In this document: positions 1-63,136 of the stretch, piece by piece
Layout of the letters: every line of letters begins with the position of its first letter
How positions within the stretch are numbered: the first letter of the stretch is position 1
DNA from: an uncultured Pseudomonadales bacterium
GTDB taxonomy: Bacteria > Patescibacteriota > Microgenomatia > UBA1400 > CG1-02-47-37
Direction: 5' to 3'
Assembly (NCBI GenBank): GCA_964630755.1
Contig: CAZVYS010000003.1
Span: forward strand, 1-63,136
DNA: 63,136 nucleotides
The notes under the pieces: model-generated
Database searches by the model: none
Told to the model about the DNA's origin: nothing
The model's input: the letters and a program-made list of their open reading frames with translations, nothing else
Position numbers and translations under genes: made by a program

Positions 1-121
1 GGTTAAGTGAGATTATGAGCCTCACGAGATACTTACCTCCCACCCGCTATGTTAATGAACAATTGCTATTTTACCAGACTTCCAACAATCCTCAAACTAT
101 ATCTAACTATCTTAAGTAAAT

Positions 122-823
122 TTACGGCCTATATTTTCGCCACTCTGGATACTTATTTTTAAAAGCTGCCACTATAATATTAGCAGCTTGTTCAGTCGAC
201 AGATAAGTAGTATTAACTATCAAATCATAATAATTAGCCTTGCTTGGATGAATACCAAAATACTGCTTAATATATGTTTTTCTCTCTTTATCAAACTTCT
301 TAATCCTCTCCTTGGCTTCATACAAAGTAAAGCCTTCATATTGTGAAGTGTAGCCCGCTCTAACTAAAAACGGAGCCACAATCCGAACATGTAGCCCCCC
401 ATACTGATTAGTTACAAACGCTCCTCCTCTTCCTAAAATTACACAGTTGCCTTTTCTAGCCACAGACAAAATCACTTCACACAAACTCTTAATAAAAGTT
501 TGCTCAGATACATATTCTGGATTAAGTAGAGAATGAACCAAGTCATCCATAAATCCTCTATCTTTTTCATCCAATGACTTAATTAACGCTTTTCTCTTCT
601 TAGCCTTCTTTGCAGTCATGTCAATCAAACTTCTGTTATACAATCGAAAGCCAAGTTTTTTTGCTACTAGTTCTGCTATTGGCTTACCACCACTACCAGA
701 CTCACGAGACACCGTTATAAACGGCCTCATCTGCATTTTTCTAGCTGGCATCTTTGACTTATCCCGAAGCACCATTTCTCGTCTTTTTACGTGTTTAGAA
801 ACTAAGTTATCCAGTAATCCCAT
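122..823 (-). CDS. cytidylate kinase-like family P-loop protein
   Basis: 233-aa ORF with N-terminal P-loop region ITVSRESGSGGKPIAELVAKKLG, typical of the cytidylate-kinase-like family. Confidence 0.7.
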   Translation of the reverse strand: MGLLDNLVSKHVKRREMVLRDKSKMPARKMQMRPFITVSRESGSGGKPIAELVAKKLGFRLYNRSLIDMTAKKAKKRKALIKSLDEKDRGFMDDLVHSLLNPEYVSEQTFIKSLCEVILSVARKGNCVILGRGGAFVTNQYGGLHVRIVAPFLVRAGYTSQYEGFTLYEAKERIKKFDKERKTYIKQYFGIHPSKANYYDLIVNTTYLSTEQAANIIVAAFKNKYPEWRKYRP

Positions 824-881
824 ATTATTCCTCCACTATTTACGCAAGCCCAACTAATTATACCACCAAAAACAAGCCTGA

Positions 882-1250
882 TTAATAAAAAAACAGCTCT
901 TGCCACTTCCTAATACTGCTCAACTCTCTTTCATCATCTAATAAATCCATCACTTCCAAATCAGCTGTTTTTATCACCTCTTCTGGTATTATCACAATTT
1001 CTTCATTAGGCTTCGCCATCTTCAGCTTATTTCTCACTTGAGTTTCCCACCACTCGCCTGTTTCTATTTCCTTTAAATTCTGTTCTAATAAAAACTGCTC
1101 TTGCTTTGCATTTAATAAATCTTGTTCTGCCTCGCTAATTCGATCATCAGTGCGACTTAGTTTAATAATATCTTTAACTAGCCTAATCGACATCATCACA
1201 CTAATTACCATAATAATATACGCTAGAAGCCTCTTCTTCCCAGTTGACAT
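882..1250 (-). CDS. FtsB/DivIC-like septum formation initiator
   Basis: 122 aa with an N-terminal TM helix followed by a coiled-coil (EAEQDLLNAKQEQFLLEQNLKEIE); the architecture matches FtsB/DivIC. Confidence 0.55.
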   Translation of the reverse strand: MSTGKKRLLAYIIMVISVMMSIRLVKDIIKLSRTDDRISEAEQDLLNAKQEQFLLEQNLKEIETGEWWETQVRNKLKMAKPNEEIVIIPEEVIKTADLEVMDLLDDERELSSIRKWQELFFY

Positions 1251-1282
1251 CTATCCTCCTTGCTGGTATTATAAGATACTTT

Positions 1283-2152
1283 ATGACTAAAAAAACTCAA
1301 ACAGATCTTCAATCTGCACGTCTTAATTTTGTCAACGACCTAAAGAAACTAGGTCGTTCAAGTGCTACCATCCTAGCATACAACAAAGATGTCGACCAAC
1401 TAATCGAATTTGCTTTAAAAAACAAAGCTTCTGAACCCAGTCAATTAACCACTGACCATATCGAAGGTTTTAAAGCCTATTTAAGTGACGAAAAATACAC
1501 TGCTAAATCTATTTCCCGAAAACTTAATTCTATCAAGACTTTTTGTCGTTTCTTAATCAATCAAAACTTAATTAAAGATAATCCAGCCGCAGTTGTTTCT
1601 CATCCCAAATACGAAATTAAACCTCCTCGTATCTTAACTAAAATGGAATATCGCAGCTTAAGAGATGTTTGCCGAGATGATATTCGTGTCTATGCCATCG
1701 TTGAAATCCTTCTTCAAACCGGTATTCGCATCGGTGAACTAGCTAATCTAGAATTAACTGATGTCGACTCAAACAAGCTAGCTATCAGAGCTTACGAGTC
1801 CCACGCCGCTCGCAGTGTTCCTTTAAACAAAGCTGGTCAAGTTGCTTTAACCGAATACTTAAAAGTCAGGCCAAAAACCAAAACCAAAAACATCTTTGTT
1901 ACCAAAACTGGTAAACCTTTTTTAATCCGAAACATCAGAACTGCCATTGACAGATACTTTAAGTTAGCTGATATCAAAAACGCCAAAGTCAATGACCTAA
2001 GACACACCTTTATCGCCCACCAACTCCAAGCTGGCACTCCTTTAACTTTAATCAGTCAATTAGTTGGCCACAAAAGACTATCTACCACTGAAAAATATCT
2101 CGAAGTTGTCAAGAAAAAAGCCGACTCCCCCGCTCACTTAGAAGAGCTTTAA
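1283..2152 (+). CDS. tyrosine recombinase, XerC/XerD-like
   Basis: C-terminal catalytic region LRHTFIAHQLQAGTPLTLISQLVGHKRLSTTEKYLEV (R..HxxR..Y). N-terminal SAM-like domain present. ATG at 1283 preferred over the TTG at 1244, which overlaps the divergent gene. Confidence 0.85.
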   Translation: MTKKTQTDLQSARLNFVNDLKKLGRSSATILAYNKDVDQLIEFALKNKASEPSQLTTDHIEGFKAYLSDEKYTAKSISRKLNSIKTFCRFLINQNLIKDNPAAVVSHPKYEIKPPRILTKMEYRSLRDVCRDDIRVYAIVEILLQTGIRIGELANLELTDVDSNKLAIRAYESHAARSVPLNKAGQVALTEYLKVRPKTKTKNIFVTKTGKPFLIRNIRTAIDRYFKLADIKNAKVNDLRHTFIAHQLQAGTPLTLISQLVGHKRLSTTEKYLEVVKKKADSPAHLEEL

Positions 2153-2156
2153 ATTG

Positions 2157-2230
2157 TAGGCGCGGCTGGACTCGAACCAGCGACCGCCAAGGTATAAGCT
2201 TGGTGCTACTACCAACTGAGCTACGCGCCT
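2157..2230 (-). tRNA. tRNA-Ile with anticodon UAU
   Basis: Hand-folded cloverleaf: acceptor AGGCGCG/CGCGCCT, anticodon stem CCAAG/CTTGG with loop CTTATAC, T arm GCTGG-TTCGAGT-CCAGC, discriminator A. No encoded CCA. Confidence 0.85.
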
Positions 2231-2257
2231 TTATAACTGCTGTATTTTACCATAAGT

Positions 2258-2557
2258 TTACTTATCAACTTTTACTATCATCGGCTGTCCGCCTTTTCCA
2301 TCACACGCCCGCGTCGCACCATCTATCTCAGTCACAAACTGCCTACCACATCCATCTTCTCCTCCACATTTTGGCACCACACCGCTCCGCCAAAATCCTG
2401 GCTGATCAATTACTGCCCTAACTTCTTGCTTCGATCTGGCAGCTACCGGAAAATAAACAGCCTGGTCAAACCGACCACCACATCCCTCATCCCTTGGATG
2501 AATAAATGACACTAACCAAGTTTCAGATTCGGTTTTCATTCGCCTATTATACCCCAA
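2258..2557 (-). CDS. hypothetical small Cys/Gly-containing protein
   Basis: 99-aa ORF in a locally GC-richer patch; no recognisable motif. Confidence 0.35.
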   Translation of the reverse strand: MGYNRRMKTESETWLVSFIHPRDEGCGGRFDQAVYFPVAARSKQEVRAVIDQPGFWRSGVVPKCGGEDGCGRQFVTEIDGATRACDGKGGQPMIVKVDK

Positions 2558-2571
2558 CCTTACAACTCAAC

Positions 2572-4902
2572 CTACAACTTCGACCGCTGAACAATCTCTG
2601 CCTCAATCACATTCTTATCTCTTGCATACTTCAATCTTGATAACTGCTTAACCATCTCAGCCATCTTGGTACTTCTCAGTGACTTTATTCTAGCCATATC
2701 TTTAGTCAAATCCATGCTAAACGGCGGCACTGGCTCATTGTCTACAATTGTTTTTATATAAGCATTAAACCGCTCAATGTTAATTAAATCAGTTTCTGTA
2801 AAATTAGGTTGAAACTCATGCTGAAGATAATTAGCATCTGTCACCCCTACCCTAAAAGTGAGTAAAGTGCCTACATTTCCAAAAATAGCATTTTTAACCT
2901 CTTCATCCATCTGACCAATAAACTGATTAGCCACCGTCAACGACAATCCAAACTTCCTAGCCTCTGACAGAATTTGAGCAAAATCTGGAGTAGCAAAGTT
3001 CTGAAACTCGTCCACATATACATAAAAAGGCTTTCTTTCTTCTTCAGGAATATCCTGTCTACTCATCGAGGCAATTAAAAGCTTTGGCACTAAGATCAAA
3101 CCTAAAAAGTTACTATTCTCTTCTCCAATTCTACCTTTAGCTAAATTAATCAACAATATTTTCCCTTCATCCATTACTTGCCTAAAATTAAAAGCCGACT
3201 CAGATTGCCCAATAATATTTCTCATCATCTTGTTAGTCACAAATCTACCAAACTTACTCACAATGTAATCTAAAACTTCTGACTTATGAAAATCACTTGT
3301 TTGTGAAATTTGATCTGTCCAGTATCTTCTTACAATCGGATCCTGCACTTTCGGCAACAATTCCTGCACATACTTACTATCTGTCAACACCCTCACTACC
3401 TCAATAAAAGTACTTCCTTCTTCACACATCACCGTCAACATAGCATTTCTAATAGCGTGCTCAAATCTTGGACCAATAATTCCTGTTTTATGCGGATCAT
3501 AAAGCTTATACATCAACCCAACAATCGAAGTCACCACAAAATGCTTTTCCTCTTCAGTCCGAGCTTCAAGCATGTTCAATCCCATTGGCCTGTCAGTATC
3601 CGATGGATTAAAATATATTACATCCTCGGCCCGTTCTGGTGGAATCATCTCCAAAATCTTCTCAACCGTGTCATGTGGATCAATAAAACAAACCCCTTTT
3701 CCCTCTTTAATGTCTTGCATAATCAAATCTGTTAAAAGCTCTGACTTTCCCACACCTGTCTTGCCAATAATATAAGTATGCCTTAATCTATCTGAATCAC
3801 TTAAATGAACATTTCTAGTTACTCCCCGATAAATACTTTTCCCTATAAACAAACCAGATTTCGGAATCAAAGCTGGCGCAGGCGCTCGTTTAGCTCTTAC
3901 CCAAAAAATATGTGGCGTTTCTATACTCTTATTTGGTAAATGAAAAATAGTCGCTAACTCTTCAACGCTCAAAACACTCTTGTTTCCAAGAACCGGCTGA
4001 TACCGATAAATAAAATCAATCATAAACATCTTCTTTAGTCTAATCTTCTGATTAGTAAAGCCGTTATGATCAGAAGAATACTGCGAAAAAGCAGAAGTCA
4101 TATTAGACAAATGAGCTTCTGCTGCCTCTTTTGTTGTCGAGCTCACCACCATCCTGACTAAAGTATTAAATCCAGGTTTTGAGCATTTATTTTCTATCTC
4201 TTCATAAGTCTTAGGGTCAATATTATACTGAGCTGTCTCAGGATCAGACTCTTCTTTTTTAGTTTTAGAAATAAACGATCTACCAGCCGATTGCCAATCA
4301 TTATCAGCTGGAGAAATCACTACTTGCATTACTGCTCCTTCATTATCTCCCATCTTAGCCATTGCCGCCGTAATGCTAGAAAGCGGATCAACCGGCAAAT
4401 CTTTATATACCTGTATCGGATAAAAAGAAGCACTGCTAAGCTTCATCGATGCAAACGCCACCTTGCCATGATCAGAAAAAATACTATACTCATCTACTTC
4501 TTTAACATCAGCTCCTGGATAAGCTCCGTGAATTTGCTTTTCAACTAAATCCCGCAACTTCTCTGGCACAGACACATAAAACCTTATATCTTCTTTTCTA
4601 GCTACAATCTCAAATGACAAATGCTCTTGAGCTTTAAGAAACGAAAAAATCCCTCCACTTTTTTTAAGACTAATTAACGATGCAAACATCTGCTCCGCCG
4701 CGTCAATCTTAATCTCATTATCTCTAGGTACAGCAATCTGTAGCAACACAAACTCTAGCGATTTCTTTTCCCTATCTCTAAACTTCCACCAACGAACAAA
4801 TAAATAAAATAAACCTGCAAATACTAAAAGACCCAATCCCAATCCAAAAGCTACCAGAACTAAATACCTAGCTTGATCAAGTATGGTTGAAAATTGATCC
4901 AT
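2572..4902 (-). CDS. VirD4/TraG/TraD-like membrane-anchored P-loop ATPase (type IV coupling protein-like)
   Basis: 776 aa with an N-terminal TM segment, Walker A IIGKTGVGKSE and Walker B FYVYVDEFQNF. The overall layout resembles T4SS coupling proteins. Confidence 0.75.
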   Translation of the reverse strand: MDQFSTILDQARYLVLVAFGLGLGLLVFAGLFYLFVRWWKFRDREKKSLEFVLLQIAVPRDNEIKIDAAEQMFASLISLKKSGGIFSFLKAQEHLSFEIVARKEDIRFYVSVPEKLRDLVEKQIHGAYPGADVKEVDEYSIFSDHGKVAFASMKLSSASFYPIQVYKDLPVDPLSSITAAMAKMGDNEGAVMQVVISPADNDWQSAGRSFISKTKKEESDPETAQYNIDPKTYEEIENKCSKPGFNTLVRMVVSSTTKEAAEAHLSNMTSAFSQYSSDHNGFTNQKIRLKKMFMIDFIYRYQPVLGNKSVLSVEELATIFHLPNKSIETPHIFWVRAKRAPAPALIPKSGLFIGKSIYRGVTRNVHLSDSDRLRHTYIIGKTGVGKSELLTDLIMQDIKEGKGVCFIDPHDTVEKILEMIPPERAEDVIYFNPSDTDRPMGLNMLEARTEEEKHFVVTSIVGLMYKLYDPHKTGIIGPRFEHAIRNAMLTVMCEEGSTFIEVVRVLTDSKYVQELLPKVQDPIVRRYWTDQISQTSDFHKSEVLDYIVSKFGRFVTNKMMRNIIGQSESAFNFRQVMDEGKILLINLAKGRIGEENSNFLGLILVPKLLIASMSRQDIPEEERKPFYVYVDEFQNFATPDFAQILSEARKFGLSLTVANQFIGQMDEEVKNAIFGNVGTLLTFRVGVTDANYLQHEFQPNFTETDLINIERFNAYIKTIVDNEPVPPFSMDLTKDMARIKSLRSTKMAEMVKQLSRLKYARDKNVIEAEIVQRSKL

Positions 4903-5333
4903 TACTTTCTCCTATAAGCTACTTTACCAGAAAACATCTTCATCATTCGCACGCACCACTCAGCTAACCATCTAACGCTATCAAGAACCTTGCGATGCAG
5001 CCCCTTATCTACTTCTTCTTTTGTTAATGGCAATACCACCTTAAACTTATTTTTCTTTTTATCATCAACGTCATCAAGCACCACTTGTCCTTTATCATCA
5101 GTTACTGGTTGTTGCAAGGCTGCATCTTCTTTCTCTAGCTTCTCAAGCCAACTTTCTACCTCAGGCTCCAAATCCACCTTTCTAGTATACTCGGTCATTG
5201 GAGTCACTTCTTGCTTGCCCACTCCAGCATCTACTCTCTCTTTTCCAGCCGACAAACCACCACCTGCTAATGTCTGTCCCGTAACCGCGGGATCTTGCTT
5301 CTTTTTCTTGTCATCCTTGGGCAGATTAGTCAT
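4902..5333 (-). CDS. hypothetical charged protein
   Basis: 143-aa ORF whose stop abuts the start codon of the downstream ATPase gene; no known motif. Confidence 0.5.
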   Translation of the reverse strand: MTNLPKDDKKKKQDPAVTGQTLAGGGLSAGKERVDAGVGKQEVTPMTEYTRKVDLEPEVESWLEKLEKEDAALQQPVTDDKGQVVLDDVDDKKKNKFKVVLPLTKEEVDKGLHRKVLDSVRWLAEWCVRMMKMFSGKVAYRRK

Positions 5334-5361
5334 ATACTCATGATATCACAAATCCTAATCC

Positions 5362-6444
5362 CTATAATCTATCTTTGTAGCTATCCACCAAGGCTTCAAA
5401 CTGCTCCCAACCCCTTAAAGCTAAATTATCTCCTTCACCATAAAACGCCTCCCAATACCTCCAGGCATTTTTACTTCCACTAAATACTATGTTTTTAGCA
5501 AACTTATAAAAAGGCTCTGAAGCCTCAACTTCATTAACTAAACCTCCTGCTTTCTTATTAAAAAACCATGGTTGACTTAAAGCAAAGTCTGTTGCCAAAG
5601 AAAATCGATTAGCATCATAATTCACATCCCCTGCCTGCAATAAATCTGCTCTTGCAACTATTTCTCTAACTATCTCAACCGTCTTTTCTCCCCAACCGCT
5701 ATTTGCTAAATTCCCACTATATCTAGTCTTAAAATCTTGACTAGTTTCATCACTCTCATAATCCACCATCAACATTACTGCCATCACTTCTTTAGAGCTT
5801 ACCTTACCCATGCTTAACTCACGCATTCTTGCCATCACATAAACTTTACTATCCACTAAATCCCAATCAACATCATGAATCATCATAGCCTTCAAGACAA
5901 CTTCGACCTTTCTTAGATCCAACATCTCTGTAGTTAACTCTTTTATTTTTAAGGCTCCGATTAACTCTCTAGCTGTATTAATTACAACCTGAGCTACATG
6001 ACCATTAGCCTCTTTCCAGCTACCTAAATTATGATAATAAGCCTTTTCATCTACTGGTAATCCTTCAGCTAAATCCTGATATGCTTCATGCACTACCCTC
6101 AATCCTTCAATCATCTGACCCACTTTTTTAAGATTAAAAAAACCACCAAATCCTTCCTCAATCTCCAACCAAGCTAACTCTCCATAGCCTTTCCCGTTCT
6201 CACCATTATCCTGATATTTCTCTCTTAATCGCTCCTCGTCCTCTCCAAACCCTTTCCATCTAGCTGGTGTGGTTACTAACCACACTCCATTTTCTTTGCC
6301 CAGTAACTCCCAAATCTCTTCTGGCAACAATTCTTTTGGGAAAAAACTCTCTTCTAAACCTGTCATTTCTTTAAAAGGCCGAGTCTCAATATTTGCTCGC
6401 AGTGGTTCTTTATTTACTTTTTCAGCTTGCTCTAAGTTATTCAT
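5362..6444 (-). CDS. hypothetical protein
   Basis: 360-aa uninterrupted ORF in the same operon-like run; no recognisable domain. Confidence 0.6.
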   Translation of the reverse strand: MNNLEQAEKVNKEPLRANIETRPFKEMTGLEESFFPKELLPEEIWELLGKENGVWLVTTPARWKGFGEDEERLREKYQDNGENGKGYGELAWLEIEEGFGGFFNLKKVGQMIEGLRVVHEAYQDLAEGLPVDEKAYYHNLGSWKEANGHVAQVVINTARELIGALKIKELTTEMLDLRKVEVVLKAMMIHDVDWDLVDSKVYVMARMRELSMGKVSSKEVMAVMLMVDYESDETSQDFKTRYSGNLANSGWGEKTVEIVREIVARADLLQAGDVNYDANRFSLATDFALSQPWFFNKKAGGLVNEVEASEPFYKFAKNIVFSGSKNAWRYWEAFYGEGDNLALRGWEQFEALVDSYKDRL

Positions 6445-6455
6445 TGTTATTCACC

Positions 6456-7010
6456 CTAATAATCAAGGCCCTTAACAGCCTTAATTCCTTTATCAAACGG
6501 GTGTTTAATTTTCTTACACTCTGTCACCAAATCCGCCACCTCTAATAATCTTGCTGAGACTTCAAGGCCAGGCCTTGAAGTTCTCCCTGTTAAAACAACA
6601 TGAGTCTTCCCCCTCTTCCCTACTACTCTCATAACTTCTTTTTCCTTTATCAGTTTATCAGCAATCGCCTTAACCACCTCATCCATTACTAACACATCCA
6701 CTTTTTTTAACAAACTCTCAGCTTTTTTTAAGGCCGCGGCCGCGGCCTTCTTATGCTCTTCAGGAAACGCTTTGTCTGTTGGCAATTTATAAAATCCCTT
6801 TCCCATAAAATACATCTCTATTTTACCTTCAGGGATCATCCCTGAAGGTAACTTCTTCTCAGATATTGGCCAACTTTCTTCTTTATACCAACTCACCCAA
6901 CCCACCTTCATCTTATTGCATGCCGCTCTTGCTACCATTCCCAAAGCCGCCGAGGTCTTACCCTTCCCGTTTCCTGTAAAAACATAAACTAAGCCATCTT
7001 TAACGCTCAT
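6456..7010 (-). CDS. cobO: cob(I)alamin / cob(I)yrinic acid a,c-diamide adenosyltransferase (CobA/CobO/BtuR type)
   Basis: VFTGNGKGKTSAALG P-loop, DE motif, LTGR, and C-terminal KHPFDKGIKAVKGLDY, all closely matching BtuR/CobA family landmarks. Confidence 0.9.
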   Translation of the reverse strand: MSVKDGLVYVFTGNGKGKTSAALGMVARAACNKMKVGWVSWYKEESWPISEKKLPSGMIPEGKIEMYFMGKGFYKLPTDKAFPEEHKKAAAAALKKAESLLKKVDVLVMDEVVKAIADKLIKEKEVMRVVGKRGKTHVVLTGRTSRPGLEVSARLLEVADLVTECKKIKHPFDKGIKAVKGLDY

Positions 7011-7698
7011 AGCCTGTCTCTAGTTTACACTTTTTTCGCCAGTCTTTTACTGGCTTTACTCCAAACTCTTTCAATAAATTCTCAAGATACTCAAGCGGAA
7101 AACCCAATACATTAGTAAAAGAGCCTTTAATTTCTTTTACCAAACTCCCATATCCCGGTAACTGATACCTAATACTATACCCTCCCCCCTTGTCTAACAC
7201 TTCAAACTTTTTTAAATAATCTTCAATAATCTTTTCCTTATAAGCCTTCATCTTCACCTTAGTTTCACACACGCTTAATCTTCCCTCTTCAGATTTAGAA
7301 TCAACCAAAGCTACTCCACACCAAACCGAGTGAGTCTTGCCACCTAAACTCATCAACATCTTCTTGGCTTCTTTTTTATCTCTAGGCTTTCCTATCTGTC
7401 TTCCCTCAAGCTCCACAATCAAATCCGATCCAATAATTAAACTTCTCTCTTCACTTTCCCCTCGGCTTTTACCAATGGTCGAATGGTGAATACCATTCGT
7501 CGAGGATTTTTTGCTAAGTTCACCCGGCGAATGCCGGGGATTGCTAGCCTTTAACATACTAAGTTCCGCCACCAAGTCCTCACCACTATCTGCCTTTATT
7601 TTCGCCTCGTCAACCTTATGCCCAACTACCTTAAAAGGTAAGCCCATCCACTTAAGTAGCTCCTTTCTTCTTGGTGACTCTGAAGCTAAATAGAGCAT
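7000..7698 (-). CDS. maf: Maf-like nucleoside triphosphate pyrophosphatase, carrying an internal repeat-derived insertion
   Basis: MLYLASESPRRKELL N-terminus and IIGSDLIVELEGRQIGKPRDKKEAKKML core. An extra segment SNPRHSPGELSKKSSTNGIHHSTIGKS is encoded by repeat copy A. Confidence 0.85.
   Translation of the reverse strand: MLYLASESPRRKELLKWMGLPFKVVGHKVDEAKIKADSGEDLVAELSMLKASNPRHSPGELSKKSSTNGIHHSTIGKSRGESEERSLIIGSDLIVELEGRQIGKPRDKKEAKKMLMSLGGKTHSVWCGVALVDSKSEEGRLSVCETKVKMKAYKEKIIEDYLKKFEVLDKGGGYSIRYQLPGYGSLVKEIKGSFTNVLGFPLEYLENLLKEFGVKPVKDWRKKCKLETGYER
7471..7539 (+). repeat. GAAT-loop double-hairpin repeat, copy A (inside maf)
   Basis: accaatggt-CGAATGGT gaat ACCATTCG-spacer-CCCGGC gaat GCCGGG. 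Confidence 0.85.
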
Positions 7699-9911
7699 TT
7701 GGAAAACCCGCAAGCCCTACAAGTCATGCATCCTTCACCCATCTCCATCTCTTCACCACACTCAGGGCAAGTATTCTTCAGCGGTTTAACTTTCACCTTG
7801 CTTTGAATAACTTGTTTTGATTTATTTTTCTTTTTAGTTGTTTCTAAAACCTGCCCTTCCCTTGACCCAGATCGATAAATCGTCACCCCCTTACACTTAC
7901 TTTCCCAAGCTAACATATAAGTTTTTTCCACCTCCACCATTGACGCATCATTAGCAAAATTAATCGTTTTACTCACTGCATTCTCAGTGTGCCTTTGAAT
8001 AGCCGCCTGCATCTTAATATGCCCTTCTGGACTAACATCAAAAGCGGTTTTAAAAACTTTTTTAATTGAACTAGGCAAATACTCAATTTCTTGACAACTA
8101 CCTGATTTAGCCACCCGTAAAAATACCTCACTTTTCTGCTCTTCGCTTATTTTTAAACCCTCTATTGCCTTTTTAAAATACGGATTAACATAACTAAGCC
8201 CACCCTCTTCAACCACGTTTTTTACATATGATAAAGCAAAATTTGGTTCAATCCCACTTGAACAATCTGCCACCATACTAATGGTGCCGGTTGGAGCTAT
8301 TGTCGTTACTGCTAAATTTCTTCTAGTCTCGCCAGACTTCTCAAATAAACTCCCTTTTATATTCTTAAAAACTCCTTTTTCCTTGCCCAATCTCTCTGAT
8401 TCATTTATAGCTACCTTGTTCACAAACTTCATAGTTTTTTTAGCAACTTTAAGTCCTTCATCTGTGTCATACCCCACTCCCAATTGATACAGCATATCAG
8501 CCAAGCCCATTACCCCTAAACCAATCCTTCTATTAGCCTTAGCCATTTTCTTAATCTCTTTGATTGGATACAAACTCACATCTACTCCATTGTCCAAGAA
8601 CCTCACCGCTACACGAGTAACTACTTCCAATCTTTTCCAGTTTACGGTTCCCACCGAATCTTTACGCGCAAAGCGAACCATTCGAGCCAAATTTATTGAT
8701 CCTAAATTACAAACATCAAATGGGTGAAGTGGCTGTTCTCCGCAAGGATTAGTAGCCTCAAGCCTGCCCAAAGTCTCAATTACTGGGTTATTTTTATTAA
8801 TCGTATCCAAAAACACCATTCCCGGATCCCCTGTTCTCCAAGCCAAACTAACTATTTGATTAAATAAATTCCTAGCCTTTATCGTTTGAACCACTTCTCT
8901 CGTTCTAGGATTCCTGAGTTTAAAATTCTTGTTTCCTTTCACTGCTCTCATAAACTCATCTGTTACTCCCACCGAAATATTAAAATTGGCTATCTCCCCT
9001 TCTTCAGTCTTGCAAGTAATAAACTCCAAAATATCCGGATGATCAATATTTAATATCCCCATGTTTGCTCCCATTCTATAGCCCCCTTGCATCACCTGAG
9101 CTGTAGCTGCATCAAACACCTTCATAAAACTAACCGGTCCGGTGGCAAATCCTCCACTAGACTTAACATAGTCTCCTTTTGGCCGAAGCTTTGAAAAATT
9201 AAAGCCCGTTCCTCCTCCGGCCTGCTGAACCAAAGCCAGCCACTTTACCGCGTTAAAAATCTCCTCCATGCCGTCCTCAACCGGCAACACAAAGCAATTA
9301 GCCAATGTCGGTCTATTTGTTCCTGCTGATCTTAAATATCCTCCTGCTGGCACAAATTCTAATTTAGAAATCACCTCATAAAACTTTTCTTCCCATTTTG
9401 CTTGATTCTTTTTCCCCTTCTCTTTTAAAGCTATGTACTTTGACACTCTTCTAAATAGATCATTTGGCGTCTCTGTTGCTTTGCCATACTCGTCGTGTCT
9501 TAAATATCGATTCTCAAGCACCTTCAGTTGATTAATCGACAAGCCTAAATCATCTTCTACCCCCAAAGCTTGCTTGGCCTCTCTCACCTTCTGATGCTTT
9601 TCTCGGTAAATTATATACGCCTTGGCTGGATTAAAATGACCAGCAGCCATCAATACTTGCTCTACTACGTCTTGAACCTGCTCAACACTCGGAAACTCAC
9701 CATTCACGCCTTTCTTTAAAATATTAACCACTATCTTAGTTAATCTTTCAGCTTCCTTTTTCCTTCTACTCTCCTCTACTATCTCTCCTGTGGCTTCAAA
9801 AGCCTTCACAATCGCCCCAATCACCTTAGCTTCCTCAAAAGCCACTACTTGGCCATTTCGTTTTCTTATTTTACTTAAATCTGTCATAAATAACTTATCA
9901 ATTACGCCCAA
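7686..9911 (-). CDS. nrdJ: class II (adenosylcobalamin-dependent) ribonucleotide reductase with N-terminal ATP-cone
   Basis: 741 aa with an ATP-cone-like N-terminus (RKRNGQVVAFEEAKV), NCFVLPV, thiyl-radical motif [17 protein letters not shown], and a C-terminal CxxC...CxxC zinc ribbon. Confidence 0.92.
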   Translation of the reverse strand: MGVIDKLFMTDLSKIRKRNGQVVAFEEAKVIGAIVKAFEATGEIVEESRRKKEAERLTKIVVNILKKGVNGEFPSVEQVQDVVEQVLMAAGHFNPAKAYIIYREKHQKVREAKQALGVEDDLGLSINQLKVLENRYLRHDEYGKATETPNDLFRRVSKYIALKEKGKKNQAKWEEKFYEVISKLEFVPAGGYLRSAGTNRPTLANCFVLPVEDGMEEIFNAVKWLALVQQAGGGTGFNFSKLRPKGDYVKSSGGFATGPVSFMKVFDAATAQVMQGGYRMGANMGILNIDHPDILEFITCKTEEGEIANFNISVGVTDEFMRAVKGNKNFKLRNPRTREVVQTIKARNLFNQIVSLAWRTGDPGMVFLDTINKNNPVIETLGRLEATNPCGEQPLHPFDVCNLGSINLARMVRFARKDSVGTVNWKRLEVVTRVAVRFLDNGVDVSLYPIKEIKKMAKANRRIGLGVMGLADMLYQLGVGYDTDEGLKVAKKTMKFVNKVAINESERLGKEKGVFKNIKGSLFEKSGETRRNLAVTTIAPTGTISMVADCSSGIEPNFALSYVKNVVEEGGLSYVNPYFKKAIEGLKISEEQKSEVFLRVAKSGSCQEIEYLPSSIKKVFKTAFDVSPEGHIKMQAAIQRHTENAVSKTINFANDASMVEVEKTYMLAWESKCKGVTIYRSGSREGQVLETTKKKNKSKQVIQSKVKVKPLKNTCPECGEEMEMGEGCMTCRACGFSKCSI

Positions 9912-9935
9912 TGCAGACAGAAGTGCAGCGTTTTG

Positions 9936-11852
9936 TCATACACTACACTTGCTCCACCCGCATTCCATGCAAATAGCGCAACCCTCCTTTATTTCTAAAC
10001 TGCCCCCGCAATCCATACACATATCCTTATTTACTCTCAACACTTGATCTTCTTTAGATCCATCTCTGTAAATCGTTATCCCTTTACAACCTTGTTTCCA
10101 GGCTTGCAGATAAGCTTTTTTCACCTCATCAACACTCGCTTTCTTAGCAAAATTAATTGTTTTACTCACACTATTATCAAAGTTCTTCTGCCAAGCAGCT
10201 TGAATCTTTACATGATATTCCCAATCCACTTCATGAGTGGTAACAAATACTCGCCTAAATTTTACTGATATTTCTTTAATTTTCCCCATAGATCCCGTAC
10301 TAGCCAACTGACCCAATATTTCCTGTCTTCTTTTTTTATCCTTAACCTGACTCCTTAAAAACTCTTCAAACACTGGGTCAACTATTACCAACTCTCTGGT
10401 CGGCCGATTATCTTTATCATCCTCAAAAAATGTTCTTCTCAAAGTCACCAACGAAAACACCGGCTCTATTCCACTACTGCAATCTGCAAACAAACTAATT
10501 GTTCCTGTTGGCGCTATCATCGTGGTTGCACAATTCCTTCGTCTCTTTCCTCCAGCATAAATACTCACATCATAATTTGGAAAACTACCTCTTTCTTCTC
10601 CTAATTTCTCGGTTTCTCTATCAGCTTCTTTTCTAATAAAATGACTCAATTTCTCGGCTAACTTAACCGCTGCCTGACTGTTATATGCTATTTCTAGTTT
10701 ATAAAGCAAATGGGCAAACCCCATCACTCCTAGCCCAATTCTTCTATTACCCTCCTTAACCATCTTTTCATTTTTCTCCAAAGGATAACTATTCGCCTCA
10801 ATCATATTATCCAAAAACCTTACCCCCAAAGAAATTGACTTCTTAAGTTCCTTATAGTCCACTTCATACCGACCATTGGCCAATTTCTTTACATGATTAG
10901 AAAGCACTATGCTAGTCAAGTTGCAGTTCTCATACGGCAACATGGCTATTTCCCCGCAGGGATTAGTTGTCTCAATCCTTCCTAAGCTTGGCGTTGGGTT
11001 ATCCTTATCCATTGCATCAATAAAAGCCATCCCCGGATCTCCGCTTAAATGGGCTTGCTTGCAAATCTTAAAAAACAACTTATCCGCCCTTATTTTCTTC
11101 ACTACCTCATTAGTTCTAGGATTAACTAAAGCCCACATCTTTTTAGCCTCTACCGCCTTCATAAACTTATCAGTCACCCCCACCGACACATTAAAGTTTT
11201 TTAAATTTCCATCTTCAGCCTTCATCTCAATAAACTCTTCAATATCAGGATGTGTAACATTCAAAATCGCAATATTAGCTCCCTGTCTTTTTGCTCCTTG
11301 TAAAATTTTAGATAAAGCAGCACTAAACGCTTTAATAAAATCAACCGGGCCCGAAGCCGCTCCAATCACATTCTTAACCTTATCCCCATGAGGCCTAATC
11401 TTGGAAAAATTAAAACCAGTTCCTCCATTGTTTTTATGAACCACCGCAGCCTCACCTAATGTTTTAAAAATCGACTGAATACTATCTTCAATCGGCAACA
11501 CAAAACACGCCGCCATCTGTCCTGTTCCCCCTGGATTTCCAGCTTCAAACATAGCCTTTCCACTACAAACAAACTTTTTACTCACCATTCGCTCATAGAA
11601 CAACTCCGCAGTCTCTCTAACTTTACTATCTATAGCCGCAAGGGATGAATACCCCTTGCCCTTTAAACTCTTTGCAAACTTTACCCGGCGAATGCCGGGC
11701 CACAACACTTCAGGTTTAGCCATGTGTTGAGCCACTCGCCACAACATCTCCCCCACGCTCTCTACTAACCGACCCTTTTGATTAGCCATCAAGTATCTCT
11801 TTTGAGTTATCTCTAAGGCAGTTTTGGATTGCTTTGGTTCTATTATCTTCAT
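9936..11852 (-). CDS. nrdJ: class II ribonucleotide reductase paralogue (no ATP-cone), with internal repeat insertion
   Basis: 638 aa with ACFVLPI, TNPCGEIAM, CNLTSIVL and C-terminal CMDCGG...CAICMECG. Repeat copy B encodes the segment WPGIRRVKFAKSLKGKGYSS. Confidence 0.92.
   Translation of the reverse strand: MKIIEPKQSKTALEITQKRYLMANQKGRLVESVGEMLWRVAQHMAKPEVLWPGIRRVKFAKSLKGKGYSSLAAIDSKVRETAELFYERMVSKKFVCSGKAMFEAGNPGGTGQMAACFVLPIEDSIQSIFKTLGEAAVVHKNNGGTGFNFSKIRPHGDKVKNVIGAASGPVDFIKAFSAALSKILQGAKRQGANIAILNVTHPDIEEFIEMKAEDGNLKNFNVSVGVTDKFMKAVEAKKMWALVNPRTNEVVKKIRADKLFFKICKQAHLSGDPGMAFIDAMDKDNPTPSLGRIETTNPCGEIAMLPYENCNLTSIVLSNHVKKLANGRYEVDYKELKKSISLGVRFLDNMIEANSYPLEKNEKMVKEGNRRIGLGVMGFAHLLYKLEIAYNSQAAVKLAEKLSHFIRKEADRETEKLGEERGSFPNYDVSIYAGGKRRRNCATTMIAPTGTISLFADCSSGIEPVFSLVTLRRTFFEDDKDNRPTRELVIVDPVFEEFLRSQVKDKKRRQEILGQLASTGSMGKIKEISVKFRRVFVTTHEVDWEYHVKIQAAWQKNFDNSVSKTINFAKKASVDEVKKAYLQAWKQGCKGITIYRDGSKEDQVLRVNKDMCMDCGGSLEIKEGCAICMECGWSKCSV
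11627..11700 (+). repeat. GAAT-loop double-hairpin repeat, copy B (inside nrdJ paralogue)
   Basis: tatctatagccg-CAAGGGat gaat acCCCTTG-ccctttaaactctttgcaaacttta-CCCGGC gaat GCCGGG. Confidence 0.85.
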
Positions 11853-13750
11853 GACACACTACACCTTGAATAGCCACACGACAAACAAGTCGCACAGCCT
11901 TCTTTAAAACTTAATTCTCCCCCACACTCTGGACATAGCTCTTCTTGACTATGACCATTCCCAACCCATTTTCTTTGATTATCAACAATCGGATCACTCC
12001 CACTTTGACCTACTCCTGCATTCAAGACCTGCCTCGCCTTACTACCATCCCGATAAACCGTAATCCCTTTACACCCTGTTTGATAAGCCAACTCATAAGC
12101 TTCCTTAACATCGTCAGGCGACGCTGATCTAGACATATTAATCGTTTTTGAAACCGCTGCATCAATGTGCTTTTGCCAAGCTGCCTGCATCTTAATATGT
12201 GTTCTAAAATCTATCTCATGACTCACTTTAAACAACTCCTTAACATCTTTTGGCACGTTTACTATCTCGCTCACTCCTCCAGTCTCACTTACCTCCTTCA
12301 TTAACTCTTTTGAATAAAACTTTCTCTCTTTGGCCACTTTCAAAAACAAATCATTTGCTTCAAGCAACTCAGTATTATCCACATCCAAAATATTCTTTCT
12401 TATATACGACAAGGCAAACAAAGGCTCAATTCCACTACTACAATTGGCAATAATACTAATAGTTCCAGTTGGCGCCACTGTATTAACAGTACTATTCCGC
12501 ATCCCTTTAAAGCCTTGCTTCTCCCAATCACTACCTTTAAAGCCAGGAAACGAGCCTCTTTCTTTAGCTAGCTTTTGTGACTCACTAATAGCCGTGTCAT
12601 GAATAAACTTACTAATTCTCTCCCCCATTCTCAAACCTTGATTTGAATCATAAGCTATCTTTAGCTTTACCAGCATATCTGCAAACCCCATTACTCCTAA
12701 ACCAATCTTTCTAGTCTTTTTAGTCTGTTTATCTATCTCTGGCAATGGATACTTACAAATATCTATCACATTATCCAAAAACCGCACAGCTACTTGAACC
12801 AAATTCTCTATTTTCCTCCAGTTCACCTCCATCACCATTCCTCTACCTCTTTTTTTTCTCTTAACACACTTAGATAAATTAATGCTACCTAAATTACAAC
12901 TTTCATAAGGGAGTAACGGCTGCTCTCCGCAAGGATTAGTCGTTTCTATTCTTCCTAAATGCTTAATCGGACTAGCTTCATTCATCTTGTCAATAAAAAC
13001 CATCCCCGGATCTGCTGTCTTCCAAGCTTGAAAAGTAATCATATCAAGCACTCTAGAAGCCGAAATCTTTTTAACTACTTTAGTTCCAGTTTGCTCCGAC
13101 TCTCCATTGGGAATTCTCAACTCATACTCTTTCCCATTTAAAGCCGCCTTCATAAACTCATCTGTCACTCCCACTGAAATATTAAAATTTCTTACCTCTT
13201 CTTCAACCCCTTTTGCAAAAACAAAATCCATAATATCAGGGTGATGAACATCCATCACCGCCATTAAGGCTACTCTCCGACTAGAACCCTCGTTAATCAC
13301 TTCAGCTGCTTCGTTATAAAGCTTTAAAAAAGAAATTGGGCCAGAGGTAATTCCACCAGTTGATCGAATTCTTGATCCTCTAGGTCGCAAGTTAGACAAA
13401 GGAATGCCTACCCCACCGCCAGTCCTAGCAATCGTGGCCATCTCTTCCATCGAATTAAAAATACTCTCCAACGAATCAACTAAGGGCAGCACAAAACACG
13501 CCGATAATTGATTAAACTTAGTTCCTGCATGCATTAAAGTTGGCGAGTTTGGTAAAAACTCCAACTTACTCATCACCTTGTAAAACTTTTTCTCCCACTT
13601 GCTTCTATTCTCTTTCTTTTCAATCTTTGATATCGCTTTAGCCACCCTCCTAAACATCTGATCAGGCTTTTCAACCACTCTTCCTTCTTTATCTTTTTTT
13701 AGATAATCTCGCTTGGTCAAAACTGTTAAGGCATTATCTGACAACTTCAT
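11849..13750 (-). CDS. nrdJ: class II ribonucleotide reductase paralogue (no ATP-cone)
   Basis: 633 aa with [24 protein letters not shown] and C-terminal CPECGG...CATCLSCG. It overlaps both neighbouring genes by 4 nt. Confidence 0.92.
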
Positions 13751-14193
13751 TTAATCTCCTTAACTAACTTGGTAAAATCTTTAATTTTATCAAAATCCAA
13801 ATAAACACTGGCAAACCGAACATAAGCCACCTTATCAAGCTTCTTTAGCCGTTTTAAAATCGCATTCCCAACTAACTTACTACTAACTTCACCATTCTTT
13901 TTCCTCATCATCTCTTGCTCAACCTGATCTACTATTTTCTCTATTTTATTAATACTCACCGGCCTCTTCTCACAAGCCCTCACCACTCCTTTTCTCAATT
14001 TTTCTCGGTCAAAGCTCTCTCTCTTATCATCCTTTTTTACTACTTGAAGCTGAGGCCCCTCTATTCTTTCATAAGTCGTAAATCTTTTGGTGCATTTATT
14101 ACACTCCCTTCTTCTCCTGGTAACTGTCTCGTCCTCGCTATCACGAGACTCTAATACTGATGATTCGTTATTATCGCAAAATGGACATTTCAT
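13747..14193 (-). CDS. nrdR: transcriptional repressor NrdR
   Basis: MKCPFCDNNESSVLESR...CNKCTKRFTTYERIE zinc ribbon followed by an ATP-cone. Confidence 0.95.
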   Translation of the reverse strand: MKCPFCDNNESSVLESRDSEDETVTRRRRECNKCTKRFTTYERIEGPQLQVVKKDDKRESFDREKLRKGVVRACEKRPVSINKIEKIVDQVEQEMMRKKNGEVSSKLVGNAILKRLKKLDKVAYVRFASVYLDFDKIKDFTKLVKEIK

Positions 14194-14285
14194 AGCTTTT
14201 GCTCAAGGTCCGTTCTTGAAGCTTTAGCTTTAAGGCTGGACCTTTTTTAGAACTCAAGCGATAAAATCACCCGAGAAAATTATAG

Positions 14286-14332
14286 ACACTATCGGCAGTG
14301 TCCAACAAAACTTTATCCACCATCCGTAGTGT
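14286..14332 (-). promoter_or_regulatory. tandem NrdR boxes upstream of the nrdR-nrdJ operon
   Basis: ACACTATCGGCAGTGT (14286-14301) and CCACCATCCGTAGTGT (14317-14332). They match the 16-bp palindrome acaCwAtATaTwGtgt at 12/16 and 11/16 positions, and start 31 bp apart. Confidence 0.55.
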
Positions 14333-14394
14333 AGTCAACTACCAACTTGTAGCACAAACTATATCAACAACTTTTCTACCCCTGTTATTGCCCT

Positions 14395-16470
14395 TTAATT
14401 TATCATCGTTTCCGAAAACCGATCAAAATACCTCACCTTCTTATTCGACTCACCAACCTCCATCGCTGGAATTTTGTTCTTTAATACTACTGGTTGTATT
14501 ACAAATGTATCCGCAATCTCAGAAAGGATTGCCACAGCAGCAAAAGACCAGTCCCGAAACAAGCTAAAAAACTGATCACTTCCTTCCTCAATTGTTACCC
14601 CCATCGCCCACTCAGCCCCTCCAACCCATTCTTCCAATCCATCCAAAGCCGGTACAGCCATCGACCATCCCAACTCTTCATATTCAGGAATACTTACCTC
14701 ACTTTCCGGCAACCACTCAAAATCATCCATTTTTGGAATCTCAACCTCACTTACTTCAACCTCTTGCTCACCAACTCCAACACTAGGTCTACTATCTTCT
14801 TCAGTCGCTAATAAAACTCCCCTGTCGCCTTGCTCCTCATCACCCACAACCCAACTCCCACTCAACCCACTATAACTAACGTCTTGACTACTACTTTCAA
14901 CTATCTGTTCCTCGTGGCTGTCTCTCTCTGATAAGTTTTTGTTAACAGTTTCAGTCTCTTCAGTTATGCTTGACTCCATCTCCAAAACCGACTTCTCTCC
15001 TACCCATCCATCTTTTTGCCCTACCGCTACTTGTTCTGTTTCTTTTTGAAAAACCACCTCTCTTCCACTAGGACTTGGACCATCAACTGGCTCTTCAGGC
15101 TCTGGGTCATCAAAATCCTCTTCCTCGGCCACATCCAGCTCTTCATCAACTTCTAATGCTTTAGTCTCCAATGCTTTAGTCACTTGCTCAACTCTACTAA
15201 TCTCTTGAAACAAATCTATTTCTCGACTATCAACCGCCTCATCCACCTGCTTATCAGCTATTCCCTCAAAACTCGCCTGACTTGCTTCTACTGGCCAGTC
15301 AAAAACATCAACTGCTTCAGATAATTCAGGTGTTTCAGATATTCCAGGCAATGCAAATCTAGTTTGAGCCTCTAATGCCATTACGCTTAAAGCATTAATT
15401 CCACCAAACACAAACTCCCCACCATCTAATCTTTGTGTCTCAATCATAAAACCAGAAAACATCTCTGCTCTAAATTCCACTGGCATCATCATTGTTAACA
15501 TCGTCATCTCGCCCAAAAACTCTAATCTCATTTCTTCTAACAAGCCATCTATTAAACTATCAATTTCTTCTAATCCACCTTCTACTGCTCCTTGATAAAT
15601 CTCCCCATTCTCTCCCTTAATTTTCACATCACCTATTTCATTAGATTTTCCCTCCCATTCTCCCAATGTTCCCCCACTCAATCCTCCACCATCACTTCCA
15701 TGACTACTCCTAGTCACAATATGCTCACCCACTTTCAAACCATCTAATTCTGCTTGTTCAATCAAAAACTCGTCAATCCCATCCTTTCCACACAAAAATC
15801 CCGCCCACATAATTTTCTCTCCCATCTCGTCTATTAGCCATTCTTCTCCATCAATCATCTGATATCTAATCCTTTTACCTAAATCCCGGTTATTGCCCTC
15901 TAGCTCATCAACCACCCTTCTATCCCATTCTTCATCGATTTCTCTCATTCCCAACAACTGCCAAGCCTCTACAAACACATCCGGCATCCCATTTCCTACA
16001 TACTCATAAATCATCGGCTCTTTACTCCACTCCTCCACTTCTTCTGAGTATTCTTCAGGTAGTAAAACTCTCTTAATGTTTAAACTTCCTCCTTCATTAA
16101 AAACAATCTCTAAAGCCTTACTTAATCCAGTTAAATTCGCCAACTCATCATCTAGATCCAAAAATCTTATCATCGTCATTCCTGATTCTCTTAGTTCAGA
16201 AAAATCTTCCCAGTCAGCCCCCTCTAGATCCATCACCCAACTCTTGCTCTGCCACTCTTCATCAACTAAATCTAATCTGGTGCTCGTTATCGGTGAATTT
16301 ATTAAATCATCTCTGCTTACTTTTCCTATCTTGTCGATTATTAAGTCCTGCTTATCTGGCTTAATCTCGATTCTCTCCCCTTTTGCCGCAAACATCACCT
16401 GAGGCAAACTATAAAGTTCTTCCACCCCCACCTGGACTTCTATATTAATATTTTTTGCTTCTACTGGCAT
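14395..16470 (-). CDS. highly acidic orphan protein, apparently cobalamin-riboswitch controlled
   Basis: 2.1-kb uninterrupted ORF, very Asp/Glu rich, with no signal peptide or TM visible. ATG at 16470 preferred because the 9 extra codons from the TTG at 16497 are the terminator hairpin of the leader. Confidence 0.7.
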   Translation of the reverse strand: MPVEAKNINIEVQVGVEELYSLPQVMFAAKGERIEIKPDKQDLIIDKIGKVSRDDLINSPITSTRLDLVDEEWQSKSWVMDLEGADWEDFSELRESGMTMIRFLDLDDELANLTGLSKALEIVFNEGGSLNIKRVLLPEEYSEEVEEWSKEPMIYEYVGNGMPDVFVEAWQLLGMREIDEEWDRRVVDELEGNNRDLGKRIRYQMIDGEEWLIDEMGEKIMWAGFLCGKDGIDEFLIEQAELDGLKVGEHIVTRSSHGSDGGGLSGGTLGEWEGKSNEIGDVKIKGENGEIYQGAVEGGLEEIDSLIDGLLEEMRLEFLGEMTMLTMMMPVEFRAEMFSGFMIETQRLDGGEFVFGGINALSVMALEAQTRFALPGISETPELSEAVDVFDWPVEASQASFEGIADKQVDEAVDSREIDLFQEISRVEQVTKALETKALEVDEELDVAEEEDFDDPEPEEPVDGPSPSGREVVFQKETEQVAVGQKDGWVGEKSVLEMESSITEETETVNKNLSERDSHEEQIVESSSQDVSYSGLSGSWVVGDEEQGDRGVLLATEEDSRPSVGVGEQEVEVSEVEIPKMDDFEWLPESEVSIPEYEELGWSMAVPALDGLEEWVGGAEWAMGVTIEEGSDQFFSLFRDWSFAAVAILSEIADTFVIQPVVLKNKIPAMEVGESNKKVRYFDRFSETMIN

Positions 16471-16494
16471 AAAAAAACCTTCCTCGCAGGAAGG
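16471..16494 (-). terminator. intrinsic terminator / RBS-sequestering hairpin of the riboswitch expression platform
   Basis: Minus strand reads CCTTCC-tgcga-GGAAGG followed by TTTTTTT and then ATG. The GGAAGG arm doubles as the only SD-like sequence. Confidence 0.6.
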
Positions 16495-16665
16495 CAATAC
16501 CCTTTATCTCCTCCTGCTCGGGAGAGTCCGACGATATATCAGACTTATCATTTAAAGCTCAGTCTTCTGGCTTGTCCGAAGTTACATCAGACTTACAGTT
16601 GCGGCACAGCTTCGGCATTCCTGCTTCGACCTTAGGCGGGTCACCGAATTCCCTGAATCTTTAAT
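16471..16665 (-). promoter_or_regulatory. cobalamin (B12) riboswitch
   Basis: Minus strand: AGGGAATTCGGTGA...CCGAAGCTGTGCCGCAACTGTAAG...ACAAGCCAGAAGACTGAGC. This matches the conserved AGGGAA, GGTGA, GCxGxxCCGCAACTGTAA and B12-box AGCCAGgAGAC elements. Confidence 0.75.
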
Positions 16666-16676
16666 TTAATTGTCAA

Positions 16677-17294
16677 TTATAATTCTGTTTTACTTATCAC
16701 TAATATTTGCTCTAAAACTTGCCTTTGCTCTTCTCCTACTTTTTCATTAATAATCATTATCACTTCCTGATGTTTCCTTGCAGCCTTAGAAAGCTTTTCT
16801 CTAAATTCTGTTTTTGACTCATCAAGTTCAGAAGATAACATCATTGCTTGCTCTAAATATTTTTCCGCCTTTGTTAAGGTTGTTACTCCCAAACTTACCT
16901 TTCCACCTTCAACTAAAGCCCAACCTGCCCCCAAACGCTTATCAGCATATAAAAGCAGTTTTTCTGCCTTTGATTCTGTTTTAGTTGTTAACCACAACTG
17001 CACTTTATCTCTAACCATCTTTAACCAATACATCGGATGGTCTGGTAAAATCCCTGGATACGGTAAATAATAATCAACTGACTCTTGAGAAACTTCCATT
17101 AATGGAGCCTTAGTAATCACCATGCTATTACTTTCAGTTTCTTCTTCTATCACTACCTCTTCCTCCACTTCATGTACTTCATGTTCATGAGCTACTGCTA
17201 GGCTTGTTGCTGACACCCTTAACACTCCTACTCCAAACAGCAACCCCAACACTACTATATATACAGGCATCTTTATCTCATCATGCTTTCTCAT
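16677..17294 (-). CDS. membrane-anchored or secreted hypothetical protein (DUF5667-like)
   Basis: 205 aa with an N-terminal hydrophobic segment and the motif YYLPYPGILPDHPMYWLKMVRDKV followed by helical repeats. Confidence 0.55.
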   Translation of the reverse strand: MRKHDEIKMPVYIVVLGLLFGVGVLRVSATSLAVAHEHEVHEVEEEVVIEEETESNSMVITKAPLMEVSQESVDYYLPYPGILPDHPMYWLKMVRDKVQLWLTTKTESKAEKLLLYADKRLGAGWALVEGGKVSLGVTTLTKAEKYLEQAMMLSSELDESKTEFREKLSKAARKHQEVIMIINEKVGEEQRQVLEQILVISKTEL

Positions 17295-17911
17295 AACCCC
17301 AACTCCTTTAAAACTATTTTTAATGCTTCTTCTCTATCATGAGAATAAGTATCTATGCTCAAATCATACAAATCTTTATGATAAAAATCAAAACAATCTT
17401 TTACCTTTGCTATCTTTATTTTCCTTAACACCCATTTCTCCCACTCATCTTTATACATTCTAGTCCATTTCTTTAAATTCTCTTCCTCTCTTTCAAAAAT
17501 ATGGTTCTTAGCCTCTTCTACTGATACCTTATCTCGATTAACCACTCTATCAACTCTAATATCATCATTCTCGCAATAAACCAACACCTTTAAAGTTTTT
17601 TTCACTTCTTGCGCCATGAACCCAGACAACCATGAATCCAAAATTCTTCCTTCATCTTTTTCAAGTGACTCCCTCATACCATAATCCACTTTTTTATCAA
17701 ACTCATCTTCATAAACCGTCGCCTTATGATGAACCGGACTACTTTTATCAAACACTCCCTTTTCAATCGCATACTTACGCATAAAATCACCACCTGAAAA
17801 ATACTCCCACCCCAACTTTTCAGCTAATCCTTTTCCTAAAGTTGACGATCCAGCTCCTGGTAATCCAGAAATCGTAATATTCTTATACTTAAGGCTATTT
17901 GGCTCAACCAT
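17291..17911 (-). CDS. cytidylate kinase-like / nucleoside monophosphate kinase family protein
   Basis: P-loop ITISGLPGAGSSTLGKGLAEKLGWEYFSGGDFMR. Confidence 0.7.
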   Translation of the reverse strand: MVEPNSLKYKNITISGLPGAGSSTLGKGLAEKLGWEYFSGGDFMRKYAIEKGVFDKSSPVHHKATVYEDEFDKKVDYGMRESLEKDEGRILDSWLSGFMAQEVKKTLKVLVYCENDDIRVDRVVNRDKVSVEEAKNHIFEREEENLKKWTRMYKDEWEKWVLRKIKIAKVKDCFDFYHKDLYDLSIDTYSHDREEALKIVLKELGL

Positions 17912-17950
17912 AGTTAACCGCTATTGTGCCATATTTGCTACAATACGTCT

Positions 17951-20278
17951 ATGCCTGAATCCAAGCAAAGTCTTAAAACTTCTATCAATAACTTGAAGGC
18001 AACAACAAAGCTAAAAATCTTTAAACTAACAAAAATTCTTAAGACTTCTATCCATAGCTTAAGGGTGAATACCCTTAAAACAATTAAAAACCTTGCAAAC
18101 TTTAGGGGACGAATATCCCCTCGTCAATTTGCTTTTATCATTATTCTTCTAGTTGGTTTAATCATCTTCATGTTCACCATTTTAAAAGACCTCCCTTCTC
18201 CATCCAGGCTTTCATCTGATGAATTTCCCGTCTCTACTAAAATTCTTGATCGTAATGGTCAAATTCTTTACGAAATTTATGCTGATCAAAACAGAACTCC
18301 AATTAAAATCAAAGATCTGCCAGACTATGTATTAAAAGCCACCATTTCTATTGAAGACAAAAACTTTTACAAACATCATGGCTTTGATCTGCAAGGAATC
18401 TCTCGGGCTTTTTTAAATACTCTATTTAAACAAAATCTCCAAGGCGGCTCCACCATCACCCAACAACTAGTCAAAACCACTCTTTTATCACCGGAAAGAA
18501 CCATCAAGAGAAAGCTCAGAGAAGCTATTTTGGCCTTAGCTACCGAGCTTCGTTACTCTAAAGACGAAATTATTCAGATGTATCTTAACCACGTTCCTTA
18601 TGGTGGCACTGCCTATGGCATCGAGCAAGCCAGCTTAACCTATTTTAATAAATCAGCTAAGGACTTAAAACTAGAAGAAGCCGCTCTTTTAGCTGGCCTT
18701 CCCCAGGCGCCTACCCGGTACTCCCCTTTTGGTTCTAATCCCGACGCTGCTAAAAATCGTCAAGCCAATGTTTTAAAACGCATGTTCGAAGATGACTACA
18801 TTGACTCTGATCAACTCCAATCCGCCTTAGACACCAAACTTGAATACGCTCCTCAATCTCAAAACATCCTCGCTCCCCACTTCTCTCTTTTTATCAAAGA
18901 TCTTTTAGTTGAAAAATATTCTCAGCCCGTCGTAGAAAAAGGTGGTTTAATCGTCACTACCTCTCTTGATCTAGACATTCAAAAGCAAGCCGAAATCATT
19001 ATCGCCACCGAAAGCGCCAAACTAGAATCAGCTAACGTCAGTAACGCAGCCGCCCTAGTTACCAAACCAAGAACTGGAGAAATCCTCGCCATGGTTGGCT
19101 CCCGTGACTACTTTAACGCTGAAATCGATGGTAATGTTAATATTACTACTCGACTTCGTCAACCCGGTTCTTCTATCAAGCCCATCAACTACGCTGTTGG
19201 TTTAATCAAAGGCCATACTCCAGCCACTATGTTTCTTGACGTTCCCTCTTGCTTTAATGCTCCAGGTCAACCCTCTTCATATTGCCCCAAAAACTACGAC
19301 AATACCTTTCACGGCCCAACCCATATGCGTTTTGCTCTTGGCAACTCCTACAACATCCCCGCCGTCAAAATGCTTGCCAGTAATTCAGTTGAGGCCATGG
19401 TCGCCACTGCCTCAGCCATGGGAATTACATCTTATCAAGATCCAAAAAACTATGGCCTATCCCTTACCCTTGGTGGTGGTGAAGTTCGCATGATCGACAT
19501 GGCAGTTGCTTTTGGAGTTTTCAGCAATCAAGGCTTAAAAGTCGACCTTACTCCTATTCTTAGCGTTAAAGACTATCATGGCAACGTCTTAGAAAGCATT
19601 AATCTTGAAACCGAAATACCAGCCGGCGAAAAAGCCATTTCCCCAGAAGTAGCCTACCTTATCTCCCACATGTTGCTCGATAACAATGCCCGAGTCGGCG
19701 CTTTTGGTTCAAGCTCTGAGCTAGTCATCCGTGACCACACTGTTTCCGCTAAAACCGGCACCACCGATGACCTTCGAGATAACTGGACGATTGGCTTTAC
19801 CCCTTCGTACTTAGTCTCAACTTGGGTCGGCAACAACGACAACACCCCCATGCACCCCTACTTAGTCTCTGGTGTTTCTGGCGCCGCTCCCATCTGGCAC
19901 GACATCATGGAATATGTTCTTAAAGATGAACCTGACGAATGGCCCAAAAAACCAGACACTATTATTGGCCTTCAAGTCTGTAACCTAACTGGCCTTAGAC
20001 CCAATCCCGAATCCCCTTGCGAAACTAGATACGAATACTTTATCAAAGGCCAAGAACCAAACATGGAACCAATTCTTAAACGTGACATCTGGATCGACAA
20101 ATCCACCAAACGCCCACCCGTTCAAGGCAAAACCGACGACCTTGAGTTACAAGAACATATTGTTGTCTCAGACCCCGTCCAAAAAGACTATTGTGTTGAT
20201 TGTGAAAAAGAAATTGATGAGGAAGGTAAAATCAAAGAAGCTCCTTACACCATTAACATCTACCCGCCGGAAGAATAA
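17951..20278 (+). CDS. class A penicillin-binding protein (transglycosylase/transpeptidase), PBP1A-like
   Basis: GT51 motifs EDKNFYKHHG and GGSTITQQLVK, plus transpeptidase motifs SSIK, SYN and KTGTT. TGcTACAAT-N6-ATG precedes 17951. Confidence 0.9.
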   Translation: MPESKQSLKTSINNLKATTKLKIFKLTKILKTSIHSLRVNTLKTIKNLANFRGRISPRQFAFIIILLVGLIIFMFTILKDLPSPSRLSSDEFPVSTKILDRNGQILYEIYADQNRTPIKIKDLPDYVLKATISIEDKNFYKHHGFDLQGISRAFLNTLFKQNLQGGSTITQQLVKTTLLSPERTIKRKLREAILALATELRYSKDEIIQMYLNHVPYGGTAYGIEQASLTYFNKSAKDLKLEEAALLAGLPQAPTRYSPFGSNPDAAKNRQANVLKRMFEDDYIDSDQLQSALDTKLEYAPQSQNILAPHFSLFIKDLLVEKYSQPVVEKGGLIVTTSLDLDIQKQAEIIIATESAKLESANVSNAAALVTKPRTGEILAMVGSRDYFNAEIDGNVNITTRLRQPGSSIKPINYAVGLIKGHTPATMFLDVPSCFNAPGQPSSYCPKNYDNTFHGPTHMRFALGNSYNIPAVKMLASNSVEAMVATASAMGITSYQDPKNYGLSLTLGGGEVRMIDMAVAFGVFSNQGLKVDLTPILSVKDYHGNVLESINLETEIPAGEKAISPEVAYLISHMLLDNNARVGAFGSSSELVIRDHTVSAKTGTTDDLRDNWTIGFTPSYLVSTWVGNNDNTPMHPYLVSGVSGAAPIWHDIMEYVLKDEPDEWPKKPDTIIGLQVCNLTGLRPNPESPCETRYEYFIKGQEPNMEPILKRDIWIDKSTKRPPVQGKTDDLELQEHIVVSDPVQKDYCVDCEKEIDEEGKIKEAPYTINIYPPEE
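18049..18122 (+). repeat. GAAT-loop double-hairpin repeat, copy C (PBP N-terminal tail)
   Basis: tatccatagc-TTAAGGGT gaat ACCCTTAA-aacaattaaaaaccttgcaaacttt-AGGGGA cgaata TCCCCT. Confidence 0.85.
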
Positions 20279-20283
20279 AACTC

Positions 20284-20356
20284 TAATAATTTCTGAATGG
20301 CGAATGCCATTCAAACTTCTGAAACCTTTGCAAGCTTTAGGGAGCGAATGCTCCCC
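20284..20356 (+). repeat. GAAT-loop double-hairpin repeat, copy D (intergenic)
   Basis: TGAATGGC gaat GCCATTCA-aacttctgaaacctttgcaagcttta-GGGAGC gaat GCTCCC. Confidence 0.9.
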
Positions 20357-20376
20357 CTTTTTCTATTCTTATAGGG

Positions 20377-20382
20377 TATAAT
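20377..20382 (+). promoter_or_regulatory. -10 box (TATAAT) 7 nt upstream of the PBP start codon; probable leaderless promoter
   Basis: TATAAT-actctcc-ATG with no Shine-Dalgarno sequence. Confidence 0.4.
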
Positions 20383-20389
20383 ACTCTCC

Positions 20390-22942
20390 ATGGTTAAAAG
20401 TAGACAAAATAGTCTATTATCCAACCCTTTAGCTTGGGTTGGTTTTGTATTGGAAACAATTGGTCGATCTACCTATAAATCACTCTTCTTCTTAATTAAA
20501 TTAACTTTCAAAGTTATCTTATCTACTATTAATTTCTTGAGGATGAATATCCTCAAATCTCTTAAGTCCTTTAACCGAATTTATCAAGGTTTACCCGGAG
20601 AATTTCGGGCGAATGCCGGAGTTCAATTAATTAAACTCTTGTCAGAAGTTAAAAACATCTTTAACAACGCTTTTAAACAAGCCTCTGATCAATTATCTGT
20701 TAAGCAACTCAAACTCAAATACCCTAAAGTCCGAAAACTTTTACCAGAAGTTAAATGGCGAATGCCATTTATCCATAAATTCTTTAACCGAATTCACCCT
20801 GCGACTGCAGGGCAAAAATTAGCTCTCAGTTTTTTCTTTATTTCTATCAGTCTCTTTTACTGGTTTATCATAAAAGATCTCCCTAAACCGACTGATCTTA
20901 CCAATCGCTTACCCACTCTTTCAACTAAAATCTACGACCGAAACCAAAAACTTCTCTTTACCTTTTACAAAGATCAAAACCGCACTCTTATTTCCCTAGA
21001 CGACATTCCCGAGCATTTTAAACAAGCCACTCTAGCTATCGAAGACCAAGACTTTTACCGCCACAATGGTTTCTCATGGCCAGGTATTTTTAGATCCTTA
21101 GAACAAATCGTTTTTAACCAACAACTTCAGGGCGGTTCTACCATCACTCAACAGCTAATTAAAAACGCACTTCTGACTCCCGAACGAACCATGAAACGAA
21201 AGCTCAAGGAGCTTATCTTAAGCATTGAAGTCGAACTTTTATATTCTAAAGATGAAATTCTGGAAATGTACTTTAACGAAGTAGCATACGGCGGTACCGC
21301 TTATGGAGCTGAACAAGCTAGTCAAACCTATTTTGGTAAATCCATCAAAGATGTCACTTTAGCCGAAGCTGCTCTTTTAGCTGGCCTGCCTGCCTCGCCT
21401 ACCACCTACTCCCCTTTTGGCTCTAATCCTCATTTGTCAGCTTATCGTCAACATCAAGTCTTAAACCGAATGGTCAAAGAACAATACATTGCCCCCTTAG
21501 AAGCCGAGTTAGCCAAAGATCAAAAAATTAAACTAGCTCCACAATATACCAATATCAAGGCTCCCCACTTTGTTATGTATGTAAAACAACTACTCGTTGA
21601 CCAATTTGGAGAGGCTTTAGTCGAACAAGGCGGCTTAACTGTCACCACCTCTCTCGATCTTAATCTGCATAATCAAGTTCAACAAATAGTCACTGATGAA
21701 ATTCAAAAAGTAGCCATGTTAAACATTTCTAACGGAGCTGCTTTAGTAACCAATCCTCAAACCGGTGAAATTTTAAGCATGGTTGGCTCTCGAAACTATT
21801 TTGACACTGATAAAGACGGCCAAGTTAATCTCACCACTGCCCTCAGGCAACCTGGCTCTGCTATCAAACCAGTCAACTATTCAGTTGCCCTTGAAAATGG
21901 CTACACAGCCGCCACCGTTATTAATGACTCTCCTATCACTTATGATATCGCCGGTTCAAAACCTTACTCTCCCCGTAACTACGATGGCCGCTTTCATGGC
22001 AACGTCACTCTTCGTTCTGCTTTAGCTAACTCCTACAATATCCCGGCTGTTAAAGTTTTAGCTAGCTACGGCGTTGACAAAATGATCGAACAAGGCCAAA
22101 AACTAGGCATCACCACCTGGAATCAACCCGAACGATATGGTTTATCTCTTACCCTAGGTGGCGCCGAAGTCAAAATGACTGACCTGGCAGTTGTTTTCAG
22201 CACCTTAGCCAATCAAGGCAATAAAATTGATCTTCATCCTATCCTAAAAGTTACTGACGCCAAAGGAAAAACTCTTTTAAACTTTGACTGCAACAAAACC
22301 ATCGCCGAATCCATTCCTCGTTCTATCAATAGCTTAGGGGTGAATACCCCTAAAACTACTAAATCTTTGCAGAATTTACCCGGCGAATGCCGGGCGAGCC
22401 AACCAAATCAAATCCTTAATCCACACACAGCTGCCATCTTAACCAACATTCTTTCCGACCCTCTCGCTCGAACTCCCGCCTTTGGCACTCGATCTTACCT
22501 AAACATTCCAGGGCATGTTGTGGCTGTTAAAACCGGCACCACCAATGACAAACGAGACAACTGGACTATCGGTTACACCACTGATTATCTTGCTGCTGTC
22601 TGGGTTGGCAATAACGACAACACCCCTATGTCTCAAGTTGCTTCTGGCATCACTGGTGCTTCTCCCATCTGGCATAACATCATGAACAAAGTCTTAGAAA
22701 ATCAACAATCACACCAATTCTCTTATCCTACTGACTTACTAAAAGCCGACATCTGCCCCATCACCGGCCAACTATCTTGTGAAGGCTGCGGTGGAAAAAT
22801 TGAATACTTTGTCAAAGGCACCGAGCCCAAACTCCGCTGCAAACCTGAATACATTCAACAACTAAAAGACGACCAAGCTAAAAAAGATCAGGAAGAGGCA
22901 GAAAAAAGAAACCAACTTCTCGAGGGAATTTCTACCAACTAA
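20390..22942 (+). CDS. class A penicillin-binding protein, second tandem paralogue, carrying repeat insertions
   Basis: EDQDFYRHNG, GGSTITQQLIK, SAIK, SYN and KTGTT. A long N-terminal tail holds repeat copies E and F, and copy G lies inside the transpeptidase region. An alternative start at the ATG inside copy F cannot be excluded. Confidence 0.9.
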   Translation: MVKSRQNSLLSNPLAWVGFVLETIGRSTYKSLFFLIKLTFKVILSTINFLRMNILKSLKSFNRIYQGLPGEFRANAGVQLIKLLSEVKNIFNNAFKQASDQLSVKQLKLKYPKVRKLLPEVKWRMPFIHKFFNRIHPATAGQKLALSFFFISISLFYWFIIKDLPKPTDLTNRLPTLSTKIYDRNQKLLFTFYKDQNRTLISLDDIPEHFKQATLAIEDQDFYRHNGFSWPGIFRSLEQIVFNQQLQGGSTITQQLIKNALLTPERTMKRKLKELILSIEVELLYSKDEILEMYFNEVAYGGTAYGAEQASQTYFGKSIKDVTLAEAALLAGLPASPTTYSPFGSNPHLSAYRQHQVLNRMVKEQYIAPLEAELAKDQKIKLAPQYTNIKAPHFVMYVKQLLVDQFGEALVEQGGLTVTTSLDLNLHNQVQQIVTDEIQKVAMLNISNGAALVTNPQTGEILSMVGSRNYFDTDKDGQVNLTTALRQPGSAIKPVNYSVALENGYTAATVINDSPITYDIAGSKPYSPRNYDGRFHGNVTLRSALANSYNIPAVKVLASYGVDKMIEQGQKLGITTWNQPERYGLSLTLGGAEVKMTDLAVVFSTLANQGNKIDLHPILKVTDAKGKTLLNFDCNKTIAESIPRSINSLGVNTPKTTKSLQNLPGECRASQPNQILNPHTAAILTNILSDPLARTPAFGTRSYLNIPGHVVAVKTGTTNDKRDNWTIGYTTDYLAAVWVGNNDNTPMSQVASGITGASPIWHNIMNKVLENQQSHQFSYPTDLLKADICPITGQLSCEGCGGKIEYFVKGTEPKLRCKPEYIQQLKDDQAKKDQEEAEKRNQLLEGISTN
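20524..20621 (+). repeat. GAAT-loop double-hairpin repeat, copy E (expanded second hairpin)
   Basis: tactattaatttc-TTGAGGAT gaat ATCCTCAA-spacer-CCCGGA gaat TTCGGG overlapping TCGGGC gaat GCCGGA. Confidence 0.8.
20750..20813 (+). repeat. GAAT-loop double-hairpin repeat, copy F (degenerate second loop)
   Basis: AAATGGC gaat GCCATTT-atccataaattctttaaccgaattca-CCCTGC gact GCAGGG. Confidence 0.75.
22324..22395 (+). repeat. GAAT-loop double-hairpin repeat, copy G (inside PBP transpeptidase region)
   Basis: tatcaatagc-TTAGGGGT gaat ACCCCTAA-aactactaaatctttgcagaattta-CCCGGC gaat GCCGGG. Confidence 0.9.
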
Positions 22943-23016
22943 CTATTAATTTCTTGAGGGTGAATACTCTCAAATCAACTAAATCCTTTGCAGTCTTTAG
23001 GGGGCGGATGCCCCCC
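22942..23016 (+). repeat. GAAT-loop double-hairpin repeat, copy H
   Basis: actattaatttc-TTGAGGGT gaat ACTCTCAA-atcaactaaatcctttgcagtcttta-GGGGGC ggat GCCCCC. Confidence 0.85.
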
Positions 23017-23992
23017 ACCACTCCCAGACAACTCGACTAATTTTTGGCAACACCTCCTGCGCCTCACCATCGTTAACCCCTGAACTCATCATGCAGATTA
23101 CATAAGGCTCATCTGCATAAACTATCCCACAATCATTCACAATCCCTGATTCTGATCCAAACTTGTGAACTACTTTTACTCCACTTGGCACCCCCGCTGT
23201 AATCCGATCTTCATTAACTGTCATAGTTAAGCTTTCAAATAACTTTTCCTTGCTTTTTTTACTAATAAACTCATTATTATATAAATCTTTAAACATCTCT
23301 CCTGCCTCTTTAGTTGTCATTTCTTCTGGTAATTTTTCATTAACCCACTTACTCATTAACTGCGCAGCCATATTATCACTTTGATTAGCCATCAGCTCTG
23401 CTATTTCTTGATAAGTATACTCCGTACCTATTGGTTGATTTTGCATGCTTCCAGTTCCATACTCCCATCGGTCAACTTCTTTTAAAACATATAGCTCCTC
23501 CGAATTAATCTTCCCGCTATCAACTTGCCTATAATACTCCACCAAAACTGGCATCTTAGAAACTGATGCTGCAGAAATTGTTTTATTAGCATTAATCACA
23601 AACCCTTCTTCTGTTACTAAATTCTCCACCCATACTCCATAATCACCACTCAAATCTTTTAACAATTCTTCCACTGCCTCTTCCACGTCTTGTTTTTCTT
23701 TAATCGTTACCTTAAAACCAATCACCTCAGACACATCTTTAGCATCTCCAACTGGCTTTAAAATAGTAATTGTTTCAGGATTATTCCAGTCTTTCCACCA
23801 ATCCCTAACTTCTCTTGGTAAATAAAACATTAGCCCCAAAACTAAGGTAATTAACAATCCTACTCCTGTCTGTTTTCTTGATCCTTCTTCCCCGATCGTT
23901 TTTCTTCTCCTTTTTCTTCTCCGCTTTATTCCCTCTTCCCCCTCCACAAAATCCTTCTCCTGTAACTTCTCTTTATTTTCTTTATTCATCAC
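22997..23992 (-). CDS. class A beta-lactamase-like serine hydrolase, membrane anchored
   Basis: 331 aa with a basic N-terminus plus TM helix and SxxK motif ASVSK in a beta-lactamase-like fold region. The last residues (WWGASAP) are encoded by repeat copy H. Confidence 0.7.
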   Translation of the reverse strand: MMNKENKEKLQEKDFVEGEEGIKRRRKRRRKTIGEEGSRKQTGVGLLITLVLGLMFYLPREVRDWWKDWNNPETITILKPVGDAKDVSEVIGFKVTIKEKQDVEEAVEELLKDLSGDYGVWVENLVTEEGFVINANKTISAASVSKMPVLVEYYRQVDSGKINSEELYVLKEVDRWEYGTGSMQNQPIGTEYTYQEIAELMANQSDNMAAQLMSKWVNEKLPEEMTTKEAGEMFKDLYNNEFISKKSKEKLFESLTMTVNEDRITAGVPSGVKVVHKFGSESGIVNDCGIVYADEPYVICMMSSGVNDGEAQEVLPKISRVVWEWWGASAP

Positions 23993-24005
23993 CTAAATTT
24001 TAACA

Positions 24006-24072
24006 CATTAATCTAGGGGGCGAATGCCCCCTACACCTTTAAAATTACTTATTTACCCGGCGAATGCCGGGC
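24006..24072 (+). repeat. GAAT-loop double-hairpin repeat, copy I
   Basis: cattaatc-TAGGGGGC gaat GCCCCCTA-cacctttaaaattacttattta-CCCGGC gaat GCCGGG. Confidence 0.85.
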
Positions 24073-24339
24073 TAACAACTTATCAATTGTCTGCTTGTAT
24101 CTTAACTTCATCTTTTTTCTCCCATCACTACTCTTCAAATATTTTTCTCTAGCTCCAGCCTCTTTTTTATACCAATAAAACTCATATCCAACTAACTTCA
24201 ATGGCCTCCTACTTCTCGTTGATATCACTTTCCCTTCAATGTGATTTTTAAACCTCATCTTCACATCTTCAGTTATTCCCACATAAAACTGCTTATCTCT
24301 TAACGAGATTAACACATACACAAAATACATTCTATTCAT
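24049..24339 (-). CDS. small GIY-YIG nuclease family protein (UPF0213/SLX1-like URI domain)
   Basis: MYFVYVLISLRDKQFYVGITEDVKMRFKNHIEGK is a classic GIY-(X)-YVG...R..H motif. 96 aa. Confidence 0.85.
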   Translation of the reverse strand: MNRMYFVYVLISLRDKQFYVGITEDVKMRFKNHIEGKVISTRSRRPLKLVGYEFYWYKKEAGAREKYLKSSDGRKKMKLRYKQTIDKLLARHSPGK

Positions 24340-25307
24340 TTACCTGGCGAATGCCGGGCTAACCATTTATTAGCTTCTGGTTCAAACAACAAGCCTTTTT
24401 TAGGCCCAAAATGTTTTACTACCGATGCCCCATTAACCATTCCTAACTTCAAGGCCTTATCAATAGAATAGCCTTTAATCAATCCAGCCACCAATCCACA
24501 ACCAAAAGCGTCTCCGGCCCCAGTCTCCTCTACTGTTTTAACCTTCATTCCTGGTAACTCAACCACTTTATTGTCTTTTATCACCGTTGCTCCCTTTCTC
24601 CCTTCAGTCATTGCCACAGTCTTTACTCCTAACTTTTTTAAATCCAAAACTATCGCTTCCTTATTTTTAAACTCATGTCTAGTTAATCTTCCAGCCTCTT
24701 GTCGATTTAAAAGCAGCGCCTCTACTTGAGGCAAATAAGCTCTCAACTTATCTTCCGCTTGAATTTCTTTACTGCCTGGATTCAAGGCCACTCTAATGCC
24801 TTTTTTTTGAGCCTCCCTCACAATCTTTGAAAGCAAGTTAAAATCTCCCCCCAAACTAGAAACATAAAACCAATCTGGCTCTAGCTTATCCCAAGCCACC
24901 TTAGATAAAGATAGCTTGCTACTAGCTCTTCGATAAACCAAGGCTGATCTTCCTCCTTCTTTACTTACTAACATAGTTGAATAACTAGTCGGTTCATCTA
25001 CTTGCTGAATATACAAAGGACTCACTCCTTCTTTTTTCAGTTCTTTTCTCACAAACAAACCCCAATCGTCTTTACCTACACAGCAAACCGCCGCAGTCTG
25101 AACCAGAAGTCTCTCAAAGCCCACCGCCGTATTAGTTCCTCCCCCTCCAGTAGTAATCACCTGCTTTTCTATATTAATCTTGCCTCCATACACCTCGCAC
25201 AAAGCCACTCCTGTTGGGCTCGAAGAAGTATTTATCATCTTAAAATCCGAAGATTGTAAATACACATCTACAAAAGCACTACCAAAAGTCACTACATCAA
25301 ACTTCAT
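24336..25307 (-). CDS. PfkB-family carbohydrate/nucleoside kinase
   Basis: N-terminal GG motif (TTGGGGTNTAVGF) and C-terminal TGAGDAFGCGLVAG anion-hole motif. Confidence 0.85.
   Translation of the reverse strand: MKFDVVTFGSAFVDVYLQSSDFKMINTSSSPTGVALCEVYGGKINIEKQVITTGGGGTNTAVGFERLLVQTAAVCCVGKDDWGLFVRKELKKEGVSPLYIQQVDEPTSYSTMLVSKEGGRSALVYRRASSKLSLSKVAWDKLEPDWFYVSSLGGDFNLLSKIVREAQKKGIRVALNPGSKEIQAEDKLRAYLPQVEALLLNRQEAGRLTRHEFKNKEAIVLDLKKLGVKTVAMTEGRKGATVIKDNKVVELPGMKVKTVEETGAGDAFGCGLVAGLIKGYSIDKALKLGMVNGASVVKHFGPKKGLLFEPEANKWLARHSPGK
24338..24363 (+). repeat. solo second-hairpin copy J
   Basis: atttaCCTGGC gaat GCCGGGctaac, 25/26 identical to 24051-24076. Confidence 0.85.
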
Positions 25308-25941
25308 TAACTAACTCCTTAAACTTCTCATGCTGACCCTCAACATCTTTAGCTTTCCACATAGCACTACCAATCGCTAGCACATCAGCGCCATACTTAA
25401 CACACTTCTTGATCGTTTTCTCATTCACTCCCCCATCTACACATATTTCTTTTTCAAAACCCTTTGTTCTTAAATCTTTTACTTTTGCTAAACCTTTCTC
25501 ACTTAAGCTTTGCTTTTCTTTCCCTGCCCTAACAGTCATTATCAATAACTGATCACATTCTTTAACCACCATCCAGTCAAGCTCTCTCAATTCCGTTTCT
25601 AAATCAACTGCTAAGCCAGTCTTAATCCCTAGCCTTTTTCCCTCTTCCACAAACTCTCTCTGATTGCTCATATTTTCAATATGTCCTACCACCAACTCAA
25701 CTGCTTCATCAGCACATAACTTAAGCCATTCAATTGGCTCTAGTACCATTAAATGCACCTCTCGCTTTAAAGTTGTAGCCTGGCCAACCATTCTCTCAAC
25801 TCCTAAACTTGGTTGTTGACTAAACTCCTCATCAGCTATATCAAGCTGCACACTCTCCACTAACCCTTCATATAACTCTAGCCTGTCTATTAAAGCCACC
25901 TCATCTAACACAAATATAGTCGGCACTATTCTTATATTCAT
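25297..25941 (-). CDS. rpe: ribulose-phosphate 3-epimerase-like
   Basis: 214 aa with TIM-barrel-like pattern PTIFV...LDIADEEF...HLMV...VDGGVN...GADVLAIGSA. Confidence 0.75.
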   Translation of the reverse strand: MNIRIVPTIFVLDEVALIDRLELYEGLVESVQLDIADEEFSQQPSLGVERMVGQATTLKREVHLMVLEPIEWLKLCADEAVELVVGHIENMSNQREFVEEGKRLGIKTGLAVDLETELRELDWMVVKECDQLLIMTVRAGKEKQSLSEKGLAKVKDLRTKGFEKEICVDGGVNEKTIKKCVKYGADVLAIGSAMWKAKDVEGQHEKFKELVNEV

Positions 25942-25970
25942 AATCCCATTATATAAAGTCTTAAGCCTTC

Positions 25971-26040
25971 TACCAATAGCCGAATGATGAATATCATTCG
26001 CCTAAATCACTTAACTAAGTTTACCCTGCGAATGCAGGGC
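25971..26040 (+). repeat. GAAT-loop double-hairpin repeat, copy K
   Basis: taccaatagc-CGAATGAT gaat ATCATTCG-cctaaatcacttaactaagttta-CCCTGC gaat GCAGGG. Confidence 0.9.
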
Positions 26041-27024
26041 TAACTCCATCATTCTAATTACATAGCCCCATTCATTATCATACCAGCTCAAGATCTTCAC
26101 CAAGTCTCCGTCAATAACTCTAGTCATATCCATATCTACCAACGATGAAAACTCACTCCCAACTATGTCCGATGACACAATTGGCTTATCAGTTACTCCC
26201 AAAACTCCTTTTAAATCCCCATCAGCCGCTAATGCCAATGCCTTATTTACCTCTTCTTTTGTCGTTTTTTTCTCAGTTAAAAAAGTAAAATCTGTTAAAG
26301 AACCTGTTAAAATCGGCACTCTCACCGAAATGCCATCAAACAAACCTTTCACTTCTTTTATTACTTTGCCTGTCGTTTCAGCTGCTCCAGTTGTTGTTGG
26401 CACAATATTAAAACAGCCTGCCCTACCTCTTCGTAAATCTTTGTGAGAGTTATCTACCATTCTTTGACCAGAAGTTACTGCGTGAATGGTTGTCATGCCA
26501 GCTTTTTTTATCCCAAACTCTTTTAATATCACTTTCACTACTGGACCAACGCAATTTGTCGTACAACTTGCATTAGAAAACACCTTTTTGTCCTTTGCTT
26601 CATTCTCATTAATCCCCATCATAAAAATACCTTCATCTGTTCCTTTAGGCGGGGCTGACAAAAGCACCCTCTTAGCTCCAGCCTCAAGATGATCATCAGC
26701 TTCTTCAATAGTTCTAAACTTGCCAGTGCATTCCAAAACCAAATCCACTCCCATTTTCTTCCACGGTAAATCTTTAGGCTCGCTGATCGCCATTACCGGA
26801 ATCTCTACAGAATCTACTACTAAATTATCTCCTTTGGCTTTTACTTTTCCTTGATACTTGCCGTAAACCGTATCGTACTCAAACAAATGAGCCCAACCAG
26901 CTACATCTACTCGACCAGATGTATTTATAGCCACAAATTCCATCTTATCTCGATGATGTTTTAACCCCGCTCTCAAAGCTAATCTCCCAATTCTACCAAA
27001 TCCATTAATAGCTACTTTTAACAT
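26011..27024 (-). CDS. gap: glyceraldehyde-3-phosphate dehydrogenase
   Basis: INGFGRIGR NAD-binding motif, active-site SNASCTTNC, WYDNEWGY. The C-terminal residues are repeat-encoded. Confidence 0.93.
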   Translation of the reverse strand: MLKVAINGFGRIGRLALRAGLKHHRDKMEFVAINTSGRVDVAGWAHLFEYDTVYGKYQGKVKAKGDNLVVDSVEIPVMAISEPKDLPWKKMGVDLVLECTGKFRTIEEADDHLEAGAKRVLLSAPPKGTDEGIFMMGINENEAKDKKVFSNASCTTNCVGPVVKVILKEFGIKKAGMTTIHAVTSGQRMVDNSHKDLRRGRAGCFNIVPTTTGAAETTGKVIKEVKGLFDGISVRVPILTGSLTDFTFLTEKKTTKEEVNKALALAADGDLKGVLGVTDKPIVSSDIVGSEFSSLVDMDMTRVIDGDLVKILSWYDNEWGYVIRMMELALHSQGKLS

Positions 27025-27026
27025 AC

Positions 27027-27503
27027 TTAATCCTTCTGCCCACTCAAACCGCTAAGCTTTTGATGAGCCTCTATTTTTTTTATTTTTTCAACTCTACGAA
27101 TATTTCGCTCTTGTTTACCATACTCTGTTTTCAAGAACACGTCTATCATCATTTTTGCCTTTTTTTCATTAAAATAATCAGCCGCTAAACTCAATACATT
27201 AGCTTGATCATACTCTACTCCATGCTTTACCTGCTCAACATCAAAACCCAATACGCTTCTTGCTCCATTTACTTTATTAACTGCTATATTTACCCCCACT
27301 CCAGAACCACAAATCACAATTCCTTTACTATTGCTCTTGCCCACCGCCTTGCCTACTTTTAGCGCATAATCAGGATAATCATCTTTTATGTCTAGCTGCT
27401 TATTCCCCATGTCCTCATACCCTACTCCCCAGCCAACCAGCCACTCTTTTATCTTCTCCTTTAACTCAAAACCCCGATGATCTGCGCCTAAATAAACTTT
27501 CAT
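27027..27503 (-). CDS. rpiB: ribose-5-phosphate isomerase B
   Basis: GADHRGFELKE...GIVICGSGVGVNIAVNK, typical RpiB/LacAB. Confidence 0.9.
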   Translation of the reverse strand: MKVYLGADHRGFELKEKIKEWLVGWGVGYEDMGNKQLDIKDDYPDYALKVGKAVGKSNSKGIVICGSGVGVNIAVNKVNGARSVLGFDVEQVKHGVEYDQANVLSLAADYFNEKKAKMMIDVFLKTEYGKQERNIRRVEKIKKIEAHQKLSGLSGQKD

Positions 27504-28120
27504 GTCATGAACGCCTTTTCACTACATACTTTACAATGCGAGTGGTCAGCTTTATTCATTTCGTCTTCAAACTGGCTAATTGCCTCTATCATTTCTTTGT
27601 CATTTTCAACAATCTTAAACACTTTAGACGCATCTGGTCTAATCTTCATATTATCTCGCATCACCTTAACTACCTTTTCCCAAAACCTACCATATAAAAT
27701 AAATGGTTTATGATGTGGATAATAAAGCCTGGCTAAAACCCAACTAGTTCCAAACTCGCTAACCGTTCCAGTTCCTCCATTAAAAATTACATAACAATCA
27801 GCATGCTCCATTAACTTAAACATCCGTTCAATATAATTCTCTGTCTTAATCTCTTTATCTACTCGATTAGCTACGTATCGTCCTTCAAACCCTGGTGCGT
27901 CTTTAGGGTTAAAAGTTATCGCCACCGTCTCTCCGCTCACTGACTCCGCTCCTTGAGTCGATGCATCCATAATTCCCGGACCGCCGCCATTAACTATTGT
28001 GTAACCCTTCTTGGCTAATGTTTGAGCTGCCTTAAATGCTTGCTTGTATTCCTTTGTCTTTTTCCCATAGTCAGAATACCCAAAAAAAGCAATATTTTTT
28101 ATAAATCTACCCGGTGTCAT
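27500..28120 (-). CDS. LOG-family (TIGR00730) cytokinin riboside 5'-monophosphate phosphoribohydrolase-like protein
   Basis: GGGPGIMDA and PGGTGT-like NGGTGTVSEF motifs. Confidence 0.8.
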   Translation of the reverse strand: MTPGRFIKNIAFFGYSDYGKKTKEYKQAFKAAQTLAKKGYTIVNGGGPGIMDASTQGAESVSGETVAITFNPKDAPGFEGRYVANRVDKEIKTENYIERMFKLMEHADCYVIFNGGTGTVSEFGTSWVLARLYYPHHKPFILYGRFWEKVVKVMRDNMKIRPDASKVFKIVENDKEMIEAISQFEDEMNKADHSHCKVCSEKAFMT

Positions 28121-28153
28121 CTTGACACTAATATAGCACAAAACGAAGTTTTC

Positions 28154-28687
28154 TTAAAAACTCCCCTCAAGCACATGCTTGTCTGGTGCTTCGTCACCAT
28201 CTTCTGCCTCCAAAGTCACTACCACTCCCTCAAAATCACTCTTGTCTCCTTCTGCAGAATAATAAAGGCTTCCTTTACCTTCAGCTTCTGGTAATCTGCC
28301 TGTTGAAAAAAATCCGTCTTTGCCTACCAACCAACCTTCATAAAAATAGCCCTTTTCTAAAGGCTTTAAACCACTAGCATCAACCTTATGAACAAACTCA
28401 CCTTCAGCAAAATGCCTCCAGGCTGTACCCACTGCTTGACCTTGAGCTACATCTTTCAAAACCGTCATCTCAACTCCCTGTTTGGCAAACTTATCCTCAA
28501 TCTCTTGTTTTTCAACCTCACTCATTGGTTCTGGCAACTCTTCCACCATTTGATTAGAAGGTTCTAAATTTATCTCTGGCATTACCTCTTCCTCTTGACC
28601 GCTTCTTCTTGCTATCCAAAATCCTCCCACTACCAAAACTACTACAACCATCGCTCCGAATAACTGCTTCATTCTCTGATTTTCCAT
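28154..28687 (-). CDS. membrane-anchored protein with anti-sigma-K (RskA) C-terminal-like domain
   Basis: N-terminal TM helix. The C-terminal region YEGWLVGKDGFFSTG...VVVTLEAEDG resembles the RskA-type extracytoplasmic domain. Confidence 0.5.
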   Translation of the reverse strand: MENQRMKQLFGAMVVVVLVVGGFWIARRSGQEEEVMPEINLEPSNQMVEELPEPMSEVEKQEIEDKFAKQGVEMTVLKDVAQGQAVGTAWRHFAEGEFVHKVDASGLKPLEKGYFYEGWLVGKDGFFSTGRLPEAEGKGSLYYSAEGDKSDFEGVVVTLEAEDGDEAPDKHVLEGSF

Positions 28688-28797
28688 ATTTTTCTCCCCT
28701 TATCCCTTAACTTGGGATTTAATTAATTAAACTTATCTTATAATTTATCCTATATCCATAATCTTTTCAAGCCTTATTTTAGTTAGTTCAAATTTAG

Positions 28798-28803
28798 TAT
28801 AAT
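28798..28803 (+). promoter_or_regulatory. -10 box TATAAT 7 nt upstream of ATG (leaderless-type)
   Basis: tagTATAAT-aagcttt-ATG with no SD. Confidence 0.4.
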
Positions 28804-28810
28804 AAGCTTT

Positions 28811-29926
28811 ATGCCTAAAAGAATCCTGATTCTTACCACCGACGCTGGGGGTGGCCACATTGCTATTACTAACGCTGTCTGTCAATACCTCAAGCTCATA
28901 CCCAATAAAACTCTTGTAAAAACTCTTAACACCACCCTGGCTATCACCTCACCCGCTTATCGATTGGTCGGTGAATACTTTTCTTCTTTTCACCAAACCA
29001 ACTGGCAAGCCAGTAACTCGCCTAAAGCCGCTAAACTACTTAATCAACTCAACACTCCCTTGCTTTTACCCAAACTCATTAAATCAGTTAATACTTTTAA
29101 GCCAAACCTTATCATCGCAACAGATCCTTTTTCTCCTTATACTCTCAAGGTTGCCCTACATAACCTCAAGCTCAAAATCCCCTACCTTATAGTTGTCGCT
29201 GATCCTTTTACTATCCATCATGCCTGGACAGCTAATAAAAATGCCAACCACTATCTTGCTCCTACCAAAGAAGTAAAGCAAATTCTTGTCAAAAGAAACA
29301 TCAAGGCTTCAAACATAACTGTCACTGGTCTACCTTTGCGCCAAACTGTTTTTACTCCCCAAATCAACCAGTCACAAGCCCGTTACCATCTCAACTTAGA
29401 TCCAGAAAAAATCACTCTATTTATCGGTGGCAGCGGTGAAGGCCATGGCCAAATCCACAAACTCACCAAAAACATCCTTACACACCCTCAAGCTAAATCT
29501 CGTTGCCAACTAATCGTTGTCGCTGGCAAAAACAAGCTCTTAAAATCTCGCCTAAATACCCTTAAAAAGAAACACCCTCAACTCAAATTCTTTGGCTATA
29601 CTGACCTAATTGACCAACTAATCATCGCTTCTGACTTTGTAGTTGGCAAACCAGGACCCAACATATTATTCGAAAGCCTCATGTTAAATAAACCTTTTCT
29701 GGCTACCAGCCAACCCTTAAGTCAAGAGCTCGGCAACTATCACTACATCACCCAGCAAAAGCTTGGTCTAGTCACCCATAAACCCGCCCGCACTCTAGAA
29801 GCCATCATCAAACTTGTCAATCATCCTCGCCTTTTGAAAACCTTTCAACCAGGCATTAAAAAACATCAACGCCTCTACCAAAACACTCCTCAAGCTACTC
29901 TAAAAGTAATCCAAAAATACCTCTAA
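28811..29926 (+). CDS. GT28-family glycosyltransferase (MGDG synthase / MurG-like)
   Basis: ILILTTDAGGGHIAITNAV N-terminus plus a C-terminal GKPGPN nucleotide-sugar binding region, as in monogalactosyldiacylglycerol synthase-like enzymes. Confidence 0.75.
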   Translation: MPKRILILTTDAGGGHIAITNAVCQYLKLIPNKTLVKTLNTTLAITSPAYRLVGEYFSSFHQTNWQASNSPKAAKLLNQLNTPLLLPKLIKSVNTFKPNLIIATDPFSPYTLKVALHNLKLKIPYLIVVADPFTIHHAWTANKNANHYLAPTKEVKQILVKRNIKASNITVTGLPLRQTVFTPQINQSQARYHLNLDPEKITLFIGGSGEGHGQIHKLTKNILTHPQAKSRCQLIVVAGKNKLLKSRLNTLKKKHPQLKFFGYTDLIDQLIIASDFVVGKPGPNILFESLMLNKPFLATSQPLSQELGNYHYITQQKLGLVTHKPARTLEAIIKLVNHPRLLKTFQPGIKKHQRLYQNTPQATLKVIQKYL

Positions 29927-29930
29927 ACAA

Positions 29931-29989
29931 CAAAAACCCCCCAGATGATTGTCAACCATTAGTTGATCCATCAGAGGGGCTCTTTTTTA
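29931..29989. terminator. bidirectional intrinsic terminator between convergent genes
   Basis: A-run, then CCCC..GATG...CATC..GGGG imperfect stem, then T-run (ctctttttt). Confidence 0.5.
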
Positions 29990-30001
29990 TTTAAAATCCG
30001 C

Positions 30002-30199
30002 TTATTTTTTCTTAAGAACTGGCATGCCTGTTCTCTTTGTCTCCATAACTTCCATTCCAGCTGGAACTTCGTCTAAGGAACCATCGCGGACATCTCGGGC
30101 GAAGAAATAAATTCTTTGTTTCTTACCACCACGTAGAGTTACGTCTTTGAAGTGAAGATAATAAGTCACTCCTTTTGAGTTTGTGTATGAAAAAGCCAT
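30002..30199 (-). CDS. small basic hypothetical protein
   Basis: 65-aa ORF with a strong SD (GGAGGTGAG) 7 nt upstream of the ATG, preceded by the conserved leader hairpin. Confidence 0.6.
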   Translation of the reverse strand: MAFSYTNSKGVTYYLHFKDVTLRGGKKQRIYFFARDVRDGSLDEVPAGMEVMETKRTGMPVLKKK

Positions 30200-30265
30200 T
30201 TGTACTCACCTCCTCTGAATATTGCTGCAGTTGTTACGAACCTTTGTAGCGTTCGTAACCTGCTC
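30200..30265 (-). promoter_or_regulatory. conserved 5' leader hairpin motif, copy 1
   Basis: Minus strand: GAGCAG-GTTACGAAC-gctacaaag-GTTCGTAAC-aa-CTGCAGC-aatattcagaGGAGGTGAGtacaaATG. Near-identical flanks and spacing at 50541-50607. Confidence 0.6.
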
Positions 30266-30351
30266 ATAATCGGGCAGTTTTAATATTACAGAGGTAGCCT
30301 ATCCTAGTTTTCTGTACTTTGTCAAGAGGAACACCTCAAGAAGATTATAGG

Positions 30352-30579
30352 CTATTCCTTAGGCCAAACCTTTTCATTAGTTTCCGTATCATAAAGCTCG
30401 ATCGCATTAGTCGGGCAACTTTGAGCTCCTAAAAGCACATTTTCCGGCGTATCTCCATCCTCAGATATTAAAACTGCAATATTATCATCGTCTAGTTTGT
30501 AAGTTCCTGGTGCAATCCCCACACAACTAGCCGCACTTATACACTTATCTCTTATTATTTTTATCTTGTATTTTGCCAT
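30352..30579 (-). CDS. small single-cluster 4Fe-4S ferredoxin
   Basis: 75 aa with Cys ligands in DKCISAASCVGIAP...QSCPTNAI. Confidence 0.8.
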   Translation of the reverse strand: MAKYKIKIIRDKCISAASCVGIAPGTYKLDDDNIAVLISEDGDTPENVLLGAQSCPTNAIELYDTETNEKVWPKE

Positions 30580-30612
30580 AAAGCCTCCTTTTTATTTACT
30601 CTAACAACTCAC

Positions 30613-31197
30613 TTAGCTCAGGTCAACTATAAACAGCCTGTGTTTTGTTGGTTTAAGCCAAAATGGTTTAATTTTTCTAACCATAATCCTTCTACCTCCT
30701 AGTCTTTTTAACACTTCGATCCAATCCTTTTCCGATCTAAAATTTAAAGCCATTTCCATATCCTTATCTATTAGTTTATTTCCAAAATCAAACATCTTAA
30801 CTAACTGTAGCTCCAACCAATTAGAATACACATCTTCAAAAATTATCAATCTTTTCTTTGCTACCCTGATACTCTCTCTCAACAACTGCTCCTGCTCTTT
30901 TATATGATGAAAAACATAAACTGCATAAACCACCTCAAAACTCTTATTATTAAACGGAATCTTATTGCCATCATACTGTCTAAACTTTATATTTGTTTTA
31001 ATATTATCCAACACATCAACTCCCATTAATCTAATTTTCTTCTTTTCCTCCAACCTACTCCCCACCCAACCACCTCCGCAACCAAAATCAAGCACCCTAC
31101 TATTTACTTTTATATACGAACTTAAATCATCAGCAACTTTCTCAGCCCGACGCTTATAAATCCTTGTCTTTAGTCTTGTCCGCCAATCCATCTTCAA
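30613..31197 (-). CDS. class I SAM-dependent methyltransferase
   Basis: VLDFGCGGG motif I. Confidence 0.8.
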   Translation of the reverse strand: MKMDWRTRLKTRIYKRRAEKVADDLSSYIKVNSRVLDFGCGGGWVGSRLEEKKKIRLMGVDVLDNIKTNIKFRQYDGNKIPFNNKSFEVVYAVYVFHHIKEQEQLLRESIRVAKKRLIIFEDVYSNWLELQLVKMFDFGNKLIDKDMEMALNFRSEKDWIEVLKRLGGRRIMVRKIKPFWLKPTKHRLFIVDLS

Positions 31198-31904
31198 AAA
31201 AACTTCTCAAAGTGAACCTGATCTTTAGGAACCCCCATCTCCATCAATAATTGACTAACCTCCTCAATCATTTCTTTATTGCCGCAAAGATAGGCTCCCC
31301 AATCTGGGCCTAATTGATCTTCATCCTTAATACACTCTGTCACATAACCAGAACACATTGGCCATAAATCTGGCGGTTTAGATAAAGTCAGATGAAAGTT
31401 AAAATTATCATAATACTGATGAAACCGCCTAAAATCTTCCTCCCAAAACATATCTTCAACAAACCGCAGCCCCCAATGAAGCAAAATCTCTCTTTTATCT
31501 CTCTTAAATTCTAATCTATCTAGAACCATTGACCTTAAAGGCGCAATCCCCGATCCAGTGGCAACAAACAATAGTTTTTTCTCTTTTTTGCTCTCTTCCA
31601 ACACAAACTGACCCAAAGGCCCCATAAAATTAACCTCATCTCCGGGTTTTCTAGTCTTTAAAAAGTTGGCTCCTTTTCCTCCGGGTGAAATATCCACACA
31701 AATCTCGACCGCGTGATTCATGGCTGGTGCCGAAGCCACTGAATAGCTTCGCCTTTCTCCTCCACCAATATCTATTGACACATACTGCCCAGCTTGAAAA
31801 TCTATTCGATACGGCTCCAATAACTCTATATGTAAATACTGAAACTTCTCATTTATTAAAATGTGTTCTGAAACTTTAGCTTTATATTGATTTGGCTTTT
31901 GCAT
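31194..31904 (-). CDS. FAD/NAD(P)-binding oxidoreductase, ferredoxin-NADP reductase-like
   Basis: RSYSVAS (RxYS FAD motif), GPLG, LLFVATGSGIAP and LCGNKEM. Confidence 0.8.
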   Translation of the reverse strand: MQKPNQYKAKVSEHILINEKFQYLHIELLEPYRIDFQAGQYVSIDIGGGERRSYSVASAPAMNHAVEICVDISPGGKGANFLKTRKPGDEVNFMGPLGQFVLEESKKEKKLLFVATGSGIAPLRSMVLDRLEFKRDKREILLHWGLRFVEDMFWEEDFRRFHQYYDNFNFHLTLSKPPDLWPMCSGYVTECIKDEDQLGPDWGAYLCGNKEMIEEVSQLLMEMGVPKDQVHFEKFF

Positions 31905-31948
31905 AACTATCTATTCTAATATATATTATATCCGCCTGCACATTGATT

Positions 31949-33088
31949 ATGATTTCTTATTCACACCTACCTATTCATGCCATTCGTCTCGGTTTTTACT
32001 CAGACACCTACTTTACTCGGGCTAAACACATTTTAACCAAAGACAAGCACCATCCAACTATTACTCACCAAGTTTTTCAAAAAAAAGGTCGAGTCATTAT
32101 CTGTGGTCTTAACGAAACCAAGACCCTTCTTAAAATCTGTGTTGGCTACTACAAAGATTATTCTCTGGCCAAAAAGCTTTTTACACAATTCCAAAGCCTC
32201 AATCACCCATCTACAGCTATTTCTAAGCTTTCTAAAAAACTTGACCAACTTTGGGTTAATCAATATTCAAAAATCAAGGTTAAGTCTTTAAAAGATGGCC
32301 AAGCTGCTAAAGCCAAAGAGCCCGTCATGCACATAATCGGAGACTACTCTCTCTTTGCTCATCTTGAAAATCTCTATTTAGGCATCTTAGCTCGACGCAC
32401 CCAGCTAGCCACTAATACTCATGCTTTAGTCAAAGCCGCCAATGACAAACCAGTCCTATCTTTTGCCAACCGCTCAGATTATTTTCTCAATCAAGAGGGT
32501 GATGGTTATGCCATTAATATTGGTGGGGCCAAAGCTATTAGCACCAACGCCATGGGCTCCTGGATTAATAAATCAGGTATCGGCACCATTCCTCACGCCT
32601 TAATTGTTGCCTATAATGGAAATATAACCAAAGCAGCTGCTAAATTTCATCAATACTTTCCCAAACAAAACGTTATTAGTTTAGTTGATTTTCACAATGA
32701 CTGCCTTAAAGGAGCCCTCGACACAGCTAATCAATTAGGTAAAAAACTCTGGGGAGTCAGATTAGACACCGCTGCTAACCAGGCCGATATTTCCACTCCC
32801 AACCACAAAGGCGTCAATCCTCTTTTAGTAAAAAAGCTCAGACTGGCTTTAGACCAAAACAGCTTCAATCACGTCAAAATCATTGTCTCTGGAGGCTTTA
32901 ACCCAGAAAAAATCGCCTTGTTTGAAAAACAAAATACTCCGGTTGATTTCTACGCCATTGGCTCATGGATCATGTCCCATGACAAAGGTAAATTTGACTT
33001 TACTGCCGACGCCGTCCAGCTTAATAGCAAAAATCTGGCCAAAGTCGGTAGAAAATACTCTCTCAATAAACGACTTAGATCATGGTAA
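31949..33088 (+). CDS. nicotinate phosphoribosyltransferase (short archaeal-like type)
   Basis: About 380 aa with DTYFTRAK at the N-terminus, IGTIPHALI and RLDT, consistent with the NAPRTase family. Confidence 0.7.
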   Translation: MISYSHLPIHAIRLGFYSDTYFTRAKHILTKDKHHPTITHQVFQKKGRVIICGLNETKTLLKICVGYYKDYSLAKKLFTQFQSLNHPSTAISKLSKKLDQLWVNQYSKIKVKSLKDGQAAKAKEPVMHIIGDYSLFAHLENLYLGILARRTQLATNTHALVKAANDKPVLSFANRSDYFLNQEGDGYAINIGGAKAISTNAMGSWINKSGIGTIPHALIVAYNGNITKAAAKFHQYFPKQNVISLVDFHNDCLKGALDTANQLGKKLWGVRLDTAANQADISTPNHKGVNPLLVKKLRLALDQNSFNHVKIIVSGGFNPEKIALFEKQNTPVDFYAIGSWIMSHDKGKFDFTADAVQLNSKNLAKVGRKYSLNKRLRSW

Positions 33089-33648
33089 AACTAAACCCTT
33101 CAACCGACGCTTTAATAATTGTCGATCTTCAAAACGACTTCTGTCCCAATGGAGCTTTAGCTGTTCCAAAAGGAAATACTATTATCAAACCCGTCAATCA
33201 ACTTGTTAAAAAATTTACACATGTCTTTGCCACTCTAGACTGGCATCCAAGCAACCACTGCACCTTTAACACTCAAGGCGGAGACTGGCCTATACATTGC
33301 TTGGCATTCTCAACTGGAGCCAAGCTTCACTCCAAGCTTAGAATTCCCCAAGCTAAACTAGTCTATAAAGGTACCAATCCTCAAGACCTAGCCTTTTCAG
33401 GCTTTGATCATACCAACTTAAAAAAACTCCTTAATCAAAATAAAATCACTCGTTTATTTATCTGCGGCTTAGCCACTGATTACTGCGTCAAAGAAACTGT
33501 CCTAGATGCCTTAAAACATCAATTTACAGTTTATCTTCTCAAAGACTGCATCAAAGGAGTTAACCTTAAACCAAATGACTCTCAAAAAGCCATTAAGAAA
33601 ATGGGCAATAAAGGCGCCAAAATAATTACTTCTTCTTTCCTTGAATAA
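33082..33648 (+). CDS. pncA: nicotinamidase / isochorismatase-family hydrolase
   Basis: ALIIVDLQNDFCPNGALAV, DWHP and GLATDYCV catalytic Cys context. Confidence 0.88.
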   Translation: MVKLNPSTDALIIVDLQNDFCPNGALAVPKGNTIIKPVNQLVKKFTHVFATLDWHPSNHCTFNTQGGDWPIHCLAFSTGAKLHSKLRIPQAKLVYKGTNPQDLAFSGFDHTNLKKLLNQNKITRLFICGLATDYCVKETVLDALKHQFTVYLLKDCIKGVNLKPNDSQKAIKKMGNKGAKIITSSFLE

Positions 33649-33862
33649 CTTGATTTAACCGCTTCACTGCTTTATCTACATCTTTATCACTATATCCATG
33701 CACTTTCATTCCCTGTTCAAGAGTGTCAAAGCTAGAGGCAAAGCAACCAACACAATGCAAGCCATAATCCTCGGCCAAAATCCGACCTACTTTACGACTA
33801 GCTTGGACCAATTCACCCAAGTTCATCTTTCTATCAATGACTATTTTCTTAGTTTTTGCCAT
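33626..33862 (-). CDS. DUF1858-type hybrid-cluster-associated redox disulfide protein
   Basis: LHCVGCFASSFDTLEQG motif. Start taken at MAKTKK. Confidence 0.6.
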   Translation of the reverse strand: MAKTKKIVIDRKMNLGELVQASRKVGRILAEDYGLHCVGCFASSFDTLEQGMKVHGYSDKDVDKAVKRLNQVIQGKKK

Positions 33863-34197
33863 GCTTGAAGCCCTAGTGTAGCACATTTCTTTCGAGCGCT
33901 ACTAATTGGTATCCCTAATTTATCTAACATCTTTTTCTCATCTAAGCTCGTTAACTCTTTCAAGTTCTTGCCTTTAATCATCTCCGTTAACATGCTAGTA
34001 GAGGCCAAGCTAATCGCACACCCCTCCCCTTCAAACTTAATCTCTTCTACTTTGCCCTTATTTATCTTTACTCCCATCTTAACCACATCCCCGCAATGAC
34101 TATTTCTCTGTTTCACCACTTGATCCATTTTTTTTAATCCTCCAAAATTCCGAGGGTTCTTAAAATGATCTAATATCTCTTCTTTATATACCTTCAT
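33841..34197 (-). CDS. sufU: SUF-type Fe-S scaffold/sulfur acceptor (SufU/NifU-like)
   Basis: NPRNFG...HCGD...GEGCAIS...ARKKCATL conserved Cys pattern. Confidence 0.85.
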   Translation of the reverse strand: MKVYKEEILDHFKNPRNFGGLKKMDQVVKQRNSHCGDVVKMGVKINKGKVEEIKFEGEGCAISLASTSMLTEMIKGKNLKELTSLDEKKMLDKLGIPISSARKKCATLGLQAWQKLRK

Positions 34198-34204
34198 AAA
34201 TCAA

Positions 34205-34227
34205 ATAAACAAGGTTACGAACCTTGT
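34205..34227. repeat. GGTTACGAACC-type palindrome between sufS and sufU
   Basis: AAACAAGGTT-acg-AACCTTGTTT perfect 10-bp arms. Confidence 0.7.
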
Positions 34228-35448
34228 TTATTTAAACACCTCCCCAACCTTCTTAATCCCCTCCACTAACCCATCTACATCATTCTCATTGTTATACACA
34301 TAAAAACTAGCTCTAGTTGTTGCCGTCAATCCCAGTCGCTCATGCAAAGGCATAGTGCAATGATGCCCCGATCTTACCGCCACTCCCCCACTATTTAACA
34401 CTTCAGCCACATCATGCGCATGCACTCCATCAACCGCGAATGTTACCACTCCCCCTCTAATCTCTATATCTTTAGGGCCAATCAACTTCACTCCCTTAAT
34501 CTTTTCTATCTTAAGTAGTGCATATTCTGTCAGTTTTTTCTCATGTTCTCGAATATTTTTCAATCCAAGTTTATTATGATACTCAACCGCCTCAGCCAAC
34601 CCAATAGCTCCACCCACATTTGGCGTACCTGCTTCCCATTTTTCTTGATCCTTAGCCCATTTAGAACTATCTTTATTAACCTCACTAATCATTCCCCCAC
34701 GAGTCATAAACACCCCCCCTTCATCCTGAACTAATTTTCTTATATATATTCCAGAAAAACCCAGTGGCGCCATCATCTTATGTCCAGCAATCACCAAAAA
34801 GTCACACTTGAGCTTTTTTACATCTACTCCTATATGTTGAACGCTCTGAGCCGCATCAATTAACACTCTTGCCCCCATTTTTTTCGCCATCTTGATAATC
34901 TTTTCCACCGGATTAATCACTCCAGTTGTATTAGATACATGAACTAAAGCCACCAACTTAGTTTTCTTGCTTAACTTCTTCTTAAGATCTTTCATATCCA
35001 ATAACCCCTTATCTGTCACCTCAACTACTTGTAGCTTCACTCCTTTTCTTTTAGCCACCTGCTGCCAAGGCACTAGATTAGCATGATGTTCCATCTCGGT
35101 GGTTAAGATCTCATCCCCTGGCTTTAGATTTCTAAAAGCCCAGGCCCAAGCTATTAGATTAATTCCCTCAGTCGCGTTACTTACAAACACCAGCTCATCA
35201 CTTCTTGCTCCAATAAATTCAGCCACAATCTTTCTTGATTCTTCATACATCAAACTAGCTTCTTCGCTTAAAGCATGAATCCCCCGATGAACATTAGCAT
35301 TATGCTTTTTATAATACTCACTCACCGCTTCAATTACTTGAGCCGGCTTTTGGCTACTAGCCGCATTATCTAAATAAACCAACCGTTTACCATTCACTTT
35401 TCTTATCAGTATTGGAAAGTCTTTTTTAATCTGATTAACATTAAGCAT
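34228..35448 (-). CDS. sufS: cysteine desulfurase SufS
   Basis: YLDNAASSQKP, PLP-Lys context AGHKMMAP, and catalytic RSGHHCTMPL. Confidence 0.93.
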   Translation of the reverse strand: MLNVNQIKKDFPILIRKVNGKRLVYLDNAASSQKPAQVIEAVSEYYKKHNANVHRGIHALSEEASLMYEESRKIVAEFIGARSDELVFVSNATEGINLIAWAWAFRNLKPGDEILTTEMEHHANLVPWQQVAKRKGVKLQVVEVTDKGLLDMKDLKKKLSKKTKLVALVHVSNTTGVINPVEKIIKMAKKMGARVLIDAAQSVQHIGVDVKKLKCDFLVIAGHKMMAPLGFSGIYIRKLVQDEGGVFMTRGGMISEVNKDSSKWAKDQEKWEAGTPNVGGAIGLAEAVEYHNKLGLKNIREHEKKLTEYALLKIEKIKGVKLIGPKDIEIRGGVVTFAVDGVHAHDVAEVLNSGGVAVRSGHHCTMPLHERLGLTATTRASFYVYNNENDVDGLVEGIKKVGEVFK

Positions 35449-36025
35449 ATATCTGCTCCCTTACTTGTTTTTTAATTTTACCATTCCCTATCTTATTTAA
35501 AACTTCATCCAAGAAACCTTTCTCAATCACTGATTCCGCTTCACTTTTAGATATCCCCCGACTCATTAAATAAAACAACTGCTCTTCATCAATCTTTGAC
35601 ACCGTCGCCGCATGTGAAGCTCTCACATCATCAGCCTCAATTTCTAAGCTCGGTTCCGCCACTGCCTGGACCCTATCACCCATTAGCAACACCTTCTCAG
35701 TTAAAAAGTCAGTTACTTGATGACAATCTTTATCAATCCTAATCATTCCTTTTACCTCAGCCTTAGCTTCACCATTTAACACTCCATGAAGCTCTGTTTC
35801 TGCGTGTGTATTGCGCGCCCTATGATTGGTCTTGGTCGAAATCACATAATCTCCTTTTACTGCTCTCATTGCTACCAAAAGGCAGGCCTTCGCCCCTTCA
35901 ACCATCAAGTCAATCCTTACCTTATACTCTCCAGGTCTTAAAACCACCATTACCACCACTACCTTATTATTTTTGTTAACTTTAATTGTTTCTCTTACTG
36001 GTTTATTAATCAGGATATATTTCAT
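35441..36025 (-). CDS. sufD: short SufD-like Fe-S assembly protein
   Basis: 194 aa. The C-terminal [28 protein letters not shown] mirrors the SufB/SufD signature. Confidence 0.75.
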
Positions 36026-37443
36026 CCCACACTCCCCTCCATCTCCATCTCAATCAACCGATTCATCTCGACCGCATACTCCAACGGCAATTTTTTAACC
36101 ACCGGCTCCACAAACCCATTTACAATCATCCCCATTGCTTCCTGCTCAGTTAAGCCCCGACTCATTAAATAAAACAACTGCTCTTCCCCTACCCTACTCA
36201 CCGTCGCTTCATGCTCCAAACTTGAATCTTGCTCTAAAATCTTATTAGTCGGATAAGTATCACTCCGGGAGTGTGAGTCTAATATTAAGGCATCACAAAT
36301 CACTTTAGACTTAGCCCTCCTAGCTCCCTTATTCATCTGCACTAAACCCCTGTAGCTATTTCTGCCCCCACCCAAACTAATCGATTTACTCACAATCACG
36401 CTCTTAGTATCTCTAGCTAAATGAACTGCTTTACTACCCACATCCTGATGCTGTCCTTCACCAGCCACCGCAATCGACAAAGTTTCACCTCTGGCTCCCT
36501 TTTCAGCTAAAATAAAGCCCGGATATTTCATGGTAAGCTTACTGCCAATATTGGCATCCGTCCAGATCATCTCTGCTTTCTCTCCCACCCAAGCTCTCTT
36601 GGTTACTAGATTATATATATTCTTATACCAATTCTGAACCGTCGTATACTGACATCTTGCTTTCTTTTCCACCACTATCTCTACCACTGCCGCATGAAGG
36701 CTCTGCTTACTGTAAGCTGGAGCCGTACAACCCTCACTATAGTGCACTTCAGCCCCTTCATCCACAATTATCAAAGTCCGTTCAAACTGGCCAAATTGAG
36801 GTGCATTAATTCGAAAATAAGCCTGCAAAGGCTTTTCTGCTTTTACTCCTTTAGGCACATACACAAAACTACCTCCAGACCAAACCGCGCTATTCAAAGC
36901 CGCAAACTTATTATCCCCCATCGATATCACCTTACCCCAATGCTTTCTAACTAATTCTGGATACTGCTTAACCGCCTCATCCATCGACAAAAAAATCACT
37001 CCTTTTTTCTCTAACTCCTTCAACAAAGATCCATAAACCACTGTGCTATCATATTGACTCTTCACTCCTGCCAACCATTTTTTCTCAGCCTCAGGTATTT
37101 TTAACTTATCAAAAGTCTGCTTAACTTCTTCTGGCACGTCTTCCCATTTTTTCTCTGTATTTTTCGAAGGTTCTATATAATAAGTTAGCTTATTAAAATC
37201 TATCTTAGATAAATCTCCACCCCATCTAGGCATCTTCTTTTTATTAAAAATCTTTAAAGCTTCAAGCCTTAGCTTAAGCATCCAGTTAGGCTCTTTTTTC
37301 TTTTTAGAAATCTCTCGAACCACTGCCTCACTCAGCCCTTTTTTGGTCTTAAACACTGGCTTTACTTTATCTTTAAAACCATATTTATAATCAGCAGAAA
37401 ACTTAGAGTTCATATCATCTGTCAGTTTTTGATACGCAGCCAT
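36022..37443 (-). CDS. sufB: Fe-S cluster assembly protein SufB
   Basis: YKYGF N-terminal motif and [26 protein letters not shown]. Start uncertain (37470, 37443 or 37413). Confidence 0.9.
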
Positions 37444-37547
37444 ACAAATTTTCAGCGCACAACGCCTCATCTGATTCAGTCAGATAGCTGTGAACACTAC
37501 TAAAATTTCTGTATGGCGAGTCAAGCAAAAGCTGACACCATTTATAT

Positions 37548-38276
37548 TCAAATCCCTTCATAGCCTTTTTTCTCAAGCTCCTTAACCAACTTAAGACCAC
37601 CTTCTTTAACCACTTTCCCTTTTTTAATCACCACTACTCGATCAGGCTTAACATACTCCAAAATCCGCTGATAGTGAGTAATTAGTAGCACCCCAATCCT
37701 TGGATTATCCTTCTTCACTTGATTTATCCCTTCAGCCACAATCTTTAAAGCATCAATGTCCAAACCCGAATCTGTCTCGTCTAATATGGCTAACTTAGGC
37801 CTCAAAACCGCCATCTGCAAAACCTCCATCTTCTTCTTCTCTCCACCCGAAAACCCTTCGTTAACCGATCTTTCCAACAATTCTTTATTGACCTTTAATT
37901 TCTTAGCTTGTTTATTAAGTAACTCCCTAAACTCAAGCGGGGAAATCTTTTTATTCTGAATCTTTTGAAAAGCCAGTCTCAAAAACTGACTTACTCCCAC
38001 CCCCGTCACACCCACTGGGTATTGAAATCCTAAAAAAATCCCTTTTTTAGCTCTCTCATCTGGAGAAAACTTGTTAAGCTCTATCTTACCTAGCTTCATC
38101 AATCCAGAAGCTGCTTTATACTGTGGATGTCCAGCCAAAGTATAAGCCAACGTACTCTTTCCAGACCCATTCGGCCCCATCACTGCCACCACTTCACCCC
38201 TGTTAACCTTCAAGGAGAGTCCTTGCAGGATCAACTTTTTATTAACTTTCACTTTAAGGTTTTTTACATCCAACAT
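37548..38276 (-). CDS. sufC: Fe-S cluster assembly ATPase SufC
   Basis: GPNGSGKSTL, FSGGEKKK and ILDETDSGLDIDAL. Confidence 0.93.
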   Translation of the reverse strand: MLDVKNLKVKVNKKLILQGLSLKVNRGEVVAVMGPNGSGKSTLAYTLAGHPQYKAASGLMKLGKIELNKFSPDERAKKGIFLGFQYPVGVTGVGVSQFLRLAFQKIQNKKISPLEFRELLNKQAKKLKVNKELLERSVNEGFSGGEKKKMEVLQMAVLRPKLAILDETDSGLDIDALKIVAEGINQVKKDNPRIGVLLITHYQRILEYVKPDRVVVIKKGKVVKEGGLKLVKELEKKGYEGI

Positions 38277-38277
38277 A

Positions 38278-38673
38278 CTACCGGGCTAAATCTTTAATAG
38301 TCACTTTAGCTAGCTGCTTTTCCACTGCTTTACTTAAGCCACTCATCAAATCTTTATGACCACACCAGGATTCACATCCACAAACTTCCCCGCTCATGCA
38401 CTTCACTGGCTTCACTGGACCTTCAAGTGCCTTAATCACTTCACCTACTTTTATTTTACTAGCTAATTTAGCCAGTAAATATCCCCCTTCTCTACCCTCT
38501 TTACTTTTGAGTAGCTTAGCCTTTTTAAGCTTAACCGCTACTTTGCTTAAAAACCGATACGGCAAACCTCGTTTTTCTGCCCAATCTTTTAACCCCACCA
38601 TTTCTTTAGGCTTTCGGGCTAGTTCCACCACTAAAAGCAAGCCAAGCTCCACCTCTCGAGATATCTTTAACAT
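38278..38673 (-). CDS. Rrf2-family transcriptional regulator (IscR/SufR-like)
   Basis: wHTH N-terminus and a Cys cluster CMSGEVCGCESWC. Confidence 0.8.
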   Translation of the reverse strand: MLKISREVELGLLLVVELARKPKEMVGLKDWAEKRGLPYRFLSKVAVKLKKAKLLKSKEGREGGYLLAKLASKIKVGEVIKALEGPVKPVKCMSGEVCGCESWCGHKDLMSGLSKAVEKQLAKVTIKDLAR

Positions 38674-38736
38674 ATGTCTTGTCCCGCTTGAAACATCGGG
38701 AAACTCCTCCTTTATTAGGGGGAGTTTACCACAATC

Positions 38737-39966
38737 CTACTTATCTAGTAAAGCTTCTATTCCCGGCATCGGCCGATCAGCAATATACTGCAAGGTGGCT
38801 CCACCAGCTACCGATACATGCGAATATCTAAAAATCAAGCCAAAATTTTCAGCTAATCCCGCCGTATCTCCACCAGCTAAAATACTTATCTCAGGATATT
38901 CTGCTACAGCCTCAGCTGCCCGCAAAGTTCCACTTCTAAATCTAGAATCCTCATATTTCCCCATCGGCCCATCCCAAAAGACTGTTTTAGAATCTTTAAT
39001 TATCTTTAAAAACTTCTCAGTTGTCTTTGGCCCAATATCCAAAAACACCCACGACTTATCTAGCTTGTCGCCTTTAGTTAAATCAACCAACTTATGTTCT
39101 TTTGGATCTTCTATTTCATCAGCTGCCACCAAATCTTCAGGCACTACTATTTTATCTCCATACTCCTCCATTAATTTCTTGCTCTCCTCCACTGGATCTA
39201 TCTTAGTTTTCTTAGCTTTATCCACAAATGGCTCCTCCAAAAACGACTCGCCCACCTCAACTCCTTTCGCCTTTAAAAAGTTATTAGCCACTGCTCCACC
39301 AATCAACACCTTGTCAGCTTTATCAATTAAATGCCTAATTGCCTTAATCTTGTCATAAACCTTGGTTCCTCCAACCATTAAAGTCAATGGTTTCTGAGGG
39401 TTTTTCTTTAGCCGATCAAACACCTCCATCTCTCCTTCCATATATAATCCTGCCACTGTTGGAATATGCCTTGGCACTCCAGTCACCGAAGCGTGTACCC
39501 GATGAGCATGCCCAAAAGCATCCATCACCATCAAATCACCATTAGAGGCTATCTGTTTTGCAAACTTATCATCATCTGCTTCTTCACCTGGATAAAACCG
39601 CGTATTCTCAAGCATCACCATCTCGCCTGGTTTCATCTTAGAAATAAAATCTTGCACCTTTGGACCAACCAACTCAGGCAAATGCTTTACCTCTCTATTA
39701 ATCAAGCTCGACATTCTTTTAGCCACTGGCGCCAAACTCAATTCTGGAACCACCTTGCCACCCGGCCTCTCAAGCCAAGAAATAAAAATAATCTTGCATT
39801 TCTTCTCAAGTAAATGAAAAATCGATGGAAAATATGCTTTAATTCGAACATCTGATACTGGCACTGTCTCGCCAATTCCATTCTCTTTAAGCTTGATATT
39901 AAAATCACAATGATGAATCACTCTTTTTCCTGCTAAATCAATCTCTCTTAATGTTTTTTTATTCAT
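38737..39966 (-). CDS. pgk: phosphoglycerate kinase
   Basis: 409 aa with RVDFN-like CDFNIKL, FENTRF-like LENTRFYPGEE, GGTKVYDKI and ISILAGGDT. Confidence 0.9.
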   Translation of the reverse strand: MNKKTLREIDLAGKRVIHHCDFNIKLKENGIGETVPVSDVRIKAYFPSIFHLLEKKCKIIFISWLERPGGKVVPELSLAPVAKRMSSLINREVKHLPELVGPKVQDFISKMKPGEMVMLENTRFYPGEEADDDKFAKQIASNGDLMVMDAFGHAHRVHASVTGVPRHIPTVAGLYMEGEMEVFDRLKKNPQKPLTLMVGGTKVYDKIKAIRHLIDKADKVLIGGAVANNFLKAKGVEVGESFLEEPFVDKAKKTKIDPVEESKKLMEEYGDKIVVPEDLVAADEIEDPKEHKLVDLTKGDKLDKSWVFLDIGPKTTEKFLKIIKDSKTVFWDGPMGKYEDSRFRSGTLRAAEAVAEYPEISILAGGDTAGLAENFGLIFRYSHVSVAGGATLQYIADRPMPGIEALLDK

Positions 39967-39988
39967 AACTTGCCTCGACTTTGGCGGG

Positions 39989-41398
39989 TTAGTCCGACAA
40001 CCCTCTCACTTCTTCAACTTTTTCTTTTCCTGTCATAAAATCTCTAAATGTTTTGTGCATCTCTACTCCCTTAATCCACTTTTTAGCTAATTTCTCTGTA
40101 TTTGCCACCTTAAGTTCTTTATATAAAAACTTTAACCTTTCTATCAAAGCTTCTCGAATTTCTGTTTTTACTTCTTTGTCCATTAAATAACATTCTTTTT
40201 TAAATCGACCCCAGGCCTTCTTTCGCAGTTTATAATGAAACTGCTCATCTGTCTGATCCTTGCCTCTTTCATCTTTCTTTTCTTCATCAAGCCATTTATA
40301 CATCTTATCTAATAATTCTTTAGGAAAACTCTTGTGATCCATCATAATGTTTTGAAACCCAGTCGCTAAATGCACTTCAACTGCCTCTGCCTTAACAAAC
40401 TCCTTAAAATACTTATCAGGCAAGGTCGAAGCTCCATGTTGAACCGAACCACCAATCTTTAACTTTCTACAAGCCTTAGAAATCTCTCCTAAAACCTTAA
40501 AATCAACACTAATATCCGCCAAGCTTCCATCTTGAAGCACCACTCCACCATGACTCGTTCCTGTCGCCACACTAATCTTGCTCATTCCCTCCACACCTTC
40601 TTTCAACCCACTATTAAAACCATTTATATATGCTTCAAAATCTTTGACAGTCGAATTTTTGCCTCCAATATGCCCAATCTCACCTCCTATGCTAACACTC
40701 ACTCCTTCAGGCTCAATCTCCCGAATAAACTCAAACATTTCTAAAGAATACTTTATGTTCCCTTCTTGCTGTTCTATCTCAGTTTCTTTATCAAGATCCA
40801 CCAATGTCGACATATCAATATCTATATTCAAAAATCCATTCTCTATCGCCTCAGCCGTCAATTCTTTAATCGACTCCATCTCTCCAGTCTTTGGCACACC
40901 TGGCTTGTCCGCTTTAGCTTGAAAATGGTCTGCTTGTATTGGCACTCCACCTCTAAAGCCTTCTCGAATTGCTCCAGCCAGCATCATGCAAGCATACTCA
41001 GCCGGAGGTTGATCAGTATATCCCATCTCTGATCTTGCTAGCTCGCAAATCAACACACCTGTTTTAGTTTCTTTAGCTGCCTTAAACACCGACCTTGCCA
41101 TATCATAGCCCATTCCCCTTAAATTCATGGCTGGCACTGTAAAATCTAAGGGCGCTTCTTCCCTGCCACGAGCCATGTACAAATCATTAATTGAAGCTGG
41201 CTTTACTCCAACATACTGGCCCACTTCCCAAATAAGCCATTTACAAGCTGCTTTTTCATTCTCACTTCCCAGCACCACCATTTCTGCCACTTTATCCCAT
41301 TGTTCACCCTCTAGCTTATTCTCCACCACTGCCATTATTTTATTATCTTCAACTTCCACCATTCCAGAAATTAACTTTAAGACTGTGCTAGGTAGCAT
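39989..41398 (-). CDS. fba: class II fructose-bisphosphate aldolase (long form)
   Basis: 469 aa with ADHFQ, GGEIGHIGG and SVQHGAST metal/phosphate-binding motifs. Confidence 0.8.
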   Translation of the reverse strand: MLPSTVLKLISGMVEVEDNKIMAVVENKLEGEQWDKVAEMVVLGSENEKAACKWLIWEVGQYVGVKPASINDLYMARGREEAPLDFTVPAMNLRGMGYDMARSVFKAAKETKTGVLICELARSEMGYTDQPPAEYACMMLAGAIREGFRGGVPIQADHFQAKADKPGVPKTGEMESIKELTAEAIENGFLNIDIDMSTLVDLDKETEIEQQEGNIKYSLEMFEFIREIEPEGVSVSIGGEIGHIGGKNSTVKDFEAYINGFNSGLKEGVEGMSKISVATGTSHGGVVLQDGSLADISVDFKVLGEISKACRKLKIGGSVQHGASTLPDKYFKEFVKAEAVEVHLATGFQNIMMDHKSFPKELLDKMYKWLDEEKKDERGKDQTDEQFHYKLRKKAWGRFKKECYLMDKEVKTEIREALIERLKFLYKELKVANTEKLAKKWIKGVEMHKTFRDFMTGKEKVEEVRGLSD

Positions 41399-41409
41399 AT
41401 TTCTCCTTT

Positions 41410-42396
41410 TTACAACCGATAATCTATCTTCTTTTTATCAAACACATGCGTGGTATCAATTAACCTCACCTTTTCAGTTTGGGTGCTCATCACTAACGTA
41501 TGAGTCCTCGCTCCTCCACCAAAAAATCTTACTCCTTTCAAAATATCACCCTTAGTTACTCCAGTAGCACAAAATATTATCTCTTTACCGCTAGCTAGCT
41601 CTTCATGCGAATAAATCTTTTTTAACACTCCTCCCATCTTCTTTAATCTTTGCTCATCTTCTTTGCTGCGAGGTCTAAACCTAGCCTGCATCTCACCTTT
41701 TAAACATCGAATCGCTGCTGCTGTCATCACTCCCTCAGGCGCCGCCCCCACTCCCATAACCGCATGTACTCCAGTTCCCCTCATGCAAGCCGCCACTCCT
41801 GGCAACAAATCTCCGTCTGGAATCAACTTCACCCTGGCTCCTGCTTCTCTAATATTTGCAATTAACTCATCATGCCTATCTCTTTTAAGAACCACTACCA
41901 CCAAATCTCTTATCTCTCTATTAAGTCCTTTAGCAATCTCCATTAAGTTTTTTTTAACTGGGGCATCCAAATCTACTCTCCCTGTAGCCGCCGGACCGAC
42001 TATCAACTTCTCCATGTACGTATCTGGAGCATGAAACAATCCACCTTTTTCACTAGCTGCTAAAACCGCGATCGCTCTTGGTCCTAAGCTAGCCGTTGCA
42101 TTAGTATTCTCAAGAGGATCAACCGCAATATCTACCGCTTTTCCCTCTCCAGTGCCTAGTTTTTCACCAATATATAACATAGGCGCTTCATCTCTCTCTC
42201 CTTCGCCTATTACCACTCGACCATTAAACTCAACTTTGTTTAAATGCTCTCGAATTGCCTTAACCGCCTCTTCATCTGCCCCTTCTTTATCCCCAAATCC
42301 AGCTGCCCTAGCTGCCCCAATTGCTCCGACTTCAGTCGCGTGTGATAGCTGTAAACCTAAACTATGTTCCATTGATCCCACCACTATATCTTCCAC
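41410..42396 (-). CDS. glpX: class II fructose-1,6-bisphosphatase GlpX
   Basis: GEGERDEAPMLYIGEKLG, DPLENT and the GlpX-length C-terminal domain. Confidence 0.9.
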   Translation of the reverse strand: MEDIVVGSMEHSLGLQLSHATEVGAIGAARAAGFGDKEGADEEAVKAIREHLNKVEFNGRVVIGEGERDEAPMLYIGEKLGTGEGKAVDIAVDPLENTNATASLGPRAIAVLAASEKGGLFHAPDTYMEKLIVGPAATGRVDLDAPVKKNLMEIAKGLNREIRDLVVVVLKRDRHDELIANIREAGARVKLIPDGDLLPGVAACMRGTGVHAVMGVGAAPEGVMTAAAIRCLKGEMQARFRPRSKEDEQRLKKMGGVLKKIYSHEELASGKEIIFCATGVTKGDILKGVRFFGGGARTHTLVMSTQTEKVRLIDTTHVFDKKKIDYRL

Positions 42397-42431
42397 TCCC
42401 TACTCTGTCAAGCTTGTGCTACACTAACTTT

Positions 42432-42908
42432 ATGAACAAACTAATTGTCGGCTGGTTTACCTTCACTTGCTGCGAAGATTCCACTATTTTAATGACCGAG
42501 CTTTTAAATGATCATTGGCAAGAATGGACCAAGCATCTAGATTTCCGGTATGCAAAAACTTTAAGAAAACACAAACCCTTAGGACCAATGGACATTGCCT
42601 TTGTCGAAGGAGCTATCTCAAGTGACGAACAAACAGCTAAGCTCAAAAACATAAGAAAGTTGTCAAAAAAACTAGTCGCCATCGGAGCCTGCGCCGTCAT
42701 CGGACAACCAGCTGCCCAACGAAACGACTTTGATCCAGCTAAACTTGAAGAAATTAAACCCATCATGGAACGTTTTTCCTACAACGATAAAGTTCAAAAA
42801 CTAAGTGACTTGGTCACTGTCAACCACTCTGTCCCCGGCTGCCCCATGGATGAACAAAAATTTCTAGACCTTATTAATCAAGTTATCAAAAACCATGCAT
42901 CAAGTTAA
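42432..42908 (+). CDS. [NiFe] hydrogenase small subunit, minimal single-cluster type
   Basis: 158 aa with Cys motifs FTCCEDS, IGACAVIG and VPGCPMD (proximal 4Fe-4S ligands only). TGcTACACT-N6-ATG lies upstream. Confidence 0.8.
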   Translation: MNKLIVGWFTFTCCEDSTILMTELLNDHWQEWTKHLDFRYAKTLRKHKPLGPMDIAFVEGAISSDEQTAKLKNIRKLSKKLVAIGACAVIGQPAAQRNDFDPAKLEEIKPIMERFSYNDKVQKLSDLVTVNHSVPGCPMDEQKFLDLINQVIKNHASS

Positions 42909-44223
42909 TCTAGATCTATCACTCGAAGACATCTCAAAAATCGAGGGTTCAGCCGGCCTTAATCTGTCCATCAAAGACGGAAAAGTTGAAAAATGTCAAC
43001 TCAAGATCACTGAATACAAACGCTTCTACACCCAAGCCATCCGCGGCAAAGCCGCCATCGCCGCCCCCACTTTACTAGCCCGCATCTGCGGCACTTGCTC
43101 TAACGCCCACATCATGGCTGCCTTAGAGGCTGTTGAAAATGCTCTTAAAATCACTCCTTCTCCCCAAACCATGCTACTTAGAAGACTAATTAACAACGGC
43201 CTTATCATCAGAGATCATGCTCTTCATTTATACATCTTTGTCTTACCAGACCTTTTTAATAAAGATTCTTTGCTAGAATTTGACGACCAAAATAAAGAAC
43301 AGCATCAGCTTCTCCACGACACTTTTGACGTTAAAGACGCCGGCAACCAACTTAGCATTCTCACTGGCGGCCGCTCAGTCCATGCCCCTTTTCCCATGGT
43401 CGGCGGTTTTGTTAAATATCCTGACCAAAACAAACTACCTGAGGTAATTAAAAAACTCAAAGCCATCCGCCCGGCTGTCTTAAGATTAATCAAGATCTTT
43501 CAAAACTCAAACTTCACTCTTAACCGCGACATGCCCTACCTTGCTATCAAAAACCAGGATTACTCTTATCTGACCGGCAATATTATTTCTTCAGACAAAG
43601 TTAACCTTAAGCCAGAAGACTATCGAAAACAGCTTAAAAAAGTCGAACTTCCCTACTCTCATGCCTCTGCTTATACCTACAATAATACTTCTTACTATGT
43701 TGGCGCTTTAGCTCGCCTTAATCTTAATAAAACCTCTCTTCATCAACAAACCACTAAAGATACTCAACCTGCCTTAAAGCTTTTCCCTTCTAAAAACGCC
43801 TTTCATAATAATCTTGCTCAGGCTATTGAGATCCTCAATGCCATCGATGACTCCCTAGACATTCTTCAAACCACTCAATTTAAACCCGAACCATTAGTTA
43901 AAGCTCAAACAAACTCAGGAGCTGGTTTTGGCATCATCGAAGCCCCCCGGGGAATCTTATATCATCGCCTTACTATTGAAAATAATGTTGTCAAAGACGC
44001 CGAGATATTAGTTCCCACTGGCCAGAACCAGTTAAACATTGAGCAGGATATTAAACTTTTGGTAAACCAAAAGTTAGGTTCCGTAACTCCCCGTGCAAGT
44101 TCGGAACCTGTAATATCAGACAAACTTAAAGCAAAACTCGAGAAGGACATTGAAGTCTTAATCCGATCCTATGACCCTTGCATGTCTTGCGCGTCACACT
44201 TTCTTAAAGTTAACTGGCAATAA
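42895..44223 (+). CDS. [NiFe] hydrogenase large subunit
   Basis: L1 motif RICGTCSNAH and C-terminal L2 motif DPCMSCASH followed by a 7-aa extension for proteolytic maturation. Confidence 0.9.
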   Translation: MHQVNLDLSLEDISKIEGSAGLNLSIKDGKVEKCQLKITEYKRFYTQAIRGKAAIAAPTLLARICGTCSNAHIMAALEAVENALKITPSPQTMLLRRLINNGLIIRDHALHLYIFVLPDLFNKDSLLEFDDQNKEQHQLLHDTFDVKDAGNQLSILTGGRSVHAPFPMVGGFVKYPDQNKLPEVIKKLKAIRPAVLRLIKIFQNSNFTLNRDMPYLAIKNQDYSYLTGNIISSDKVNLKPEDYRKQLKKVELPYSHASAYTYNNTSYYVGALARLNLNKTSLHQQTTKDTQPALKLFPSKNAFHNNLAQAIEILNAIDDSLDILQTTQFKPEPLVKAQTNSGAGFGIIEAPRGILYHRLTIENNVVKDAEILVPTGQNQLNIEQDIKLLVNQKLGSVTPRASSEPVISDKLKAKLEKDIEVLIRSYDPCMSCASHFLKVNWQ

Positions 44224-44246
44224 ATTCCAGGTTACGAACCTGGAAT
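44224..44246. terminator. hairpin between convergent hydrogenase and protease genes (GGTTACGAACC family)
   Basis: ATTCCAGGT-tacg-AACCTGGAAT followed by ATTT. Confidence 0.45.
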
Positions 44247-44263
44247 ATTTAAAGTTCCGAACC

Positions 44264-44662
44264 TTAAATATCCTCAAGAATACTGCAAATTTTCTCCAAT
44301 GCTTTTTTTCTATCCATCCCCATCGGCACCGCTACTATCTTAAGTTTCTCCACCCTTCCTAGTCGTTTTAAAAGCTTGAGCTCCATCGACACATCATAAT
44401 CATGTAAACTAACTCGTTTCTCTGTCACCAACTTATCTAAATCCTCAAACACTCTTATCTTGTCTATCCCCTTGGCTACATCCAAAATCACCCACAATCT
44501 TTCGGGCCTACCTCGACCTGCAGAGACGGGCGGCTTTAACCCCTCGCTTGGATCCTCTACTCTAAAATCAATTTTAGGAAAAATTTTCTTCAATTTTGGC
44601 ACCAACTTAACCACCAAATTATCTTTTTTCACGTCTGGATTTCCAAACACTGATACTTTCAT
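44264..44662 (-). CDS. hydrogenase maturation endopeptidase (HycI/HyaD-like)
   Basis: 132 aa. VFGNPDVKKDNLV N-terminus with conserved acidic residue context, and position next to the large subunit. Confidence 0.65.
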   Translation of the reverse strand: MKVSVFGNPDVKKDNLVVKLVPKLKKIFPKIDFRVEDPSEGLKPPVSAGRGRPERLWVILDVAKGIDKIRVFEDLDKLVTEKRVSLHDYDVSMELKLLKRLGRVEKLKIVAVPMGMDRKKALEKICSILEDI

Positions 44663-45393
44663 ATAGTTAGATTAGCTAATTTCAAATGATGTTTTGTATA
44701 CTTATTAAGGTTCCGTACCTGGAATTTATTCACCTTCTCACACACCCAACCCCAATGAAACGTAATTAAATCCCCTTTCTTAATTCCTTTAATTAAACTT
44801 TTATCCCCAATCCTCCAGCTAATTTCTTTAACCACTCCAACTTTTAACTTTAATTGATTATCCTTGTGCACCAATTCCTGCGTCTTAACTTTAATCTTGT
44901 CTTTAGTTTTACTAATCACCTCGCCCCAAGAAATCCGACAATTATCCATTGTTTCTACAGTATGTGGTTTAGCCTCATGGGAAGAATGATTCCAAATATT
45001 AAACACATGAAACGAATGATGTACCTTAGCCCCAACCGGAACTTTTCCCACCATCCATTTCAGATCTTTAGCTTTAAATCTCTTTTTTAACCCTTGGCCT
45101 TCCATCAAATGATCCCAAAACCCTTTTAACTTCACTCCCTCAAGCAACTTGTTTCCAATCCAGTAAGCCTCCACCACCTTTTCATCAAACGGATCTTTTA
45201 TATTATTCTCATCAGCAATCAACTTTAAATAAGGATACATCACTTGAAAATCATCAAGCATCTCTACCAAGCCTTGATCCTCCACCCCTTCCACAATATG
45301 TGAAAATATCTGAAAATTCTTATCTACTGGCCCACAATATTTAAGCTTATTCGGGCTAAACGCGTACCTGGCACACTTTAGCATTCCCTGCAT
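44659..45393 (-). CDS. hypothetical protein co-located with hydrogenase maturation genes
   Basis: 244-aa ORF overlapping the protease gene by 4 nt; no motif recognised. Confidence 0.55.
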   Translation of the reverse strand: MQGMLKCARYAFSPNKLKYCGPVDKNFQIFSHIVEGVEDQGLVEMLDDFQVMYPYLKLIADENNIKDPFDEKVVEAYWIGNKLLEGVKLKGFWDHLMEGQGLKKRFKAKDLKWMVGKVPVGAKVHHSFHVFNIWNHSSHEAKPHTVETMDNCRISWGEVISKTKDKIKVKTQELVHKDNQLKLKVGVVKEISWRIGDKSLIKGIKKGDLITFHWGWVCEKVNKFQVRNLNKYTKHHLKLANLTI

Positions 45394-46258
45394 TTCTCCT
45401 TACCTCCAAACTAAAAAACCACGTTCCTGCTATTAACAAAATAGTCTGACCCAAAAGCTCAAATGACAAGTTTTGAGTAATAAATATACTAGATAATATG
45501 TTAGTTACCACTGCCCCCAAACTCAACACTGTCGCCACCATTGTCACTGGTGCTAATTCTAAAGCTCGATACCAGCTCATTACATACAAAAATAGTAAGC
45601 CTACTGTTCCTAATATCATCCCCCATTTCATCAAAGATAGTTTAAAAATTAAGTTTATTTTACCTGTGGTCATCGTCGCTAAAAGTAGCAGCACCGAGCC
45701 TAAAATCATTCTCGCTCCCACCACCACGTCAGCTTGAACTTTCTTTAAAGTAATTTTTGCTATCACGTTCTCAATCGCCCACAAAATAGTGGCACCAAGG
45801 ATCATCCACTCACCCACTCCCCATTGCCATTGCCCCAACCCACCGATTACAAAATTACTTCCAAAGATTAAACCCAACGCTCCTAACTGCTTTAAGCTTA
45901 TCTTTTCCTTCAAAGCTGGCACTGCCCATAAAGCTACCCAAAATATCAAAGTTTTATGAAGTAAGGCTGCTTTAGCAGACTCTGCTAAAAACAGGCCTTT
46001 GAAAAACAAATAAAACGGCAATGAACCTCCAATAACTCCAATCATAAGTAGCTTCACCCAGTCTTTCTTGCTAATCTTATTCCACTTAATCTTCTTGCCC
46101 GCTAGCCACCAAACCATCAACATTCCCACTCCTAGATTTTTAACCGTCGTAAACACCAACGGATCTCCCACCGCCTTAACCGCAAACCGGTTAAAAAAGA
46201 CTGCCACTCCAGATATCAAAGCAGTTACTAAAGCTAACCTAACTCCTGATTTCATCAT
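45356..46258 (-). CDS. EamA/DMT-family transporter
   Basis: 300 aa with about 10 hydrophobic helices in two EamA-like halves. Confidence 0.75.
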   Translation of the reverse strand: MMKSGVRLALVTALISGVAVFFNRFAVKAVGDPLVFTTVKNLGVGMLMVWWLAGKKIKWNKISKKDWVKLLMIGVIGGSLPFYLFFKGLFLAESAKAALLHKTLIFWVALWAVPALKEKISLKQLGALGLIFGSNFVIGGLGQWQWGVGEWMILGATILWAIENVIAKITLKKVQADVVVGARMILGSVLLLLATMTTGKINLIFKLSLMKWGMILGTVGLLFLYVMSWYRALELAPVTMVATVLSLGAVVTNILSSIFITQNLSFELLGQTILLIAGTWFFSLEVRRNAGNAKVCQVRV

Positions 46259-46454
46259 TAACTCCTTTTATGGCTTTTCTCATAATCAAAGCCTCTTTTT
46301 TAGATATTTTCTCTACCGCCAAATCATGTTGGCATACTAGATAATCCCCTATCTTTACCTCATCTGTCAAGACTTTTTTCACCACTCTGCCACCCTCCAT
46401 TGTTAATTTGTCTTTATTTATCTTTTCTATCTTAAGTGGCACCGCAAAACACAT
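46239..46454 (-). CDS. hypC: hydrogenase assembly chaperone HypC/HupF
   Basis: The MCFAVPLKI N-terminus (essential Cys2) and the 71-aa size. Confidence 0.85.
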   Translation of the reverse strand: MCFAVPLKIEKINKDKLTMEGGRVVKKVLTDEVKIGDYLVCQHDLAVEKISKKEALIMRKAIKGVNDEIRS

Positions 46455-46470
46455 TAACTCATTTTATCAA

Positions 46471-47130
46471 TTACCCTAAGGCTTGCCTATACTTTTCCTC
46501 AACCTTCATCCAATCTACCACTTTCCAAAAATTCTTAACATACTCATCTCGCTTATTCTGATATTTCAAGTAATACGCATGCTCCCAAACATCCAAACCC
46601 AGAATCGGCTTAAACTCTACTCCTTTTCCACACTGACAATCTCCACATCCACAACCCCCTGAAAACATCAGCGGATTATCTTGATTTTGAGTCTTACAGA
46701 TCTTAATTTTCCCATCCTCAACCCCCATCCAAACCCAACCTGACCCAAACACACTCATCGCCGCCTTGCTAAACTCTTCAATCACTTGCTTTCCTCCTCC
46801 AAAATCTCTTTTGACTGCTTCTTTTAATAAACTCTTGTGATCACCTTTAGGCAATCCTTTAGGCGGACCAATCACTTCCCAAAAAAGTGAATGATTATAA
46901 TGTCCTCCGCCATTATTTCGAACCGCCGGCACCATCTCTTCTGGTAACTTGTCTAAGTTTTTCAGTAACCACTCCAACTCTTTTTTTTCATATTTTGTAC
47001 CCTTAAGAGCTACATTCAATTTATTTACATAGCCCTGATGATGCTTAGTGTGATGAATTTTCATCGTCTTAGCATCTATATACGGCTCCAAAGCCGAGTA
47101 TTCATAATCTAATTTAGGTAGTTTGTGCAT
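46471..47130 (-). CDS. Fe/Mn superoxide dismutase with Cys-rich insertion
   Basis: LPKLDYEYSALEPYID, HHTKHH and DVWEHAYY. Start taken at MHKLPKL. Confidence 0.9.
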   Translation of the reverse strand: MHKLPKLDYEYSALEPYIDAKTMKIHHTKHHQGYVNKLNVALKGTKYEKKELEWLLKNLDKLPEEMVPAVRNNGGGHYNHSLFWEVIGPPKGLPKGDHKSLLKEAVKRDFGGGKQVIEEFSKAAMSVFGSGWVWMGVEDGKIKICKTQNQDNPLMFSGGCGCGDCQCGKGVEFKPILGLDVWEHAYYLKYQNKRDEYVKNFWKVVDWMKVEEKYRQALG

Positions 47131-47172
47131 ATTTTCCTCCTGGAAAATCAAGATCTGCTCTTGTAGCTGTAG

Positions 47173-48144
47173 CTACGAGGCCGGACCTTCAATAATTTTA
47201 TAAACTTCAGTTTCTGGATGAAAAGCTGCCCAGGCAAACCAAAATAGCCTAATTGGAACAATCTCTTCACTAGTATCTAACCTGGTCACTCTTACTTTCC
47301 CCGACTCCATTCTTTCTAAATTAATCTCCGCCCCACTAACTTCGTCTTCAATCTTTATTAAGTTTTCTATATCCTCTTCTTTATATGCCTTTGCAACCCC
47401 GTTAATTTCCACTCCATATACTACCGTCTTAATCTGCATACTCTTATCTAAGTTTTCTACCCCAAAATATAGTTCACCGTTTTCTTCATAAGCTCCATAA
47501 GGATATTGATCATAATCTCTTTTAAATCCAGTTTCTCTAGACAACACCTCTGTTTCTGGGCGTGCCTTTTTCCACTCCCCCCATGTTGTTGTAATAATCG
47601 GTATCTGCTCCAACACCTGGCCTTTAGCTTTTCCAATAATCGCTTCTCCAGTAATCTGCTGCCAATAGCTATCCGTCAATCTATCATACATCACCAAATC
47701 ACTATTATGCAGTTTCCCAGACACTCCAAACTCACTTTCCTGACCATTCACCATCCGCTTAAATCCCACTGCCGATCCACAAAGCGGACAAAAAGTTATC
47801 GCCACCGGCTCACCAGATATTTCATCATTCACAATCTCATGCCAATTCATCACTCTTTGCGCATAAGCTCTTTGAACCCCCATATAATCCACTCCAAACA
47901 CCCTATCTCCATCTTTCAACCATTTACTTGATTCTTCAACTGACTCAAACACCGGCGAATCAATCGACGGAATACAATCTTTTCCTCCCAAACAACCTTG
48001 ATCTAGATCATCAACTGTCAACTCATCTCCTGTTGATAAAACCGCAATCTTCCCCTGTTCAACATTACCTTTAATTCTATTACTAAAACTCCACCAACCA
48101 CCCCAAACTACTAATCCTAATATTAAAAACCAACTCCATCTCAT
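47173..48144 (-). CDS. DUF3179 domain protein, membrane anchored
   Basis: ITFCPLCGSAVGF motif characteristic of DUF3179. Confidence 0.7.
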   Translation of the reverse strand: MRWSWFLILGLVVWGGWWSFSNRIKGNVEQGKIAVLSTGDELTVDDLDQGCLGGKDCIPSIDSPVFESVEESSKWLKDGDRVFGVDYMGVQRAYAQRVMNWHEIVNDEISGEPVAITFCPLCGSAVGFKRMVNGQESEFGVSGKLHNSDLVMYDRLTDSYWQQITGEAIIGKAKGQVLEQIPIITTTWGEWKKARPETEVLSRETGFKRDYDQYPYGAYEENGELYFGVENLDKSMQIKTVVYGVEINGVAKAYKEEDIENLIKIEDEVSGAEINLERMESGKVRVTRLDTSEEIVPIRLFWFAWAAFHPETEVYKIIEGPAS

Positions 48145-48145
48145 C

Positions 48146-48580
48146 TTAAATCAACTGCTGTTTAATTGTCTCAACTCCCCCGCCTACCCACTTCTTAAGC
48201 TCCTCACCATTCTCATCCACCTGCACTAAAGTATGTTGAATAATTACCTTGTATTTTTTCTTTAGCTCTTTTTCTTTATCATAATTAAGCTTCAATACTG
48301 TCACATCTTCAGGCAACTCGCCTGTCTCGTTAATTAGCTCTTTATCAAGTGCCGAGCAAGTCGAGCACCAGTTAGCCTTAAAAAACAACACCGCTCTGCC
48401 ATTCTCACTGGCATTTGCTAAAGCCAGCTCTGAATAATCAACATAACTTTCTTGCCCGATTTCTTCTACTAACTCAGGAGTCGACGGCTTAACTAGAGAG
48501 ATTTTATTCGGCCGAGTTAAACCAACCGCCAACCCAACCACTATCACTAATATTGCAGCTAAGATAAAAATATTCTTCAT
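48146..48580 (-). CDS. membrane-anchored thioredoxin-like protein
   Basis: N-terminal TM helix and WCSTC (CxxC) active site. Confidence 0.8.
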   Translation of the reverse strand: MKNIFILAAILVIVVGLAVGLTRPNKISLVKPSTPELVEEIGQESYVDYSELALANASENGRAVLFFKANWCSTCSALDKELINETGELPEDVTVLKLNYDKEKELKKKYKVIIQHTLVQVDENGEELKKWVGGGVETIKQQLI

Positions 48581-48645
48581 ACTCCCCCCTAGTATTTAAC
48601 AATAACCTAAACTATCACTCTAACTCCCACCTGTCAAGTAGGAGT

Positions 48646-49512
48646 TTACAACTCAATCTCGATTTTATACAACTGTAAATCTTTACCCCCAAGCTCATAC
48701 TTATATCGCTCCCCTCCTCTTAAGAAATCATACTTTTTCTTTCCTTCTTTAATCGCCTTTTTTATCTTGTAAGACTTCAGTAAAAGACCCACGCTATAAT
48801 AGCTATACTCAGGGTTATAGCCTGAGTTATATAGCCACACCTCTTCCTCGCTCTCAAAACACATCACGCTAGCCACCACCTTTTTCTCTAGCTTTAAAAA
48901 GCAAAGATTTGACCACCAACCATCAATCTGCATGGTTTTAACATCCCAAAAAAAAGCTTTCATTTTATCTGACATAAACTTATTTTTACCAGGATCAGAA
49001 AGTTTATGTAGTCTCACAAACTCTTCAAAATCCCTTTCTACTGTTTCTTTTGTACATTGATAAAATTTATTTTGGTCTTCAAGCCTTTTTATTTTCCTTT
49101 TTAGCTCTTTTCTGTGTTTTCTCTCCAAACTATCAAGATACTCATTCCAAGTTTTAGGTAAATCAATATACAGCGCCACCTCTTGTTCCTGAACCTTCAA
49201 GGTCTGTCCTTGAAGGTCTTTTAAGGCCTTAATCGTCTCTGAATCTTCCCGAACATAGTCAAGTTGCAGTCTTTTCAACCCTTTTCCCTTCATCTCTTTA
49301 ACTACTTCTTCCCAGGCTTGCCTTTTATCTTTAGCCACAATGTCTCCATAATCTGTCACCTCTTCTTTGCCCAGAACCGGCTTCATCCCCAAAAATACTA
49401 CCTTATCACCCACTATCTCAAAACTACCATAGTTTGTTTTAATAACATCTTTGCTATCACAAAAATGTTTGGCAAACACTTCCTGATACTCTCTGGTTTG
49501 AAACAAACTCAT
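48646..49512 (-). CDS. GNAT-like acetyltransferase (CelD/BioF2-like family)
   Basis: 288 aa. The C-terminal half ...YNSGYNPEY..YSVGLLL...YDFLRGGERYKYELG is typical of that family. Confidence 0.6.
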   Translation of the reverse strand: MSLFQTREYQEVFAKHFCDSKDVIKTNYGSFEIVGDKVVFLGMKPVLGKEEVTDYGDIVAKDKRQAWEEVVKEMKGKGLKRLQLDYVREDSETIKALKDLQGQTLKVQEQEVALYIDLPKTWNEYLDSLERKHRKELKRKIKRLEDQNKFYQCTKETVERDFEEFVRLHKLSDPGKNKFMSDKMKAFFWDVKTMQIDGWWSNLCFLKLEKKVVASVMCFESEEEVWLYNSGYNPEYSYYSVGLLLKSYKIKKAIKEGKKKYDFLRGGERYKYELGGKDLQLYKIEIEL

Positions 49513-49513
49513 C

Positions 49514-49948
49514 TTAGTATATTATCTTGTCGCCTATTTTAACTTTATTTCTTTTCACCCACCCTCTATTCACTTCTAAAACCTTATCAACCGATACTTT
49601 CGGCTTCACTGTCACTGGTGACTCATCTTCTTTTGGAGCCATTATCTCCTCTATTATTTCAACCACTTTTCCGTCTTTGATAAACACAAAATCTAGATCA
49701 ATTTTCATCTCTTTCATCCAAAATGAATATCTGTTAGCCACCGGAAACACAAACAGCATCCCTTCGTCATTCTCAAGTTTATTAAAACCAGACAACCCTT
49801 GTCTTCGCCCCTCCACCGTATCTCGAACCATCACCTTAACTTCAATATCTCCAACCTTAATCTTAGTTAGTCCACTCTTTACTTGACTCTGTTTAAATAA
49901 ATAAAACCCGAATAATAATATTCCCAAAACTACTAATACTTTATTCAT
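49514..49948 (-). CDS. DUF192 domain protein
   Basis: GLSGF..L...GMLFVF....FWMK.M...LD..F pattern. Confidence 0.7.
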   Translation of the reverse strand: MNKVLVVLGILLFGFYLFKQSQVKSGLTKIKVGDIEVKVMVRDTVEGRRQGLSGFNKLENDEGMLFVFPVANRYSFWMKEMKIDLDFVFIKDGKVVEIIEEIMAPKEDESPVTVKPKVSVDKVLEVNRGWVKRNKVKIGDKIIY

Positions 49949-49958
49949 CCTCTTATTC

Positions 49959-50032
49959 TATCAATTGCTTTGAGGGGTGAATACCCCTCAATCAATAAAT
50001 TCTTTGCAAGATTTACCCGGCGAATGACGGGA
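49959..50032 (+). repeat. GAAT-loop double-hairpin repeat, copy L
   Basis: tatcaattgc-TTTGAGGGGT gaat ACCCCTCAA-tcaataaattctttgcaagattta-CCCGGC gaat GACGGG (one stem mismatch). Confidence 0.85.
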
Positions 50033-50075
50033 CACAGCGAACTAGGCGGCTAGCCACGCCTAGACTCGCTTGTGT

Positions 50076-50540
50076 TTATCGACTCCTGCCTGGTCTTCTT
50101 CTGCCTGGGCCTTTTTTCGGCCCCATAAACTGATGCAAGGCTTCAAGGTCAATCCCTTGCTCATCAAACCAAGATTGCATTTCTTCCCTATGAGCTTCTC
50201 TTTGAACTTCTCGCTCTTCTTTACTTAAATCTCTAAACTCACCTTTATCAGGCTTCATTTCTTCTCTCTTAGCCTCTAAGGCTTGTTTCTGCTCTTCAGT
50301 GATTACTCCATCACTAACTGCTTGATCAAGCTTCTCATCATGCTTTGCTTGCCTCTCTTCTTTACGCTCAGTTCGATTTTCATCAAACACAGCCTTGACT
50401 TCATCTTCGTTTAAACCAAACCGTTCTACCAACTTTTGTACAATTGGCGGATAATCTCTAGTTTCATCTGCTTTTACAGCAGTTGTCCCCAAAACTAATA
50501 CCCCCGCTGCCAAAAATGTAATTAAAATTAATTTTTTCAT
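50076..50540 (-). CDS. secreted Glu/Lys-rich hypothetical protein
   Basis: Signal-peptide-like N-terminus, highly charged helical body and an Arg/Pro-rich C-terminus. SD GGAGGTGAG. Confidence 0.6.
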   Translation of the reverse strand: MKKLILITFLAAGVLVLGTTAVKADETRDYPPIVQKLVERFGLNEDEVKAVFDENRTERKEERQAKHDEKLDQAVSDGVITEEQKQALEAKREEMKPDKGEFRDLSKEEREVQREAHREEMQSWFDEQGIDLEALHQFMGPKKGPGRRRPGRSR

Positions 50541-50607
50541 TTACTCTCACCTCCCTTAAATATGGCTGCAGTTGTTCCGTAACTTCGTCGTAGTTCGGAA
50601 CCTGCTC
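50541..50607 (-). promoter_or_regulatory. conserved 5' leader hairpin motif, copy 2
   Basis: Minus strand: GAGCAG-GTTCCGAACT-acgacga-AGTTaCGGAAC-aa-CTGCAGC-catatttaagGGAGGTGAGagtaaATG. Confidence 0.6.
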
Positions 50608-50647
50608 TTTATTACTATCTACCCTTAATACAACTCACCTAAATCTT

Positions 50648-51268
50648 TTATTTCACTCTTCTCAAACCAGGTTTTCTTGCTCCTGGTCTTGGCGGCGGAC
50701 TCATTTTTCGTAAATTATTTAACATCTCTTCTCTACCCTCAAACCTAGTTTCGTAAATTGGTTTTAACTGCCTAGTTTTTTCTAACCTTTCGTTTACCCC
50801 AACTTTGTCAACAAAGTATCCTAATCCCATCACTGTTATCACCGCTCCTAGAATCAACCATCCCATCCCCACTTTATAAGCTTTATCATATTTTTTAAGC
50901 ATCCATGAACCGCTCCAAAAAGAAAGAAGTGCCAACCCAACCACTTTCCATGGAAAAGATCTCACAAAAAACCTTAAACCAAGTTTACCCAATCCTAAAT
51001 ACGCTACTGCCCCTCCCATTCTTAACTTAAAAAAGACAGCTCCCGTCAAAAAGACTGTCAACACTAACACTCCCACTACCCCTGCTCCTAATAACATTGA
51101 ACCCAACACAAAATATGCCCGAGGTCGCATCTTTACCTCACGGCTTTTAATTTGCTTCATTACTACTCTGGTGGTTTTACTTATTTTTTTATTCATATTA
51201 ATATAGTCTTTAAAATTTATAAATGCAGTCAACCTTTTTTCTGGAACGTTCGCAGTTTCAATTTGCAT
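50648..51268 (-). CDS. multi-pass membrane protein, possible anti-sigma partner
   Basis: 4 predicted TM helices, located downstream of the ECF sigma gene. Start uncertain (51268 or 51196). Confidence 0.5.
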   Translation of the reverse strand: MQIETANVPEKRLTAFINFKDYINMNKKISKTTRVVMKQIKSREVKMRPRAYFVLGSMLLGAGVVGVLVLTVFLTGAVFFKLRMGGAVAYLGLGKLGLRFFVRSFPWKVVGLALLSFWSGSWMLKKYDKAYKVGMGWLILGAVITVMGLGYFVDKVGVNERLEKTRQLKPIYETRFEGREEMLNNLRKMSPPPRPGARKPGLRRVK

Positions 51269-51380
51269 GGTTCCGATAAAATCGGAAAATTGAAACGAGA
51301 TAGAACGACTCTGATCGCTGGATCAAAGAACGTGATTCCTGAAAAAACTGGTTGAGGAAATTTAATTTCAAAGACTCCTC

Positions 51381-51926
51381 TCATATATTACAAATCTCCT
51401 TTAACTTTTCTTTCCCGCGCTTCAAGCGAATTCCCACCGTTCCCATTGGAATCTTTAAAATCTCACTCATTTCTTCATAACTCTTATCCTCAAGATAATA
51501 CAAAGATAGCACCGACCTATACTTAATAGAAAGCTTCTTTAAGCTTTTTCTAACCATCTCTTTTTCCTCTTTTTGCACATATTCTGCCTCAATATTCACC
51601 TTGCCCGGCAAAACTTCTTTTAACCAATTATTAACATCTAAACTTATTGGCCTCTTTTTCTTTACCTTATTCATTGCCTCGTTGTGCGCAATCCGATAAA
51701 CCCAACTTGACCATTTCCCTTTCTTTTCATTAAAACTCTTAAGATTCACAAACGCCTTAATAAAAGCTTCCTGCACCACCTCATCCGCCTCCTTGTCCCC
51801 AATCAAATACCTCACATATCTTTTTAACTTCTCTTCATATCTTCTCACTAACTCCGAATAAATCTCTTGATCTTCAATCACTTTATGCACGATTACTTCA
51901 TCGCTTAAACCACTCAAGCTTTCCAT
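51381..51926 (-). CDS. ECF-type sigma-70 family RNA polymerase sigma factor
   Basis: Region 2 (DEVVQEAFIKAF...WVYRIAHNEA) and region 4 HTH (SYEEMSEILKIPMGTVGIRLKRGKEKL). Confidence 0.88.
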   Translation of the reverse strand: MESLSGLSDEVIVHKVIEDQEIYSELVRRYEEKLKRYVRYLIGDKEADEVVQEAFIKAFVNLKSFNEKKGKWSSWVYRIAHNEAMNKVKKKRPISLDVNNWLKEVLPGKVNIEAEYVQKEEKEMVRKSLKKLSIKYRSVLSLYYLEDKSYEEMSEILKIPMGTVGIRLKRGKEKLKEICNI

Positions 51927-51935
51927 ATACTATTA

Positions 51936-52790
51936 TTACTTAACTAACTGCCTAATTATTTCAACATAATCATTCTTATTAATCCTAGCTGGCTCAAAAG
52001 GAGTTTCAGCATCTTTGGCATTATCTACTAACATTGCTTTTCCTTTTCCATCCCAGTTTCCTTTTTTTATCATCTCAACATATGGTTTTACAAACTCCTC
52101 ATATCCCTTCTTCACGGTATTCTTAATTTGCTCTCTACACTGCTCTTCTGTTCTGCCTCTTTCTCTTACATCTCGCTTTATTCGTCTTCTCACACACACC
52201 TTAAACTCAGCCTCAATTCCAATCGCTAAATCAGCTACCTGGCGTAATTCATGAGCCACCATAATTCCCGACACCATAATTATCGGCTTAGGCCTTAATC
52301 GCTGACACTCCCCCTTCATCCGACTATGTGTTGAAAAATCATAAACCGGTACATTAACTTCATAACCTTCTTTCAAGCTTTCTAAATGCCATTTTAATAA
52401 ATCCCAGTCTACCGAATTAACATGATCATAATTATTAATAAAAATAGTTCTCCCTTCGTCAACTCCCAAGGGGCCATAATACCAATCAGATGCTATATGA
52501 ACCACTTCATCTTTTAATTCTGCTTCAATTGTCTCGGTCACTACATCTTTGCCTGATCCACTCGGCCCAAACACCATTACTGCTTTTGACTTAATATCAA
52601 GGCTAGATTTCTCTTTTCTTTCTCTTAAATACTCCCACTCCTTCTTCTTTCTATTCCAATCTAAGTATTTCTTAGCTTCCTTACTTTCTACCTCAATCAC
52701 CACTGGCTCTTTCACTTCTCCTAAAACCATCCAGTCATCCATCTTAACAGTCTTTGGAAACTTGGGTTTCATACACCATTTATACCACAC
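51936..52790 (-). CDS. udk: uridine kinase-like protein with N-terminal extension
   Basis: P-loop FGPSGSGKD, NYDHVNSVDW, VPVYDFSTHSR and RDVRERGR, matching Udk landmarks. Confidence 0.75.
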   Translation of the reverse strand: MWYKWCMKPKFPKTVKMDDWMVLGEVKEPVVIEVESKEAKKYLDWNRKKKEWEYLRERKEKSSLDIKSKAVMVFGPSGSGKDVVTETIEAELKDEVVHIASDWYYGPLGVDEGRTIFINNYDHVNSVDWDLLKWHLESLKEGYEVNVPVYDFSTHSRMKGECQRLRPKPIIMVSGIMVAHELRQVADLAIGIEAEFKVCVRRRIKRDVRERGRTEEQCREQIKNTVKKGYEEFVKPYVEMIKKGNWDGKGKAMLVDNAKDAETPFEPARINKNDYVEIIRQLVK

Positions 52791-52831
52791 CTTATAGAAA
52801 AATCTTCTTTATTCTGATAACATACTCATCC

Positions 52832-53344
52832 ATGTCAGTCTTAACTCAATCAGCCCTCTTAAAAGAAATCAAAGCTAAACGTATTAAAATTAATCCATTT
52901 AACCCTAATCAGGTCGGTCCAGGCTCCATCGATTTTCATCTAGACAAAGCTTTTAGGATTTTTAAACAAGCCAAAGAACTCTTTCATGTCAAAGACAAAA
53001 TTGACTATCAATCTGTTTCTGAAACTATTGATGTTGACGACTACCTTACTCTTCTTCCTGGCCAATCTGCTCACGGCATTACTATCGAATCGCTCTCTTT
53101 ACCAAATAACATCTGTGGCTGGATTCAAGGCCGTAGTACCTTGGCTCGTGTTGGCTTAATGGTCCATATTACCGCTAACTTTATTCATCCCGGAACCACT
53201 GGTAAGCAAGTATTAGAAATGACTAACTCCGGCCCCATGCCCCTAGCTATACATCCTGGGATTTCTATCTGTCAAATCATTCTCGAAGACACCCGAGGCA
53301 AAGCTCAATATAAAGGCACTTTTCACAACCAACAAAGTCCCTGA
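52832..53344 (+). CDS. dcd: dCTP deaminase
   Basis: QVGPGSIDFHL, GWIQGRSTLARVGL and GQVLEMTN motifs. Start at MSVLTQ. Confidence 0.85.
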   Translation: MSVLTQSALLKEIKAKRIKINPFNPNQVGPGSIDFHLDKAFRIFKQAKELFHVKDKIDYQSVSETIDVDDYLTLLPGQSAHGITIESLSLPNNICGWIQGRSTLARVGLMVHITANFIHPGTTGKQVLEMTNSGPMPLAIHPGISICQIILEDTRGKAQYKGTFHNQQSP

Positions 53345-53353
53345 AAATTCCTA

Positions 53354-53390
53354 AGGTTACGTAACTTCAGTAATGTTCGTAACCTTTTCA
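53354..53390 (+). terminator. hairpin plus T-run after dcd (GGTTACG family)
   Basis: AAGGTTACG-n15-CGTAACCTT followed by TTTC. It overlaps the 3' end of the convergent rmlC-like ORF. Confidence 0.45.
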
Positions 53391-53986
53391 AAACTCCCCG
53401 GAAACTTCTCCCTTAGCGCTACTGCTTGCCTATCTCTGTCTGAAATAATCATCTCTTTTTTATCCAAAGGCCACTCTATTTTTAAATCCTTGTCAAACAC
53501 ACTAATGGCGACATCACCGGCTGGATCTCTATCTTTATAAAGACGATCTACTAAATAAACATAATCAACTTTCTTGCTTATTGCACAAATCGAATTAGCC
53601 ACTCCTGGCATAATAAACAAACCCCCCTCTAAACACTCTGACTCAAAACCCAAACGAAAACTAACCACTTTTTTAAATGTTTTAGACTCAGGCCTTACAT
53701 CAGCCAATGCACAAAAGCTAACTCCACTTGTCACCATCACAAACTTCTTCCAATCTTCAGCATGCAAACCACGCACTACTTTTCTCTCAGATCGAGAATG
53801 ATTTACCTGCTTAACCACAAATGGTTCTTTAACTAACTCTTCTAGCTTGTGTATATGAGCTACTTCTGAAAAAAATCCTCGATTGTCTGAAAACTGTCGT
53901 CTTTCTATATACCACAATCCTTTAATTGGAGTCTTAAACACCCCTTCTACCACTTCAAGTTTTTTATCTGGTTGATACAATTTCAT
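53357..53986 (-). CDS. rfbC: dTDP-4-dehydrorhamnose 3,5-epimerase-like cupin
   Basis: DNRGFFSEV and VVRGLHAE motifs. Start moved to MKLYQP because the 21 upstream codons are repeat copy M. Confidence 0.75.
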   Translation of the reverse strand: MKLYQPDKKLEVVEGVFKTPIKGLWYIERRQFSDNRGFFSEVAHIHKLEELVKEPFVVKQVNHSRSERKVVRGLHAEDWKKFVMVTSGVSFCALADVRPESKTFKKVVSFRLGFESECLEGGLFIMPGVANSICAISKKVDYVYLVDRLYKDRDPAGDVAISVFDKDLKIEWPLDKKEMIISDRDRQAVALREKFPGSFEKVTNITEVT

Positions 53987-54018
53987 AATCTGTATATTAT
54001 ACAAAGTCTTTAATCCCA

Positions 54019-54087
54019 CACCAATAGCTGAATGATGAATATCATTCATCGAGTTTTTTAACCGAGTTTATCCCGCGAATGCGGGAC
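54019..54087 (+). repeat. GAAT-loop double-hairpin repeat, copy M
   Basis: caccaatagc-TGAATGAT gaat ATCATTCA-tcgagttttttaaccgagtttat-CCCGC gaat GCGGG. Confidence 0.9.
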
Positions 54088-54239
54088 CAAATCAATACCC
54101 CAAACACCACCACACTTACTACCAAAATACTCCACTCGCCCACATAATTAGGCTCATTTCCAGTCGTAATATCATCCAAAGCCAAAAAATCTAAAACCAG
54201 TAGCCCCACTACCAGTAACTTAACTAACCACTTTTTCAT
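54042..54239 (-). CDS. small two-TM membrane protein
   Basis: 65 aa with a good SD (GAAGGAG). The C-terminus is encoded by repeat copy M. Confidence 0.5.
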   Translation of the reverse strand: MKKWLVKLLVVGLLVLDFLALDDITTGNEPNYVGEWSILVVSVVVFGVLIWSRIRGINSVKKLDE

Positions 54240-54257
54240 AAAACTCCTTCTAAATAA

Positions 54258-54377
54258 TTAATATTCCCAAAAATACCCCTGATTTACTTTAGATTTTTTC
54301 CACTTAACCAGCTCAAACGCCTGTAAAAAATTCACCCCCATCCCCAGAATAATCAAACTCTGAATCAAGATCAACAT
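54258..54377 (-). CDS. possible 39-aa membrane peptide
   Basis: Hand-translated MLILIQSLIILGMGVNFLQAFELVKWKKSKVNQGYFWEY; no clear SD. Confidence 0.25.
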   Translation of the reverse strand: MLILIQSLIILGMGVNFLQAFELVKWKKSKVNQGYFWEY

Positions 54378-54396
54378 ACTTAATTCTAACCCTTAA

Positions 54397-54729
54397 TTAT
54401 TTTTTCGGCTGCTTTCGCCGTCTTTCTATCTTTTTAAGCGAATACTTCACTCGCGTATCTAAATTAATGTCCTTGATCCTCGCAAACCTAAAAATAGCCA
54501 CTAATATATCCCCCAACTCCTGCTCATAAGTCTCGTCCTTTTGAGCCGCTATATTAGTTTTCTTTCGTCCATGCCTAGCTAGATAGGCTCGAGCCATCTC
54601 ACCCAATTCCTCCACCAAGCTCAAGATCAACATCGACCCATACTCTTCTGTATACCGAACTCCCTTATCTATCTGGTCAAGTTTCTTAATATACTCCCCA
54701 AATGGAGTAGAATAAATCTTTTTTTTCAT
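54397..54729 (-). CDS. MazG-like nucleotide pyrophosphohydrolase
   Basis: EELGEMARA...ELGDILV EExxE/D motifs in a 110-aa all-helical protein. Confidence 0.75.
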   Translation of the reverse strand: MKKKIYSTPFGEYIKKLDQIDKGVRYTEEYGSMLILSLVEELGEMARAYLARHGRKKTNIAAQKDETYEQELGDILVAIFRFARIKDINLDTRVKYSLKKIERRRKQPKK

Positions 54730-54734
54730 GAGGC

Positions 54735-54989
54735 TTACTTCCTCTCCACCTTAATTGTACACTCTGTCAACAAAGCCGCCACCGCTCCAACTGCCGCAAG
54801 AGACGGAGCCAATAATGCTCCCACCACTCCAAAAGTCAAAGGCAACACTAACACTTCTTTGCCTTTTTTGTTAAGAATAGTTAACTTTCTTACATTTCCC
54901 TCTTTAACCAACTCCTTAACTCTCTTCAATAACTCTTCTCCTTTAACTTTCAATACTTCTTCAGTTCTTGGCTTTTTCTTTTTTGCCAT
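54735..54989 (-). CDS. DUF4342 domain protein
   Basis: LPLTFGVVGALLAPSLAAVGAVAALLTECTIKVER, characteristic of DUF4342. Confidence 0.7.
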   Translation of the reverse strand: MAKKKKPRTEEVLKVKGEELLKRVKELVKEGNVRKLTILNKKGKEVLVLPLTFGVVGALLAPSLAAVGAVAALLTECTIKVERK

Positions 54990-55002
54990 AAATAATTCCT
55001 TT

Positions 55003-55263
55003 CTAGTTTAATAATCTTTTTAAAACTTGATAAACATCTTTTCGATGACCAATCATAATTATATATAACTCTTTTTTGCTTTTCTTAAATACAATTCGAC
55101 AGTCTCCCACTCTAACTCTATACACGTCTCTATATCCACTTAGTTTTTCTTGACTCGCCCCATTATTAACTAGGCTTCTTATCTTATTTGCTACCGCAAT
55201 TTGATCAACTTTACTTAACCTCTTCAACCTTTTTTTTGCTCTTGGCAAAATCTTCAATTTCAT
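55003..55263 (-). CDS. type II toxin, RelE/ParE family
   Basis: 86 aa, YRVRVGDCRIVFKK...IIMIGHRKDVY. Overlaps the antitoxin gene by 4 nt. Confidence 0.8.
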   Translation of the reverse strand: MKLKILPRAKKRLKRLSKVDQIAVANKIRSLVNNGASQEKLSGYRDVYRVRVGDCRIVFKKSKKELYIIMIGHRKDVYQVLKRLLN

Positions 55264-55499
55264 ATCCCCAGTTCTTTAGCCACTTCAGAAAAATCTTGAG
55301 CTCTTGAAAAATCAGCTTGCTTTACTGCCCGCTTATCAATTAAATCTTCCATAAAACTAATCATCTTCTCATATAATTTACTTCCCACGAGATAAGCTTC
55401 AACTTTATTTCTTTTATTTACCGCCACCGGATAATCAGCCGCCTGACTTAATATCTTAGCTGGACTCGCCTTTAATTGTGAAATAGATACCACATTCAT
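55260..55499 (-). CDS. type II antitoxin, Phd/YefM-like
   Basis: 79 aa, N-terminal ISQLKASPAKIL...PVAVNKRNKVEAYLV. Confidence 0.75.
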   Translation of the reverse strand: MNVVSISQLKASPAKILSQAADYPVAVNKRNKVEAYLVGSKLYEKMISFMEDLIDKRAVKQADFSRAQDFSEVAKELGI

Positions 55500-55548
55500 A
55501 GCTAAATATTACCCTATAATAGGTCTTTTGTCAAGACCTATTTACAGG

Positions 55549-56706
55549 TCATCTCTTTTTTATCACTAACAAACCAAATCCAACAAACATTATCAACATC
55601 GACACCACCACCAAACTTTCTGGTATAAACTTAGTCAATAAATAACCTCCTAACACCGGCCCCGCTATCTGAGTCAAACTAGTAATTCCTGACGCTACTC
55701 CCAAAACCGCCCCTTGTTCATCTTCTTCAACACTTCTAGATATAGCTCCCATTAAAAGCGGCCTCACTAGTCCAGTGCCAAAAGCAAAAAAGCTCATTGC
55801 TACTCCTACCAGCCAGTTTGTTTTCACTACTCCCAATCCTACAATTCCTACCATAATCAATACCAGTCCTACTCTCTTGAGCACCCTTTCTCCCCATTTA
55901 TCTATCATTTTTGAAATCAAAACTCCTCTTAAAATTACATTTACCAGGCCAATATAGGCCAACACCCAACCAACATTTTCAGCTGTAAACCTCCACTTTC
56001 TATCAGCATAGATAGCAAAATTCCCTTGCCAAACCATTGAAGTCATCACATAGGTTAAAAAAATTAACAAACTTCTCCTAGTTGCTTTTATATCAAAATA
56101 TCTCTTAAATACCTGAAAATCCAAAATCTTAATCTTTCCTAATTTTTCTCTCTGGTTCTTAACCGTCTCCGGCAAAAACATCACTGTTAATATAATCGTC
56201 AACAAACTAAGTCCTGCCGCTAAATATGCCGGCACACTAAACCCAAATCGAGATAAATATCCCCCAATCGCCGGCCCAATCAAAAACCCAATTCCAAAAG
56301 CCGCTCCGCTAACCCCAAAGGCTTTGCTTCGATCCTTTTTACTTGATACATCACTAATATATGCCTGAGCAATCGTAAAATTACTTCCTAAAGCTCCATC
56401 AACTGCCCGTGAAATAAACAACATCCCCACTGATCTGGCTCGCGCTAAAAGCACAAAACTCACAAAAGTTGATATCTGAGAAGCTATTAACAAAGGCCTT
56501 CTTCCCCATTTGTCTGACAACCGCCCCATAATTGGAGCCGAAATAAACTGCAGCAAAGAAAACAAACCAATGATCAACGAAATCGTCAACGGCGACGCCC
56601 CCATTCCTTGAGCATAAAAAGGCAAAAAAGGCAGAATCAACGAAAATCCCAACACCTCTGTAATCTGGATCAAAAGAATTATCAGCAGCTTCTTGTCAAA
56701 CTTCAT
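55549..56706 (-). CDS. MFS transporter (drug:H+ antiporter-like)
   Basis: 12 TM helices and GRLSDKWGRRP motif A. Confidence 0.88.
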   Translation of the reverse strand: MKFDKKLLIILLIQITEVLGFSLILPFLPFYAQGMGASPLTISLIIGLFSLLQFISAPIMGRLSDKWGRRPLLIASQISTFVSFVLLARARSVGMLFISRAVDGALGSNFTIAQAYISDVSSKKDRSKAFGVSGAAFGIGFLIGPAIGGYLSRFGFSVPAYLAAGLSLLTIILTVMFLPETVKNQREKLGKIKILDFQVFKRYFDIKATRRSLLIFLTYVMTSMVWQGNFAIYADRKWRFTAENVGWVLAYIGLVNVILRGVLISKMIDKWGERVLKRVGLVLIMVGIVGLGVVKTNWLVGVAMSFFAFGTGLVRPLLMGAISRSVEEDEQGAVLGVASGITSLTQIAGPVLGGYLLTKFIPESLVVVSMLIMFVGFGLLVIKKR

Positions 56707-56754
56707 AAACTATAATTATACGCTATAATATTTTTTACCATTCAATCGCTAAGC

Positions 56755-58188
56755 ATGATTCCCACCTACCTAAAATCTCGTTCTTACCAACCTGCTAATC
56801 CAGATACTCTCTATCACCCCAGCGACCAAAAAACCTTTACTAAAACCATTCCCTTACCCAAAGACTTTTTTATTGCCGGTGCCGACGCTGCTTATCAAGT
56901 TGAAGGCACTCCTCCAGACTCCCTTCCCACCATTTGGGACACCTTCACTACTCAAAAAAAACTTACCCCCGCAGACCTTGGCATTGGTCGCTACCAACAC
57001 TACCAAAAACACGCCCAACTCATCATCAATCTTGGCTCCAAACACTACCGCACCTCTATCTCTATCTCTCGCATTCTAAATAAAAACGGCCAACCAAACC
57101 AAAAAGCTATCACTTGGTACCAAAACTACTTCAAACTGCTTCAAAAAGCTAACATCAAAATCTATCCCACTCTCTACCACTGGGAATTGCCTGCTTACCT
57201 TAAAAACGGCTGGAAAAATCCCCAATCAGTTGACCTGCTTGTCAAACACGCCCAGGTTGTTACCAAGCACCTTGATCAATACATCGAGGAATACTTTGTC
57301 TTAAACGAACCTTGGTGCAGTTCTTTGCTTAGCTATCACTTAGGCATTCACGCACCCGGCGAAACAAATCTCCAAGGCGCCCTTCTAGCCGCTCATCATC
57401 TCTTGCTTGGTAATGCCAAAGCTTTAAAAGCTAACAAAACAAAAAAACCACAGCCCAAGGTCAGTACCGTTCTCAACTTTGAACCAGCCTATCCGGCCAC
57501 CAACTCCAAATCCAACTTAACAGCCGCCAATCTAGCTGATGGTTACTACAATCGTTGGTTTATTGATCCAATTTACAAAGGCTCATACCCCAAACACATG
57601 ATCAAACACTACACCAAGAATAACGTCATGCCTCAACTTGAAAAAAAAGACCTCTCCACTATTCACCTTGGCTCTAAGCTTCACTCTTTAGGCGTAAACT
57701 ACTATCGCCCTTCTCTGGTTAAATCACTCGATAATCCCAAACCCAACCAGCCTCCATATCAATCAATCGTTCTCAAAGATGAACCCACCAACGACCTCGG
57801 TTGGCCAATTAACCCTATTGGCTTATTTGACTTACTTAACCAACTATACTCAGAATACAAATCTCACGGCCTCAATCAAATCTACATCACCGAAAATGGT
57901 CTCGCCCTCAACACCCCTCTTAACCCCCAAACAAAAACTATCAATGACTCCAAGCGCATCCAGTTCTTTAAGCAACATTTTTACCAAGTCGTAAAGGCCA
58001 TTAAGGCAGACATACCAATAAAGGGTTTTTTTATCTGGACCTTGTTTGATAACTTTGAATGGAGCGAAGGCTACAAACCAGAATCCTGCTTTGGCTTTAT
58101 CCACGTTGACAAAAATCAACAATGCTTTCCTAAAAAAAGCTACTTCTGGCTTCAGAAGCTCATCAAGTCTCGCCTCTTAGCCCCCTAG
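56755..58188 (+). CDS. GH1 beta-glucosidase
   Basis: LNEP acid/base motif and ITENG nucleophile motif, FEWSEGY. Confidence 0.9.
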   Translation: MIPTYLKSRSYQPANPDTLYHPSDQKTFTKTIPLPKDFFIAGADAAYQVEGTPPDSLPTIWDTFTTQKKLTPADLGIGRYQHYQKHAQLIINLGSKHYRTSISISRILNKNGQPNQKAITWYQNYFKLLQKANIKIYPTLYHWELPAYLKNGWKNPQSVDLLVKHAQVVTKHLDQYIEEYFVLNEPWCSSLLSYHLGIHAPGETNLQGALLAAHHLLLGNAKALKANKTKKPQPKVSTVLNFEPAYPATNSKSNLTAANLADGYYNRWFIDPIYKGSYPKHMIKHYTKNNVMPQLEKKDLSTIHLGSKLHSLGVNYYRPSLVKSLDNPKPNQPPYQSIVLKDEPTNDLGWPINPIGLFDLLNQLYSEYKSHGLNQIYITENGLALNTPLNPQTKTINDSKRIQFFKQHFYQVVKAIKADIPIKGFFIWTLFDNFEWSEGYKPESCFGFIHVDKNQQCFPKKSYFWLQKLIKSRLLAP

Positions 58189-58848
58189 CTCACTGACAGG
58201 ATCACTGACAGGGTCTGACCCTGTCACAATCGGCATAATATAAGTTATCGTTTTTCTAGGAATATCATAAATCTCAATTCCAATCTCAGATTCCGCATAT
58301 CCTTTGTCTTGCCAGTGTTCTTGAATCACCGGATAAACCCTCATCGGTCCGATCATATAAGAAAGCATGGTTTTAATCGGAAACTCCACTACCATTGCTT
58401 GCATTGCCTCATATTCCTTTACCTCAAATTTCTCTCTCACTTCCACCAGTTTTTCCGCACTCAAGCCTTCAATCAAGCTGCCTACCTCACTTCTCAAATC
58501 CTCCTCTGCTGTTATTTTTGGATCACCATAATACACCCCCACCCCTCGAATCGGTTCTATCCCCATACCCACCAATCCTTCATACACTTCATCCATTGGT
58601 TTCTTGGTTTTTGTATAAGCACCTTTATGCTCCTTAACCGCCATCACCATCGCCGGCACTTGTTTTTCCACTACCACTGGCTTACTAAATCCCCCGCTAT
58701 ACCCCCATACTCCTCCTCCGACTAATACTGACCAAAAAATTGTTGCAAATATTTTTCTTGCCCAAAAACAACCCTTAGGGCACTCACTCTTACATCCACA
58801 AACACACTTGCACTCTTTCTTTTCTTTTTTCTTTTTGGTTTTTTTCAT
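58177..58848 (-). CDS. membrane-anchored GyrI-like small-molecule-binding domain protein
   Basis: Lys/Cys-rich N-terminus (CKCVCGCKSECPKGC), a TM helix, then a GyrI-like domain (HKGAYTKT...GVYYGDP). Confidence 0.6.
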   Translation of the reverse strand: MKKTKKKKEKKECKCVCGCKSECPKGCFWARKIFATIFWSVLVGGGVWGYSGGFSKPVVVEKQVPAMVMAVKEHKGAYTKTKKPMDEVYEGLVGMGIEPIRGVGVYYGDPKITAEEDLRSEVGSLIEGLSAEKLVEVREKFEVKEYEAMQAMVVEFPIKTMLSYMIGPMRVYPVIQEHWQDKGYAESEIGIEIYDIPRKTITYIMPIVTGSDPVSDPVSELGG

Positions 58849-58918
58849 AAAACCTCCTGCAAGTTTTTAATTACTTATATTTTAACCAACGTGTTAAACT
58901 AAATCAAAGGAGGCTTAT

Positions 58919-59347
58919 ATGTCAAAATCAAAATTCGTTCTTAAAAAAAATCCAGGCCTAACTTTACTCACCACCCTCTATCTATTCTTCTTTGTTAACT
59001 CAGTCGTAATCCTACTAACAAACTACTTTTTCCCCAGTCATATTGTTCTTGGCACCAGTCATATCTCAAAAACATGGGCCGTCATTCACTCTATGAGCAC
59101 TTTAGCTTTTATCAACGCCTTTGCTATTCCTTTTGCAAGAGAACTAGAAAGAATCAAAGGTCGCCCACTTGCTCATAAAGAATGGGTGATTAAATACTTT
59201 GCCCTAAACTTTATTTCTCTTTGGGTTATCGCCCGTTTAGCTGAACAACTTGGCCTTGGTCTATCATCTTGGCTCGTTGTTTTTGCTCTAGCTGTAGTTT
59301 TCGACATCACTCAAGGCATTGCCATAATGTGGTTTAAAAAACAATAA
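58919..59347 (+). CDS. hypothetical 4-TM membrane protein
   Basis: 142 aa with a strong SD AAAGGAGG upstream. Confidence 0.6.
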   Translation: MSKSKFVLKKNPGLTLLTTLYLFFFVNSVVILLTNYFFPSHIVLGTSHISKTWAVIHSMSTLAFINAFAIPFARELERIKGRPLAHKEWVIKYFALNFISLWVIARLAEQLGLGLSSWLVVFALAVVFDITQGIAIMWFKKQ

Positions 59348-59353
59348 AGATAC

Positions 59354-60046
59354 TTACACCAAGGCCTGATACTCAAAAAAACTAAAAGCTGCTTTTTTAT
59401 CAAGCTTTCTACACTCTTGCTTAATTGTCTCTAAACTTTCCATAACTTTTGGTTTTGCTAAAAACAGCATTACCTGTTTTTCTTCATCACTCGCCCGCCT
59501 CAACTTAACCTCTAAGCAATTCTCCTCAAAAATCCTTATCACTCGAGAAAGTTTTTGATGTTTTTCAAAAACAACTTCAACATGAAGCGCTTTTCTTTCT
59601 AAAAACTTGTCCTTCATTTTGCCAGATAAAAACGCCTGTCCAAACACTACTAGTAATATCAGTCCAAAAAACACACTTGTTAAACCTATTTGGCCAGCTC
59701 CAAACCCTAGTCCTAAAGTAATAGCTAAAAAGATATACACCAACTCCTCTGGATCTTTAATTGCCGACCTAAATCTAACAATCGATAAAGCACCCACTAA
59801 CCCTAAAGATAAAGTCAGAGACACTTTAATAATCGAAATAATCAACATAGTTGTCATAGCCATCACTGGGAAAATTGCCGCCAGCCGCCACCTATTAGAT
59901 AAACTCCTTCCCACCCAAACATAAACCAGTGACAACAAACTAGAAAGTAAAATCAATAACCCCACCCTGAGTAAAATCTTTATCACTTCAAATCCTAAAT
60001 TACTTTCTAACCAAAAATTAATTGAATCTAATACCATAAATATCAA
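59354..60046 (-). CDS. DUF4956 membrane protein
   Basis: LGLVGALSIVRFRSAIKDPEELVYIF signature. Confidence 0.75.
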   Translation of the reverse strand: MIFMVLDSINFWLESNLGFEVIKILLRVGLLILLSSLLSLVYVWVGRSLSNRWRLAAIFPVMAMTTMLIISIIKVSLTLSLGLVGALSIVRFRSAIKDPEELVYIFLAITLGLGFGAGQIGLTSVFFGLILLVVFGQAFLSGKMKDKFLERKALHVEVVFEKHQKLSRVIRIFEENCLEVKLRRASDEEKQVMLFLAKPKVMESLETIKQECRKLDKKAAFSFFEYQALV

Positions 60047-60061
60047 TCAGTATATCATTTT

Positions 60062-61468
60062 TTACATCCACTGCTCACTTTTTTCTAAATACTCAATCGT
60101 TCTATTGTAAAAAGCGCCCGGCCTGTTTATTACAAATTCTTTTAATAACTCTACCCGTCTCTCCCATTCTTCAATACTGCCTACCACTTGATAATCACTT
60201 TCAGATGACTCACTCCCCCACCTCTTAATCTGTTTCTGCATTTCCGGCCTTATTTCCTCAGCTAATTCATCTATTATCTTAACTGCTTTTTCCCCACTTA
60301 ACCCATCTTCAACTAATTCCTCTACTCTATGTAAATATCTTCTCCGAAAACCTTGATCAAAAAACAAATTTCGAAACAAAAAAGCATCATCTAATAACAA
60401 ATTATAACTATCTGTCTTAGCTGAAATTCTCATCTTTTCCTTTGTTTCTGTACTTGAGCCAAAACCTACGTCCAAATCAAACAATAACCATCTAAATCGA
60501 CCATCTAGCACTTCGAGTTCGTCAAGATTTATTCCTTTCATTGGCTCCACCTTAAACCGCCATGCCTTTATATTGTTATTTGGCCAATCTTGATTCATAA
60601 AAAATAATTCAAGCAGCAAATAATCAAGTAAATTACTAGCATCAACTCTATCTTGAATTGAAGTATATCCTTCACACCCTCCGCACGCACGAACAGCACT
60701 TAAAATCAAATTATACCTTTTCGCTTCAGGCATATCTCCTTTATCTACTGCAACTGCCTGTCCTCGATCCTCTCCACTCCTCAACGGTACTTCTATCATT
60801 CCTAGCATGCCTGGCCTAATTCGATACTTTTCCTTAAAATACTCATCATCATATCTTTCTTGCAAAAGATATAAACCCCAATACTCGTTATTCAAATAAA
60901 CCACTACTGGTCGTCCTAACTGCACTTCTAAATCCGAAACACTCTTAGCTAATCGACTTGCCAGCTGATCTCTCATCATTGTTAAATTACTGTCACTCAC
61001 TCGTAAAACCAAGCTCCCGTATCGACTATTTCCCTCTTCTCCAAAAAATGGATACTCAAACATTGAATTTTCCCCCTCATTATCTTTTGCTAATAATCGA
61101 AACGCTTTTTGAGGCATTGATCTCATATTCCACCCATGAAGCCTCAGCCCTATATTTTGACTTAGCTCAAGCTTGCCTTCTTTGTCGTAATAATTCAAAA
61201 CAGCTTCCCGTTCCCAAGCATCTCCTGTTTGATATATATTCTCATTCTCACCCTTAACATAAATGCCTATTTCTTCATCCCACAAATTATCTGGATTAGT
61301 AGTAATCGCCAAAACTGGCAAATCATGCTCCTGTCCTTGCCATATTTCCTCAACTCTTGAAAAGCTCTTGCTAAGCCAAAAAGCCAACCAACCCACCACA
61401 ATCAAAGCTATTAAAAACGTCATCATCCACCACTTTCCCAACATTCTTTTTCGTTTCTTTAGCCACAT
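60062..61468 (-). CDS. CotH kinase family protein, membrane anchored
   Basis: 468 aa with an N-terminal TM helix. Also LRLHGWNMRSMPQKAFRL and a CotH-like core. Confidence 0.7.
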   Translation of the reverse strand: MWLKKRKRMLGKWWMMTFLIALIVVGWLAFWLSKSFSRVEEIWQGQEHDLPVLAITTNPDNLWDEEIGIYVKGENENIYQTGDAWEREAVLNYYDKEGKLELSQNIGLRLHGWNMRSMPQKAFRLLAKDNEGENSMFEYPFFGEEGNSRYGSLVLRVSDSNLTMMRDQLASRLAKSVSDLEVQLGRPVVVYLNNEYWGLYLLQERYDDEYFKEKYRIRPGMLGMIEVPLRSGEDRGQAVAVDKGDMPEAKRYNLILSAVRACGGCEGYTSIQDRVDASNLLDYLLLELFFMNQDWPNNNIKAWRFKVEPMKGINLDELEVLDGRFRWLLFDLDVGFGSSTETKEKMRISAKTDSYNLLLDDAFLFRNLFFDQGFRRRYLHRVEELVEDGLSGEKAVKIIDELAEEIRPEMQKQIKRWGSESSESDYQVVGSIEEWERRVELLKEFVINRPGAFYNRTIEYLEKSEQWM

Positions 61469-62109
61469 AGCTGCACTCCCATCATGTACTTAGAAGACTT
61501 AGATATCCTTAACGGCCAATCCTGAACAATTCTATCAAGCCACTTGTCATTCTTAACCTTATACTTTGCTTCTAAAATAGTCCCTTGTAGTCGATTAACC
61601 ATTCTTTTCTTATTAAAATCTCTGATATGTTGAAATCTTAAATCACTATCAATCGTCACTCTTATCTGATGAGCCTCAGTTCTAAAATACTTCCTTTCAT
61701 AAGAATTAACCATGACTGGACACAGATCATAAGCTTCGCTTGCCGACAACTTCAACCACTCACGCACATGTTTTTTTAACTTATTTAAACCTATCTTATT
61801 AATATCCTGCTTTAATTTATATACTTCTTTTCTTAATACTTCTCCATCTCTCATTTTTACTTCAAGTTGTACCGGACTTAACTTTTCATCATGCTCATAC
61901 CACCTTACTCTTACTTTTTTTCTTCTTTGCCCCCCCATTAAATTTTGTTGATAATACAACTTGTCAGGAGTGTCAAAATACATTGACCACACTCGTCTTT
62001 GATAATACAACTGTTTAAAATAAGAAGCCCCTGTTTTCAAAAAACCTTCCAGTTGATCTGGTAAATAATCCTCTGTTAAATACTTCCTTTCATATCGAAA
62101 CTGGGTCAT
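61459..62109 (-). CDS. VTC (polyphosphate polymerase / triphosphate tunnel) domain protein
   Basis: FRYERKY and LEVKMR tunnel motifs; 216 aa. Overlaps the cotH-like start by 10 nt. Confidence 0.7.
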   Translation of the reverse strand: MTQFRYERKYLTEDYLPDQLEGFLKTGASYFKQLYYQRRVWSMYFDTPDKLYYQQNLMGGQRRKKVRVRWYEHDEKLSPVQLEVKMRDGEVLRKEVYKLKQDINKIGLNKLKKHVREWLKLSASEAYDLCPVMVNSYERKYFRTEAHQIRVTIDSDLRFQHIRDFNKKRMVNRLQGTILEAKYKVKNDKWLDRIVQDWPLRISKSSKYMMGVQLCG

Positions 62110-62137
62110 AGCCTATTCTATCAAACGAAATTACCCA

Positions 62138-62881
62138 TTAATGTTCGTGTGGCACTACCAACAAAACCAAATACATCAAAATCACTCCCAAAAGCATTAC
62201 CCCCACTGCCTTGCTTTTTTCAAGCTCTTCGTCTGCGTGTGGCAAAAAATCACTCGCCCCAAGATAAAGAAACATCCCAGCCACCATTGCTAACAAATAC
62301 CCCACTACCACCCCACTAACATTCAAGTAATAAGTTAAAACCGCTCCCACCACCGTCATCAAAGCTGACACTAAGTTAACACCAAAAATCTTGCCTCTTT
62401 TCCAGCCGATTTTCAGCAAAATTCCAAAATCTCCAATCTCATGCGGCACTTCATGAAGTAAATTCGACACTGCTGTCACCAATCCCAAACCCGGATTAAC
62501 AAGATAACTAGCCGTTATCGCCACCCCATCCACCAAATGATGAATCATATCTCCCACCATCACCATCCAGGCTGATCCTTGATGGTCTTTACAACCACTG
62601 CCATGGTCATGATGGTGTAAATCACAACATAAATTCTCAAACAAATATGCTCCTAAAAAACTAAGTAAAGCCACCAAAAATCCTTTGTGGTCAATCAAAT
62701 GAATTGACTCAGGCAATAATCCTAACATTGCTACTGTCAAAAGCACACCTGCTGCAAACGGCACTGAATAGCTAGATAGTACCTTTGTCCATTTTTTCAC
62801 CGATAAAAACACCACTCCTACTATCAAAGCCACCACACTTCCCAGTAATGCCAGCAACACTATATTAACTATATCGTTCAT
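62138..62881 (-). CDS. ZIP-family divalent metal (zinc) transporter
   Basis: HEVPHEIGDF motif and a His-rich loop HHHDHGSGCKDHQGS. Confidence 0.88.
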   Translation of the reverse strand: MNDIVNIVLLALLGSVVALIVGVVFLSVKKWTKVLSSYSVPFAAGVLLTVAMLGLLPESIHLIDHKGFLVALLSFLGAYLFENLCCDLHHHDHGSGCKDHQGSAWMVMVGDMIHHLVDGVAITASYLVNPGLGLVTAVSNLLHEVPHEIGDFGILLKIGWKRGKIFGVNLVSALMTVVGAVLTYYLNVSGVVVGYLLAMVAGMFLYLGASDFLPHADEELEKSKAVGVMLLGVILMYLVLLVVPHEH

Positions 62882-62901
62882 TTTGTTATTTTATAACAAA
62901 A
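62881..62901. promoter_or_regulatory. Zur-box-like palindrome abutting the ZIP start codon
   Basis: TTTTGTTAT-TTT-ATAACAAAA has perfect 9-bp arms and the TGTTAT-n3-ATAACA core of Zur operators. Confidence 0.5.
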
Positions 62902-62968
62902 GGTTCCGAACTTCAGCAATTTGCTAAAAAGCAAATTTGCGACTTCGTTAGAAGCTAGTTCGGAACCT
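62901..62968 (-). terminator. long compound hairpin (GGTTCCGAACT arms) after the zinc-ribbon gene
   Basis: AGGTTCCGAACT...AGTTCGGAACCT with an inner GCAAATTTGC/GCAAATTGC hairpin, followed on the minus strand by TTTTGTT. Confidence 0.45.
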
Positions 62969-62982
62969 CCGTAAATTAAAAC

Positions 62983-63136
62983 TTAAAACCTTTTTGGGCC
63001 ACGGTTGTATCCCCCGCCACCTCGATTGTCATTTCGTTGCTTCATATAGCAATCACGACAATAAACCGGTCTGTCTCCAGATGGTTTAAAAGGCACTTGA
63101 GCTTTGTTGCCACAGCTTGAGCAAGTAACTTCAAAC
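62983..63136 (-). CDS. zinc-ribbon protein, 5'-truncated by the window edge
   Basis: Hand-translated ...CSSCGNKAQVPFKPSGDRPVYCRDCYMKQRNDNRGGGGYNRGPKRF*, a CxxC...CxxC motif with an RGG tail. Confidence 0.55.
   Translation of the reverse strand, partial: FEVTCSSCGNKAQVPFKPSGDRPVYCRDCYMKQRNDNRGGGGYNRGPKRF

Follow-up and report, generated by a model that had tools for sequence, protein, structure and literature searches.

The window, i.e., the stretch of 63,136 nucleotides analyzed here, carries a small GIY-YIG nuclease gene enclosed by two almost identical short repeats, which raises the question why the repeats are found exactly there and whether gene and repeats travel together. The nuclease ORF (24049..24339, minus strand) encodes 96 aa, or ~93 aa when counted from the second ATG (MYFVY, 24330-24328), where its homologues begin. 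Its first ATG overlaps the TGA stop codon of the gene for a PfkB-family sugar kinase (24336..25307, minus strand). An earlier interpretation of this DNA, made without database searches (the sequence-only reading), had described direct repeats with 25/26 identity bracketing the 96-aa ORF, and the sequence reads as claimed: the downstream 26-mer (24051-24076) is ATTTACCCGGCGAATGCCGGGCTAAC, the upstream one (24338-24363) is ATTTACCTGGCGAATGCCGGGCTAAC, and the likeness of the two flanking copies reaches ~38 nt at 87% (repeat family D10). Allowing up to three mismatches, the 26-mer has four matches in the window compared to 0 expected from shuffles, and the 16-nt hairpin core has 11 compared to 0.14 expected. 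The last eight codons (LARHSPGK) and the stop codon of the nuclease ORF are encoded by the repeat, and PfkB shares this repeat-encoded C-terminus; the translations thus agree with the common ARHSPGK-stop reported before.

Both 26-mers represent the second hairpin (hp2) of a two-hairpin element of ~65-75 nt, and the copies flanking the gene are direct, not inverted. The description as two flanking half-repeats is correct insofar as hp2 is present on both sides, but only the upstream copy is solo (24338..24363, plus strand; core 24343-24358, CCTGGCGAATGCCGGG), encoding the PfkB C-terminus and stop and being followed, in the sense of the nuclease gene, by TAAATGAATAGAATG. The downstream 26-mer is the hp2 arm of a complete element located 3' of the nuclease ORF (24012..24074, plus strand), which is composed of hp1 (~24014-24033, core GGGGGC-GAAT-GCCCCC), a 22-nt AT-rich linker and hp2 (24056-24071). 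This complete element folds with a dG of -17.8 kcal/mol (z -5.7 vs shuffled sequence); the upstream solo hp2 contains a stem mismatch and, with a dG of -3.1 kcal/mol and a z of -0.3, folds no better than shuffled sequence. The solo hp2 may be a full element, of the type found at the homologous locus L011, that lacks 39 nt (linker, hp1 and TGAAT) between AAAT/GAAT microhomologies.

The encoded protein is matched by Pfam PF01541 (E=4.7e-14, 52.9 bits, cut-off 22.6) with residues 4-76 corresponding to profile positions 1-76 of 78, i.e., the catalytic domain is covered throughout. The catalytic motifs of the GIY-YIG superfamily are present, namely FVY (Y8), YVG (Y19, G21), R29, H33 and E65, and an alignment of 25 homologues shows no variation at G21, R29, H33 and E65 and hardly any at Y8 and Y19. 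In a profile search against the PDB the closest solved structures are those of the UPF0213 proteins BH0048 and EF2693, followed by SLX1 (1zg2 1.8e-12, 1ywl 5.3e-11, SLX1 ~1e-4, I-TevI 0.0097). By its sequence, the protein belongs to the UPF0213/SLX1-like minimal branch and not to the UvrC or I-TevI branches, the type that had been assigned previously, and an alpha/beta GIY-YIG fold can be predicted from the matches to 1zg2 and 1ywl. It consists of a catalytic domain of ~80 aa and the repeat-encoded tail, with no auxiliary or DNA-binding domain, and an NCBIfam search returned a sub-threshold partial match to a group I intron endonuclease model and nothing else. Bacterial UPF0213 (YhbQ-type) GIY-YIG proteins are widespread and, to our knowledge, have neither an agreed function nor a described role in mobile elements; such a role was also not found in the literature searched. 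A phage or defence-system origin was considered and rejected, with no PHROG match, insignificant PADLOC matches and no tblastn match among 50,697 phage records.

Judged by its relatives, the GIY-YIG cassette is secondary and not ancestral at the site between pfkB and the downstream beta-lactamase-like gene (bla-like, 22997..23992, minus strand), because in the relative L079 (PfkB identity 78%) bla directly adjoins pfkB without a GIY-YIG gene and without such hairpins, because L009 and L080 carry other inserts at this site, and because PfkB homologues end with ..KWLKK, a native C-terminus that is replaced by the repeat-encoded ARHSPGK in the window copy only. The sequence-only reading had proposed a cassette inserted here, and the comparison of syntenic loci supports this.

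The two-hairpin element is found in 13 copies in the 63 kb, in a single orientation throughout, and a recount places nine of them, instead of the ten stated earlier, between 18 and 26.1 kb. In the alignment of the copies 98.8% of the cells are paired, compensatory changes are seen in 13 of the 14 pairs, the GAAT loop does not vary and the covariation score is reached by 0 of 500 shuffles; the element is therefore under structural selection. The GAAT loop is located on the C-rich strand in 43 of 45 hairpins, whichever way the genes run, and copies in plus-strand PBP genes and in minus-strand genes have the same absolute orientation. Several copies, all on the plus strand, lie in frame within ORFs: in Maf (7478..7541, NPRHSPGELSKKSSTNGIHHST), in the second ribonucleotide reductase paralogue (11637..11702, WPGIRRVKFAKSLKGKGYSSLAA), in the N-terminal tail of the PBP gene 17924..20278 (18057..18123) and within a PBP transpeptidase region (22332..22397, ..GVNTPKTTKSLQNLPGECRASQ.., a net insertion of ~15 aa compared to the L009 orthologue). 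Two more are found in the 5' region of the PBP gene 20390..22942, one of them with an extra insert (20535..20620; hp1 part kept in the L009 orthologue) and one at 20750..20815. Further plus-strand copies are situated between the two PBP genes (20292..20358), between the PBP gene and the bla-like gene (22952..23018), at the 5' end of a dTDP-sugar epimerase gene (54027..54089) and in an intergenic position (49968..50034). Many copies are found at gene 3' ends, where they provide the stop codon, as an example the copy at 25979..26042 (plus strand), the hp2 of which encodes the GAPDH C-terminus and stop (..ELALHSQGKLS-stop). The host ORFs are unbroken and contain extra residues at the element, as judged by Pfam profiles or an orthologue, in Maf (match of 211 residues to 186 profile positions), in the second ribonucleotide reductase paralogue (Ribonuc_red_lgN, 101 residues to 74 positions) and in the PBP 20390..22942. 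Neither the whole window at the gathering threshold nor the region 17.9-26.2 kb at E<=1 gave an Rfam match to the hairpin element, so that a known RNA family can be discounted as explanation. The copy alignments by themselves revealed neither a conserved terminal inverted repeat nor a flanking duplication, the features of MITEs.

Next to the window, 54 homologous loci from other genomes were compared, all sequences being metagenome assemblies and the related-locus search profile comprising 11 sequences. In 35 of the 54 loci the 120 nt preceding the GIY-YIG gene contain at least one perfect 6-bp GC-rich hairpin, 21 loci have at least two such hairpins upstream, and the hairpin density in these 120 nt is 27-fold that in the rest of the loci. 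No upstream hairpin is found in 19 of the 54 loci, in several of which two intact tRNA genes simply enclose the gene, and hairpins are therefore not obligatory for keeping the gene. A stricter scan for paired hairpins in 370 kb placed ~30 of 31 canonical double hairpins at most 600 nt from a GIY-YIG gene, and in more than ten distant loci the hairpins beside the gene are the sole ones of their kind within 8 kb. Double hairpins apart from the gene lie within 3' tRNA fragments and, arrayed in tandem, in L037.

The closest homologue (84% identity; L007/L011/L065) resides in an unrelated gene context and is preceded by two tandem copies of a nearly identical element, which over the 56-nt stretch from hp2 via the linker to hp1 has two differences to the window element 24012..24074. 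A metagenome scan with a single protein recovered one locus, a copy of the L007 arrangement. L066/L067 (58% identity, context EamA-GIY-DUF5654) represents an independent locus with hp2 copies on both sides of the gene as in the window; in L011-L013 copies are found on one side only. The hairpin end precedes the ATG by a nearly fixed 10-13 nt in the window, L011, L013, L015 and L066. The association of GIY-YIG gene and hairpins is seen again in L066/L067, L011-L014 and dozens of distant genomes, and it is no local accident. The hairpins have the form stem-C-ATTC-G-stem in the gene sense, and the layouts differ: the window element has loops of the same sense and a linker of ~22-27 nt, the double hairpin of the tRNA-linked loci has opposed loops and a 2-nt spacer. 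Homology of the two is plausible, if short of proven.

The usual home of this GIY-YIG family is tRNA genes, a point on which the sequence-only reading is silent, and the window copy, which is not found at such a gene, is a derived form: no tRNA remnant is present beside the window gene, and the sole tRNA of the window is tRNA-Ile at 2156-2230. In 39 of the 54 loci a co-oriented tRNA gene, mostly tRNA-Ser, starts at most 50 nt downstream of the nuclease gene, and in 25 the 5' piece of this tRNA is duplicated upstream of the gene, in several at 100% identity. The duplicated piece is in most of the 25 loci interrupted by a double hairpin precisely within one of its tRNA loops, i.e., the T-loop (TTCG^AATCC), the anticodon loop or the D-loop, as found at the junctions that were read. 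In the units read, of ~340-440 bp, the GIY-YIG ORF takes up almost all the space from the hairpins to the tRNA.

Empty and filled sites were found in Smithella. In L073, L074, L076 and L077 serS-tRNA-Ser is uninterrupted, and in L043, with a SerRS identity of 92-98% to these, the 5' part of the resident tRNA is followed by a double hairpin, the GIY-YIG gene, a tRNA-Ser representing another allele, a second double hairpin and finally the 3' end of the resident tRNA. The GIY-YIG family is thereby demonstrably mobile, as the sequence-only reading had supposed for the window unit, and since the gene is present and absent in near-identical genomes it looks like an undescribed selfish nuclease-plus-hairpin element. 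The upstream tRNA fragment was considered as cargo of the element, which is rejected for L043, where the fragment matches the resident allele and the intact tRNA is the foreign one; similarly, one genome has the two loci L030 and L031, and in each of them the fragment matches the local tRNA. An origin of the hairpins as palindromic scars from target DNA at the break is rejected as well, the stems being conserved across tRNA targets and genomes.

Taken together, we consider it probable that the window carries a derived, non-tRNA form of a selfish mobile gene encoding a minimal SLX1/UPF0213-type GIY-YIG nuclease, which travels with GC-rich hairpins and is tRNA-linked in most lineages. There, the gene would settle directly upstream of a tRNA gene, mostly tRNA-Ser, with the element splitting or duplicating the resident tRNA and setting a double hairpin precisely into one of the tRNA loops; at least once it apparently also brought the replacement tRNA itself. 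In the Beckwithbacteria-like lineage of the window the gene may have left tRNA genes and become tied to the two-hairpin element with its AT-rich linker, which would then have multiplied to the copies seen today, some in frame within ORFs. At the window locus the gene would have been inserted at the pfkB/bla junction with element copies on either side, the upstream one probably losing its 39 nt afterwards and now decaying; flanking copies of this kind would explain why the upstream copy is the hp2 half alone and why PfkB and the nuclease have a common tail. As a mechanism, the nuclease may recognize or nick T-arm-like stem-loops as structured DNA, and repair of the resulting breaks from a GIY-bearing copy might lead to homing from hairpin to hairpin, with GIY-less copies being putative non-autonomous targets or derivatives. 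This action on hairpins is predicted from the co-localization of gene and hairpins, and the nuclease is likewise a putative driver of the spread of the 12 GIY-less copies, the role that the sequence-only reading had proposed by analogy to RAYT and REP. The loops that are broken up in the fragments persist in the intact replacement tRNA, and a simple model of tRNA-loop cutting therefore needs an immunity mechanism.

Alternatively, the hairpins might be cis-acting expression elements of the nuclease gene, such as a terminator or insulator, an mRNA-stabilizing or processing stem-loop or an I-TevI-like autoregulatory operator, and the dispersed copies ordinary REP-like transcript elements spread by another route. 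The nearly fixed distance between hairpin and ATG and the many window copies that end genes and provide their stop codon are consistent with this, and a precedent is established, as I-TevI represses its own expression via an operator resembling its homing site. However, double hairpins also occur without the gene, in 3' tRNA fragments and the L037 array, they are located exactly at the junctions of rearranged tRNA, the orientation of the window copies is independent of the direction of transcription, several copies reside within ORFs and no Rfam family is matched, which together render this explanation unlikely.

It is also conceivable that the hairpins are mobilized by another enzyme encoded outside the window, e.g., a Y1 HUH transposase of the RAYT/IS200 type, and that the GIY-YIG gene is an unrelated selfish gene landing by hairpins as safe, recombination-prone sites. 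A strand bias as observed for the GAAT loops is typical of single-strand transposition by HUH enzymes (IS200/IS605, REP), another repeat-mobilizing enzyme could be encoded elsewhere in the genome beyond the visible 63 kb, and in the relative L009 the syntenic PBP genes have a Y1_Tnp gene as neighbor. Yet L009 has essentially no hairpins (one remnant in 10.5 kb), tblastn with its Y1_Tnp protein revealed no Y1_Tnp/RAYT in the 63-kb window, the double hairpin is found almost solely beside the GIY-YIG gene in distant genomes, and in the tRNA-linked units the ORF nearly fills the space between hairpins and tRNA; we regard this explanation as quite improbable. Finally, chance adjacency is strongly disfavored and very improbable: the element density is high, with a repeat at about one gene junction in five, and UPF0213 proteins are otherwise encoded by ordinary genes of the chromosome, E. 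coli YhbQ among them, so that a housekeeping gene might come to lie between two copies, but the same arrangement is found independently in L066/L067, the hairpins are the only ones of their kind around the gene in more than ten distant loci, relatives lack the gene at the syntenic site and the family has empty and filled sites.

Returning to the selfish nuclease gene that travels with hairpins, it might, more tentatively, represent an undescribed class of prokaryotic mobile elements, a proposal that we hold somewhat more doubtful than not. The sole protein of this class would be an SLX1-like GIY-YIG nuclease of 85-96 aa, with double-hairpin ends, stem-loop targets in tRNA T, anticodon and D arms and a replacement tRNA; its derivative in the Beckwithbacteria-like CPR lineage would have switched to its own T-arm-like hairpins, giving a strand-specific REP-like family, also in frame in ORFs, as GIY-YIG counterpart of REP/RAYT. 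In the literature searched, minimal GIY-YIG genes that are linked to tRNA and accompanied by double hairpins are nowhere described. In the loci compared here one UPF0213 clade proves to be a mobile gene that has its own DNA partner (the double hairpin), a distinct target class (tRNA gene loops) and clean empty and filled sites, so that a 96-aa protein and a few oligonucleotides suffice to test the substrate question directly. Action of the nuclease on the hairpins, if true, would also explain how hairpin repeats and repeat-encoded tails (ARHSPGK and related) remodel gene ends and interiors in small CPR genomes.

Several known systems share features with this element. REP elements have reportedly been described together with RAYT transposases, and similarly the nuclease gene here is flanked by short hairpin repeats, which are also scattered as many GIY-less copies and show covarying stems and a strong strand bias. 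However, RAYT is a Y1 HUH transposase and not a GIY-YIG nuclease, REP copies form inverted pairs around RAYT genes whereas the window copies are direct, and a RAYT-like activity is putative here. If the nuclease acts on hairpins, it would provide a second, mechanistically different solution to this type of nuclease-repeat partnership and a structure-guided homing that needs no DNA-binding domain, such as the separate domain for a long target that characterized GIY-YIG homing endonucleases have and the window protein lacks. Rickettsia palindromic elements are said to insert in frame in conserved protein genes, as observed here for Maf, ribonucleotide reductase and PBPs, but they have no associated nuclease, are unrelated in sequence and reside in a different host phylum.

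In fungal mitochondria (Allomyces), both double-hairpin elements and mobile GIY-YIG ORFs have reportedly been found. As here, two adjacent GC-rich hairpins form a small mobile unit, and the mobile GIY-YIG ORF carries a replacement for the displaced part of its target, resulting in a duplicated gene fragment. These elements are organellar, however, with no sequence relationship and no tRNA-loop targeting, and we know of no established enzymatic link between the Allomyces double hairpins and GIY-YIG ORFs.

The phage T4 protein SegB has ~220 aa including a separate DNA-binding part. It is a GIY-YIG homing endonuclease encoded in a tRNA gene cluster, which recognizes a conserved T-psi-C stem-loop motif (PMC2330249), and it provides a precedent for the explanation favored here. 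SegB and the window family have in common the catalytic domain, the free-standing gene among tRNA genes, the presence/absence polymorphism between related genomes and the T-psi-C motif, the site (GGTTCG^AATCC) that the double hairpin interrupts in most tRNA-linked relatives. In contrast to SegB, the window family consists of a bare domain of 85-96 aa, is chromosomal in CPR bacteria and Syntrophia with no phage homologue found, and features a hairpin module, a partial tRNA duplication and a replacement tRNA, all of which are missing in SegB; moreover, the window copy is not at a tRNA gene.

The structure-specific nuclease SLX1 has branched and stem-loop DNA as its substrates. SLX1/UPF0213 structures (PDB 1zg2, 1ywl, 6seh, 7cq2) are the closest to the window protein by sequence profile, which unlike SLX1 has no RING domain and no SLX4 partner. 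According to Dunin-Horkawicz et al. (2006, PMC1564403), prokaryotic Slx1-like proteins consist of the minimal domain, one of them occurring as a fusion with a tRNA methyltransferase.

The GIY-YIG ORF (24049..24339, minus strand, 96 aa; Pfam GIY-YIG E=4.7e-14) is enclosed by two 26-mers, located downstream (24051-24076) and upstream (24338-24363) of the gene, for which sequence matching in the window revealed identity at 25/26 positions. Translation showed that LARHSPGK-stop is the end common to the nuclease and to PfkB, whose gene lies upstream (24336..25307) and whose C-terminus is repeat-encoded. The positions, the identity and the shared ending reported in the sequence-only reading were thus all borne out. 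It had furthermore proposed a mobile unit of nuclease and hairpin, in which the enzyme drives the spread of the repeat as RAYT does for REP elements; the mobile unit is well supported, while the RAYT-like drive and the link between enzyme and hairpin are only putative. In a comparison with solved structures the nuclease profile is nearest to the UPF0213 proteins BH0048 and EF2693, followed by SLX1, and the catalytic residues are conserved. The hairpin core occurs 11 times in the window compared to 0.14 occurrences expected by chance. Downstream of the gene lies a complete two-hairpin element (24012-24074), the folding of which is strong in single-stranded DNA (-17.8 kcal/mol, z -5.7 relative to shuffled sequence); the upstream copy at 24338 is a solo hairpin 2 (hp2) with a stem mismatch, folding no better than shuffled sequence. 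Since removal of 39 nt (linker, hairpin 1 (hp1) and TGAAT) from an element of the type present at the related locus L011 yields the upstream sequence of the window bar one base, we infer that the gene would formerly have been flanked by full elements on both sides, of which the upstream one has since lost a part by deletion.

Comparison of syntenic loci showed that the cassette is secondary at the junction of pfkB and the bla-like gene, i.e., the nuclease gene is not ancestral at this site. In the relative L079 (PfkB 78% identical) the bla-like gene follows 13 nt after pfkB, and neither a nuclease gene nor a hairpin of the window type was found at this locus; in L080 and L009 the junction contains other inserts. 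PfkB homologues end with ..EPExxKWLKK, and the ending KWLARHSPGK is present in the window copy only. In each of these three relatives the repeat family is represented by no more than a single remnant. A 214-aa Y1_Tnp protein (IS200/RAYT-type) is encoded in L009 (8358-9002) adjoining the syntenic penicillin-binding-protein (PBP) genes; no such gene is present at the corresponding PBP position in the window, and hairpin repeats are almost absent from L009.

The 26-mer represents hp2 of an element of ~65-75 nt, which on the plus strand consists of hp1 (stem-TGAATA-stem), a linker of ~22-27 nt, commonly ..CTTTGCAAAnTTTA, and hp2 (CCCGG-CGAATG-CCGGG). The window contains 12 full copies and the solo hp2 at 24338. 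In a structure alignment of 18 copies from the window and four other loci, 98.8% of the pairing cells are paired, both-side changes occur in 13/14 pairs, the GAAT loop is invariant and the covariation score was reached by 0/500 shuffles; an Rfam search for the element gave no family match. The absolute orientation is identical for every copy in the window, also for the six located within or next to the two PBP genes on the plus strand (17924..20278 and 20390..22942), and in 43/45 such hairpins from nine sources GAAT is located on the C-rich strand. The copy orientation therefore tracks strand asymmetry and not the direction of transcription. The window (1-63136) has a low G+C content of about 0.40, and its genes are mostly on the minus strand. 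The plus-strand GC skew is extreme and uniform at about -0.4 and remains below zero (about -0.25) over the PBP genes encoded on that strand; on the gene-sense strand the skew amounts to +0.26 to +0.43 in L007, L008, L012-L014, L065, L066 and L009.

Several copies are read in-frame within conserved coding sequences, namely in Maf (7478-7541), in the middle one of three tandem ribonucleotide reductase paralogues (11637-11702), in the N-terminal tail of a PBP (18057-18123) and in a PBP transpeptidase region (22332-22397), using at least three reading frames and both coding orientations. Moreover, GAPDH (..ELALHSQGKLS-stop, 26011-26044), PfkB and the nuclease each derive their C-terminus and stop codon from hp2. 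As the GAPDH end is also hp2-encoded, gap, pfkB and the nuclease gene are three successive genes ending inside the repeat. The three tandem ribonucleotide reductase genes (7686-13750) encode paralogous large subunits, with an ATP-cone domain in the first only.

The closest protein relatives are from Candidatus Beckwithbacteria and other Patescibacteria. For a homologue with 84% identity, present in a Beckwithbacteria assembly (L007/L011; likewise L008 and L065), the surrounding genes are unrelated to those in the window. Upstream of this homologue, two copies of an element nearly identical to that of the window are arranged in tandem: a 56-nt hp2-linker-hp1 stretch differs from the downstream element of the window at two positions, and the homology of the gene unit starts directly after a hairpin, at T[A/G]AATGAATAGAATG. 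In L066/L067 (58% identity, context EamA-GIY-DUF5654) hp2 copies are located on both sides of the gene and a full element is found further upstream, which is a second, independent case of an hp2-bracketed nuclease gene. In L012, L013 and L014 the gene is flanked by elements on a single side. This subclade (window, L011-L014, L065-L072) is situated away from tRNA genes and is coupled to the multiplied two-hairpin element. In L071 (about 1250-1300) hairpins are nested in the loop of another hairpin, inserted after ATTCG, and in L043 (about 4383-4442) an insert lies within the first hairpin of a double hairpin, suggesting that hairpin loops themselves are insertion sites. L007 also encodes an 835-aa protein (501-3008) with faint intein and LAGLIDADG matches, possibly another selfish element nearby.

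Across the wider family, the comparisons show that the nuclease gene is physically coupled to a conserved hairpin module marking the element junctions, and that in most lineages the tRNA gene is the target. A scan restricted to a single genome per species identified 54 loci encoding relatives with 41-84% identity. They belong to numerous candidate-phyla-radiation lineages and to Syntrophaceae/Smithella, and the organism labels of some (e.g., Pseudomonadales, Methanoregula) are probably binning errors. At more than 10 loci the sole stem-GAAT-stem hairpin in ~8 kb sits 18-80 nt upstream of the gene. In a general search, 35/54 loci had one or more perfect GC-rich hairpins of 6 bp in the 120 nt preceding the gene (19/54 had none), a region in which the hairpin density is 27 times that of the remaining sequence; 21 of the 54 loci have two or more. 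At ~20 loci two hairpins form a double hairpin of the consensus hpA (YCCSGC-ATNC-GCSGGR), CG, hpB (CCCSGC-GNAT-GCSGGG), CG; about 30/31 canonical double hairpins in the 370 kb scanned lie within 600 nt of a nuclease gene. In gene sense, hp2 of the window (CCCGGC-ATTC-GCCGGG) equals the hpA consensus.

A co-oriented tRNA gene starts at most 50 nt downstream of the nuclease gene at 39/54 loci and within about 350 nt at 46/54. These are mostly tRNA-Ser, comprising all four isoacceptors, and also Tyr, Asp, Arg, Pro and Gln. At 25 of the 54 loci the 5' part of this tRNA is duplicated upstream of the nuclease gene, in several cases without any mismatch, usually covering positions 1 to about 71, up to the T-loop, but 1-37 in Syntrophaceae/Smithella, 1-34 in L049 and 1-19 in L017. 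The double hairpin is located exactly in the tRNA loop ending the duplicated part, as seen in the junctions in the T-loop (GGTTCG^[double hairpin]^AATCC), the anticodon loops of tRNA-Pro (ATTCG^..^GGTTC) and tRNA-Ser (CTTGA^..^AAACC) and the D-loop (CCCG^..^GGTTAAC), each followed by 5-9 more tRNA bases, a short leader and ATG. Further double hairpins occur in tRNA 3' fragments on the downstream side of the intact tRNA (L033, L043, L049). In L037 (about 4344-4540) an intact tRNA-Ser(CGA) is directly followed by a unit repeated three times in tandem, in which a double hairpin separates the 5' from the 3' half of the T-loop and the tRNA 3' end, with CCA, comes last. L030 and L031, from one genome, each duplicate their own local tRNA, and their nuclease genes are only ~75% identical. 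Some long local tRNA duplications occur without a second double hairpin. A form of the element that lacks the upstream double hairpin occurs in L039, L044, L045, L051 and L064 (around 3900-4350), where the nuclease gene is flanked by two intact tRNA genes that differ from each other; in L039 a double hairpin is located 160 nt downstream.

In Smithella, empty and filled sites show that the nuclease family is mobile on a recent time scale. At L043 the element lies between serS and tRNA-Ser(GCT), whereas L073 (SerRS 98% identical to L043) and L074, L076 and L077 (92-94%) have a plain tRNA-Ser(TGA) after serS, with neither nuclease gene nor double hairpin at this site. In L043, positions 1-37 of the resident tRNA (D-loop variant as in L073) are followed by a double hairpin, AAACC with a short leader and the nuclease gene; next come an intact tRNA-Ser(TGA) representing another allele (D-loop and variable arm like L076), 32 nt and GCGGGTTCG, and finally another double hairpin, the 3' end of the resident tRNA and the downstream spacer as in L073. 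From this order it follows that double hairpins bound the element, that its cargo is the nuclease gene plus a replacement tRNA, and that it has split the resident tRNA.

SLX1, the closest characterised relative, is a structure-specific nuclease, and the present protein contains no DNA-binding domain; by analogy it therefore probably recognises stem-loop or cruciform DNA instead of a long sequence. CGAAT is common to the hairpin loop with its closing pair (C-GAAT-G) and to the T-loop TTCGAAT, and exactly the T-psi-C stem-loop motif is recognised by phage T4 SegB, a homing endonuclease of the GIY-YIG type encoded in a tRNA cluster (PMC2330249), on the basis of which we propose that T-arm-like stem-loops may be nicked by the nuclease. 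The breaks would be mended from the gene-carrying copy, and in the window lineage the hairpin repeats themselves might have turned into landing sites. Hairpins forming on one template strand during replication would fit the strand bias.

The likeness to SegB comprises enzyme superfamily, tRNA context and T-loop. In REP/RAYT, too, a hairpin family that is dispersed and strand-biased flanks a nuclease gene, but RAYT belongs to another enzyme class than GIY-YIG; Rickettsia palindromic elements resemble the window copies in inserting in-frame into coding genes, and fungal mitochondria contain double-hairpin elements and mobile GIY-YIG ORFs carrying a replacement gene end. None of these closest known systems unites a bare SLX1-like domain, double-hairpin ends, tRNA-loop insertion and a replacement tRNA. 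Dunin-Horkawicz et al. (2006; PMC1564403) described prokaryotic Slx1-like proteins as minimal and noted the fusion of one of them with a tRNA methyltransferase. Full-text literature searches retrieved no description of such an element of nuclease, double hairpin and tRNA.

Elsewhere in the window, within 14395-16677, an ORF of 700 aa (14395..16497) gave no Pfam match at E<=1e-5; ahead of it lies a cobalamin riboswitch (16540-16677, minus strand). The sole tRNA gene of the window encodes tRNA-Ile with the anticodon TAT (2156-2230), an uncommon bacterial means of reading AUA codons.

Follow-up and report, generated by a model that had tools for sequence, protein, structure and literature searches.

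The three gene families considered here have been described together before, as accessory genes of Gram-positive pel operons, where cotH, a polyphosphate polymerase gene and a DUF4956 gene are listed with no function assigned (bioRxiv 10.1101/768473; PMC12345266). In S. intermedius these accessory genes are SIR_1594/1593/1592, and deletion of the CotH or the DUF4956 gene is reported to alter the Pel level and aggregation, the abstract of the paper naming only these two deletions as lowering aggregation (PMC12345266). In the S. intermedius preprint the polyphosphate was proposed to remain in the cytoplasm, and according to the mBio paper the synteny of the trio was not found outside Pel loci (PMC12345266). 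A similar arrangement appears in the C. perfringens NELoc-2 list, where two VTC genes, each with the gene of a cytoplasmic-membrane protein of 222-226 aa behind it, precede CotH; that list differs from the present work in being a pathogenicity-locus listing that carries no functional proposal with these entries, and it places a resolvase between the two pairs (PMC2879425). Judged from its size and location, the 222-226 aa membrane protein is probably DUF4956 under another name.

The single families also have described relatives. The yeast VTC complex couples polyphosphate synthesis to passage via a membrane channel (PMC9911596), and CotH in Bacillus is a spore-coat Ser/Thr kinase, of which the B. 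subtilis variants D228Q and D251A are reported to be inactive (PMC7821199). An earlier, sequence-only reading of the present locus had called the trio uncharacterised and had held that none of its bacterial components has an assigned function. The first statement does not survive the pel accessory set and its S. intermedius deletion phenotypes as already printed (PMC12345266), and the second was wrong for CotH, the Bacillus kinase just mentioned.

The window, by which we mean the whole 63,136-nucleotide stretch of DNA that was analysed, carries the trio on the minus strand at 59354-62109 in the order VTC-CotH-DUF4956:

61459-62109, minus strand: VTC-like gene; 216 aa, predicted soluble triphosphate-tunnel enzyme and candidate polyphosphate polymerase
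60062-61468, minus strand: CotH-family kinase gene; 468 aa, N-terminal membrane anchor, catalytic domain predicted to lie outside the membrane
59354-60046, minus strand: DUF4956 gene; 230 aa, membrane protein, TTG start with an ATG three codons in
62138-62881, minus strand: ZIP metal transporter gene; Pfam Zip match (E 2.5e-31), 28 nt upstream of the trio and co-directional with it

The VTC-like gene runs 10 nt into the CotH gene, and a gap of 15 nt follows the CotH stop before DUF4956 starts, so that the three open reading frames and the tight packing described earlier were borne out; in the public gene call for CotH (P0024, 460 aa) the start lies 8 codons later, giving a short gap and not an overlap. 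The three domain assignments were upheld as well, with Pfam VTC, CotH and DUF4956 all over cut-off, and none of the proteins has a model in NCBIfam. The ZIP gene may be co-transcribed with the trio at this locus, and the order ZIP-VTC-CotH-DUF4956 is also found in L087, the closest metagenome relative. As a core partner of the module ZIP was rejected, since no ZIP gene lay near the module in five of five more distant same-phylum genomes that hold it. A promoter and terminator scan was uninformative, giving no terminators and 14 promoter-like sites where 11.9 would be expected.

The VTC-like protein matches Pfam VTC PF09359 over profile positions 2-233 of 235 (E 5.5e-30, 105.1 bits against a cut-off of 23), and the quoted motifs FRYERKY and LEVKMR were located in it at residues 4-10 and 82-87. 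VTC is its sole Pfam domain and the hydropathy scan gave no hydrophobic segment. Unlike the eukaryotic VTC complex (yeast Vtc4/Vtc3/Vtc1; 3g3q, 7ytj, 8i6v), it has neither SPX nor a fused transmembrane domain, but the tunnel domain of that complex is its best match in both sequence and fold. A profile of 23 VTC relatives matches yeast Vtc4 (3g3q) with E 1.7e-12, and in the profile alignment to 8i6v_E, counted by eye, K9, R67 and R69 fall on Vtc4 K200, which we take to be a catalytic residue, R264 and R266. All three are invariant in 23 sequences, and the expectation that the ORF keeps the tunnel catalytic residues held to this extent. The catalytically impaired Vtc4 variant is R264A/R266A/E426N (PMC9911596); the profile alignment ends at Vtc4 residue 395, before the E426 column, and E180, an invariant residue of the LEAKYK motif, would be the likely counterpart of E426. 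In a Foldseek search with the AF2 model (pLDDT 89.3), the best matches were the tunnel domains of Vtc4, Vtc2 and Vtc3 (E 6e-11 to 7e-10, TMq 0.62-0.72), which together fill the top 11 listed matches (E 6e-11 to 1e-9), other tunnel enzymes coming next from E 7e-8. Queried singly against solved structures, the VTC and CotH sequences gave chance matches only, and profiles were required for both. On sequence and modelled fold, the VTC-like protein is a candidate polyphosphate polymerase.

The CotH protein matches Pfam CotH PF08757 (144.5 bits, E 7e-42; cut-off 23.8 bits), and a profile of 24 CotH relatives matches B. cereus CotH (5jd9) across residues 41-357 with E 3e-7. In this alignment D224, N229 and D247 of B. 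cereus CotH correspond to D294, N299 and D331; by our own count, which gives a numbering offset of four residues, B. cereus D224 and D247 are B. subtilis D228 and D251. The window protein thus shares with Bacillus CotH (5jd9/5jda) the Pfam family, a whole-domain profile match and the equivalents of D228 and D251. In the close set the D294 column holds Asp in 23/24 and the D331 column in 24/24, and D294, N299 and D331 are kept together in 23/24, namely in the window protein and 22 relatives. The hydropathy scan gave one hydrophobic segment only, N-terminal at residues 9-37, after a start with 6 K/R within the first 12 residues; this anchor supports the extracytoplasmic placement that the sequence-only reading had given the kinase, and an N-terminal hydrophobic stretch was present in 56 of 65 uncut CotH-family neighbours at module loci. 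Bacillus CotH, in contrast, acts inside the mother cell and is linked to cotG and cotB, whereas the window protein is predicted to be membrane-anchored with an outside domain and is linked to VTC and DUF4956. The relatives of the window CotH carry the extra domains Fn3_assoc, CHB_HEX_C and LTD, and the CotH-family neighbours at module loci carry Beta_helix, PKD, LTD and CHB_HEX_C. At distant loci N299 is kept in 53/66 and D331 in 56/66, but the catalytic column holds His, not Asp, in 43/66 of the module CotH proteins, so that a single shared chemistry is not assured.

The third protein matches Pfam PF16316 (54.4 bits, E 1.6e-14; cut-off 30.6 bits), with 4106 DUF4956 representatives matching at E <= 0.001, and carries the quoted motif GALSIVRFR at residues 85-93. 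It is polytopic by the hydropathy scan, with five predicted helices. In the AF2 model (pLDDT 89.2) the C-terminal domain (residues 151-229) is predicted to be cytoplasmic and to form an ACT-like beta-alpha-beta-beta-alpha-beta fold, and the invariant R91, R93 and K97 sit at the predicted cytoplasmic face. Its structural matches are ACT-like and ferredoxin-like folds (VIA Z 7.5-9.4), among them 2lqj, the C-domain of MgtC; Z is 7.5 to 2lqj itself and 7.4-8.6 to many ACT domains, the fold being a common one. The membrane part had no Foldseek match at E <= 0.001, and the matches listed in a wide structural search with DUF4956 were to the C-terminal domain only, the membrane part matching no solved structure or channel; nor was there detectable likeness to the VTC channel, that is, the DUF202-type transmembrane domains of Vtc1/3/4. 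Compared with MgtC/SapB (PF02308; 2lqj), DUF4956 is similar in size and in layout, with some five helices ahead of an ACT-like domain, but the signals are weak. Of 47 DUF4956 relatives 29 match MgtC weakly (best E 3.4e-4), the window protein falls below MgtC detection in Pfam with no match at E <= 1, hhalign of DUF4956 against 5 MgtC proteins gave a probability of 30% (E 5.5e-4, 114 columns), and Atlas features gave 0.75-0.78, below the 0.9 mark. DUF4956 looks distantly MgtC-like, a likeness that is new here, and we know of no MgtC that pairs with a tunnel enzyme. Of 5 over-long proteins checked among the 150 best DUF4956 representatives, none is a VTC-DUF4956 fusion; a 3-keto-disaccharide hydrolase is matched weakly by one of them (E 2e-5, under the cut-off), and another carries an SbmA/BacA piece. 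Prediction of the VTC and DUF4956 complex with their alignments scored 0.00, a 'no answer' that weighs neither way.

The trio is a real conserved module across many phyla. We took DUF4956-anchored loci from one genome per species, at least 579 stretches of which the best 80 were kept, and found VTC in 63, CotH-family proteins in 66 (counting 25 neighbour ORFs that had no over-cut-off Pfam CotH match and were assigned by BLASTP to validated CotH), both in 54 and neither in 5, each of these five being cut off on one side before 1.3 kb. In 51 loci, which come from many phyla, the sequence extends for 4.5 kb or more in both directions; of these, 47 have VTC, 46 CotH and 42 both, and not one has neither. 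The trios show five gene orders and seven order-and-strand combinations, and 52 of the 54 lie on one strand. When the anchor was VTC, in metagenome loci with each flank 4 kb or longer, DUF4956 was found in 16/20, CotH in 16/20 and both in 15/20; in 3/20 there was neither partner, and the VTC enzyme can therefore work alone. In 200 further genomes from this phylum, DUF4956 occurs in 8, VTC in 10 and CotH in 7, with VTC present in all 8 DUF4956 genomes and CotH in 7 of them; the one-sided Fisher p values of 8e-13 (VTC) and 3.5e-12 (CotH) overstate the case, since relatedness makes the genomes non-independent, although the 8 belong to 7 families. Among 14 control genomes VTC and DUF4956 occur in the same three (B. 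thetaiotaomicron, C. glutamicum and M. acetivorans), and CotH occurs in these and in B. subtilis. The neighbourhood statistics proposed as a check on the sequence-only reading thus place the co-occurrence of the three families far above chance, in the 51 full loci as in the 200 same-phylum genomes.

The window belongs to a 1.0-Mb genome, 97.1% complete, with two trio modules and six CotH paralogues. The window module has a canonical Asp-type CotH; the second has a His-type CotH and lies inside a co-directional glycan locus of about 20 kb with GT2, epimerase, DegT and GT-C-like genes and two more CotH paralogues. Several of the paralogues in this genome also lack the metal-binding Asp, and one is a CotH-Metallophos fusion. 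Elsewhere, the recurrent neighbours of the module include GT2, GT4, Wzy_C, MBOAT/AlgX and epimerases. A Metallophos gene adjoins the module in 15/80 loci and an inorganic pyrophosphatase in 5 of the 80, and in 4 loci, including one that lacks a VTC match, generic CYTH-type genes lie within the cluster. Neither PPK1 nor PPK2, to which bacterial polyphosphate is ascribed (e.g. review PMC10657179), was found in the 97.1% complete genome, and Ppx-GppA gave a match below its cut-off only. The two VTC-like enzymes would therefore be the only recognisable polyphosphate synthases of this genome.

The gene set itself is known already from the pel-operon papers. Here as there, the three families are direct neighbours, a secreted or anchored location is predicted for CotH and a cytoplasmic one for the VTC-like protein, and the third protein combines a membrane part with an ACT-like tail. 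The window trio differs in its order, VTC-CotH-DUF4956, and in not being contiguous with pelDEADAFG. No pel families were found among the 62 window proteins scanned, there is no DUF4832 gene in the window, and PelG (PF16933) was found neither in the 97.1% complete genome nor in 5 other module-holding genomes. What is new here is the module without Pel, the presence of two modules, Asp-type and His-type, in one 1.0-Mb genome, and a module-holding genome that shows no PPK1 or PPK2.

The trio most likely links polyphosphate to cell-surface chemistry. As to how, we give a probability of roughly 40% to a single envelope module in which VTC makes polyphosphate, DUF4956 passes it out and the external CotH uses it. 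The soluble VTC-like enzyme would make polyphosphate from ATP at the inner membrane face, like yeast Vtc4, and DUF4956, probably oligomeric, would dock this enzyme and carry either the chain or a phosphoryl unit taken from it through the membrane; its R-x-R...K patch at the predicted cytoplasmic face and its ACT-like tail could be the features of such a docking and passage protein. The outside-anchored CotH domain, with no ATP there, would then phosphorylate a surface glycan or glycoprotein from that supply, or alternatively may attach the phosphate polymer itself to one. In support of this export reading are the linkage, the kept catalytic residues, the outside placement of CotH, the glycan context, the phosphate-gene neighbours, the absence of PPK1 and PPK2, and the deletion phenotypes reported for CotH and DUF4956 in S. 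intermedius (PMC12345266). Against it, DUF4956 is unlike the VTC channel and its membrane part has no solved-structure match, the 5 over-long proteins checked include no VTC-DUF4956 fusion, the Vtc4 E426 equivalent lies outside the alignment, 3/20 VTC loci lack both partners, and most module CotH proteins elsewhere have His at the catalytic column; moreover the known role of MgtC, the nearest family to DUF4956, is that of a regulator with other membrane proteins as binding partners and not that of a channel (summarised in PMC12345266), and the S. intermedius preprint favours cytoplasmic polyphosphate. The bacterial set thus departs from the eukaryotic complex in its partner, an MgtC-like DUF4956 protein and not a Vtc1-type channel, and in the added, predicted exported kinase, the coupling to transport being inferred here. 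No measurement of any step was found in the literature searched. The sequence-only reading accordingly stood in its domains, packing, kinase placement, co-occurrence and tunnel residues and fell in its claims that no function was assigned and that the trio was uncharacterised, while its coupled polyphosphate synthesis and translocation, with use in surface phosphorylation, is inference only.

The weak MgtC-like signals of DUF4956, from the relatives, hhalign, Atlas features and the C-domain fold, together with a membrane part that resembles no channel, are also what would be expected if the polyphosphate stayed cytoplasmic, as the S. intermedius preprint suggested. DUF4956 would then be MgtC-like in acting as a sensor or an anchor, adjusting the polymerase via its ACT-like tail, CotH would use another donor on its own substrates, and the clustering would reflect a service of all three to phosphate economy or to envelope stress. 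The usual ligands of ACT-like domains are small molecules, which also speaks for this alternative. We consider this alternative unlikely, since it leaves unexplained both why an exported, ATP-deprived kinase stands beside a cytoplasmic polymerase in 42/51 full loci despite reshuffled gene order and why exported phosphoesterases join the set. Another possibility is that the VTC-like enzyme is not a polymerase and instead cleaves or transfers tri- or pyrophosphate to give a small phosphorylated carrier, for example a lipid or sugar, which DUF4956 would flip and CotH would use. The tunnel superfamily includes triphosphatases and cyclases, the next-best structural matches, and the CYTH-type genes in 4 clusters, the pyrophosphatase neighbours in 5 loci and the setting of the module among polyprenyl-linked glycan genes would all suit such a carrier. 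However, sequence and fold are nearer to Vtc4/2/3 than to any hydrolytic tunnel enzyme, and all 23 relatives keep, without variation, the Vtc4-type R...K of the first strand as well as the R-x-R pair, which makes this explanation quite improbable.

Fungal CotH invasins have been proposed to play a binding or structural role at the surface, and the module CotH could likewise be mainly a binding or structural surface protein, for instance one holding secreted polyphosphate or glycan, its kinase fold being incidental to the polyphosphate link. The His at the catalytic column, the paralogues of this genome that have also lost the metal-binding Asp, and the large Beta_helix, LTD and PKD domains, which suggest binding roles, are all compatible with such a function. 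Since the window CotH keeps D294, N299 and D331, as does nearly all of its close set, and since the retention of N299 and D331 in most of the distant CotH proteins argues for an active site under selection, we hold little credence in a mainly binding or structural role.

Returning to the export reading, a broader and only tentative proposal, which we think somewhat doubtful, is that bacteria and some archaea have a third polyphosphate route, in which a Vtc4-type polymerase on an MgtC-like protein would feed exported CotH enzymes that modify surface glycans, polyphosphate serving as the phosphoryl or energy source; the route would come in two flavours, with Asp or His as the base, both of them in one 1-Mb genome without PPK1 or PPK2. 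That two modules and six CotH paralogues are kept in a reduced genome suggests that the system matters for the cell surface. The supply of phosphoryl donors to enzymes outside the cytoplasmic membrane is an open problem. The gene set is already in print, and the window contributes context to it and not the first sighting of the trio; a module of a yeast-type polymerase and an exported kinase would nonetheless offer a direct and testable answer both to that question and to the question of polyphosphate made without PPK. If true, it would give a function to DUF4956 and to many non-spore CotH proteins.

Four same-direction genes, each with a Pfam score well above the curated cut-off, lie in the final 3.8 kb of the window:

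62138-62881, minus strand: ZIP metal transporter gene
61459-62109, minus strand: gene for a VTC-domain protein of 216 aa
60062-61468, minus strand: gene for a CotH protein of 468 aa
59354-60046, minus strand: gene for a DUF4956 protein of 230 aa

The sequence-only reading of a VTC, CotH and DUF4956 cluster at 59354-62109 was confirmed by these open reading frames (ORFs) and Pfam matches; NCBIfam had no model for any of the three proteins. The CotH start and the VTC stop share 10 nt (in the public annotation CotH begins 8 codons further in), and 15 nt separate the CotH end from the DUF4956 start. Since a convergent 142-aa membrane ORF stops 6 nt past DUF4956, the transcription unit should end at DUF4956; a consensus promoter and terminator scan was uninformative, with 14 promoter-like sites against 11.9 expected and no terminators. 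Synteny of the ZIP gene with the trio is confined to close relatives, and the nearest named relative of the window CotH is from Candidatus Beckwithbacteria. Compared with L087, the closest metagenome relative, in which an MFS gene comes directly after DUF4956, the window has three additional genes at 56755-59347. These are the 142-aa membrane ORF, which has no family, a gene for a weakly GyrI-like protein whose N-terminus is rich in Cys, and a GH1 glycosidase gene in a stretch of raised GC (0.43).

The window is one entire contig of a 1.02 Mb host genome in 61 contigs. Its GC skew is strongly negative throughout (-0.30 to -0.48 in 4-kb windows), also over plus-strand genes (two PBP genes, 17924-22942; the GH1 gene, 56755-58188), an unusually strong asymmetry that is independent of gene direction. 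Three ribonucleotide-reductase large-subunit genes (741, 638 and 633 aa) stand in a row at 7686-14193, downstream of an NrdR-like repressor gene. At 1244-4902 a tyrosine recombinase adjoins a protein of 776 aa that weakly matches TrwB/TraG coupling proteins, and this region may be a mobile-element remnant.

By three independent samples, the trio is a unit. Among 200 other genomes of the phylum, DUF4956 was found in 8, VTC in 10 (one of these matches spans 52 columns and another is a fragment at a contig end) and CotH in 7. All 8 genomes holding DUF4956 also hold VTC and 7 hold CotH, and in 6 genomes the whole trio, in three different gene orders, lies within about 4.5 kb of a single contig. 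The second sample comprised the best 80 of at least 579 DUF4956-anchored loci, one genome per species, scanned for partners with our own iterated HMMs and drawn from Bacteroidota, Planctomycetota, Verrucomicrobiota, Chloroflexota, Pelagibacteraceae, Gemmatimonadota, Myxococcota, one Woesearchaeota archaeon and others. VTC was present in 63 and a CotH-family gene in 66; 54 loci had the two together and 5 had neither, these 5 all being cut near the gene. Where at least 4.5 kb was available on each side (n=51), VTC was found in 47, CotH in 46, both in 42 and neither in none, so that the co-occurrence expected from the sequence-only reading extends well beyond this genome. Pfam CotH was passed by 41 of the 66 CotH-family ORFs (19/33 at E ≤ 1e-6; 22/33 over the cut-off), and the remaining 25 each aligned by BLASTP (E ≤ 8e-21) with a validated ORF, over 62% or more of the CotH region of the latter. 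The third sample was 80 VTC-anchored metagenome loci; of the 20 that extend 4 kb or more in both directions, 16 hold DUF4956 and 16 CotH, with 15 holding both partners and 3 holding neither. These counts are qualified by the loci being the best matches to the query alignments, by the non-independence of related genomes and by the iteration of the HMMs.

With D, C and V for DUF4956, CotH and VTC, the 54 distant trios were ordered DCV (25), CDV (18), DVC (8), VDC, CVD and VCD (one each), and 52 lay on a single strand. The window's order, VTC-CotH-DUF4956 on one strand, occurred in none of the 54 and is common to the closest metagenome relatives (L087, L089). At four distant loci (L013, L055, L064, L071; e.g. 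L064:6576-7460) a generic CYTH-domain protein of 295 aa lies between DUF4956 and CotH; L055 alone among them has no VTC match, and the CYTH protein may replace VTC there.

A profile of 23 VTC relatives matched yeast Vtc4, the best sequence match, at E 1.7e-12. Counted on this alignment, K9, R67 and R69 of the window VTC, invariant in the 23 sequences, fall on Vtc4 K200, R264 and R266, so that aligned equivalents of these basic tunnel residues are kept; the alignment ended short of E426. The Vtc4 variant behind the cryo-EM structure, R264A/R266A/E426N, is described as catalytically impaired in PMC9911596. The AF2 model (pLDDT 89.3) was closest in fold to the Vtc4/2/3 tunnel domains, with other tunnel enzymes next, and by Pfam and hydropathy the protein has no SPX domain or membrane segment.

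For CotH, a profile of 24 relatives matched B. cereus CotH across the entire domain (E 3e-7), with window D294, N299 and D331 on D224, N229 and D247. The aligned Asp pair corresponds to B. subtilis D228 and D251, mutants of which are inactive according to PMC7821199. Since six K/R residues precede a hydrophobic segment (9-37), the catalytic domain should face outward. Relatives carry additional Fn3_assoc, CHB_HEX_C and LTD domains.

DUF4956 is a large family (4106 representatives at E ≤ 0.001). The model (pLDDT 89.2) predicts five helices (17-45, 52-72, 76-93, 99-116, 120-140) followed by a beta-alpha-beta-beta-alpha-beta domain, which structure comparison found to be ACT-like; no solved structure matched the membrane part. 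Conservation peaks at helix 3, the loop and helix 4, where R91, R93 and K97 are invariant. By the positive-inside rule the positions of the K/R residues agree with an N-out, C-in topology and would put this patch at the cytoplasmic face. Weak Pfam MgtC matches from 29 of 47 relatives (best E 3.4e-4), hhalign (probability 30%, E 5.5e-4) and Atlas features (0.75-0.78) are weakly consistent with an MgtC-like protein, the term used for the S. intermedius homologue in PMC12345266.

Contig C27 of the host genome carries another complete module (CotH-VTC-DUF4956), its VTC 26% and its DUF4956 17% identical to those of the window. Since one DegT gene is divided between the C27 end and the C29 start, these contigs probably abut; the joined locus would span about 20 kb and hold 14 genes, all in one direction:

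Genes 1-7: CotH-Metallophos fusion, CotH-Beta_helix, DUF6798, DegT, epimerase, GT2, CotH
Genes 8-14: VTC, DUF4956, GT2, epimerase, two DUF2142/PMT_2 membrane proteins, PTPS-related membrane protein

The fusion of CotH with a calcineurin-like phosphoesterase (675 aa; C29, L083:4094-6118, minus strand) adjoins the 729-aa CotH beta-helix protein. Of six CotH paralogues in the genome, the window copy alone shows a canonical D-N-D triad; in the remaining five the triad is H-N-D (C27), H-N-D and R-N-E (two copies on C29), S-N-N (C52) and H-N-N (C6). In the column of D294, 43 of 66 distant loci have His and 16 have Asp; N299 is kept in 53 and D331 in 56. The metagenome set contains 15 D-N-D and 13 H-N-D triads, and we therefore recognise two module types, one of each in the host genome. 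Neither PPK1 nor PPK2 was found in this 97.1% complete genome, and Ppx-GppA matched below the cut-off only.

A Metallophos phosphoesterase adjoins the module in 15 of the 80 DUF4956 loci; other neighbours are epimerases (6), response regulators (6), inorganic pyrophosphatase (5), GT2 (5), Wzy_C (4), GT4 (4 and 3) and MBOAT/AlgX (3 and 2). From this recurrence, the module tends toward surface-glycan loci with extra phosphate-handling enzymes.

A model in which polyphosphate made at the membrane would serve chemistry outside it best fits the linkage, the intact catalytic sites, the predicted position of CotH outside the membrane and the surrounding glycan genes (probability about 0.4). The proposed polyphosphate-related membrane system is partly supported; its weak points are the role of DUF4956, which shows nothing channel-like and has a regulatory family as its closest, and the donor used by CotH. 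A regulatory system with cytoplasmic polyphosphate is rather unlikely. That the tunnel enzyme performs non-polymer chemistry is less probable still, and a mainly binding role for CotH is given the lowest weight.

The gene set has been published before: in the Pel papers (10.1101/768473, PMC12345266), DUF4956, DUF4832, cotH and a polyphosphate-polymerase gene count as accessory genes directly adjoining pelDEADAFG in streptococci, clostridia and bifidobacteria. In S. intermedius, deletion of the CotH or DUF4956 gene lowered aggregation and altered the Pel level, and PMC12345266 also reports no such synteny away from Pel loci. A 2010 C. perfringens locus list (PMC2879425) has the same genes under other names, the DUF4956 identity being probable. 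Our full-text literature search found no functional study of a bacterial VTC-like enzyme or of DUF4956. Unlike the Pel-operon set, the trio here stands outside any Pel locus: a family scan found no pel genes among the window proteins, and PelG was not found in the host genome or in five other module-carrying genomes. What is new, beside the lack of PPK1 and PPK2 matches, is that a single small genome carries both catalytic types and that the module does not depend on Pel.
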